Shown here one piece after another: positions 1-33,885 of a DNA stretch of 33,885 nt. Source of the DNA: Patescibacteria group bacterium. GTDB lineage: Bacteria; Patescibacteriota; Microgenomatia; UBA12405. The stretch is from the NCBI GenBank assembly GCA_018818185.1, contig JAHISL010000066.1, positions 1 through 33,885 on the forward strand. Direction: 5' to 3'. The translations under genes were made by a program, and so were the position numbers. Numbering within the stretch: the first letter of the stretch is position 1; each line of letters starts with the position of its first letter. The notes under the pieces are model-generated. The model searched no databases. It was given only the letters and a program-made list of their open reading frames with translations, and was not told the origin of the DNA.

Positions 1-479
1 TCGATTTTAAAAATTTTGAGGTTGCTAACAGTAGCGGTAGCATTGCCGTAATGTCCAGGCATTTTTTTACCCTTAATAACTTTTCCAGGTGTTTGAGCGC
101 CAATAGAGCCGGGTGCGCGAACACGATCAGAGGCACCACCAGAAACTGGTTGGCGACGGAAACCATGACGTTTAATAACACCGGCAAAACCGTGACCTTT
201 ACTTTTGCTGGTAGCTGAAACCACATCACCAACTGAAAAGACGGAATCTATGGTAACTTCTGTTTTTAAGTCTGGATTAGTATCGGCAGTATTTTTGAAC
301 TCAACAAATTTGTCTTTGTGTGTTTTTAGTTGAACGGCTTCGTAAGTATCTTTTTCGGTGGTTCTCAAACGGGAGACGATTAGTGGTTTGGCTTCTAGAA
401 CAGTGACGGCAACCCTTTTCCCATCATCATTAAAGATGCTGGTCATGAATTTTTTTTGAGTGAGGAATCCAGAAATCAT
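1..479 (-). CDS. rplC: 50S ribosomal protein L3 (uL3), N-terminal ~159 codons; the gene runs off the left edge
   Basis: Absent from the ORF track because it is truncated by the window. My translation of the minus strand from ATG 479..477 gives MISGFLTQKKFMTSIFNDDGKRVAVTVLEAKPLIVSRL...SKGHGFAGVIKRHGFRRQPVSGGASDRVRAPGSIGAQTPGKVIKGKKMPGHYG. This contains the uL3 blocks KGxGFxGxxKRHxF, PGSIG and MPGHxG. It lies 8 nt downstream of rpsJ, as in the S10 operon. Confidence 0.9.
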   Translation of the reverse strand, partial: MISGFLTQKKFMTSIFNDDGKRVAVTVLEAKPLIVSRLRTTEKDTYEAVQLKTHKDKFVEFKNTADTNPDLKTEVTIDSVFSVGDVVSATSKSKGHGFAGVIKRHGFRRQPVSGGASDRVRAPGSIGAQTPGKVIKGKKMPGHYGNATATVSNLKIFKI

Positions 480-487
480 AGTGGTAA

Positions 488-796
488 TTACATCTTGACT
501 TCAACTTCAACTCCGGATGGCAAATCGAGGTGCTGGAGACTGTCGACAGTACGAAGATTAGTGCTGAAGATATCGATTAAACGCTTGTGGGTCAAAATCT
601 CAAAGTGATCACGAGCGTTTTTGTCGGTATGAGGACTAGTTAAAACTGTAATGAGCTTGCGAGAGGTAGGCAATGGAATTGGACCTTGGACTGTGGCACC
701 AGCAGTAACTGCGGCTTCCACAATCTTGACCGCCGCCTCGTCAATGAGACGGTGGTCAAAAGATTTAAGTCTAATACGAATACGATTGCCTTTCAT
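488..796 (-). CDS. rpsJ: 30S ribosomal protein S10 (uS10)
   Basis: 102-aa ORF with IRIRLKSFDHRLID...GPIPLPT...VLTSPHTDKNARDHFE...HKRLIDI, a textbook uS10 sequence. It starts 2 nt after the tuf stop. Confidence 0.97.
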   Translation of the reverse strand: MKGNRIRIRLKSFDHRLIDEAAVKIVEAAVTAGATVQGPIPLPTSRKLITVLTSPHTDKNARDHFEILTHKRLIDIFSTNLRTVDSLQHLDLPSGVEVEVKM

Positions 797-798
797 TG

Positions 799-1971
799 TT
801 ATTTAATGATTTCGGTGATAGCACCGGCACCGACAGTTAGACCACCTTCACGAATAGCGAAGCGGAAACCTTTTTCCATGGCAACTGCTTTTATTAATTT
901 AACGGTAACGTTGGCATTATCTCCTGGCATAACCATTTCGACACCATCGGGAAGGATAACCTCTCCGGTAACGTCAGTGGTTCTGATAAAGACTTGAGGT
1001 CGATATCCAGCGAAGATAGGAGTGTGACGTCCACCTTCTTCTTTTTTAAGTAACAAGACTTCGGCTTTGAATTCAGTGTGAGGAGTAATGGTACCTGGTT
1101 TGGCCAAAACTTGACCGCGCTCGATATCATCTTTTTCAATACCTCGGAGAAGAAGACCGACGTTGTCACCTGCTTGACCTTGATCAAGTTGTTTGTGGAA
1201 CATCTCAACACCAGTAACGATGGCTTTTTTGGTATCACGGAGACCGACAATTTCGATTTCGTCGTTGATTTTGATAATTCCGCGCTCAATTCTACCAGTA
1301 GCAACAGTACCTCGACCCTTGATAGAGAAGACGTCTTCAACCGGCATTAAGAAAGGTTTATCTAATTCACGAGCTGGCTCAGGAATATAGCTATCGAGGG
1401 CATCCATTAATTTTTTAATGGAATCAACACCATCGGCGTCACCTTCAAGAGCTTTGAGGGCGGAACCACGAACGATAGGAATCTCTTCACCGGGATAACC
1501 ATATTTGGTTAAAAGGTCGCGAATTTCCATTTCGACGAGATCCAAGAATTCAGGATCAGTAACAAGGTCGACTTTGTTTAAAAAAACAACCAAGGAAGGA
1601 ACGTTAACTTGCTTGGCAAGCAAAACGTGTTCACGAGTTTGAGGCATTGGACCGTCTGGAGCAGAAACAACGAGAATAGCACCGTCCATTTGAGCGGCAC
1701 CAGTAATCATGTTTTTGACGTAGTCAGCGTGCCCAGGACAATCAATGTGAGCATAGTGTCTTTTCTCGGTCTCGTATTCGACGTGGGAAATAGCAATAGT
1801 AACGATTTTGCTGGCGTCACGGACAGTACCGCCTTTGGCGATGTCAGCGTAAGATTTGGGGTTTCCTTGAACCTTGGCAATAGCAGCGGTTAATGTGGTT
1901 TTACCGTGGTCAACGTGACCAATGGTGCCTACATTAACGTGGGGTTTGTTTCTTTGATAAGTATCGGCCAT
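799..1971 (-). CDS. tuf: Elongation factor Tu
   Basis: 390 aa with [10 protein letters not shown] (G1), DCPGHADY (G3), NKVD (G4) and SALKALEG (G5). AAGGAG lies 7 nt upstream of the ATG at 1971. Confidence 0.99.
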
Positions 1972-2239
1972 TTTTTTCTCCTTAATTTATTTTATATGAG
2001 CCCTTTTGGGCAATTTTTAACAATTAATTATACATTACTCTGGCTTCTAATTGATAGCCAAAGTCTTTGTTGCCGTAGTAAATACGGTAATTGAAAAACG
2101 CTTTACGATTGTAACAGCAAGACACCTGCTTCGCAAGATGGAAAATACTTATCTTGAGGGATAAATACGTTTTCAATATATTTATCCGATAGTAACATAA
2201 AAATAAATGAAGAAACAGTTGTTGATAAAACTATTTGAC

Positions 2240-4069
2240 CTATCTTACTATCGGGTAAGCCCCGAGAAAAAGCCTGATGGCTGTAGCCCAAGTAGAATCG
2301 GAGTTTAGACCAGGTTTATCTTGATATTTCTCTTGGATATTTTTTAGCTCTAATTCTAGTCTATGCCTAACAGCTGGCAGAATGTCTATCTTTCTTTCAT
2401 CATGAGTTTCTTTTCCTATACCAAAAAACCCAGCTTTATCAACAACGGTATAAGTGGAGTCACTGTATATTTTTGGTAATTCCGTTTGACGTTGATTTTC
2501 GAGTATATCGTTGCCAGAGATGGAACTGAGCTTGGATGAAAGATTGTTGAAAAATGCATAGACATCTTTGTCGCCATAAAGTTGGGGGTTTTTTGTTCGG
2601 TAGGACTCCTTAAAATCGTTAATGGCTGTTAAAAGTTTTGACCTTGGAGGTATTTCACCGTCCTGGGCTTTAAAACCAGGATAAAACTCACCTAGTAAAT
2701 AAAGAATAGTAGGATTCTTCGCTAGTCCATCCAACATCTCTTGGCTGGCTGTGGCAAGAGCTTCTTTTTTGGCAGTTTCTTGCTGAGCAAGCTTTTCTCT
2801 TTTCTCCTGAGCTTCTTTTTCCTGAGCTTCTCTCCGAGGAGCATCTTGAATCTCAGTCACGGCGGTGTTCCTTTCCCAAAGAAGTCTTGCGGCTGCCTGT
2901 GAGGCAAGTTGGTTTTCATTGGCAGCGTAAATATTTTTTATTTCGTCGTATAAAAAGCCAATATATTTAGAGTGGTTATCCCCCTTAATTTGAAGAATAG
3001 ATTCTGTCTCTGGATCAGTAAGAGCCAGCAAGCCTTTGGCGGCATGAATGCGAAGACCATCAGCGTTAGAATTTGAATCATTAGACTTTATGGTGCGAGC
3101 AGTATCAAGGGTGGCACGAATCATACCCAGGGCTAGGGCTTGAAGTTCTTCGCGATTCTCTTGTCCATCTTTCCGAGATAATCCTCCAATTTTTTCAGCT
3201 AGGGTATCGGCAGACTCGGCGTTGATAAGATTCCAAACCTCCTGGGTAATGAGACCGCCAGTAACTATTTCAATTGTCTCTGGGGTGAGACTGTCTATCT
3301 TTTTACCCTTTAAGATCCCATAGAGATTGTAGCCGGCAGATTCGTGGAGAAGAAGTTTGGCGTTTTTTTGCTCAGGATCTGAAAGAGGAGAGGTCTCTTT
3401 ATCGGCGAGAAGAGTAAGAAGATGGAGGGTAGAATCTTCTTTGGGAAAAGGAGAATTGTGGGTGTCTGAAAGTTGGTAAATATGACTGTCAACAAATCTG
3501 GAAAAAATACCTTTACAGGTATGGAGAGCCTCGGGGCGAGAATCGACGAGGGTGGCAATGTGATCGAATTTAGAAGTACCAGGAACATTCATAAGTTCTT
3601 CTATGGTGCGAGTGGTGCGAAAAAGACCAACAATTCCCTTTTCAGGTTCTTCACCGTCGTATCCATTTATTTGATCAACAAGAGTATCTACCCTTGCCGC
3701 TCCAGTCTGCCTAATCTCGGCCTTTTCAGCTTCTGTCTTTGTGCTAAGAAAATATGCATCTGAGGCGGTGGCATCACTCATAGAGCTGGCGACATTGCGG
3801 GAATAGATATTGGCTTCTGGTAAATAAATATCACCCAGACGGCTTAATTCAGATCCTTCTGGCTTGGGTCCCGGTTCTTGACCGGCATTTTTCAAAATCT
3901 CGGCATTTGTTTCCCAGGCACTAACAGCTTGACTGTGTTCGGAGACTTCAGTAAGAATATTGTTATATAGAGTTAGTAAGGGAGAGGTAGCTTTTGTCTC
4001 GGTTTTAACAACTGATTCAGAGGGGGGTTGGGGTGTTTGATCGATTGCCATATTGATTATTTGTATCAC
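2240..4069 (-). CDS. Orphan soluble protein (~603-609 aa), function unknown, inserted between fusA and tuf
   Basis: Long uninterrupted ORF with coding-like composition, no TM segment and no motif I recognise. The track start at 4069 is a GTG; the in-frame ATG at 4051 (MAIDQTPQ...) is more plausible. It contains a charged EAQEKEAQEKREK stretch. Confidence 0.75.
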   Translation of the reverse strand: MIQIINMAIDQTPQPPSESVVKTETKATSPLLTLYNNILTEVSEHSQAVSAWETNAEILKNAGQEPGPKPEGSELSRLGDIYLPEANIYSRNVASSMSDATASDAYFLSTKTEAEKAEIRQTGAARVDTLVDQINGYDGEEPEKGIVGLFRTTRTIEELMNVPGTSKFDHIATLVDSRPEALHTCKGIFSRFVDSHIYQLSDTHNSPFPKEDSTLHLLTLLADKETSPLSDPEQKNAKLLLHESAGYNLYGILKGKKIDSLTPETIEIVTGGLITQEVWNLINAESADTLAEKIGGLSRKDGQENREELQALALGMIRATLDTARTIKSNDSNSNADGLRIHAAKGLLALTDPETESILQIKGDNHSKYIGFLYDEIKNIYAANENQLASQAAARLLWERNTAVTEIQDAPRREAQEKEAQEKREKLAQQETAKKEALATASQEMLDGLAKNPTILYLLGEFYPGFKAQDGEIPPRSKLLTAINDFKESYRTKNPQLYGDKDVYAFFNNLSSKLSSISGNDILENQRQTELPKIYSDSTYTVVDKAGFFGIGKETHDERKIDILPAVRHRLELELKNIQEKYQDKPGLNSDSTWATAIRLFLGAYPIVR

Positions 4070-4095
4070 TATTTACGGCTTGAATCCACAACTTG

Positions 4096-4127
4096 AAACC
4101 CCGCTGGTAGGCGGGGTTTAATTTTTT
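4096..4127. terminator. GC-rich hairpin with flanking A/T runs between fusA and the 609-aa ORF
   Basis: AAACCCCGC (4096-4104), loop TGGTAG, GCGGGGTTT (4111-4119), then AATTTTTT. The T-run follows the stem on the plus strand, although both neighbours are minus-strand genes. On the minus strand the stem is followed only by UUUCAAGUU, so it would be a weak terminator or attenuator there. Confidence 0.6.
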
Positions 4128-4143
4128 GCTCAGAATAAAATTC

Positions 4144-6255
4144 TTATTCTTTTTTACCGTCGGTTTTGATAGTCAATTTTTCTTGAATATCTCGAGGAAC
4201 GGGGTCGTAATGGCTAGGTTCCATGTAAAAAGAACCACGGCCCTGAGTCAAAGAGCGAATGACAGTGGCATAACCACGAACAGCCTCCAAGGGAATGGTG
4301 GCATCAATGGTGGTAAAGCCAAATGATTCGGTGGTACCGGCAATTTGACCTCGACGCGAGGAAAGATCGCCGATGACTGTACCCAAAAACTCTGAAGGAC
4401 AGGCAACTTCGAACTTCATAATTGGTTCGAGAATAAGAGGACTAGCAAGAGCAAAGGCATCTTTAATGGCGTATGATCCAGCAAGTTTGAAAGCTGCTTC
4501 AGAAGAGTCAACATCATGATAGGAACCATCGAAGACTGAAATTTTGATATCAGTACAGGGATAACCAGCAATAATACCTTTGGCTAGGGTCTCGCGGACA
4601 CCTTTTTCAATAGCGGGAATAAAGTTGCTGGGAATAACACCACCCTTGATGGCGTTAATGAACTCAATCCCCTCACCTCTCTCTTTTGGCTCAATCTTAA
4701 TCTTACAGTGACCGTATTGACCATGACCGCCCGATTGGTGAATATATTTTCCTTCACCATCAGCGTTTGAGGAAATGGTCTCTCGATAAGCAACTTGAGG
4801 AGCACCGGTTTTGACCTCAACCCCAAATTCTCGCTTTAAACGATCAACAATAATTTCCAAATAAAGTTCACCCATACCAGCAATGATGGTTTGACCTGTT
4901 TCATGGTTGTAAGAGACTTTAAAGGTTGGATCCTCTGAAGTAAGACGATTAAGAGCGGCTCCCATTTTTTCTTGATCATCGGCAGTTTCCGGTTCAATAC
5001 TTAGAGAAATGACGGGATCAGAGAATTGAATCGGTGAAAGGGAAATTGGATGAGCCTTGTCACAGAGAGTATCACCAGTAACAGATTCTTTTAGACCAAT
5101 ACAGGCGACAATTTCTCCAGCATAGGCTTCCTCAATACCTTCACGCTTGTCAGCGTGCATCAACAAGAGACGGCCAATCCTTTCACTCTTTTGCTTGGTG
5201 GCGTTATATACTTCTTGACCAGTTTTAATGGTGCCAGAATAAATACGAACATAAGAAAGAGTACCGACATGAGGATCAGACTGAACCTTGAAAAGAAGAC
5301 CGGAAAAAGGTTCCTTGTTCTCAGGTTTCCTGGTAATAACTTCGTTGGTAACAACATCAAAACCTTGGGCTGGAGGAAGATCTGGTGGAGAAGGAAGATA
5401 ATCAATAATGGCATCTAGGATTGGATGAATACCCTTATTTCTCCAAGCAGCACCACAATAAACCGGAAATAATTTTCGAGTAATGGTGGCCTTTCGAAGA
5501 GCGGCCTTTAATTCAGGAATTGAAATTTCCTCATCGTTAAGGAATTTTTCCATTAGTGTTTCGTCTTCTCCGGCAATTTTTTCAACCATGGCAGCACGAG
5601 CAGCAGTGGCAGCTTCCAAATATTCTGGAGTGACGTCTTTGGTAGTAAATTCCATACCCTCATCATCCTTGTCATAGACAATCATCTTCATCTCCATGAG
5701 ATCGATAACACCCATAAAATCATGTTCTTCACCAATTGGAAGAACAACCGGCACAATGGGACAACGGAGTTTTTGATTAATAGAATCTAAGGTTTTTTGG
5801 AAAGAAGCACCAACTTTGTCCATTTTGTTGACAAAGGCAATACGAGGAACCTGATATTTGTCAGCTTGACGCCAAACAGTTTCAGATTGGGCCTGAACTC
5901 CGGCGTTACCATCAAAAATCATAATGGCGCCGTCAAGAACACGAAGAGAGCGCTCGACCTCGGCGGTGAAATCAACGTGGCCCGGAGTGTCGATAATGTT
6001 GATACGGTAGTCTTTAAAATAGGTGGTAATACAGGCAGATTGAATAGTGATCCCCCTCTCCCTCTCTTGAACCATGGAGTCGGTAGTAGTAGTTCCTTCG
6101 TCGACTGAACCAATCTTATGAATTTTTCCTGTATAAAAAAGAAGACGTTCGGTAGTGGTGGTCTTACCACCATCGATATGGGCAATAATGCCAATATTTC
6201 TAACTTTGTCCATAGGGACAATTCGGTTTTTTGTGACTTGAATAGCGTCGGCCAT
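4144..6255 (-). CDS. fusA: Elongation factor G
   Basis: 703 aa with AHIDGGKTTTTE, DTPGHVDF and NKMD, and full-length EF-G domain order by eye. Confidence 0.98.
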   Translation of the reverse strand: MADAIQVTKNRIVPMDKVRNIGIIAHIDGGKTTTTERLLFYTGKIHKIGSVDEGTTTTDSMVQERERGITIQSACITTYFKDYRINIIDTPGHVDFTAEVERSLRVLDGAIMIFDGNAGVQAQSETVWRQADKYQVPRIAFVNKMDKVGASFQKTLDSINQKLRCPIVPVVLPIGEEHDFMGVIDLMEMKMIVYDKDDEGMEFTTKDVTPEYLEAATAARAAMVEKIAGEDETLMEKFLNDEEISIPELKAALRKATITRKLFPVYCGAAWRNKGIHPILDAIIDYLPSPPDLPPAQGFDVVTNEVITRKPENKEPFSGLLFKVQSDPHVGTLSYVRIYSGTIKTGQEVYNATKQKSERIGRLLLMHADKREGIEEAYAGEIVACIGLKESVTGDTLCDKAHPISLSPIQFSDPVISLSIEPETADDQEKMGAALNRLTSEDPTFKVSYNHETGQTIIAGMGELYLEIIVDRLKREFGVEVKTGAPQVAYRETISSNADGEGKYIHQSGGHGQYGHCKIKIEPKERGEGIEFINAIKGGVIPSNFIPAIEKGVRETLAKGIIAGYPCTDIKISVFDGSYHDVDSSEAAFKLAGSYAIKDAFALASPLILEPIMKFEVACPSEFLGTVIGDLSSRRGQIAGTTESFGFTTIDATIPLEAVRGYATVIRSLTQGRGSFYMEPSHYDPVPRDIQEKLTIKTDGKKE

Positions 6256-6302
6256 AAAATTTGTTTTTATTAATAGGTTTTAAACATAGTATCATAGCAT
6301 AA

Positions 6303-7529
6303 ATGAAGGCAAAAATATTAGTGGTAGGAGGCGGAATTGGCGGACTTGTAGCCGCTTATCGACTTTTACAAAAAAAATATGCGGTCACTTTGGTGGAGAA
6401 AAATAGTGAATTAGGCGGATTGTTGGGCGCTTTTAAAATTGGAGGCACCTATTTGGAAAAAAGTTACCACCATATTTTTAAGACAGATAAATATATTATC
6501 GAGCTGATTAAAGAATTGGGGTTAGAAAAAAAATTAAAATGGCACGAGGCTAAAACGGCGATTTACTACAAGAAAAAAATATACCCCTTTGCTGGGGCAA
6601 TTGATTTACTTAAATTTGAACCGTTAAATTTGATAGATAAATTAAGATTGGGATTTGTAAAAATTTATTTAGAAAAGGAAAATAATTGGAAAAAGTTTGA
6701 AAATGTTTTGGCCTATGAATGGATGAAAAAGTGGTGTGGTAATAATGCCTATAAAGTTATTTGGGAGCCGCTTTTAAGAGGAAAATTTGGCAAGGAATAT
6801 AAAAAAGTGTCAATGGCTTGGATGTGGGCCCGAATTCATACTAGGGCTAATTCCAGCGAGAAGGGCAAAGAATATTTAGGATATTTAGATGGCGGATTTC
6901 AACAAATTATTGATGAACTTAAACGTAGAATTTTGAAATTGGGGGGAAAGATAGAATTAAATACAAACCTACCCCCTCGCGAGCTCGGGACCTCCCTTGA
7001 GGAAGGGAGGCTAAAAGACTTTAATAGAATAATTAGCTCGGCGCCATTGGAAAAAGTTGATTATTTGGGGGCAGTTACGATGGTGTTTACGTCTAAACAA
7101 AATTTAAGCCGGTATTATTGGCACAATATTAATGATGATAAGTCCCCTTTTCTGGCATTGATTCAACATACAAACCTGGAAGATAAGAAAAAATATGGCA
7201 ATAAACATGTCTATTATCTAGGAACTTATTTACCGCATAATCACCGATACTTTAAATTTGGGGATAAAATAGTTGAAAAAGAATTTTTTAGTTACCTAAA
7301 AAAAATACTTCCAAACTTTAATGAGGAAAAAGTGTTAAAGAAATGGGTGTTTAAATTTAAATATGCCCAGCATGTGGTGGATGTGGGATATAGGAGAAGA
7401 ATTGAAAAGTATAGACATGGTAAGGGGAAAATAATATACATGAATTTTGCACAAATTTACCCAGAAGATAGGGGTATAAACTATGCGGTGAGAGAGGGAG
7501 AAAGAGTAAGTAAATTATTTGAGAATTAA
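6303..7529 (+). CDS. FAD/NAD(P)-binding oxidoreductase (amine-oxidase / phytoene-desaturase-like family)
   Basis: N-terminal Rossmann dinucleotide motif KILVVGGGIGGLVAAYRL...VTLVEKNSELGG...SYHHIF, typical of NAD_binding_8 / amino-oxidase family proteins. The substrate cannot be called. It overlaps the next gene convergently by 15 nt. Confidence 0.65.
   Translation: MKAKILVVGGGIGGLVAAYRLLQKKYAVTLVEKNSELGGLLGAFKIGGTYLEKSYHHIFKTDKYIIELIKELGLEKKLKWHEAKTAIYYKKKIYPFAGAIDLLKFEPLNLIDKLRLGFVKIYLEKENNWKKFENVLAYEWMKKWCGNNAYKVIWEPLLRGKFGKEYKKVSMAWMWARIHTRANSSEKGKEYLGYLDGGFQQIIDELKRRILKLGGKIELNTNLPPRELGTSLEEGRLKDFNRIISSAPLEKVDYLGAVTMVFTSKQNLSRYYWHNINDDKSPFLALIQHTNLEDKKKYGNKHVYYLGTYLPHNHRYFKFGDKIVEKEFFSYLKKILPNFNEEKVLKKWVFKFKYAQHVVDVGYRRRIEKYRHGKGKIIYMNFAQIYPEDRGINYAVREGERVSKLFEN
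6965..7010 (+). repeat. GC-rich palindromic mini-element, copy 1, in frame inside the oxidoreductase CDS
   Basis: AAACCTACCCCCT CGCGAGCTCGGGA CCTCCCTTGA GGAAGGGAGG. The arm CCTCCCTT (6991-6998) pairs perfectly with AAGGGAGG (7003-7010). It shares AAACCYACCCCT, CCTCCCTTGA and GGA.GGGAGG with 27818-27856. Confidence 0.6.
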
Positions 7530-9578
7530 TTCTAATGCCCCAACCTGAATAAGGCTAGAAAATATGTGACTTAAGCTTTCGATATCAAAGGGTAAGAAAT
7601 CATTTGATGTTGTCAAGACTTCGATTAATTCTGATAGTTTTATGTGACACAAATCTCCGGAAGATGTTCTCATTTCAAGTTTATGAAAGTTTGTCTGGGC
7701 TAAGGTAAATGACATGTCCATACGATCTTTGCGTCCAGGAAATTTCATAGAATTCGCAGTTTTTGCCTCACTAACAGGGAGGCTTGGAGGGACAAAAATA
7801 ATTCCAAAGGGTGTTTCCTTTTTTTCTAAAAGCAATTGGTTTTGAGTATAAGAAGAATTTAATTTAAGATGTTGTGAGCGAAGCAACGAAATTGATATAG
7901 CAGTAATTGTTTTTGAATCAGGGATTAGGCCATTTTTAAAGAGATCAATAAGTTCCTTGTTTGATACTTGTCCTGAATGTTTGGTTTTTCTGTTAATTTT
8001 ATTCTCAAGTTCTATTGCCCTGTTTACGTTTTCTGCGTCGAAAAAATTAGCATCCCACTTAAAAGATGGATTGTACCACTGTGTTTGGTCAATTCTTTCA
8101 ACAATTTTAGGAAAAATGTTAGGATATGTTTCAGACGTACTGCCAAAAGATAGGTTAATTATATCCAAAAAGTCAGGTCCAGATAAAACGGAAGGTCCAG
8201 TTAGCAGGGTTGATGTAGAAGTTTCCTCAGTGTCAAAAAAAGTTTTGGGATATGACAAGTCGACCCCGAATCCATTAACTCCAAAAAGGTAATTATTCTG
8301 GAGCCTAAGCACAGTATTGTCGCCATCTAAACTTGAGAGAACCAATGTGTTTGAGACGGTATTTGGTTTCTTCTCTTTTAAAGGATCCTGAGAAGTTAAG
8401 AATATCTCCTTCTCGCCTTTACTGGAGACAAATTTAGTAAAATGAAATTTTGATTCTTTTCGAATGTTTACATTTTCTGGAGGAAGCTTAACTTTACGAG
8501 TTACTAAGGCCACATTATCCATTTTCTGATCTTTGAGAGTGGTGGGTCTGATTTCATAAGGTATTGATTGATCAGGAGAGAAAATGGTAATCAACTTAGT
8601 ACAAGAATCTTGCCATTTTTCCCGGTTTGTCAACAAAATCTCAGCTGTGCTCATTGCCAAAGAAGGGCGACCATAAAAGTCCATTCTATTGTAATGATAA
8701 GCAGAAAGTATGCCCACCGAATATGGACCATTAATGGGAAAAACAGAATGAATTTTATAAACAGAATCACTCCGATTAAGAATCTGTCCGTGTTCATGGT
8801 CAATTAATATCCTTATTGGTGGACAAGAAACAATAGAAGGCAAGGGTGGAACATATTTTTCTAAACTTTTTGAAAGGTTTTTCCATGCTACAAGTTCATG
8901 ATCAGCCCTTTCGATCTGGTGGACATTCCAGGGAATCAACGGTAGCAGAGGATATGATTTGTCACGGTGACTGCTGCCAAAGATACTTAAATTTCGATAT
9001 CGTCCCATAATTTCATTGGCATCTAAATCTGTAGCTGAGACAATTCTTTTGGTGTCAGGAACATTATCTGTAATAACCACGTCAAGGGGCGAAAAGCTTT
9101 TATATGGTAACTGATGTTCTGACTTAATACCTGAAATTTCGACAATTGTAAGAGGTTTGTGATCTTGAATGCATTTTATAAAACGATGAAGTCCATCAAC
9201 AATATTTGAGTTTTTAAAATCAACTTTCTCATCTGAATCTAATATCTCAACCAAGGGAGGAGTAATAATTGCTCCGTCTTTTAATTGATAAAGTCCATCA
9301 ACCTCGTTTAGGGGTTTACCAATTTCCTCTTTACACTTAGCATCAAGAGAAGGATATGATTCTAAGTTTTGCTGTAACGCATAGAGAGCTATGGCTCCAT
9401 AATCTGCAAGCCTATCGGGGGGAATAGTAACGATCTTTATGGTGGCGTGTTCGTAGGGCTTGGTCGTGCCATCAACAAGAGTGACCTTTCTTAAAGCGTT
9501 AACCAATTTTTGCCTTTCTGGTGCAAGTGAAAATTCTTGAGAATTAATACTATTTGGTTGACTATCAAGAATGGCCAT
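7515..9578 (-). CDS. Large multidomain protein (687 aa) with N-terminal ParB/sulfiredoxin-like (DGxHR) domain; C-terminal ~530 aa unassigned
   Basis: Residues ~45-150 read TIKIVTIPPDRL...PPLVEILDSDEKVDFKNSNIVDGLHRFIKCIQDHKPLTIVEI. This is the strand - DGxHR - helix - strand arrangement of ParB N-terminal / Srx / DUF262-type domains, with the DGLHR codons at 9183-9197. There is no Walker A, no TM segment and no SD. The existence of the CDS is high confidence; the domain call is moderate. Confidence 0.6.
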   Translation of the reverse strand: MAILDSQPNSINSQEFSLAPERQKLVNALRKVTLVDGTTKPYEHATIKIVTIPPDRLADYGAIALYALQQNLESYPSLDAKCKEEIGKPLNEVDGLYQLKDGAIITPPLVEILDSDEKVDFKNSNIVDGLHRFIKCIQDHKPLTIVEISGIKSEHQLPYKSFSPLDVVITDNVPDTKRIVSATDLDANEIMGRYRNLSIFGSSHRDKSYPLLPLIPWNVHQIERADHELVAWKNLSKSLEKYVPPLPSIVSCPPIRILIDHEHGQILNRSDSVYKIHSVFPINGPYSVGILSAYHYNRMDFYGRPSLAMSTAEILLTNREKWQDSCTKLITIFSPDQSIPYEIRPTTLKDQKMDNVALVTRKVKLPPENVNIRKESKFHFTKFVSSKGEKEIFLTSQDPLKEKKPNTVSNTLVLSSLDGDNTVLRLQNNYLFGVNGFGVDLSYPKTFFDTEETSTSTLLTGPSVLSGPDFLDIINLSFGSTSETYPNIFPKIVERIDQTQWYNPSFKWDANFFDAENVNRAIELENKINRKTKHSGQVSNKELIDLFKNGLIPDSKTITAISISLLRSQHLKLNSSYTQNQLLLEKKETPFGIIFVPPSLPVSEAKTANSMKFPGRKDRMDMSFTLAQTNFHKLEMRTSSGDLCHIKLSELIEVLTTSNDFLPFDIESLSHIFSSLIQVGALELILK

Positions 9579-9593
9579 TTTCTATATTATAAT

Positions 9594-10274
9594 ATGGATA
9601 TGGTTTTCGAGTTCGAAAAGAATAAATGGTGGCAAACGTCTGATGAAAAAACAATTTCAGTGCTGATTGGGGAGGCGAAAATAAATAGCAAGTTTAAGGA
9701 TTACCTTGAAAATTTGTCGACCAAAGAGGGTTTAAAGATTAAAAAGATAGAAAGCTGTGAAATTGTCGGTAATTTTATCTTCTTGAAAGTGGCGTCTGAA
9801 GTTGAACTGACAAATCAACTGGTTGAAAAGGAAATGGTTCTGACTCGGACAGAGAAAACTTCTGGAGGAAGGTGCCTACTGTCTTTTGAAGTAAATGATA
9901 GAAAAATGATGGTTAGCGATTCTGGAGAAAGTATAGTAACTTTTTTCCCAGATTTTTCTAAGGAAAAGTTGTGCTATTTCCCAAAAAAAATCGAGAATGA
10001 ACTTGGGAAAATATTGGGAGAAAGGTGGTCGGTAAAAAAAATTGAGGATTTAGGAAGCGTTTATCCTTTTTTAGAAATTACACCTGAAAAAGTACCCATT
10101 TTTTGGATAGAATTGTCATGTAGTCAGAAAATAAATATAGAAATAGATAAAAGTGAATATGTTAAAAAATACGATGAACTGTCTGAGTTATTGGTTAAAC
10201 TTAATGATGCAATTGCTTTGTCAATTGTTGGGCGAAAGATGCATCTAGAAAAGAGAAATGGACGAAATAATTGA
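9594..10274 (+). CDS. Nudix-fold paralog 1 (226 aa), shortened, Nudix box eroded
   Basis: It aligns with the next two ORFs at KNKWWQTSD, SFEVND, IEDLGSVYP and the C-terminal NDAIALSIVGR. No GX5EX7REUXEE motif is present. The track start at 9537 is a TTG reaching into the divergent gene; ATG 9594 or ATG 9600 is more plausible. Confidence 0.55.
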   Translation: MDMVFEFEKNKWWQTSDEKTISVLIGEAKINSKFKDYLENLSTKEGLKIKKIESCEIVGNFIFLKVASEVELTNQLVEKEMVLTRTEKTSGGRCLLSFEVNDRKMMVSDSGESIVTFFPDFSKEKLCYFPKKIENELGKILGERWSVKKIEDLGSVYPFLEITPEKVPIFWIELSCSQKINIEIDKSEYVKKYDELSELLVKLNDAIALSIVGRKMHLEKRNGRNN

Positions 10275-11013
10275 AAATATTAAAAAGTTAAGCTGGTTTA
10301 ATAATAGCCCTGGGGAAATCCAGGAAAAGTTGTTAAATGCACCTGAGAGTTTTGCTGGGTTTATGAAAGAATTGTCTGAAAGACCGGAACTTATAGGAAA
10401 TATCAAAATGCTTAGACTTATAGCGATAGAATTTGGAAACCACTTTGCCTTGCCAGTTTTTGAAGTCAAAAATGAAAAAAGCGGATTAGTTTACGAATAT
10501 GAATATATTGGAAGAAAACGGGGCCCTCACCACAGCGTTCGAGGATTAATTGTACTTGAAAGTGAGGGGGAAGCAAAATATTTTATCGTTAGAAAAAGTG
10601 TAAGATTTGCGATTGGAAAAGAAGTGTGGGAATCGGTAGGAAGCATATATAACCCCGAAAAAGAAATACGACAAGATAAATATAAATTTAAAAACTATCT
10701 TGAAAATGAAATAGCCGAACAATTTAAACTACCCAAGATCTCTTTTGATAGGTTTTATGATTTAGGAATGGTTTATCCTGATGTGGGAATGTCTTCTCAC
10801 GAAGTATCTTTGTTTGCGGGAGTAATTAAAGAGAACGATTGGAATGCAATGATAGAGTTACTTAAAGATAAAATAGTTTCTGCAAAAAACTACGAGTATG
10901 AATATATCTTTGTGCCAGCTGATGAGCTTTTGGAATATTTGACAAAAACAAACGATGCCCATGCACTGGCGATCTTTGGAAGATTACAGGCCTTAAATGT
11001 AATAAAATTGTAG
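10258..11013 (+). CDS. Nudix-fold paralog 2 (251 aa), GX5E retained but REUXEE lost
   Basis: KLSWFNNSP; VFEVKNEKSG...RKRGPHHSVRGLIVLESEGEAKYFIVRKSVRFAIGKEVWESVGSIYNPE aligns with paralog 3. Further matches are DLGMVYPDVG and the C-terminal NDAHALAIFGR. It overlaps paralog 1 by 17 nt, which suggests translational coupling. Confidence 0.6.
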   Translation: MDEIIENIKKLSWFNNSPGEIQEKLLNAPESFAGFMKELSERPELIGNIKMLRLIAIEFGNHFALPVFEVKNEKSGLVYEYEYIGRKRGPHHSVRGLIVLESEGEAKYFIVRKSVRFAIGKEVWESVGSIYNPEKEIRQDKYKFKNYLENEIAEQFKLPKISFDRFYDLGMVYPDVGMSSHEVSLFAGVIKENDWNAMIELLKDKIVSAKNYEYEYIFVPADELLEYLTKTNDAHALAIFGRLQALNVIKL

Positions 11014-11021
11014 CCTGAATA

Positions 11022-11049
11022 TTGACACTATAAGATAATTTGATATAAT
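11022..11049 (+). promoter_or_regulatory. Near-consensus sigma70-type promoter with extended -10
   Basis: TTGACA (11022-11027), a 16-nt spacer, then TGATATAAT (11041-11049). It lies 9 nt after the stop of paralog 2. Confidence 0.7.
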
Positions 11050-11055
11050 CCTATC

Positions 11056-11212
11056 AGACTATTAAGTCGGTGAATAAACGAGCCAAAAGCTCGGACATTA
11101 ATAAATAGATCTGTTATTTGCACAAAGCTTGAACAAGTTTTTGAACGCCTGAATTGTATTTCCTATCAATCTAAAACTTATATTAAAACGCCCCGTTTGC
11201 GGGGTATTTTTT
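11056..11212 (+). ncRNA. Candidate ~155-nt small RNA, or terminator-containing 5' leader of the third Nudix gene
   Basis: It is bounded by the consensus promoter and an intrinsic terminator. It has no ATG-initiated ORF and an internal hairpin CGAGC-CAAAA-GCTCG (11079-11093). Its 5' end, TATCAGACTATT, is complementary to 11258-11269. Confidence 0.45.
11187..11212 (+). terminator. Rho-independent terminator
   Basis: AAAACG CCCCG TTTG CGGGG T A TTTTTT. The stem is 11191-11195 / 11200-11204 plus a G-U pair, followed by a 6-T run at 11207-11212. The preceding A-run makes it potentially bidirectional. Confidence 0.8.
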
Positions 11213-11228
11213 GGTATCTAGTTTTAGT

Positions 11229-11272
11229 GGGTATCAGATTGTGGCCTATAAATAGGCAATAGTCTGATACCC
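11229..11272. promoter_or_regulatory. Nested dyad symmetry (operator-like or RNA hairpin) upstream of the third Nudix gene
   Basis: GGGTATCAGA (11229-11238) and TCTGATACCC (11263-11272) form a perfect 10-bp inverted repeat. They enclose the palindrome GCCTAT-AA-ATAGGC (11244-11257), which contains a TATAAA -10-like hexamer. Confidence 0.55.
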
Positions 11273-11339
11273 ATCTGGGTAGAAAAATTTTACGCGAAAG
11301 GGGAAAGTAACTATACAAAAATAGAAAAGGGAGTAATCA

Positions 11340-12236
11340 ATGATATATGTGAGTGATTTGGAGTTATTGCTTATACTTGTTGTTTTAAGTATAGGCTGTT
11401 GTATTGTCCTACTGGCCGTTGGTCTAGTAGGTTTTTTGTTGTACTTCAAGAACCGAAAAAGGAGAATGACCATGGAAAAGCTTAGTGAAAAACGTATGGC
11501 TCAAATTGAAATGCTTGAAAAGCATGACTGGTGGAACGCCACCGATGCAGCGATCCGTCTGAAAATTGCTTATCTCCCTGAAAAAAAGTGGGACGGAGCA
11601 ATTGAGGATCTGATCAACCGGACAGACATTGTCGGTGGACTGGAGCAGAAACGAATCATTCGCTTTGAAACCGACGCCGGCCAGTTTGGTGGTTTGATCA
11701 ACTTTGAGGTAGTTAACCACCACGACGGCGACAAAGTTCAGAGTTACATGTACTGGACTTGGCGTAACGGACCAGCAAGTGGCGCAAAGGGTACCGTCTT
11801 TGTAGCCAGTAACGGTGTTATCACCCATTTCGTCCGACTTTATGCGGAAAAATTCGCAATCGGAGGCGAGGTGGTTGACGACTCAATCGGCGGATTTGGC
11901 GCAGTTGGCGAGGATTCGTTGACGACCTGGATACGTGAGCTGACGGAAGAGTTGCACACCGAACTCAAGATCATCAAGGTTGTAGATCTTGGACCAGTAC
12001 GCACCGATTCCGGATTAGGCAATATGATGCCAAATGTTTTCTTTGCCATTGTCGATGGTGAAGGTTTGGATCTGAGCGCTGATAGCCCACTTTTGGACCG
12101 ACCGGAGGTTGAGTCCAAGTATACCCTGGCGCCTATCGCCGAATACCCCCAATTCTTACGCGAGACCGATTCGGGCTATGCTCTCCAGGTGGCTGGACGC
12201 ATGCAAGGACACGGTTTTTCAGTAAGTCTCACATAA
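11340..12236 (+). CDS. Membrane-anchored Nudix hydrolase (298 aa), paralog 3, catalytic box intact
   Basis: The Nudix box GFGAVGEDSLTTWIRELTEELHT (11892-11960) fits GX5EX7REUXEE exactly; only the trailing GU deviates. The N-terminal helix LELLLILVVLSIGCCIVLLAVGLVGFLLYF is followed by KNRKRR. GGGAG lies 6 nt before ATG 11340. A second SD, AAGGAG (11459-11464), lies 7 nt before the in-frame ATG at 11472. Confidence 0.8.
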   Translation: MIYVSDLELLLILVVLSIGCCIVLLAVGLVGFLLYFKNRKRRMTMEKLSEKRMAQIEMLEKHDWWNATDAAIRLKIAYLPEKKWDGAIEDLINRTDIVGGLEQKRIIRFETDAGQFGGLINFEVVNHHDGDKVQSYMYWTWRNGPASGAKGTVFVASNGVITHFVRLYAEKFAIGGEVVDDSIGGFGAVGEDSLTTWIRELTEELHTELKIIKVVDLGPVRTDSGLGNMMPNVFFAIVDGEGLDLSADSPLLDRPEVESKYTLAPIAEYPQFLRETDSGYALQVAGRMQGHGFSVSLT

Positions 12237-12254
12237 CAGATCTACCTGAAGGAT

Positions 12255-12287
12255 GGGGGCTAATTGGCTTTGGTCAAATTAGCCCCC
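12255..12287 (+). other. Perfect 11-bp GC-capped hairpin 19 nt after the Nudix-3 stop (U-tract-less terminator or stabiliser?)
   Basis: GGGGGCTAATT (12255-12265), an 11-nt loop, then AATTAGCCCCC (12277-12287). No T-run follows. Confidence 0.5.
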
Positions 12288-12312
12288 ACTGGAGGGCACC
12301 GAATAAAAGTCA

Positions 12313-12377
12313 CGTCCCTGGACGTAAGAAATGCTGCTGGCCCAACGGCCAGCAACCAATAACTTACACCAGGGACG
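12313..12377 (+). other. 65-nt rod-like GC-rich stem-loop (candidate structured RNA or palindromic element)
   Basis: CGTCCCTGG-AC-GTAAG (12313-12328) pairs with CTTAC-AC-CCAGGGACG (12363-12377), giving 9 + 5 bp around a 2x2 internal loop. The apical hairpin is TGCTGGCC-CAAC-GGCCAGCA (12335-12354). Confidence 0.5.
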
Positions 12378-12406
12378 AACAATACTTTTAATTTTTAAAA
12401 TAAAAC

Positions 12407-12428
12407 AAGTAAAAAGTTACTTATTTTT
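12407..12428 (+). terminator. Weak AT-only hairpin plus T-run
   Basis: AAGTAA-AAAG-TTACTT followed by ATTTTT. The stem is weak. Confidence 0.3.
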
Positions 12429-12442
12429 AATATAAACTAAAA

Positions 12443-12607
12443 ATGTTGACAAAAATTGAAATTGTTAATTTGGTTAATGAAAAAAATTTATCTGAGAAAT
12501 CTCTTCTGTATGTCAAACATATTTTGCGGAATTTTGAAGAAAAGGAAATTGTTTCAGAAGAAAAAATTATCGCAATTAAAAAAATACTTAGTCTCGAACA
12601 AAGCTAA
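12443..12607 (+). CDS. Possible 54-aa small protein (below the ORF-track cutoff)
   Basis: My translation is MLTKIEIVNLVNEKNLSEKSLLYVKHILRNFEEKEIVSEEKIIAIKKILSLEQS. TATAAA (12431-12436) lies 6 nt before the ATG, which is leaderless geometry. The 3' end overlaps the convergent 105-aa ORF by 20 nt. There is no homology evidence. Confidence 0.3.
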   Translation: MLTKIEIVNLVNEKNLSEKSLLYVKHILRNFEEKEIVSEEKIIAIKKILSLEQS

Positions 12608-12905
12608 AGCGAACAGATGAATCTTGACCTTCATTTCCAAAACGAGTTACTCTGATACTTTGAGTGGGGAGAATTAAGACAACATTTGAACCGCTAAGAA
12701 AGGCATCCTTTACTTGTACAACTTCACGATAGTCGGAATGAAAACTCATTACAACTCGATCATCTTGGGATGCCATCAATCCAAGGGTGCAAAAAGTATC
12801 TCTTAATTGTTTATATTCTTTAGAAGAAGTTTCGTTTTCACCTGAAGGGATTGAACCACGCTTGGGGCAACCTGGACAATTTCTTGTTTCGTATTTTAAA
12901 GTCAT
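12588..12905 (-). CDS. Hypothetical 105-aa protein
   Basis: An ORF downstream of rfbD with an N-terminal CPGCP and no recognisable family. TGATATAAT (minus strand, 12919-12911) lies 5 nt upstream of the ATG. Confidence 0.5.
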   Translation of the reverse strand: MTLKYETRNCPGCPKRGSIPSGENETSSKEYKQLRDTFCTLGLMASQDDRVVMSFHSDYREVVQVKDAFLSGSNVVLILPTQSIRVTRFGNEGQDSSVRFSFVRD

Positions 12906-12928
12906 AGACGATTATATCATTAGTGCTA

Positions 12929-13798
12929 TTAAATACATCTTTTCATATCCTCTAAACCCTCCTGAAGGGTTTTTGTGGTGATGCCAAGAGTTTTGATCTT
13001 ATCATTGTTGAGAGCGGCGTTTTTGGCAAAAGGACGGGCATTTTCAGTTTTCAAATAATCTGCCAGTTTACTAGGCATAATTTTGGAATTATCTAGCCCG
13101 AATACTTGTGCAATCATCTGGGCCATCTCAAATGGTGACTGAGAGGAGGAGCCGACAAGATGATAGATACCGACAGGTTTTTGCTCGAAGAATATTTTTA
13201 GGCCAGCAGCAATGTCATCGATATAGGTTGGAGTAGTGATTTGATCGTCAAAAAGATTGAGGGTGTCGCCGTTTTCTATTTTTTGCTTTATTTTACGGAC
13301 AATATCAACTTTAAGATCATACTTGGCCCGATAAGGAAAGGCCAGACGAGCGATAGATGCAGAGATACCAGAATTTAAGACAACTTTCTCGGCCATAGCC
13401 TTGGTTTCACCGTACCATTCGATGGCAGAGGTAGGATCGTCCTCGAGATAGGGAGTCGGTTTTTGACCGTCGAAAACATAATCGGTGGAAATGTGAATTA
13501 AATATTTGCCGTACTTTTGGCATAAGTTAACAATATTTTGTGTACCAACAACATTTAGCTGATAACAAAGACCGCTCTGATCCCCTTTTTGATCCCAGGC
13601 AGCATTGGTATCAGTGAAAGCGGCAAGATGTAAAACTGCGTCAGCGTCTGGGTGAGCAGCAAAGACAGTTTCTAATTGCTGAGGATCAAGGATACTGATT
13701 CCGGTCTCAAGAGAAATGTTAATAAATTCAATATCGGGATTAAGCTCGATAATTCGTGAACCAACTAAGCCAGTAAGGCCGGTACCAATAACTTTCAT
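12929..13798 (-). CDS. rfbD: dTDP-4-dehydrorhamnose reductase (RmlD-type SDR)
   Basis: 289 aa with the N-terminal glycine-rich GTGLTGLVGSR, YGETKAMAE (YxxxK) and RmlD-like length. It is positioned after rfbB-rfbC. Confidence 0.75.
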   Translation of the reverse strand: MKVIGTGLTGLVGSRIIELNPDIEFINISLETGISILDPQQLETVFAAHPDADAVLHLAAFTDTNAAWDQKGDQSGLCYQLNVVGTQNIVNLCQKYGKYLIHISTDYVFDGQKPTPYLEDDPTSAIEWYGETKAMAEKVVLNSGISASIARLAFPYRAKYDLKVDIVRKIKQKIENGDTLNLFDDQITTPTYIDDIAAGLKIFFEQKPVGIYHLVGSSSQSPFEMAQMIAQVFGLDNSKIMPSKLADYLKTENARPFAKNAALNNDKIKTLGITTKTLQEGLEDMKRCI

Positions 13799-13825
13799 AG
13801 ATTTTTTAGTTAATAATTAACAAAA

Positions 13826-14386
13826 TTACCACTTGATAGTTTTTAGCTCTGCTTCGATATCTTTGAGTATGGGCCAGGTTTTATCTTTTTCGGATAGAAT
13901 GGGGTTGGCGGCCAGCCAGGCAACATTAATGTCGGGATCGTTCCACAAGACACCACCCTCAGATTCTTTGTTGTAGAAATTACTGCACTTGTACTGAAAA
14001 TCAGCTGTTTCGGACAAGACATAAAAGCCATGAGCAAAACCAGCTGGAATAAAAAACATATTTTTATTTTCTGCTGTAAGATGAGCCGAATCCCATTTAC
14101 CAAAGGTGGGAGAATCGGGACGAATGTCGACAGCAACGTCAAGAACCTCACCCTGAGAAACTCGAATTAATTTGGCTTGAGCAAAGGGAGGTTTTTGAAA
14201 GTGAAGACCACGAAGAACAGCCTTACCTGAACGGGAATGATTATCTTGAACAAAATCGACGTCAATACCAGCATCTAAAAATTCTCTTTTACTGTAGGTT
14301 TCCATGAAAAATCCACGATCGTCACCGAAAACTTGGGGTTCAATTAAAATAAGACCAGGGATAGACAGTTGGGTAAATTTCATCAT
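13826..14386 (-). CDS. rfbC: dTDP-4-dehydrorhamnose 3,5-epimerase
   Basis: FGDDRGFFMETY, RGLHFQKPPFAQAKL, GFAHGFYVL and DPDINV are cupin RmlC signatures. The track start at 14404 is a TTG; the ATGs at 14386 and 14383 (MMKFTQL) are more plausible. Confidence 0.9.
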   Translation of the reverse strand: MMKFTQLSIPGLILIEPQVFGDDRGFFMETYSKREFLDAGIDVDFVQDNHSRSGKAVLRGLHFQKPPFAQAKLIRVSQGEVLDVAVDIRPDSPTFGKWDSAHLTAENKNMFFIPAGFAHGFYVLSETADFQYKCSNFYNKESEGGVLWNDPDINVAWLAANPILSEKDKTWPILKDIEAELKTIKW

Positions 14387-14410
14387 ATTAAGTAATGATA
14401 TCAAATGTCA

Positions 14411-15427
14411 CTATTTTTGTCTTGAAGCGGCCAAACGTTGGTAAAAAGCTTCGGCTTCAGTTTTGGCTTCTCGCCACCAGGCCTCGTTTTCTTGATACCA
14501 CTTAATCATTTTTTGAAGTCCGGAGTCGAGGGTTTCCTGGGGCTCCCAACCAAGCTCATTGTGAAGTTTTTCCCAAGACACTGCGTAATTGTCGTGAGCA
14601 GGTCGATCAGTCACAAATTCTATCTGCGACTCATCTTTACCCATAAGATTGAGGACTCTTTTAACCAAATCAATATTAGTTGAGGTCTCTTTTAGACCAC
14701 CGATACAATAGGTTTCCCCTATTTTTCCTTTATTGACAACAGTTTCAATAGCAGAGCAATGATCGGTAACATAGAGCCAATCACGAAAGTTTTCACCTTT
14801 GCCGTAAACAGGAACTTTTTTGCCATCGATGATATTGGTAATCATTCTGGGGATCATCTTTTCAGGGTTCATATATGGACCGTAATTGTTGGAACAGTTG
14901 GTAATGGTGATGGGTAGACCAAATGTTTTACCAAATGATCGGACAAAATGATCAGAAGAGGCTTTTGAGGCGGAATAAGGAGAAGAAGGGTCATAGGGAG
15001 TTTCCTCGGAAAATTGAAGATTGGAACCAAAATCGATGGAACCAAAAACCTCATCGGTAGAAATATGGTGGAAACGAATATTGCCGTGCTTTTTGGCTGA
15101 GTTTAAAAGAGTGTAAGTGCCGATAACGTTTGTTTTGACGAAAAGAAGAGGATCGTCAATAGAGCGATCAACATGGGATTCAGCGGCAAAATGAACGACT
15201 AGCTCGACTCCACTGGACATAACACTGTCGACGGCAGACTCATCACAAATATCACCCTGAACGAATTGATAATGAGAGTTGGATTCGAGATCTTTTAAAG
15301 ACTCTGGATTAGCGGCATAAGTTAACTTATCGAAATTGATAATCTCATCGTCGGGATGACGAGAAAGCCAATAATGAATAAAATTACTACCGATAAAACC
15401 GGAACCACCAGTGACTAATATCTTCAT
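14411..15427 (-). CDS. rfbB: dTDP-glucose 4,6-dehydratase
   Basis: 338 aa with KILVTGGSGFIGSNF, HFAAESHVDRS, STDEVFG and YSASKASSDH (YxxxK). Its ATG overlaps the upstream stop in an ATGA arrangement. Confidence 0.93.
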   Translation of the reverse strand: MKILVTGGSGFIGSNFIHYWLSRHPDDEIINFDKLTYAANPESLKDLESNSHYQFVQGDICDESAVDSVMSSGVELVVHFAAESHVDRSIDDPLLFVKTNVIGTYTLLNSAKKHGNIRFHHISTDEVFGSIDFGSNLQFSEETPYDPSSPYSASKASSDHFVRSFGKTFGLPITITNCSNNYGPYMNPEKMIPRMITNIIDGKKVPVYGKGENFRDWLYVTDHCSAIETVVNKGKIGETYCIGGLKETSTNIDLVKRVLNLMGKDESQIEFVTDRPAHDNYAVSWEKLHNELGWEPQETLDSGLQKMIKWYQENEAWWREAKTEAEAFYQRLAASRQK

Positions 15428-16743
15428 AGGGTTGGCGTAGCAGAGACACTACTAGTTTTTAACTCAGTACCAATTGTAAAGATAACATCGTAGTTAGATG
15501 TTTCGGCTAATTCGGTAACTGAGGCAGTAGCAAAGAATGGGACATTTTGAGTAAAATAAGCCGAAGGCAAGGTGCTTTTAACCTCAATACTATTACTGGT
15601 AGCGGGTTCTTTGCCATTTCCAGTGGCGACATTCTCGAAACCAAGCTTAACCAACTCAGCTTTTAGGGTGGCGGCTTGACCGTTGATGTCAGTAGCATTT
15701 AGAACTTGGATTTTGATAGTTTTGTCGACCTCAGCCATAGTTGGAGTGGGAGCCTCGGTAATTTGAGGTGTTTCAGGCATAACATTTTCGGTGTCACTGG
15801 TTCCGGGAACAATCTCGGTGCCTTTATTGTTCTGATTTAAAATAAACCAGACGATAACTGAAGCAATGACGGCAGTAACGACGAAAACGGCAATAATGGG
15901 GAGGAGGTTCTTTTTATTGTTTTCCATAGGTTTTAGAGTTGGGGATGAATCAGTAACAGCTTGAACTGGCTTTATTATAACAGGAGAGGGGGTGCTTGAG
16001 CCAACGAAGAAGGATAAAACAGGCAGAGGAACGTTGGTAGCTTTTTTGAAAGACTGACAAATATCAATCTCTTTGTAGTTTTCACCGGGGAGGTATTGCT
16101 TTGGTTCTTTGTTGTTAAAAAATGCTTGAGCATAATTCAAAAGCTTTTTGAGATCGGGAAGAGTTTTTTTGATATAAGAGGTGAGATAAACATTGCCTTT
16201 ATTGGAAAGTAAAGCCAAATATTCATGCTCATTGACAGGATAAAAGAAAAAATATTGGTCATTGTCGAAACGAGAATAAAGCTTGGCAATAGAGGAGGAA
16301 ACAGTTTCAAACTCCAAAACTTTTAGACCAAGTTTTTGAAGATTGCCCGTAAGAATTTTAAATTTCTGTTGATTAAAAATTCGAGTTCTGACCAAGGTTC
16401 TTTTATCGTCAGCTTCAAGGTCAAAGGTGACAGCGTCGGCAGATATTTCAAAGTCGACCGAGTCTTTGGCTAAGGTTATGACTTCTGCCGGGTCGAGCTG
16501 AGTAACAATGGAATCATAAATAAAGGTTTTGGTGATAACGTAGGTGTCATCGAGAAGAACATCTATTTCAGAAATTTTGTTTTGGCGGAAGAAATTGGCG
16601 AGATTGTGTAAAGAATCATCGTTTTGCTCTACCCAAAGATTGGTTTCAAAAGAAAAAGTATTATTTTCGTTTTTGTCTAGATATATTTCAAGACTTTCTG
16701 CCTTTGGCCAGAGAACGACTTTCGTTTTTGAGAAGATTGACAT
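15424..16743 (-). CDS. Single-pass membrane protein with C-terminal LytR_C domain
   Basis: The TM segment is LLPIIAVFVVTAVIASVIVWFIL. The C-terminus, IKIQVLNATDINGQAATLKAELVKLGFENVATGN...YDVIFTIG, matches the LytR_C pattern. The ~275-aa N-terminal cytoplasmic part is unassigned. Confidence 0.65.
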   Translation of the reverse strand: MSIFSKTKVVLWPKAESLEIYLDKNENNTFSFETNLWVEQNDDSLHNLANFFRQNKISEIDVLLDDTYVITKTFIYDSIVTQLDPAEVITLAKDSVDFEISADAVTFDLEADDKRTLVRTRIFNQQKFKILTGNLQKLGLKVLEFETVSSSIAKLYSRFDNDQYFFFYPVNEHEYLALLSNKGNVYLTSYIKKTLPDLKKLLNYAQAFFNNKEPKQYLPGENYKEIDICQSFKKATNVPLPVLSFFVGSSTPSPVIIKPVQAVTDSSPTLKPMENNKKNLLPIIAVFVVTAVIASVIVWFILNQNNKGTEIVPGTSDTENVMPETPQITEAPTPTMAEVDKTIKIQVLNATDINGQAATLKAELVKLGFENVATGNGKEPATSNSIEVKSTLPSAYFTQNVPFFATASVTELAETSNYDVIFTIGTELKTSSVSATPTL

Positions 16744-16752
16744 TAAGTAATC

Positions 16753-17187
16753 TTAACACAATTTGACTCGAGCCACTATATTTCCGTTTTGTTGAAAATA
16801 GTCTAGTTTGCCACCTATTTGATCTAACCTTCTTCGAGAACCGATAACACCAGCACCACCATCTGGCATAGCGTCTCGAAATGGTTTAGTTGATCTTGGT
16901 GTGCTGCTATTTAGGTTTCCAAGGATAGTTTTAATTTCATCTGGAGAAAAGGTGACGTCATCAGAGACCTTTATTTCTTTGGTCGAAATTTTTATCGAAA
17001 CAGTGCCTGCTGGACGATTTGGTCTTTCGACACAATTTCCAATCAATTCCCCCATCACAGATGGTAATGTTTGAGGGTATCTATCGATAATGTCATGATC
17101 ACCATAAATTTGAAACAAAAGGTCGGGGTAGTACTTTTGGTAAAGGCTACAAATTTCACTTAGGCCAGACATGCTGAATTTTAACAT
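16753..17187 (-). CDS. Small stand-alone GHKL / HATPase_c-like protein (tentative)
   Basis: 144 aa with ELIGNCVE (N-box-like E...N), VSDDV and GGAGVIGSRRRL (G2-box-like). The motifs are degenerate, so the family call is weak. Confidence 0.4.
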   Translation of the reverse strand: MLKFSMSGLSEICSLYQKYYPDLLFQIYGDHDIIDRYPQTLPSVMGELIGNCVERPNRPAGTVSIKISTKEIKVSDDVTFSPDEIKTILGNLNSSTPRSTKPFRDAMPDGGAGVIGSRRRLDQIGGKLDYFQQNGNIVARVKLC

Positions 17188-17214
17188 AAAAAAGCCCCTA
17201 TCCAGGGGCTTTTT
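17188..17214. terminator. Bidirectional intrinsic terminator after rpsG
   Basis: AAAAAA GCCCC TATCCA GGGGC TTTTT. On the minus strand the U-run ends directly at ATG 17187 of the next ORF. Confidence 0.8.
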
Positions 17215-17231
17215 ATTAGTGTTGAATAAAG

Positions 17232-17714
17232 TTACCAGCGCAAATGGGAGAAAGCTTTGTTGGCGTCGGCCATTCTTTCGATTTCCTGACGTTTGGCAAT
17301 AGAAGCACCTTCGTTGCTTAAAATTGCAGCCAATTCAGCAGCAAGTTTCAGAGCAAAGCTATGATACTGCTTGTTGGGACGTTTTCTGGCGGAAAGAACC
17401 AACCAACGAATAGCCAGTGAATACTGACGAGTACCACGAACAGGTGTAGGCACCTGATAGACAGAGCCACCAATACGACGAGGTCGAACTTCGACTTTGG
17501 GCTTAAGATTGTCTAAGGCTTGTTCCAGAGTGGTGACAACATCATCACTTTTGCTTTCTTTGGCAAAAATATCTAGAGCATCATAAACCTGTTTTTGAGC
17601 GGCAATTTTGTTGCCAGCGTACATGACACGGTTAATGAGTTTGGTAACAACAATACTGTTGTATTTGGTGTCGGGAAGAACTTCCCTTGTTTTTGTTTGA
17701 CCTTTTCTTGACAT
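17232..17714 (-). CDS. rpsG: 30S ribosomal protein S7 (uS7)
   Basis: 160 aa with PDTKYNS..VTKLINRVM..GNK and a C-terminal ANKAFSHLRW; typical uS7. It follows rpsL by 5 nt. Confidence 0.97.
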   Translation of the reverse strand: MSRKGQTKTREVLPDTKYNSIVVTKLINRVMYAGNKIAAQKQVYDALDIFAKESKSDDVVTTLEQALDNLKPKVEVRPRRIGGSVYQVPTPVRGTRQYSLAIRWLVLSARKRPNKQYHSFALKLAAELAAILSNEGASIAKRQEIERMADANKAFSHLRW

Positions 17715-17719
17715 ATGTT

Positions 17720-18142
17720 TTAAGTTGAAGATTTAGCAGTGCGCTTGGCACCGTACTTACTGCGAGACTGTTGACGGCCGGCAACAGCACCAGCGTCATA
17801 CTTACCGCGAATAATATGATAACGAACACCTGGAAGGTCTCGAACACGACCGCCACGAATAGCAACGATACCGTGCTCAGCTAGGTTGTGGCCAACACCG
17901 GGAATATAGGCAGTAACAACGGCACGGTTGCTCAACCTGATCCTTGCCACTTTCCGCAAAGCGGAATGAGGTTTTTTAGGAGTCATGGTTTTGACAACGG
18001 TGACGACACCTTTTTTCTGAGGGTTATAGCTGTCTACACTAGTGTTTTTGATGCTATTAAAGTTGTCTCGCAAAGCACCAGTTCTTAGTTTGAGACGTCG
18101 AACCTTTCGACATTTACGAATTAGTTGATTAGTTGTAGGCAT
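17720..18142 (-). CDS. rpsL: 30S ribosomal protein S12 (uS12), with an N-terminal insertion
   Basis: [27 protein letters not shown] and [17 protein letters not shown]. At 140 aa it is longer than the 124-aa E. coli protein as I recall it. Confidence 0.97.
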
Positions 18143-18144
18143 AA

Positions 18145-21100
18145 TTATTTAATTTCCTGATCTTTTCCGACAGGAATCAGACGTCCGATAATAACATTTT
18201 CTTTAAGGCCTATCAAGTGATCGACTTCGGCAAGCAAGGATGCTTCGGTCAAAACTCCAGTTGTTTGCTGGAATGAGGCAGCAGAAAGCCAAGAACCAGT
18301 GGTAAGAGCCGATTGAATCAACCCTAGAAGGACTTTGTGTCCTTTGGCTGGTTTCCCGTTCTTATTCTTCTCTTTGGCCTTTTTATTAGCCCCTTCGTAG
18401 ACAGGTCGGGTAACAACTTGACCGTAAAGGAAGTTGGTATCACCAGGATCTTCGATTTTTAGTTTATCGCTCATTTCCCTGACAATAACTTCGATATGTT
18501 TGTCGTTGATACCGATACCTTGAGACTCATAAACACCTTGGATGGAGTTGATAAGATAACGTTGAGCGGCAACCAAGCCACTAACTTCAAGAATTTCACG
18601 GACATCGACAGGGCCGGAACAAAGTTGAGTCCCCTGTCCAACAAGATCACCATCACCAACAAGAAGGGTGACATTGCTAGGAAGAAGATAATTAATAGTT
18701 TTAGCGACATTATTTTTGTCTTTTCCGCTTAATTTGATTTCATAACCATCAATATTTTCTTTGACTTTTACCTTTCCATCAATTTCAGCTAATGGTGAAG
18801 GAAGTTTGGGCATGCGAACTTCGAAAAGTTCTTGAACACGAGGCAATCCTTGAGTAACGTCGACACCTAGAACACCACCAGTATGTTTAGTTCGAAGAGT
18901 TAGCTGAGTACCAGGTTCTCCGACTGACTGAGCGGCGATAACACCGACAGGAACACCAAAGTCAACCATCTTTCGAGTGGAAAGATCCCAACCATAACAT
19001 TTACGGCAGAGGCCGACCTTGGATCGACAGGTGAGAGCAGAGCGAATATCGACTGTTTTGGCTTCAGAATTTTCAATCAGAGATTGAATCCGGTTATCGA
19101 CCATTTCACCCTTTTTAGCGATGACAGAATTGTCCTTGGGGTCAATAACATCGTTGGCCAAAACCCGTCCAAGCAAGCGACGACCGAAGAATTTTTCGCG
19201 ACCCTTTTCGTTTCGGTTAATTGTCCAGAAACGGGAGGTACCACAATCATCTTCTCGAATAATGGCAACATGAGAAGTATCAACTAAGCGACGAGTTAGG
19301 TAACCGGCATCAGCGGTACGAAGAGCAGTGTCAGCTAGACCTTTTCTGGTACCACGGGCACCAGTAATGTACTCGAAAACAGAGAGACCTTCACGGAAGT
19401 TGCTTTTGGTAGGTAGCTGAACAATTTTACCGGTAGGATCGACCATAAGTCCACGCATACCAGAAAGTTGTTTGATCTGATCTTTAGAAGCACGCTTGAT
19501 ACCAGCAGCAGAGATAATTCTAATTGGGGAATCAATATCTAGAGTTTCCCAAGTTTTCTCGGCAATGGATTCGGTAATTTCCATCCAAACACCTTGACTA
19601 AGACGCTTTTTCTCTTCGTTGCTGATAAGACCATTTTTATAATTGTCTTCGATTTCAACAACTCGCTTGTCGGCAGCAGCAATAATGCTATCTTTTTGCG
19701 CAAGATAACCCATGTCGGGCATAGCCAAAGAAAGTCCTGATAAGGTAAATCCAGCAAAACCAATGTCTTTAAGAGAGTCAATTAGTTTTACGGTTTTAAG
19801 ACGACCAGCAATTTCTAAGGATTTGACGATTAAATCGTTTAGAGCCTTACTACCGGCCATAGGTTGATTGATAAACTCGAATTCTTTTGGAAGAACTGAG
19901 TTAAACCAAATACGACCATAAGTAGTTTTGACAATTTGGTCATTGAGCCTAACGGCGACTAGTTCTCTTAGACCAATTTTCTTGGACTGATAGGCTAGAG
20001 TTACTTCATCTTCATCGGCCATAATAGGCAGATTTAAATAACCCTCGGCCTCTTCTTTGACAAGATCTTCGGTACGAACTGAGGTAATGTAATAACAACC
20101 AACAGCCATTTCCTGAGAAGGAATGGAAACTGGAGCGCCATCGGAAGGTTTAAGCAAGTTACGAGAGGGCAACATCAACATTTTAGCTTCTTTTTGAGCG
20201 GCGGCGGATAGGGGCAAATGAACACCCATTTGGTCTCCATCGAAGTCGGCGTTAAAACCTTTACAAACACAAGGATGAAGCCTAATAGCCAAACCATCGG
20301 TTAAGATTGGTTTGAAGGCTTGAATCGAAAGTTTGTGAAGGGTAGGAGCACGATTCAATAAGATGTAAGTGTTTTTAGTAACTTTTTCGAGAATGTCATA
20401 AACCTCATTGATACGATGATCAATTAAGTTTTTGGCACTTTTGATATTGGCTGCTAAGCCCGAATCCATTAACTCTTTGAGAACAAAGGGTCGGTACATT
20501 TCGAGAGCGATTTCTTTTGGCAAACCGACTTGGTTGAGTTTTAGCTCGGGACCAACGACGATAACAGAACGACCAGAATAATCGACACGCTTACCTAGAA
20601 GGTTTCTACGGAAACGACCTTTTTTACCTCGGAGCAAATCAGAGAGAGATCGAGGAAGTCTTTTGCTGCTTTTACGCTTATTTTTAGAGCTTTTTTGAGC
20701 ATCGATAAGAATATCGACAGACTCTTGAAGCATGCGTTTTTCATTGCGTAAAATAATTTCTGGAGCACCTAATTTGATAAGTTTTTTAAGGCGATTATTA
20801 CGATTGATTAAGCGACGATAAAGGTCGTTTAAGTCACTAGTAGCAAAACGGCCACCAGTAAGTTGGACCATAGGACGAAGATCTGGTGGAATAACAGGCA
20901 CATATTGCATTATCATCCAAGAAGGATTGATATTGTTTTCAATCATGCCATTTAAAATCCTGATCTTGTACATGATCTTTTTCTTTTTAAGTTTTGAGCT
21001 AGTTTTGTCTAGTTCTTTCTTAAGATTTTTGACAGTTTCCGGAAGATCAATCTTTTTTAGAACTTCCAATAGGGCCTCAGCACCCATTTTTGACTCATAG

Positions 21101-21885
21101 AAAATGTCAGCTTTGAACTGAGAAAGATAGAAGGCCTCTTCATCACTAAGGACAGAAAGCATCTCGGTACTTTTGATCTTATCCTCAAGAAATTTAATTA
21201 GAGACTCAATACGATTTTTCTCACTACTAGCTTTGTTTTCAATTTTTTGGACATCTTGCTTAAGACGAACATCTCGCTCTTCTTTAGCGATTAAAAGTTG
21301 ATCTTTATTCTTAATTTTATTATCAAGATCTTTCTTCTCTTTGGCGGTTTGAGTTTTACATTTTTCAATGGCAGCTGCTGATTCGATGTCAATTTGTTCT
21401 TGACGTTTTTGAGAATTAGCGTCTAGATTTTGCAATGCTTCCTTTTTCTTGTCTTTATCGACTGAGGTAACTAAGTATTTTGTAAAATAAACGACAGATT
21501 CAAGATCCTTTTGGGGAACGTCTAGAATAACACCGATGGGAGATGGGGTGTTTCTAAGATACCAAAGATGAGCAATTGGGGCGGCTAGAGTAATGTGGCC
21601 CATACGCTCACGACGAACCTTGCTAGTGGTAACTTCAACACCACATTTATCACAAATAACACCTTTGAATCGGATTTTTTTGTATTTTCCACAATAACAT
21701 TCAAAATCGTGACTTGGGCCGAAGATTTTTTCACAGAAAAGACCATCTTTTTCTGGACGCCAAGATCGATAATTGATGGTTTCAGGTTTTAAGACCTCAC
21801 CATGGGACCAGGAAAGGATTTCCTCCGGAGAAGCGAGTTTAATCTCGATACCGGTGAAATCTAGCATATTTTTAAATTTAAACAT
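18145..21885 (-). CDS. rpoC: DNA-directed RNA polymerase subunit beta'
   Basis: 1246 aa with a Zn-binding CxCGK...C..C N-terminus and the catalytic [18 protein letters not shown] lies upstream, within the end of rpoB. Confidence 0.99.
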
Positions 21886-21886
21886 T

Positions 21887-24800
21887 TTAGTTGTCCTCCT
21901 TTAAAGCTTCAACTTGTGGCTCAGTAATAACTTTATCAATAATTTCTTCCGATGAATCGGAAATTATTTCTTCTTCTACAGCCTTCATCCCAACAGGGGA
22001 AATATCGAGGGCAAGACCAGCAAGTTCCTTTGTCAAAACCTTGAAAGATTCAGGTATGGCAGGTTCTGGAATTGGTTGACCCTTGATAATAGCTTGGAAG
22101 GCATGAGTGCGACCATCAATATCATCAGATTTAATGGTTAACATCTCTTGCAAAATGTGAGCGGCCTGATGAGCTTCGAGGGCCCAAACTTCCATTTCTC
22201 CAAGTCTTTGACCACCCATACGGGCTTTTCCACCAAGAGGCTGTTGAGTGACGAGAGAGTATGGGCCAGTAGAACGGGCATGGACCTTGTCGTCAACCAT
22301 GTGAACAAGTTTTAAAATGTAACCGACACCAACAACAACTTCCTGATCATAGGCATCGCCAGTACGACCATCGTAAAGCTTAGTTTTACCATTTGACTTA
22401 AGACCAGCCTCGGCAAGCTCTTTGGCAATTTGATCTTCACTGTATTTTTCAAAAACAGGAACAGCATATTTTTTGTTGAGTTTGAGACCAGCGGCAGCCA
22501 AGGTAACCTCAAGAATTTGACCCAAATTCATACGAGCAACAACGGAAAGAGGAGACATAACTAGGTCGACAGGAGTACCATCGGCCAAATGAGGCATGTC
22601 ATACTCTGGCATGATACGACAGATAACACCTTTGTTTCCGTGTCGTCCAGCAATTTTGTCGCCTTCTTGAATTCGACGAAGTTGAGCAACGTAAACTTTA
22701 ACAATTTTGTTAACACCAGGATCAAGATCGTCACCTTCATCCTTACCTAGGACTTCGACCTTGATAACGACACCACCTTCACCATTGGGAACACGGAGAG
22801 AAGTATCTTTGACCTCTCGAGCTTTTTCACCGAAAATAGCGCGTAAAAGTCTTTCTTCGGCAGTTAGTTCTTTTTCTCCACGAGGCTCAACCTTTCCAAC
22901 TAAGATGTCGTTTGGACCAACAGTAGCACCGATCATAACGATACCGTCATCAGTAAGTTTGGCTAGTTCAGCTTCGGAAACATTGGGAATATCCTTGGTT
23001 AATTCTTCAGTACCGAGTTTGGTTTCGACAACATCAGCTTTGTATTGAAAAATCTGGATATTAGTCAGAACATCTTGTTTAACCAAACGATCAGAAATTA
23101 AGAAAGAGTCCTCGTAACCTAGACCATCAACAGAAGCATAGGCAACTAAAAGATTGCGACCAATAGAAAGTTCACCTTCGGCAGTAGAGGGACCGTCAAT
23201 AAGAACGTCACCTTTTTTCACTTTGTCACCAAGACCAACTAGGACTCGCTGGTTGTAGCAAGTGCCATAGGGAGAGGTTCTTTCAAATTTAGTAACAGAA
23301 TAAGTTTTATCACCAACAGTAACTGAATCAGCATCAACATTGGTAACTATGCCTGAATTTTCGGATAAAATACAACGATGCATAGCGGTGGCGACAGGGA
23401 CTTCCATGCCAGTACCAACAATAGCTGTCTCAGGTGAAACAAGAGGCACAGCCTGGGTCTGCATGTGAGATCCCATAAGGGCACGAGTAGCATCGTCATG
23501 ATCAACGAAAGGAATTAGGGCTGCAGAGGCACCGACAATTTCGTTAGGAATCATGTCGATAAAAGAAACTTGATCGATAGGACCTTCGGAAAATTCACCC
23601 TGATATCGAATTGGAACCCAGTCTTGTTTAATGACATTATCCTCGATTTTTACACCAAGGTGGGTGATGCGTTGACCATATTCATCTTCAGCATCCATAT
23701 AAAAAACATCATCAGAGAAAATATAGTCTTTACCTTTTTTACTTATTTTTCTGAAAGGAGCTTCAAGGAAACCATATTTATTTACCTGGGCATAGAGGGC
23801 CAAATAGGTAACCAAACCAATGTTTGGACCTTCAGGGGATCTAACGGTACAGATACGACCATATTGTGAAGAGTGAACGTCACGAATAGAGAAAGCGGCT
23901 CTTTCTCGGGTTAGACCACCAACACCGACAACGGTAACGCGTCGAAGAAGGTCAATTTCTGCCAAAGGATTAGTTTGGTCTAAAATTGCGGAAAGCTGAT
24001 TGCTTCGGAAAAAGGTATTTAAAGATGAAATAAGAGGCTGGGGATTAATCATTTGAGAAGGAGTTGGTTTTTCCTTGGTGGAAATCAAGCTCATTCTTTC
24101 TTTGACCATTCTTTCGAAACGGGCCATGGCGGGACGAAGAGCAACTTGGGCGACAATTTCTCCACAACGTCGAAGACGACGATTGGCAAGCGAGTCGATA
24201 TCGTCAAAATGTTTTTCTTCACCCTTTTGAAGTTTAATTAACTGACGAATAGTGGAAATTAGATCTTCTTTTCTGATGACCCAATTTTCTTTGTCTTCGT
24301 CGGAAAATTTAAAGGAGAACTTTTTGTTGATTTTGTAGCGACCAACTTGACCTAATTCGTAGGTATGAAGATCAAAAAAGCGATCGTTGAAAAATTTTTG
24401 AGAATTTTCCAAAACAACCGGTTCGCCGGGTCGAAGTTTTCGATAAAATTCCATGTAGGCTTCTTCTTGAGTTTTGGTAGGGTCGGCAGTGATAGTGGCA
24501 TTGATATAATCTCCGAACTCTCCAACCAATTGTTTGTCAGTAAGGCCACAGGCGGCACGAAGAACGACGGTGGCAGGTACTTTCTTTTTACGGTCGATAC
24601 GGGCAAAAATTACATCTTTTTTTCCAACGAAAAATTCGAGCCAAGAACCACGAATAGGACGAATCTCCGCATTGCAAAGCATTTTGCCAGTAGAAGGATC
24701 AACTTCACCAGTGAAATAAACACCAGGAGAACGAACTAGCTGGTTGATTACCCCCCTTTCAATACCATTGATAATAAAGGTGGCCTCGGGAGTCATGGTG

Positions 24801-25129
24801 GGAAGATTTAGAAGGAAAACATCTTCTTCACGGACTAGGCCGGTTCTTTTGTTGGTTAATTTGGCTTTGGTATAGACAGGAATGGTGTAATTTACACCCT
24901 TATGCTTAGCAACATCTGGAGTCAGGGCAATTTTGTCAAAATAAAGCTCACCGAGCTCTAAAAGCCAGTTATTACCGGTGTAGTCAGAGACGGGAGAGAT
25001 AGCGCGAATAGTTTCTTCGAGGTCAGATTTGAGAAATTTTTCCCAGGATTCTTTTTGGACGTTTAATAAATTTAAAGCAGGAATTTGAGGGTATTTTTTA
25101 CCCCAGTTTGTTCTTTTTGCGGAAGGCAT
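21887..25129 (-). CDS. rpoB: DNA-directed RNA polymerase subunit beta
   Basis: 1080 aa with GRHGNKGVI, a PFVDHDDATRALMG-type block and MVDDKVHARSTGPYSLVTQQPLGGKA. Confidence 0.99.
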   Translation of the reverse strand: MPSAKRTNWGKKYPQIPALNLLNVQKESWEKFLKSDLEETIRAISPVSDYTGNNWLLELGELYFDKIALTPDVAKHKGVNYTIPVYTKAKLTNKRTGLVREEDVFLLNLPTMTPEATFIINGIERGVINQLVRSPGVYFTGEVDPSTGKMLCNAEIRPIRGSWLEFFVGKKDVIFARIDRKKKVPATVVLRAACGLTDKQLVGEFGDYINATITADPTKTQEEAYMEFYRKLRPGEPVVLENSQKFFNDRFFDLHTYELGQVGRYKINKKFSFKFSDEDKENWVIRKEDLISTIRQLIKLQKGEEKHFDDIDSLANRRLRRCGEIVAQVALRPAMARFERMVKERMSLISTKEKPTPSQMINPQPLISSLNTFFRSNQLSAILDQTNPLAEIDLLRRVTVVGVGGLTRERAAFSIRDVHSSQYGRICTVRSPEGPNIGLVTYLALYAQVNKYGFLEAPFRKISKKGKDYIFSDDVFYMDAEDEYGQRITHLGVKIEDNVIKQDWVPIRYQGEFSEGPIDQVSFIDMIPNEIVGASAALIPFVDHDDATRALMGSHMQTQAVPLVSPETAIVGTGMEVPVATAMHRCILSENSGIVTNVDADSVTVGDKTYSVTKFERTSPYGTCYNQRVLVGLGDKVKKGDVLIDGPSTAEGELSIGRNLLVAYASVDGLGYEDSFLISDRLVKQDVLTNIQIFQYKADVVETKLGTEELTKDIPNVSEAELAKLTDDGIVMIGATVGPNDILVGKVEPRGEKELTAEERLLRAIFGEKAREVKDTSLRVPNGEGGVVIKVEVLGKDEGDDLDPGVNKIVKVYVAQLRRIQEGDKIAGRHGNKGVICRIMPEYDMPHLADGTPVDLVMSPLSVVARMNLGQILEVTLAAAGLKLNKKYAVPVFEKYSEDQIAKELAEAGLKSNGKTKLYDGRTGDAYDQEVVVGVGYILKLVHMVDDKVHARSTGPYSLVTQQPLGGKARMGGQRLGEMEVWALEAHQAAHILQEMLTIKSDDIDGRTHAFQAIIKGQPIPEPAIPESFKVLTKELAGLALDISPVGMKAVEEEIISDSSEEIIDKVITEPQVEALKEDN

Positions 25130-25193
25130 CGATAAATTTAAAATTATAAGGATCTAAGACGAGTTATGTACCAACCGCTCGCCGAATGTGGGA

Positions 25194-25222
25194 ATTATAT
25201 ACTCATGGCTTACGCATGACAA
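25194..25222 (-). promoter_or_regulatory. Candidate sigma70-type promoter of rpoBC
   Basis: On the minus strand: TTGTCA (25222-25217), a 17-nt spacer, then TATAAT (25199-25194). This leaves a leader of ~60 nt to ATG 25129. Confidence 0.6.
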
Positions 25223-25241
25223 GGGGTAAGTTTTTCTGGAT

Positions 25242-26123
25242 TTATTCAGTGCAGCTAAATTCTTTTGGAAAACTGTATTTTAACAGGAGAGAACATTTTG
25301 GGGGTTCTTGACCACCGGTAACAATTTGCCAGGTTCCGTTGATTTTAGCGGCCCAATAGATCGCACCACCACCGGTAGTGTAACTGAAGGCGACAGAGGC
25401 AAAATTCCCAACTATTTTTGACTGACCAATGATGACACCATCCGATTCTTTAGTTGACTCGGAAGAAGCCGTAGATTTGACAAGATTTACGAGTTCGGAA
25501 GGTAGATCACCAGTGTAGTTAAAGCTAAAGGTGGAGAGAATTTGATTGATAGTTGACTGAATGGCTTTCTTGTCTATGTTATCACTAGGATAATACACAT
25601 TAGAAATAATTTGATAATAACTTTCACCTAATTTAAAAACTATGATGTTTGCGTTATTCATACCTCCTTGTTCATATTGGTAAGCAGTTTGATTGTCGAT
25701 AGTAATTTTATTAATTGTGTTGGGATGCGTAAAGTTATCTTGATCATTAATAAAATCTTCTAAGGAAGAGTATTTTTTTTCAATTTCATTATTTTTTCCA
25801 ATAAAAATATCGTCTGGTATTTCTGACTGCGGATTAGCTTGATCTTTTTTTGTTTTAGGTGAATTGAGAGAGATATACCTTTCAGTGGATGGTGAAATTG
25901 ACCAGTCATTCGGGTATTTAAATTCGAATAAATTGTTATTGAATGTTTTCCAGTCGGCGGTAGAAGCAATGATGGGGACAGCGGTAGGTTCGATTGTGGG
26001 AACTGTATTTGTGATTTGGGTGGCGGCGGTTGGTGGTTTTATGAAGTTTAAATAAAGAAGAACGAGAGTTGAGGTAAAGAAAATGGCCAGAAGAATGACA
26101 AGGGCAAGGGTTGATTTTTTCAC
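25242..26123 (-). CDS. Secreted or membrane-anchored protein (293 aa), paralogous C-terminal domain with the upstream gene
   Basis: GTG start with an N-terminal signal/anchor KKSTLALVILLAIFFTSTLVLLY. The domain begins FEFKYPNDW and ends INQILSTFSF, matching FSFSYPTDL ... VDQILSTFKL of the 367-aa protein. Confidence 0.7.
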   Translation of the reverse strand: MKKSTLALVILLAIFFTSTLVLLYLNFIKPPTAATQITNTVPTIEPTAVPIIASTADWKTFNNNLFEFKYPNDWSISPSTERYISLNSPKTKKDQANPQSEIPDDIFIGKNNEIEKKYSSLEDFINDQDNFTHPNTINKITIDNQTAYQYEQGGMNNANIIVFKLGESYYQIISNVYYPSDNIDKKAIQSTINQILSTFSFNYTGDLPSELVNLVKSTASSESTKESDGVIIGQSKIVGNFASVAFSYTTGGGAIYWAAKINGTWQIVTGGQEPPKCSLLLKYSFPKEFSCTE

Positions 26124-26126
26124 AGG

Positions 26127-27230
26127 TTATTGAAGTTTAAAGGTAGAGAGAATTTGATCAACTATTTTGTCACTGGTATCCAGACTTTTTGATGATCTAA
26201 CCATGATAAGAAGGTTTAGATCCTTTTTTATTTCACCACTGTATATGTAAACATCTTTGGTTTTGTCAAAATTTTCATCAGGTGTATTTGTGGCTTTGAT
26301 TGTGGAAGTTAAACCTTTGCCGGCTTGGTAAGCAAGATCATAATCTTTGTTGGAAAATATTGGACCAAAACCATCCGGATATACCGTACCCACCGTTAAA
26401 GTTAATAAAAAAGTTTTGTCCTCATTTTCAAGGGAAAGATTCTCGTGGATAGTAGTCGTCGTAAGTTGTTTTGGTAGTGAATCAACTAAAGTTAAGTCAG
26501 TAGGGTAAGAAAAGGAAAAATTAAAGACAGGATTTGAATAGTTTTTAATACTGGCAGAATTAGAGGCGTCACAGGCCATTTCGGTACAAGAAATGGTTAG
26601 GTCAGAATTACAAGTGCAGGTATTGCAACCATCGGTAGCAGTAAAGCTTTGATTAACCGCATATTTTTGATCGTTAATCTCACAAAAAGCATATGATGGA
26701 GGGAGGGAGGGTGAAACATCAACTACTGGCGTGTTGGAATCGGACAAGGGAAGAGATTTTTGGGAATTTACAAGAGATAAAACTATGGAAACAAGAACTC
26801 CGACAAAAATTAAAAGTGAAAAAAAGAAGAGATACTTAAAAAAATTGTTGTTTTTGGGAACTGAAGTAAGAGAAGGTGTTTCATCATCTAGGGGGACGTC
26901 GAACTTGACTTCATAATTTGATGGTGAAACAGGAGGAAGATCTGGAAGTGGTTGAGTGTCTGAATTGGCCTCAATTTTTAGCTCAGGGTCAACATCTTGA
27001 AGCATAACTGGAGGGGTTTCGGGTACTGTAGGTGTTTCGACGGCTTCGGGCGCAGGAACTGTTGGTTCTGGATTTGTTGGTAGGGGTTCTTTTGGGAAAT
27101 CCTCTGTTTTTTCTACTGGAACGGGACTGGCTTGAGGTTCGGAATCTATGGGAGCTTCAGTTGAAGCTAAACTAGCGGCGTATTTATCCAAGATGTCTTG
27201 GTAATTTGGTTCCGGAGTTGTATCTGGCAT
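26127..27230 (-). CDS. Type-II membrane protein (367 aa): Pro-rich cytoplasmic N-terminus, TM, six-Cys module, conserved C-terminal domain
   Basis: The TM segment is FFKYLFFFSLLIFVGVLVSIVLSLV. The six-Cys module is CEINDQKYAVNQSFTATDGCNTCTCNSDLTISCTEMAC (26571-26684). The C-terminal domain is shared with the 293-aa neighbour. Confidence 0.7.
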   Translation of the reverse strand: MPDTTPEPNYQDILDKYAASLASTEAPIDSEPQASPVPVEKTEDFPKEPLPTNPEPTVPAPEAVETPTVPETPPVMLQDVDPELKIEANSDTQPLPDLPPVSPSNYEVKFDVPLDDETPSLTSVPKNNNFFKYLFFFSLLIFVGVLVSIVLSLVNSQKSLPLSDSNTPVVDVSPSLPPSYAFCEINDQKYAVNQSFTATDGCNTCTCNSDLTISCTEMACDASNSASIKNYSNPVFNFSFSYPTDLTLVDSLPKQLTTTTIHENLSLENEDKTFLLTLTVGTVYPDGFGPIFSNKDYDLAYQAGKGLTSTIKATNTPDENFDKTKDVYIYSGEIKKDLNLLIMVRSSKSLDTSDKIVDQILSTFKLQ

Positions 27231-27286
27231 GAAATAATATTCTCATTTTTCGGGATAAGGTGCAACTATGTTATATTTATTCGCAA

Positions 27287-28378
27287 GTGAAGAATATATA
27301 TATCAAAACTTTTGGTTGTGCTCAAAACGAATCTGATTCGGAGAGGGTCAAGGCATTTTATGCGGAAAAGGGGGATGTTTTTGTTGATAGCTGGAAAGAA
27401 GCTGATATAGTAATTATCAATAGTTGTGTAATTAGAGAATCGGCAGAAAATAGGGTCTATGGATTAATTGATAACATAAAGAAATTTGACCCAAAGATAG
27501 AAATAATTTTGACAGGATGTTTGGTACCAATCTCCAAAAACAAGATTAAGGGGGTAGATAAAATGCTACCAATAAAAGAAATTAGCTTTGAGCTGGAACC
27601 GCTAAGAGATAAAACTAGAGCAGCGTTGATAACTATCAGTTCGGGATGTAACAACTATTGTTCTTATTGCATTGTCCCCTATTCTAGGGGACAAGAAGTA
27701 TCTCGAAAAATGGAAGAAATTTTGAAAGAAGTTGATAGAGCAATGGAAAAAGGGTTTGAAGAGATAGTTTTAATTGGACAAAATGTGAACTCATATGGAG
27801 CTGATTTAAATCCCTCAAAACCCACCCCTAACCCCTCCCTTGACAAGGAGGGGAGGACAGAAATGGATAAATTAAGCTCTGTTTCAATGGGAAAGAGACG
27901 ATTTCATAGTTTATTTCCAAAATTATTAGAAGAAGTGGCGAAAAAAGGACTTAAAAAGGTGTCATTCCTGAGTAGCAATCCTTGGGATTTTTCTGAAGAA
28001 TTGATTGAAACGATAGCTAAATATCCGAATGTTGATAGATTGTTGCACCTCCCTTTTCAGGCCGGAGATAATGAAATTTTAAAGAAAATGAACAGAGGTT
28101 ATACCAGACAAGAATATTTGGATTTGGTAAAAAGAATTAGAAAAAAAGTGCCAGAGGTTCGATTTTCGACAGATATTATTATTGGGTTTCCAGGAGAAGA
28201 TGAGGCGGCGTTTGAAAAGACGGTTGAGGTTTGCAAAGAAGTTGGTTTTGAGATTGCTTATATTAATAAATATTCACCTCGAAGAGGAACTGTGTCGGCA
28301 ACATTGTATCAAGATGAAATACTAATGAAGGAAAAAAAGAGAAGGTGGAAAATCTTGAACAGACTTGTTAATGAATGA
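27287..28378 (+). CDS. MiaB/RimO-family radical-SAM methylthiotransferase lacking a TRAM domain
   Basis: IYIKTFGCAQNESDSE (UPF0004 N-domain), the radical-SAM cluster CNNYCSYC, GQNVNSYG and IIGFPGE. The protein ends ~35 aa after the radical-SAM core. The track start is GTG 27260; GTG 27287 (MKNIYIKTFGC) fits family N-termini better. Confidence 0.8.
   Translation: MKNIYIKTFGCAQNESDSERVKAFYAEKGDVFVDSWKEADIVIINSCVIRESAENRVYGLIDNIKKFDPKIEIILTGCLVPISKNKIKGVDKMLPIKEISFELEPLRDKTRAALITISSGCNNYCSYCIVPYSRGQEVSRKMEEILKEVDRAMEKGFEEIVLIGQNVNSYGADLNPSKPTPNPSLDKEGRTEMDKLSSVSMGKRRFHSLFPKLLEEVAKKGLKKVSFLSSNPWDFSEELIETIAKYPNVDRLLHLPFQAGDNEILKKMNRGYTRQEYLDLVKRIRKKVPEVRFSTDIIIGFPGEDEAAFEKTVEVCKEVGFEIAYINKYSPRRGTVSATLYQDEILMKEKKRRWKILNRLVNE
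27818..27856 (+). repeat. GC-rich palindromic mini-element, copy 2, in frame inside the methylthiotransferase CDS
   Basis: AAACCCACCCCTAA CCCCTCCCTTGA CAAGGAGGGGAGG, where the arm CCCCTCC pairs with GGAGGGG. It encodes KPTPNPSLDKEGR within an insertion after GQNVNSYG. Confidence 0.6.
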
Positions 28379-28386
28379 GAAACCGG

Positions 28387-28659
28387 TTATTCTCTTTTTG
28401 TATTCGGACAGGCTTGGTTAGTGACCTCACAAACATTTGAGGAATTACCACGATACTCGGGACAGGAATAGGCAGCGATAGTACTGATGGTTAAAAATTT
28501 TTCATAGAGACTTTTATATTCCGGGGTGACACTGATACTTACCCGACGAGTGGCAATAGGCATACAAACAAAATGATCGTTGAAATCTTTGTGGGATGAT
28601 GGGTTAACTTGAGTTAAGATATCAGTTATTTTTTGGGGTAATTCTGTATTTCCAGACAT
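28387..28659 (-). CDS. Hypothetical 90-aa protein (4 Cys)
   Basis: An ORF convergent with the methylthiotransferase. TGTTATAAT (minus strand, 28674-28666) lies 6 nt before the ATG. No family was recognised. Confidence 0.45.
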   Translation of the reverse strand: MSGNTELPQKITDILTQVNPSSHKDFNDHFVCMPIATRRVSISVTPEYKSLYEKFLTISTIAAYSCPEYRGNSSNVCEVTNQACPNTKRE

Positions 28660-28718
28660 GTATGAATTATAACATGTTTATAAAAATATGTCCTTTTAAA
28701 AGATAGGTGCAGTGTGTT

Positions 28719-29642
28719 TTATCTGAGATATTTGGCAACGTTGGCGTTGTGTTCAGCCAAACTGGTAGCGTAGTGAATTTGACCACTGCTGTCGTTTAGG
28801 TAGTAAAGATAGTTACTAGAAGAGGGGTGGTACGAGGCAAAAAGGGAATCGAAACCGGGATTACAAATTGGAGAGGGTGGAAGGCCGCTATTTTTATAGG
28901 TATTGTAGGAAGAATTAATAGACAAATCTGATTTGGTAATTGGTTGCCAATAGATTTCTGGTTCATGAAGAGTGTCTTTGGCATACTGGACGGAGGCGTC
29001 AAGCTGAAGAGGCATTTTATTGTTTAAACGATTTAGGATTATGCCGGCAATTATTTTTTTGTCTGACAAGGTTTTGGCCTCACGTTCGAGGAGGGAGGCA
29101 AGAATTAAATTTTGAGAATCACTAAGACGACTAGTTGAGTTTTCCTTGGCTTGGGCCAATTTTGTTTCATAATTTGTCAAAACTATGTCAATAATTTGGG
29201 AGGTGGAATAGTTTTCAGGAATAAGATAGCTGTCAGGAAAAAGCTGGCCCTCTAGATCTTTGGCGGCAACAGAAAAATCGTCGTCGGGGGAAAACTGTTC
29301 GAGACGTTGACCGGGAATAATTTTGAACCAATAATCAGTACTACCGCCAGTGGCAAGTTTTTTGATAAGATCGGGTAATTTTTGAGAAGTAGTTAGGTAA
29401 AATGTACCGGCCTGAAGTTTGTTATTTAGTCCCAACAAATAGGAATATAGGTAAAAGGAGTATTTGTTGTTGATAAAATTATATTTTTGGAGACGATTGC
29501 CGATAGTAAGAAGTTCTTCACCCTGATTGATAACAAAAACTTTTTTAGTGGTATCTGTTGAGGGTGGCCGCAAAGAAATGGCAAACAAGGCGATAAAAAA
29601 TGTTATGAGAAAGAGAGGAACAATGAGAAAATACTTTTTCAT
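28719..29642 (-). CDS. mltG: Endolytic murein transglycosylase MltG (YceG-like)
   Basis: N-terminal TM segment, ILASLLEREAK (catalytic Glu motif) and SSYNTYKNSGLPPSPICNPG. The track start at 29645 is a TTG. The ATG at 29642 shares its A with the upstream TGA, giving UGAUG coupling. Confidence 0.9.
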   Translation of the reverse strand: MKKYFLIVPLFLITFFIALFAISLRPPSTDTTKKVFVINQGEELLTIGNRLQKYNFINNKYSFYLYSYLLGLNNKLQAGTFYLTTSQKLPDLIKKLATGGSTDYWFKIIPGQRLEQFSPDDDFSVAAKDLEGQLFPDSYLIPENYSTSQIIDIVLTNYETKLAQAKENSTSRLSDSQNLILASLLEREAKTLSDKKIIAGIILNRLNNKMPLQLDASVQYAKDTLHEPEIYWQPITKSDLSINSSYNTYKNSGLPPSPICNPGFDSLFASYHPSSSNYLYYLNDSSGQIHYATSLAEHNANVAKYLR

Positions 29643-29839
29643 CAAATTTCGTTAAATAGAGCCCGACGATAGGTGTGGGACTTAGAATCTTGGATAAAGA
29701 TACGACCACAACGACAGGTAACAGTTGTTTGGCCGCGAACTATTTTTCGAGAACCCTTTGAGAGCTCTTCGCCACAGCCAACACAACGACCTTGAGATAA
29801 TAACCATGCCTGGATAGGAGAAATTAGACTTTTAAACAT
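29642..29839 (-). CDS. Small 4-Cys zinc-ribbon protein (65 aa)
   Basis: CVGC...CRC spacing (CxxC-x18-CxC). It is translationally coupled to mltG and lies between ruvX and mltG. Confidence 0.55.
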   Translation of the reverse strand: MFKSLISPIQAWLLSQGRCVGCGEELSKGSRKIVRGQTTVTCRCGRIFIQDSKSHTYRRALFNEI

Positions 29840-29847
29840 ATTTTTAT

Positions 29848-30219
29848 TTAACCAATAACTCGGTTAAGAATAACAGCGGCGGCGATAGAGTCGATTTCTT
29901 TTCTGTAAGCCTTGGTATTTTTTTTATTTTTCTGAAAAATACTGTTGGCCTCGATTGTACTAAGCGACTCCTCGACTGTTTCGATTGGTAATTTTACCAT
30001 GGTAGAAAGATGAGAAACAAATGCTTTGGTCAGGTCGGCGATTTTGCCTTCGCAGAGGCCAACATAGATTTTTTCGATACGGTTTTCTGAGATAATATCT
30101 GAGAGTTTTTCAAAAAACTTTTCATTGTTTTCTACCATAGGTAGGGTAAAAATTATGTCATTTATTGAATAGGCCAAGCCAATTCTTTTGGTGCCAAAGT
30201 CAATAGCAAGATAGTTCAT
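29848..30219 (-). CDS. ruvX: Putative pre-16S rRNA nuclease / Holliday-junction-resolvase-like protein YqgF
   Basis: MNYLAIDFGTKRIGLAYS N-terminus and C-terminal DSIAAAVIL; 123 aa. It overlaps the sortase stop in an ATGA arrangement. Confidence 0.85.
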   Translation of the reverse strand: MNYLAIDFGTKRIGLAYSINDIIFTLPMVENNEKFFEKLSDIISENRIEKIYVGLCEGKIADLTKAFVSHLSTMVKLPIETVEESLSTIEANSIFQKNKKNTKAYRKEIDSIAAAVILNRVIG

Positions 30220-30950
30220 GTGTTGTCGGTAAGTTGAGCCTTAATAATTAAGCGGCGAAGATAGGTTCCCGGAGGAGAGCAGGTGACCAGGGTTAGATAA
30301 CGACCGTCAAAACGCTGTTCAAGAACAGAAAGGTCGGTAGGTTGAACTTCGTACATTTCCTCGACAAGATATTTGTAACGAATGTGATCAAAATCAACAT
30401 AGATAGCGTCACCTTGTTTCAATTTATATAAAGTAGAAAAAATAGTGTGGTATGACTTGGGGTTAAAGAATTGAGGCAAAACAGAATGGCCAAAGATGAC
30501 AGGACTACCAAATTGCCCGGGAAGAGCCGTTTGGGGATATTGAATTAAACTTTTCTTTAAATCAGAACTACCAACAATGACAAGAGCTTGGTCAACTTTG
30601 AGTTTGGGAATGGAGATGTAGTAATTAGACGAGCTTGGGGAAATCAAGGAGGATGTGACGGTAGTACCGGCGCCACTAACAAACCAATTTGAAAGTTGAG
30701 TGTAATCAGTGTCTAGGTCACCGAGAACAGAACTGGAATGGTTATAGAATTGGGGAGAAAGCGGATTAAGAACTTTGCTAAATTTATCGGAATATTCGAG
30801 CTGGAACTGAATAATCGGGACAATGACAGATAAAAATAGAATTAGGCCTAAGGTTAAAAATGACAGGGCAAATATCTTTTTTTTACGTAGAGACAGGCGT
30901 TTTCTTGGCACAACAGATCTGGGCTCTGATTTAACATATAAATAACTCAT
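30216..30950 (-). CDS. Sortase-family transpeptidase
   Basis: An N-terminal TM segment, IFGHS (catalytic His), LTLVTCSP (TLxTC Cys motif) and RRLIIKA (Arg). Confidence 0.85.
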   Translation of the reverse strand: MSYLYVKSEPRSVVPRKRLSLRKKKIFALSFLTLGLILFLSVIVPIIQFQLEYSDKFSKVLNPLSPQFYNHSSSVLGDLDTDYTQLSNWFVSGAGTTVTSSLISPSSSNYYISIPKLKVDQALVIVGSSDLKKSLIQYPQTALPGQFGSPVIFGHSVLPQFFNPKSYHTIFSTLYKLKQGDAIYVDFDHIRYKYLVEEMYEVQPTDLSVLEQRFDGRYLTLVTCSPPGTYLRRLIIKAQLTDNT

Positions 30951-30952
30951 GG

Positions 30953-33094
30953 CTAAAATTTTTGAATAATAGTAATTTTTTCTTCTGAGGGAGGAAGACG
31001 TTTTAGAAAAGAAAAAACGCTAGGGTAAATGATTATATCTCGATCGTATACTTGGGGTTGGGAATCGATAATTTTTTGAGCGGCAGAGAAATCCTTGCCA
31101 GAAAGTTGCTGACGAAGCTTGGTGATATCAATTTTGGGCAAAGTCTTACCTGTTACAGTCAACTTGCCAACAGATTTTTGAGAAGAGTTTTCAGTTGAGG
31201 TGAAAGTAAACAAAAAGTCGGAAGGAGAGGCGATGGAATTTAAGAAATCTTGATCATTGGCAAGTAGGGTTTGAAGAATGGTCTCTTTTTGCTGTGGATC
31301 AATTTGAAAAAGAGAAAGAGTAAGGGAAACATCTACTTGAAGAGTATCTGTTTCTTCGCCAACTTCTCGACTAAATTCAAGGGTTTTTTTATCGATAAAC
31401 AAGGTTCCGGGCATGAGGCCAGCCAAAGATGACTCTGATTTTATTTTTTCAGAAACACGGGAATCAAGAGAGTCGGTTATAAGTTGGTTGAGCTTGGTTC
31501 TGTCAGCAGCAGAAACGACTTGAATTTGCCGGCGACTGCCACCGTTTATGGACTCGTTAACTTTGGCTAATAAGTTTGAATTTTCGCTAAAATTAAGAAC
31601 GGCGTCTTTATTTTGATCAAACTCGGGACCAATATCGAGAGCAATGATGTTGGCTTTGGTTTGACCCATGGTGATAGTACCAGTAGCAAGATTGAAACTA
31701 CTAGCTGGAACCTGAATCGAGGTAAGAAGCTCATACTTTTTTCCGGAAAGATCTGACAATACTGTGGATTTAGGTACGTTTTGAATTTTATCTAGTTTGT
31801 TAAAGATAGTTACCTCCCCTTTTGACTTGTCACCGGTTTCTTTTTGACCGGTAGTGGAAAGAGACTCGCTAAAATCGAGATCGAAGGTCTTTTTTCCGAC
31901 AGGAATTGAAGATTTGGTGACTTCGGCTGAAGTGGAATCAAGGGTTAGATTGAAATCTCGGGTTATTTCCGTAGCATTGTAGTTTATTGTCACCTCAGCC
32001 TTGATTAGAAAATAGGGAATAAGAAGAAGAAGGGGCGAAAGAGCCAAGGGAAGCAAGAGCCAAGGATTGAGGTTTAGTTTTGGAAAAGAAAGCTTAGGAA
32101 GGGATAGTTTTGGAAAATTAAGCTTTTTTGGAGGATTGGCTTTGAGAGGTGGAGGAGATAAAACAATAGAATCTGATTCAATGATTTCAGAGAAACCTAG
32201 CTCTTCTGGAGCTATTTCTTCTAATTCGCTTTTTGAATCAAGCTCTGACGGGAAGGATGATTCTTCTGGGGGTAATTCCTCTTCTGTTTTGTCGGTGTCA
32301 ATGTCCTGAGGAATAGTTTCTGATGATTCCAAAGCTTGATCTTGGTCGGAGCTTGGGGGAGTTTCGGAATTACTATTTTTTAATTGAGATGAAACGGTGT
32401 GGCTATATAAAGTGAAGAGTTCCTCGGGTTGAAAAGCATCAACGTCGGGCAGATGGAGGAAGGTTTCAATATTTTTTTTACCTATCCATGGATAATTTTT
32501 TATGTCATCAACAATACTTGGACTCAGATGACCGACAACTAAAATCCGTGGAGGAAGAGCAGAATCAAGGCGAACGGTAACCAAGGCTGATTCCAGATCC
32601 TGAGGAGTAAATTCAGAATTTAATTGTTGGTGAAAACGTTTTTTTACTTCACCAAGATAAACAAGGGAAAGAGAGAATTCCTTTTGGCCAAGATTTAAAA
32701 GAATAAAAGAAGGGGGGAAGGAATCTTTTTTATCTAAAGATTCAATAAAGGCCTCATCATTACTGATAAAACCAAGAGGTTTTAACTTTAGAGAACGACA
32801 GAGGTTTTCCAAGAGTTTCAAATGTTCGGGAAATATTTTTCCATCATTACCTATCCATCGAGGAGGTAGGATAAAAGCGCTAGATTCCGGTTCTTGGCTG
32901 GGTTCTAGGGAAACTTTTTCAGCCGCAGCTGACAGGGAAATATCGACAGAGTGAAGGAAGGAGTCGAGATCGCCAGGAATCCATTCGGTAGCAGGACCAA
33001 GGGAGGCAATTGAATCTGGATCACCCGATTTTGCCAAAGCAACAGAAACTGTTTCAGTAGTGATCGAAATAAGCCAATAATAGGACGCTTCCAT
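30953..33094 (-). CDS. 713-aa single-pass membrane protein, function unknown
   Basis: A cytoplasmic ~330-aa N-part with an acidic linker, then FPKLSLPKLSFPKLNL repeats and the TM segment PWLLLPLALSPLLLLIPYFLI. The ~350-aa extracytoplasmic C-part contains ...INGGSRRQIQVVS..., which vaguely recalls baseplate-J-like annotations; I cannot verify that. Confidence 0.7.
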   Translation of the reverse strand: MEASYYWLISITTETVSVALAKSGDPDSIASLGPATEWIPGDLDSFLHSVDISLSAAAEKVSLEPSQEPESSAFILPPRWIGNDGKIFPEHLKLLENLCRSLKLKPLGFISNDEAFIESLDKKDSFPPSFILLNLGQKEFSLSLVYLGEVKKRFHQQLNSEFTPQDLESALVTVRLDSALPPRILVVGHLSPSIVDDIKNYPWIGKKNIETFLHLPDVDAFQPEELFTLYSHTVSSQLKNSNSETPPSSDQDQALESSETIPQDIDTDKTEEELPPEESSFPSELDSKSELEEIAPEELGFSEIIESDSIVLSPPPLKANPPKKLNFPKLSLPKLSFPKLNLNPWLLLPLALSPLLLLIPYFLIKAEVTINYNATEITRDFNLTLDSTSAEVTKSSIPVGKKTFDLDFSESLSTTGQKETGDKSKGEVTIFNKLDKIQNVPKSTVLSDLSGKKYELLTSIQVPASSFNLATGTITMGQTKANIIALDIGPEFDQNKDAVLNFSENSNLLAKVNESINGGSRRQIQVVSAADRTKLNQLITDSLDSRVSEKIKSESSLAGLMPGTLFIDKKTLEFSREVGEETDTLQVDVSLTLSLFQIDPQQKETILQTLLANDQDFLNSIASPSDFLFTFTSTENSSQKSVGKLTVTGKTLPKIDITKLRQQLSGKDFSAAQKIIDSQPQVYDRDIIIYPSVFSFLKRLPPSEEKITIIQKF
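32075..32125. repeat. 30-nt-period tandem repeat inside the 713-aa gene
   Basis: TAGTTTTGGAAAAGAAAGCTT (32075-32095) and TAGTTTTGGAAAATTAAGCTT (32105-32125). They encode the PKLS(F/L)PKL repeats preceding the TM helix. Confidence 0.8.
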
Positions 33095-33134
33095 TACTTA
33101 AGAATAGCATAAACTTAAGACAACTTAAGGTAAT

Positions 33135-33728
33135 TTACTGATTAATTAAGATAATTTCGTCGTTAGTAATTGTCCTAATGTTAGGATTATTTTTACTTTT
33201 AAAATCAGATAATACCTGTTCTTGGCTGGAATTATAATGTGGCCAAATTTCAAAATTGACAATATTTAGTCCGTTCAAATTTACTAGTTGAAGCTCATTG
33301 ATATCTCTTGAAGTCTCTATGGATGGACTTAAGACAATAGCACCGGCACTAAAACCCGAGAGAACAACATTATCTTTTCGCCAAAAATCAAGGATTGTTT
33401 CATCAAGACCGGATTGACGAAGTTGATGTAAAAGTTTAAAAGTGTTGCCACCAGTAATCATTAAAACATCCGCCGATAAAATCTTCTGCTTTTCTAAATT
33501 AACCAATCCCCCTCTTTGAGAATTATCGACAAAAATAAATTCAGCCTGGTTAGCCTCAACAAAATTTTTCCAAACCGGGAGATATTTTTGATTATTTTCT
33601 TGATCACTACCATCGGAAGGCATGTAGGCAAATCTTCTACCTGTTAGAAATTTGGGGAATAGTTCAACTTTTAATTTCTTAAAAATTTCTTTAGAAGGTT
33701 GAGAGAAAAGAACTAATTTTTTAGCCAT
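33135..33728 (-). CDS. Peptidase S51 (dipeptidase E-like) family protein
   Basis: ITGGNTFKLLHQLRQSGLDE...VLSGFSAGAIVLSP, i.e. the GGNT motif plus the nucleophile Ser in G-x-S-A-G. Confidence 0.7.
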   Translation of the reverse strand: MAKKLVLFSQPSKEIFKKLKVELFPKFLTGRRFAYMPSDGSDQENNQKYLPVWKNFVEANQAEFIFVDNSQRGGLVNLEKQKILSADVLMITGGNTFKLLHQLRQSGLDETILDFWRKDNVVLSGFSAGAIVLSPSIETSRDINELQLVNLNGLNIVNFEIWPHYNSSQEQVLSDFKSKNNPNIRTITNDEIILINQ

Positions 33729-33731
33729 AAA

Positions 33732-33885
33732 TCATTTTAATACTGCATAAATCCGACGCTTTCCAGAGCCGGCGGACTCTTCCTTGATGATCCCGAAAAC
33801 TCCAAGTTCTTTGGTATTTTTTACGTGAGGTCCGGTACAAACTTCCTTGGAAAAACATTTCTTTGGATCCCCCACTGTGTAAACA
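33732..33885 (-). CDS. alaS: C-terminal end of alanyl-tRNA synthetase or an AlaX-type editing protein (partial, runs off the right edge)
   Basis: My translation of the minus strand is ...[49 protein letters not shown]. The C-x-G-x-HV...G.F.I..E...G.RRI motif belongs to the AlaRS/AlaX editing (tRNA_SAD) domain. The stop is TGA at 33734-33732. Confidence 0.7.

Follow-up and report, generated by a model that had tools for sequence, protein, structure and literature searches.

A small set of genes on one contig of Ca. Shapirobacteria raises the question of what a giant ParB/Srx-like protein does beside a group of Nudix-type proteins. The window analyzed here is the whole 33,885 nt of contig JAHISL010000066.1 (assembly GCA_018818185.1), and the cassette lies at 7515-12236. 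It encodes the giant protein BIG and, on the opposite strand, the paralogs P1, P2 and P3 (Table 1). The first-pass annotation read these genes as a candidate nucleotide-centred conflict or signalling system, and its sequence claims (ORFs, motifs, shared blocks and catalytic box) all hold on re-examination.

Table 1. Positions of cassette features in the window.
Feature	Position	Strand	Remarks
BIG, giant protein, 687 aa	7515..9578	-	ORF; ParB-CE N-terminus, then ~480 residues
ParB-CE domain of BIG (Pfam PF24392, ParB/Srx type), residues ~22-210	8949..9515	-	profile and hhalign
PPLVE of BIG, residues 107-111	9246-9260	-	intact
DGLHR of BIG, residues 128-132	9183-9197	-	intact
YRNLSIFGSS of BIG	8970-8999	-	in ParB-CE domain
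C-terminal region of BIG, residues ~410-687	7518..8351	-	conserved across BIG homologs
C-terminal block QTQWYNPSF of BIG	8061-8087	-	conserved
C-terminal block AKTANSMK of BIG	7743-7766	-	conserved
C-terminal block RMDMSFTL of BIG	7701-7724	-	conserved
C-terminal block LPFDIESLSHIFSSL of BIG	7551-7595	-	conserved
BIG/P1 divergent intergenic region, 15 nt	9579..9593	.	palindrome TATTATAATA
P1, 226 aa	9594..10274	+	strongly diverged, catalytically degenerate Nudix-family paralog
P2, 251 aa	10258..11013	+	full-length paralog of P3, without catalytic REUXEE
P3-unit promoter	11022..11049	+	TTGACA, 16 nt, TG-n-TATAAT; 12/12 match
Conserved ~65-nt 5' leader, three short hairpins	11056..11120	+	alignments, covariance model
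Intrinsic terminator inside P3 leader	11190..11215	+	GCCCCG-TTTG-CGGGGT and T-run; from sequence
22-bp hairpin between terminator and P3 ribosome-binding site	11228..11273	+	inverted repeat I4
P3, 298 aa	11340..12236	+	TM helix, KNRKRR, then ADP-ribose-pyrophosphatase-like Nudix domain, box intact
P3 transmembrane helix, residues ~7-36	11358-11447	+	followed by KNRKRR
P3 Nudix box GFGAVGEDSLTTWIRELTEELHT, residues 185-207	11892-11960	+	fits GX5EX7REUXEE

The ParB-CE domain of BIG

Single-sequence scans of BIG, P1, P2 and P3 against Pfam, NCBIfam and PADLOC gave no significant ParB or Nudix match, and the ParB and Nudix assignments therefore required family profiles and a structure model. Direct hmmscan of BIG against Pfam returned nothing at E ≤ 1, with BIG below the Pfam threshold for PF24392. 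Searching with a BIG family profile retrieved about 33 proteins, 180-220 aa long, at E 2e-9 to 9e-4, and PF24392 was found in all 15 of those scanned against Pfam, about half of the set, at E down to 2e-19. The N-termini of BIG align with these ParB-CE-only proteins over 181 columns (hhalign, 99.9%, E 2.6e-37), and P0021, a more distant BIG homolog, matches PF24392 itself at E 0.001. Across a 32-sequence alignment Y42, Y66, E111, G129 and R132 are invariant and P107, P108, D128, H131, R178 and R195 nearly so. The core motifs of the domain, a PP(I/L)VE strand, (I/V)DGxHR, KR and YR(D/N)L..GS, are all present in BIG. Profile search, hhalign and motifs thus place the N-terminus in PF24392, in line with the ParB/Srx core claimed for it; the acidic and DGxHR/Arg residues that are conserved in the ParB/Srx fold are all retained. 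In the PDB the ParB-CE profile has a single sequence link, to SbnI, its top match there, which shares the strand and a (V/I)DG(V/L)HR motif at a marginal E of 0.01. The AlphaFold model of BIG is of low confidence (mean pLDDT 56.6) and yielded no ParB/Srx match in Foldseek.

A canonical ParB of the ParABS type was considered for BIG and rejected: PF02195 and HTH matches are absent, the motif is DGLHR and not GERRxRA, and the neighbours are Nudix paralogs and a FAD oxidoreductase gene with no ParA. Like ParB-CE proteins, SbnI, SerK and sulfiredoxin are ParB/Srx domains that neither partner a ParA nor bind parS. The fold is now known as an NTP module of versatile use, with roles reaching far past chromosome segregation. 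DndB, DpdB and the DUF262 domain of GmrSD/SspE share the same broad fold and are described in the literature as NTP-dependent modules outside chromosome segregation, but their partner genes are absent here and PADLOC gives no match. A 2025 survey of the ParB-CTPase fold mentions neither Nudix nor ParB-CE, and our literature search found no paper describing PF24392 and no published function. For a domain that so far has a Pfam model, the cassette offers a first working hypothesis of function.

Known PF24392 proteins, either stand-alone (~200 aa) or fused to NUDIX or HD domains, contain the same 181-column domain as BIG and have the motifs PY, YVL, PPIVE, (I/V)DGxHR, KR and YR(D/N)L..GS in common with it. 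The fusions carry their Nudix or HD link in cis, whereas that of BIG to Nudix is in trans. BIG further differs by ~480 extra residues, by two pseudo-Nudix partner genes and by the lack of a fused active Nudix domain. These ~480 residues match nothing in Pfam or PDB, which agrees with the earlier statement that the remaining ~530 aa hold no placeable motif. The conserved C-terminal region likewise has no Pfam or PDB sequence match. Nudix and EvaA are the top Foldseek matches of the low-confidence model, both non-significant (E 0.4), and a Nudix-like fold in this region is only a lead from that model. An effector could be hidden in the C-terminal ~480 residues.

Nudix-family paralogs and the P3 leader

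P3 could be placed through its structure. Its AlphaFold model (pLDDT 76) matches NUDT5, NudF and YffH in the PDB at E 3e-9 to 1e-7 (Foldseek, probability 1.0, ~200 columns), among 162 PDB matches at E ≤ 0.001, and NDP-sugar hydrolases score nearly as high as ADP-ribose pyrophosphatases. Against Pfam PF00293, P3 reaches 12.2 bits where the gathering cut-off is 21.1 (E 0.19). Its orthologs P0005 and P0007 match Pfam NUDIX (best E 2.2e-7), precomputed PF00293 matches on both being flagged as weak; when P0004 and P0005 were scanned as closer orthologs, one of the two reached E 2.2e-7. With E. coli NudF, human NUDT5 and YffH/NudK, P3 shares the fold, the GX5EX7REUXEE box and the N-terminal beta subdomain of the dimeric subfamily; identity to them is low (13-20%), and P3 differs further by an N-terminal membrane anchor, whose transmembrane segment P0004, P0005 and P0007 also conserve, and by a helical region of ~50 residues with the W-W motif. 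Unlike the canonical 23-residue box GX5EX7REUXEEXGU, that of P3 ends in H and T in place of G and U, and P1 and P2 lack the catalytic residues.

The three proteins are paralogs far beyond chance, as claimed earlier. BLASTP gives E 6e-20 over 248 aa for P2 and P3, E 6e-8 for P1 and P2 and E 0.017 for P1 and P3 alone, and all three join one profile family. Nudix-fold membership follows for P2 from full-length homology to P3 and for P1 from the family profile. The shared W[WF] and DLG.V blocks and the C-terminal D(A/S)..AL.(I/V).GR helix were found again and are kept in orthologs. Only P3 has an intact box, since P1 and P2, like every ortholog of theirs, lack RE and EE: REUXEE is absent from all P1 orthologs, which adjoin BIG in L007, L009, L027 and L063, and the box is degenerate in 7/7 P2 orthologs (33-58% identity). 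The P2 C-terminal tail NDAHALAIFGRLQALNVIKL is highly conserved. P2 occurs with BIG and also without it, beside P3-like genes. The P3 model and the homology of P1 and P2 to it uphold the ADP-ribose-pyrophosphatase-type Nudix fold proposed for all three, with one intact and two stably degenerate boxes. Judged by sequence, P1 and P2 are stable pseudo-Nudix proteins.

NrtR is an ADP-ribose-binding regulator, a catalytically inactive Nudix sensor with a winged-helix DNA-binding domain. P1 and P2 resemble it in keeping an ADP-ribose-pyrophosphatase-type Nudix fold with the box lost, but neither has a winged-helix domain or a Pfam match. The retention of two pseudo-Nudix proteins beside an active paralog makes a clean case in which to study how dead enzymes turn into regulatory subunits.

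BIG and P1 start 15 nt apart. The palindrome TATTATAATA between them can be read as a -10 box in both directions, and we infer a candidate promoter that would give leaderless or near-leaderless mRNAs for both genes. Near-zero BIG-P1 spacing recurs in L007 (20 nt), L009 (17 nt) and L063 (overlap). P1 and P2 overlap by 17 nt. The annotation of three tandem Nudix paralogs was correct as to ORFs, sizes and plus strand, but P3 stands outside the P1-P2 operon, behind a 326-nt spacer in which it has a promoter, a leader and a terminator to itself. It forms a transcription unit apart from theirs and is an optional module beside the BIG-P1-P2 core.

The strong P3 promoter is the sole 12/12 match within 7300-13000 and is conserved in all related spacers. 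An equivalent terminator hairpin with T-run is present in L003, L004, L005, L007 and L009, and the 22-bp hairpin has counterparts, different in sequence, at the same position in other loci. With a covariance model of the leader (R1), 14-15 copies were detected across 1.29 Mb of Shapirobacteria loci. The following gene is readable for 11 of them and encodes a Nudix-fold protein in eight, an HD-like protein in one and a protein of unplaced fold in two. Six of 16 base pairs show changes on both sides, and the observed score was reached by 0/500 shuffles, for a structure that draws on only 13 distinct sequences, aligned by fitting them to the model. Rfam gave no match at gathering thresholds and hairpin-type chance matches only at E ≤ 10. 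Structured leaders with a terminator are typical of metabolite-controlled genes. Recurrence before Nudix and HD-like genes, together with the lack of an Rfam match, makes the leader a candidate riboswitch or other cis-regulatory RNA. Some known riboswitches precede Nudix genes, for example ykkC subtype 2 variants, which like the P3 leader combine a structured 5' leader and an intrinsic terminator before Nudix/phosphohydrolase genes. The P3 leader differs from them in belonging to no Rfam family and in a conserved part of only ~65 nt with three short hairpins.

Distribution and evolution of the cassette

BIG is rare: an exhaustive HMMER search of 1.84 billion representatives found about 9-10 clusters. 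Our profile census placed BIG homologs in 7 distinct loci, all of which (7/7) contain divergent P1-like and P2-like genes, so that the suspected link of BIG to Nudix genes is found in other genomes, and it recurs in ParB-CE+Nudix fusion proteins. P0044 is a fusion of ParB-CE with NUDIX, P0024 and P0043 are fusions with HD, and in two loci dNK/thymidylate-kinase-like genes lie directly downstream of ParB-CE proteins. Such repeated ties to Nudix, HD and nucleotide-kinase partners, as neighbours and as fusions, suggest that ParB-CE acts on nucleotide-derived small molecules.

The conserved core is BIG, P1 and P2, and the third gene downstream is variable. Most loci with such a gene have a nucleotide-related one: it encodes a P3-type Nudix protein, in L007 an L076-type Nudix protein, in L063 a 256-aa protein resembling Nudix, and in L027 an NT5C-like nucleotidase. 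In L009 no third gene adjoins P2; there, a leader copy downstream of BIG precedes a small ORF and a gene for a 344-aa protein of unplaced fold.

As annotated, the cassette is an accessory block inside a housekeeping region, rpoBC-rpsLG-rfb-fusA-tuf. Its slot is bounded by rfbD and the FAD oxidoreductase gene in three loci, the window, L009 and L027; in L027 rfbC and rfbD were undetected, so that the nearest upstream rfb gene is rfbB. In L063 the cassette is just upstream of the oxidoreductase gene, and the contig stops before any rfb gene. The slot is unoccupied in ~20 of ~50 related species. Relatives whose EF-G is 90-92% identical lack the cassette. Variable contexts or defence islands were not found: wherever flanks suffice (window, L009, L027, L063), the neighbourhood is the same rfb/str region. 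Nucleotide-sugar and nucleotide-hydrolase genes (Nudix, HAD, NT5C-like) surround the cassette, and adjoining variable slots contain rfbA, HAD hydrolases, a GT2 glycosyltransferase, an RmlD-like gene and a canonical Nudix whose homology to P3 scores 95.6% in hhalign. Nudix genes, either P3-like or canonical, are divergent from an adjoining rfbB in L003, L028, L042, L044, L048, L076 and L084.

Between the window and L063, identity is 93% for EF-G and 73% for the FAD oxidoreductase, against 41% for P2 and 23% for P1, which indicates that the cassette evolves far faster than its neighbours; BIG of L063 is detectable by profile search only. The similarity pattern of the cassette also disagrees with that of the flanking genes.

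Possible functions

We favor, with a probability of about 0.45, a lineage-restricted accessory module that senses and turns over a nucleoside-diphosphate-X compound of ADP-ribose or NDP-sugar type and is not an immune system. This reading draws on the ParB-CE and P3 Nudix assignments with the box intact in P3 only, on the 7/7 linkage, the ParB-CE fusions and the kinase-like neighbours, and on the nucleotide-related nature of most third genes, leader targets and neighbouring slots. The absence of a defence or phage signal also counts for it. Against it, fast evolution, patchiness, discordant similarity, one HD+ParB-CE gene in a restriction-modification/SACS island and a C-terminus of BIG that could conceal an effector would suit a conflict system no less.

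An anti-phage or inter-bacterial conflict system would have BIG as NTP-dependent effector or switch, P1 and P2 as sensors or decoys for a nucleotide signal, and P3 clearing that signal or depleting a nucleotide. The patchy, accessory occurrence of the cassette (empty slots and absence from close relatives included), its extreme divergence at odds with the flanking genes and the long-lived pseudo-enzymes adjoining an active paralog all suit such a role. ParB/Srx-fold modules recur in defence systems according to the literature, and one HD+ParB-CE gene adjoins ResIII/RE_endonuc, SACS/NOV_C and Dam methylase genes in the island mentioned above. We nevertheless consider this unlikely. PADLOC-DB 2.0 gave no significant match for any component, consistent with the earlier failure to recognize a named system; a match of P1 to ThsB (E 0.0098, 13.6 bits) was judged to be chance. 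PHROGs returned no match, and no relatives were found in phage genomes or viral contigs. Pfam scans of the cassette proteins revealed no recognizable nuclease, TIR, Sir2, pore or protease effector domain, and no integrase, transposase, tRNA or flanking repeats, and hence no mobile-element signature, were found. The conflict role first suggested is thus not borne out by effector, database, phage or mobility searches, and the constant rfb/str neighbourhood in place of varied islands and a riboswitch-like leader on the hydrolase gene, unusual for immune genes, also speak against it. Should the cassette prove not to serve defence, it would show that immunity does not follow from rarity, rapid divergence and nucleotide enzymes taken together.

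The surroundings prompt a further explanation, an accessory of nucleotide-sugar or cell-envelope glycan metabolism tied to dTDP-rhamnose synthesis (rfbBCD), in which the Nudix proteins hydrolyze or sense NDP-sugars and BIG regulates or phosphorylates a sugar or lipid-linked intermediate at the membrane. The position of the cassette between rfbD and the oxidoreductase gene (window, L009; in L027 with rfbB nearest), the Nudix genes divergent from rfbB, the sugar-related and HAD genes in the same slots, the NDP-sugar hydrolases YffH and Bd3179 among the Foldseek matches of P3 and the P3 membrane anchor are all compatible with it. However, nearly all Shapirobacteria have rfb genes in the str region, and the proximity may thus be due to chance; ParB-CE relatives elsewhere are tied to HD, Nudix and dNK-type kinases and not to sugar genes, and the top structural matches of P3 are ADP-ribose pyrophosphatases. 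We regard this explanation as improbable. Least probable, and in our view very unlikely, is that no integrated system exists and that P1 and P2 are decaying duplicates of a resident Nudix gene beside an unrelated, fast-evolving orphan. Box loss in P1 and P2, the strong divergence of P1 and the rarity of BIG could be explained in this way, but frames and divergent layout have stayed intact in 7 loci despite protein identities of only 20-58%, P2 blocks including the C-terminal tail are strongly conserved, and independent ParB-CE+Nudix fusion proteins exist. Conserved synteny and fusions already argue against decay.

Under the favored reading, a sensing and turnover module, the ParB-CE domain would bind an NTP, and its action would be that of a phosphotransferase, as in SerK, SbnI and sulfiredoxin, or that of an NTP-gated switch, as in ParB. 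The nucleotide ligand would be bound by P1 and P2 but left uncleaved. Dimerization by domain swapping is obligate in ADP-ribose pyrophosphatases, and P1 and P2 may therefore pair with each other, with P3 or with BIG as regulatory subunits. Upon accumulation of the ligand, the leader would turn on the hydrolase, and P3 would then cleave the compound at the cytoplasmic face of the membrane. Patescibacteria have a minimal metabolism and depend on scavenged nucleotides.

More speculatively, and rather unlikely as a whole, BIG, P1 and P2 may form a new kind of ParB-CE/pseudo-Nudix machine for signalling or conflict that occurs in episymbiotic Patescibacteria only. The C-terminal half of BIG would then be a new effector or a further degenerate Nudix copy, and the P3 leader a new riboswitch class that senses the nucleotide-derived ligand of the system and has a regulon of Nudix/HD phosphohydrolases, several of them membrane-anchored. 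The leader is an orphan riboswitch candidate from Patescibacteria with an obvious list of ligands.

The ParB-CE protein and its Nudix neighbours

ORF calling confirmed the positions of the four genes named in the first-pass annotation, a 687-aa minus-strand protein (BIG) and three divergently encoded Nudix-like proteins (P1, P2 and P3). The profile matches expected for their ParB/Srx-like and Nudix domains did not appear in single-sequence scans against Pfam, NCBIfam, PADLOC and PHROGs, which gave no significant match for BIG, P1, P2 or P3, and phmmer searches of the PDB with BIG, P2 and P3 also returned nothing significant. Homologs therefore had to be gathered first, and both kinds of match emerged once they had been collected. 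A word-indexed search recovered one BIG homolog. We then searched 1.84 billion representatives exhaustively by HMMER, using a two-sequence BIG profile, and obtained two groups of matches. The first comprises nine BIG-family clusters (the window's own protein, database protein P0002, three further full-length proteins, three fragments and the distant P0021) and the second about 33 proteins, mostly 180-220 aa long, that match BIG residues ~20-205. About half of these short proteins were scanned against Pfam and all 15 match PF24392 ("ParB CE domain") with E values down to 2e-19. Alignment of BIG N-termini with ParB-CE-only sequences by hhalign is strong (99.9%, E 2.6e-37, 181 columns). The ParB-like core proposed for BIG thus holds, more precisely as a PF24392 ParB-CE domain. 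No literature source for the Pfam name was found.

Y42, Y66, E111 (of PPIVE), G129 and R132 are invariant in a 32-sequence ParB-CE alignment and P107, P108, D128, H131, P174, R178 and R195 nearly so. The retention of these residues indicates that the putative nucleotide site of the BIG domain is intact. The best PDB match of the ParB-CE profile is SbnI, a ParB/Srx-fold serine kinase, at a marginal E value of 0.01 and through the VIDGVHR motif. BIG was rejected as a canonical ParB, since the hallmarks of such proteins are missing: it matches neither ParBc nor HTH, lacks a GERRxRA box and is not next to a ParA gene. For the remaining ~480 residues, a C-terminal profile had no match in the PDB. 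The AlphaFold model of BIG is poor (pLDDT 56.6) and gave no Foldseek match at E <= 0.001 and nothing below E 0.37, Nudix hydrolases and the double-Nudix enzyme EvaA making up most of the weak top matches. Compared with the paralogs, the C-terminus shows only a short W-motif likeness (IERIDQTQWYNPSF versus IEMLEKHDWWNATD; hhalign E 0.025-0.3), and a greedy collinear alignment reached E 0.06-0.09. As neither value is significant, a Nudix-like C-terminus representing a fourth paralog copy is kept as a lead and not as a result.

The paralogy of P1, P2 and P3 is real, with pairwise E values of 6e-20 for P2 and P3 (248 residues), 6e-8 for P1 and P2 and 0.017 for P1 and P3 when compared alone. A profile census unites all three and their orthologs in a single family. 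Relatives of P3 amount to a handful among 5.8 billion protein clusters, two of which, P0005 and P0007, carry a Pfam NUDIX match. The best E value among aligned P3-family members is 2.2e-7, and P3 itself matches at E 0.19, exactly at the catalytic box. We modelled P3 with AlphaFold from a seven-sequence family alignment (pLDDT 76), and the model matches human NUDT5, the E. coli and Klebsiella ADP-ribose pyrophosphatases and the GDP-mannose hydrolase YffH in a Foldseek search of the PDB (E 3e-9 to 1e-7, probability 1.0), with 162 chains at E <= 0.001. These matches bear out the Nudix assignment, which extends to P1 and P2 as members of the same profile family. Profiles of the paralogs and of two N-terminal sequences found nothing in the PDB.

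P3 alone keeps the catalytic box, as the first-pass annotation had noticed: GFGAVGEDSLTTWIRELTEELHT (residues 185-207) conforms to GX5EX7REUXEE, and the Arg-Glu and Glu-Glu positions are missing in P1 and P2. The Nudix helix is degenerate in every ortholog aligned (5/5 for P1, 7/7 for P2) while other blocks are kept, notably the P2 C-terminal tail NDAHALAIFGRLQALNVIKL, which marks P1 and P2 as long-lived pseudo-enzymes and not recent wrecks. An N-terminal hydrophobic segment of P3 is kept in P0004, P0005 and P0007 and is followed by KNRKRR. By the positive-inside rule, P3 is most likely membrane-anchored with a cytoplasmic Nudix domain. The GC content of P3 is 0.48 versus 0.34 for P1 and P2. 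P3-like genes are GC-rich at every locus checked (window 11340-12236, L003:1505-2410, L004:741-1640 and L005:941-1837), at 0.48-0.53 versus 0.34-0.40 in adjacent P2-like genes and flanks, a difference of 10-15 points. This argues against a recent transfer of P3, which we rejected.

Features of the cassette and copies of the P3 leader (coordinates refer to the window unless a locus is named)
Feature	Position	Strand	Description
BIG	7515-9578	minus	ORF, 687 aa
DGLHR of BIG	9183-9197	minus	residues 128-132
P1	from ATG 9594	plus	ORF, 226 aa
P2	10258-11013	plus	ORF, 251 aa
P3 promoter	11022-11049	plus	TTGACA, 16 nt, TG-n-TATAAT; only perfect promoter in region
Leader	11056-11120	plus	conserved, ~65 nt; from alignment
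Intrinsic terminator	11190-11205 + T-run	plus	hairpin then T-run
22-bp hairpin	11228-11273	plus	followed by ribosome-binding site of P3
P3	11340-12236	plus	ORF, 298 aa
Leader copy	L003:1223-1292		
Leader copy	L004:468-537		
Leader copies	L005:663-733 and 3667-3733		
Leader copy	L007:1321-1388		
Leader copy	L009:5675-5740		
Leader copy	L033:601-645		
Leader copy	L063:1041-1106		
Leader copies	L095, L096		

Gene linkage, fusions and the P3 leader

The strongest finding is a functional link of ParB-CE with Nudix or other phosphohydrolases. A profile census of all fetched loci placed BIG-family genes at seven distinct loci (the window, L001/L002, L007, L008, L009, L027 and L063), and in all seven a divergent P1-like gene lies at near-zero distance from BIG. 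The adjacency of BIG and Nudix genes is thus also found outside the window. A P2-like gene follows the P1-like gene at every BIG locus where the contig reaches far enough. The diverged BIG homologs of L027 and L063 surfaced only by profile search of fusA loci, and a pattern scan of GTDB species-representative genomes for BIG found nothing. Fusion proteins provide independent examples: P0044 combines ParB-CE with NUDIX, and P0024 and P0043 combine HD with ParB-CE. P2-like and P3-like genes are paired without BIG in L003 and probably also in L004, L005 and L095, and P3-like genes are solitary in L028 and L042. The conserved core therefore consists of BIG, P1 and P2, with the leader-controlled hydrolase as an optional module.

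Directly after each of two ParB-CE genes comes a dNK/thymidylate-kinase-like gene, suggesting that ParB-CE is repeatedly paired with nucleotide kinases. At L093:8001-10662 an HD+ParB-CE gene precedes an HD+dNK/thymidylate-kinase gene, with Dam methylase, SACS/NOV_C and ResIII/RE_endonuc genes as neighbours, and a contig of JGI 3300047160 encodes a 386-aa ParB-CE protein with a dNK-like kinase gene directly after it. The gene after P2 in L027 (1364-1915) encodes an NT5C-like 5'-nucleotidase (Pfam E 0.0017). L027 (6468-7985) and L025 (3826-5343) share a protein of 505 aa that has Nudix-box-like motifs by eye and no Pfam match. Runs of small proteins without Pfam matches lie downstream of P3-like genes (L003:2633-6992, L005:2040-5664, L007:100-303 and L009:5900-6080), among them a recurrent ~52-aa protein (MLTK.EI...NYE....F..L..IC.LIIKK) in L003, L005 and L009, which a protein in L007 resembles. 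These small proteins could be further parts of a larger cluster that the window lacks.

P3, separated from P2 by a 326-nt spacer, is predicted to form a separate unit with a riboswitch-like leader. In L003, L004, L005, L007, L063, L095 and L096 the promoter-leader-terminator unit likewise separates a P2-like gene from the gene after it, and it follows the P2-like gene of L006, where the contig then ends. Further copies are present elsewhere, and a covariance-model search found 14-15 in 1.29 Mb of Shapirobacteria sequence. The genes after the leader include those for P3-like Nudix proteins, a membrane-anchored L048-like Nudix protein (L005), L076-type Nudix proteins (L007, L033), a Nudix-like 256-aa protein (L063) and a membrane-anchored protein that bears HD-like motifs (L096); downstream of BIG in L009, they are a small ORF and a gene for a 344-aa protein. 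Three short helices are supported by 92.9% of paired cells, 6 of 16 pairs change on both sides and 0 of 500 shuffles attained the score observed, in an alignment fitted to the model that holds only 13 distinct rows. No Rfam family matches the leader. With this moderate covariation support, it is a candidate new riboswitch or attenuator.

The start codons of BIG and P1 are separated by 15 nt. This gap (9579-9593), TTTCTATATTATAAT, contains a palindrome and a TATAAT -10 box readable both ways, ~7 nt from the BIG ATG and abutting the first ATG of P1; a second P1 ATG at 9600 lies ~6 nt past the box. The arrangement suggests overlapping divergent promoters and leaderless mRNAs for BIG and P1.

Chromosomal setting and possible role

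By its EF-G (the fusA product), the window belongs to Candidatus Shapirobacteria (Patescibacteria), with ~70 species-representative loci at 75-93% identity. The usual gene order is rpsL-rpsG-LytR_C protein-rfbB-rfbC-rfbD, an FAD oxidoreductase gene on the opposite strand and fusA-tuf, with variable junctions at rfbD/oxidoreductase and LytR_C/rfbB. The former is shorter than 60 bp in ~20 of ~50 species and elsewhere holds rfbA, an RmlD-like gene, HAD hydrolases, a radical-SAM gene or unknown genes. In the window, L009, L027 and L063 the cassette is found immediately upstream of the oxidoreductase gene, and in the window and L009 it is bordered on the other side by rfbD. L010, L074, L011, L012 and L039 lack the cassette despite 90-92% EF-G identity, and it is consequently not a housekeeping cluster shared by all relatives. 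The LytR_C/rfbB junction holds a P3-like gene in L028 and, divergent from rfbB, in L042 and metagenome contig L003. A canonical Nudix protein of 232 aa (Pfam E 3.9e-9), which is related by homology to the P3 family (hhalign 95.6%, E 1.2e-8), is encoded at this junction in L037, L044, L048, L076 and L084.

Between the window and L063, identity is 93% for EF-G, 73% for the FAD oxidoreductase, 41% for P2 and 23% for P1, and BIG is matched by profile only (74 bits). For L009, whose contig does not include EF-G, the values are 56% for the oxidoreductase, 58% for P2, 35% for P1 and 34% for BIG. Divergence of the cassette is thus extreme and at odds with the flanking genes. No integrase, transposase, tRNA or meaningful flanking repeats were found at the cassette, short matches being at chance level, and searches of phage genomes and viral contigs found no relatives. 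The window's rfbC (13826-14404) is 84% identical to that of L010 and only 37-38% to those of L012 and L039, although all three are 90-92% identical in EF-G, suggesting that the rfb genes are mosaic and the region prone to recombination.

We favor, at a probability of roughly 45%, a module that would detect a nucleotide-derived metabolite and turn it over. Its basis lies in the domain identities, the intact ParB-CE motifs, the presence of two inactive Nudix copies beside an apparently active one, the conserved linkage, the fusion proteins and the separate leader-controlled hydrolase unit. The ParB-CE domain would bind an NTP and act as a phosphotransferase or switch, P1 and P2 would bind an NDP-X ligand without cleaving it, and the leader would induce the hydrolase as its ligand rises. 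Because ADP-ribose pyrophosphatases are domain-swapped dimers, P1 and P2 may also serve as regulatory partners of each other, P3 or BIG.

A defence or conflict system, as envisaged in the first-pass annotation, would account for the patchiness and very fast divergence of the cassette, for gene histories at odds with the flanks and for the HD+ParB-CE gene in a restriction-modification/SACS island, and the BIG C-terminus could be its effector. The evidence does not support this claim. No effector, phage or defence-database signal was found, the cassette keeps to one chromosomal neighbourhood, its companion genes encode enzymes of nucleotides or nucleotide sugars and the hydrolase is under riboswitch-like control. 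For these reasons we rank the metabolite module above defence, which we regard as unlikely. A role tied to rfb and nucleotide sugars seems improbable, and it is hardly credible that the genes form no system at all.

The domain families are already known, as the ParB-CE Pfam model and the Nudix superfamily, and fusions of ParB-CE to Nudix and HD are already in sequence databases. The BIG family, its obligatory pairing with two pseudo-Nudix proteins and the leader RNA appear undescribed in the literature searched. The observation is solid, and the hypotheses that it offers for an uncharacterised ParB/Srx branch and for a candidate riboswitch can be tested.

Other features of the contig

Matches of ~2.7 kb in fusA were rejected as inserts; they are joined fusA and tuf cross-hits in the loci examined. 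Between fusA and tuf, the window has a 609-aa minus-strand ORF (2240-4069) with no Pfam match and no tblastn match in ~80 related fusA loci. As fusA-tuf spacing is variable in relatives, this ORF may represent a further accessory insertion within the str operon. Three ORFs in the ribosomal-protein and rpoBC neighbourhood (16753-17187, 25242-26123 and 26127-27230; 144, 293 and 367 aa) gave no match to Pfam at E <= 1e-5. P3 and rfbD are separated by a gap of ~690 nt (12237-12928) that contains a 105-aa minus-strand ORF (12588-12905), for which no homologs were found, and a GC-rich terminator-like hairpin at 12333-12356.
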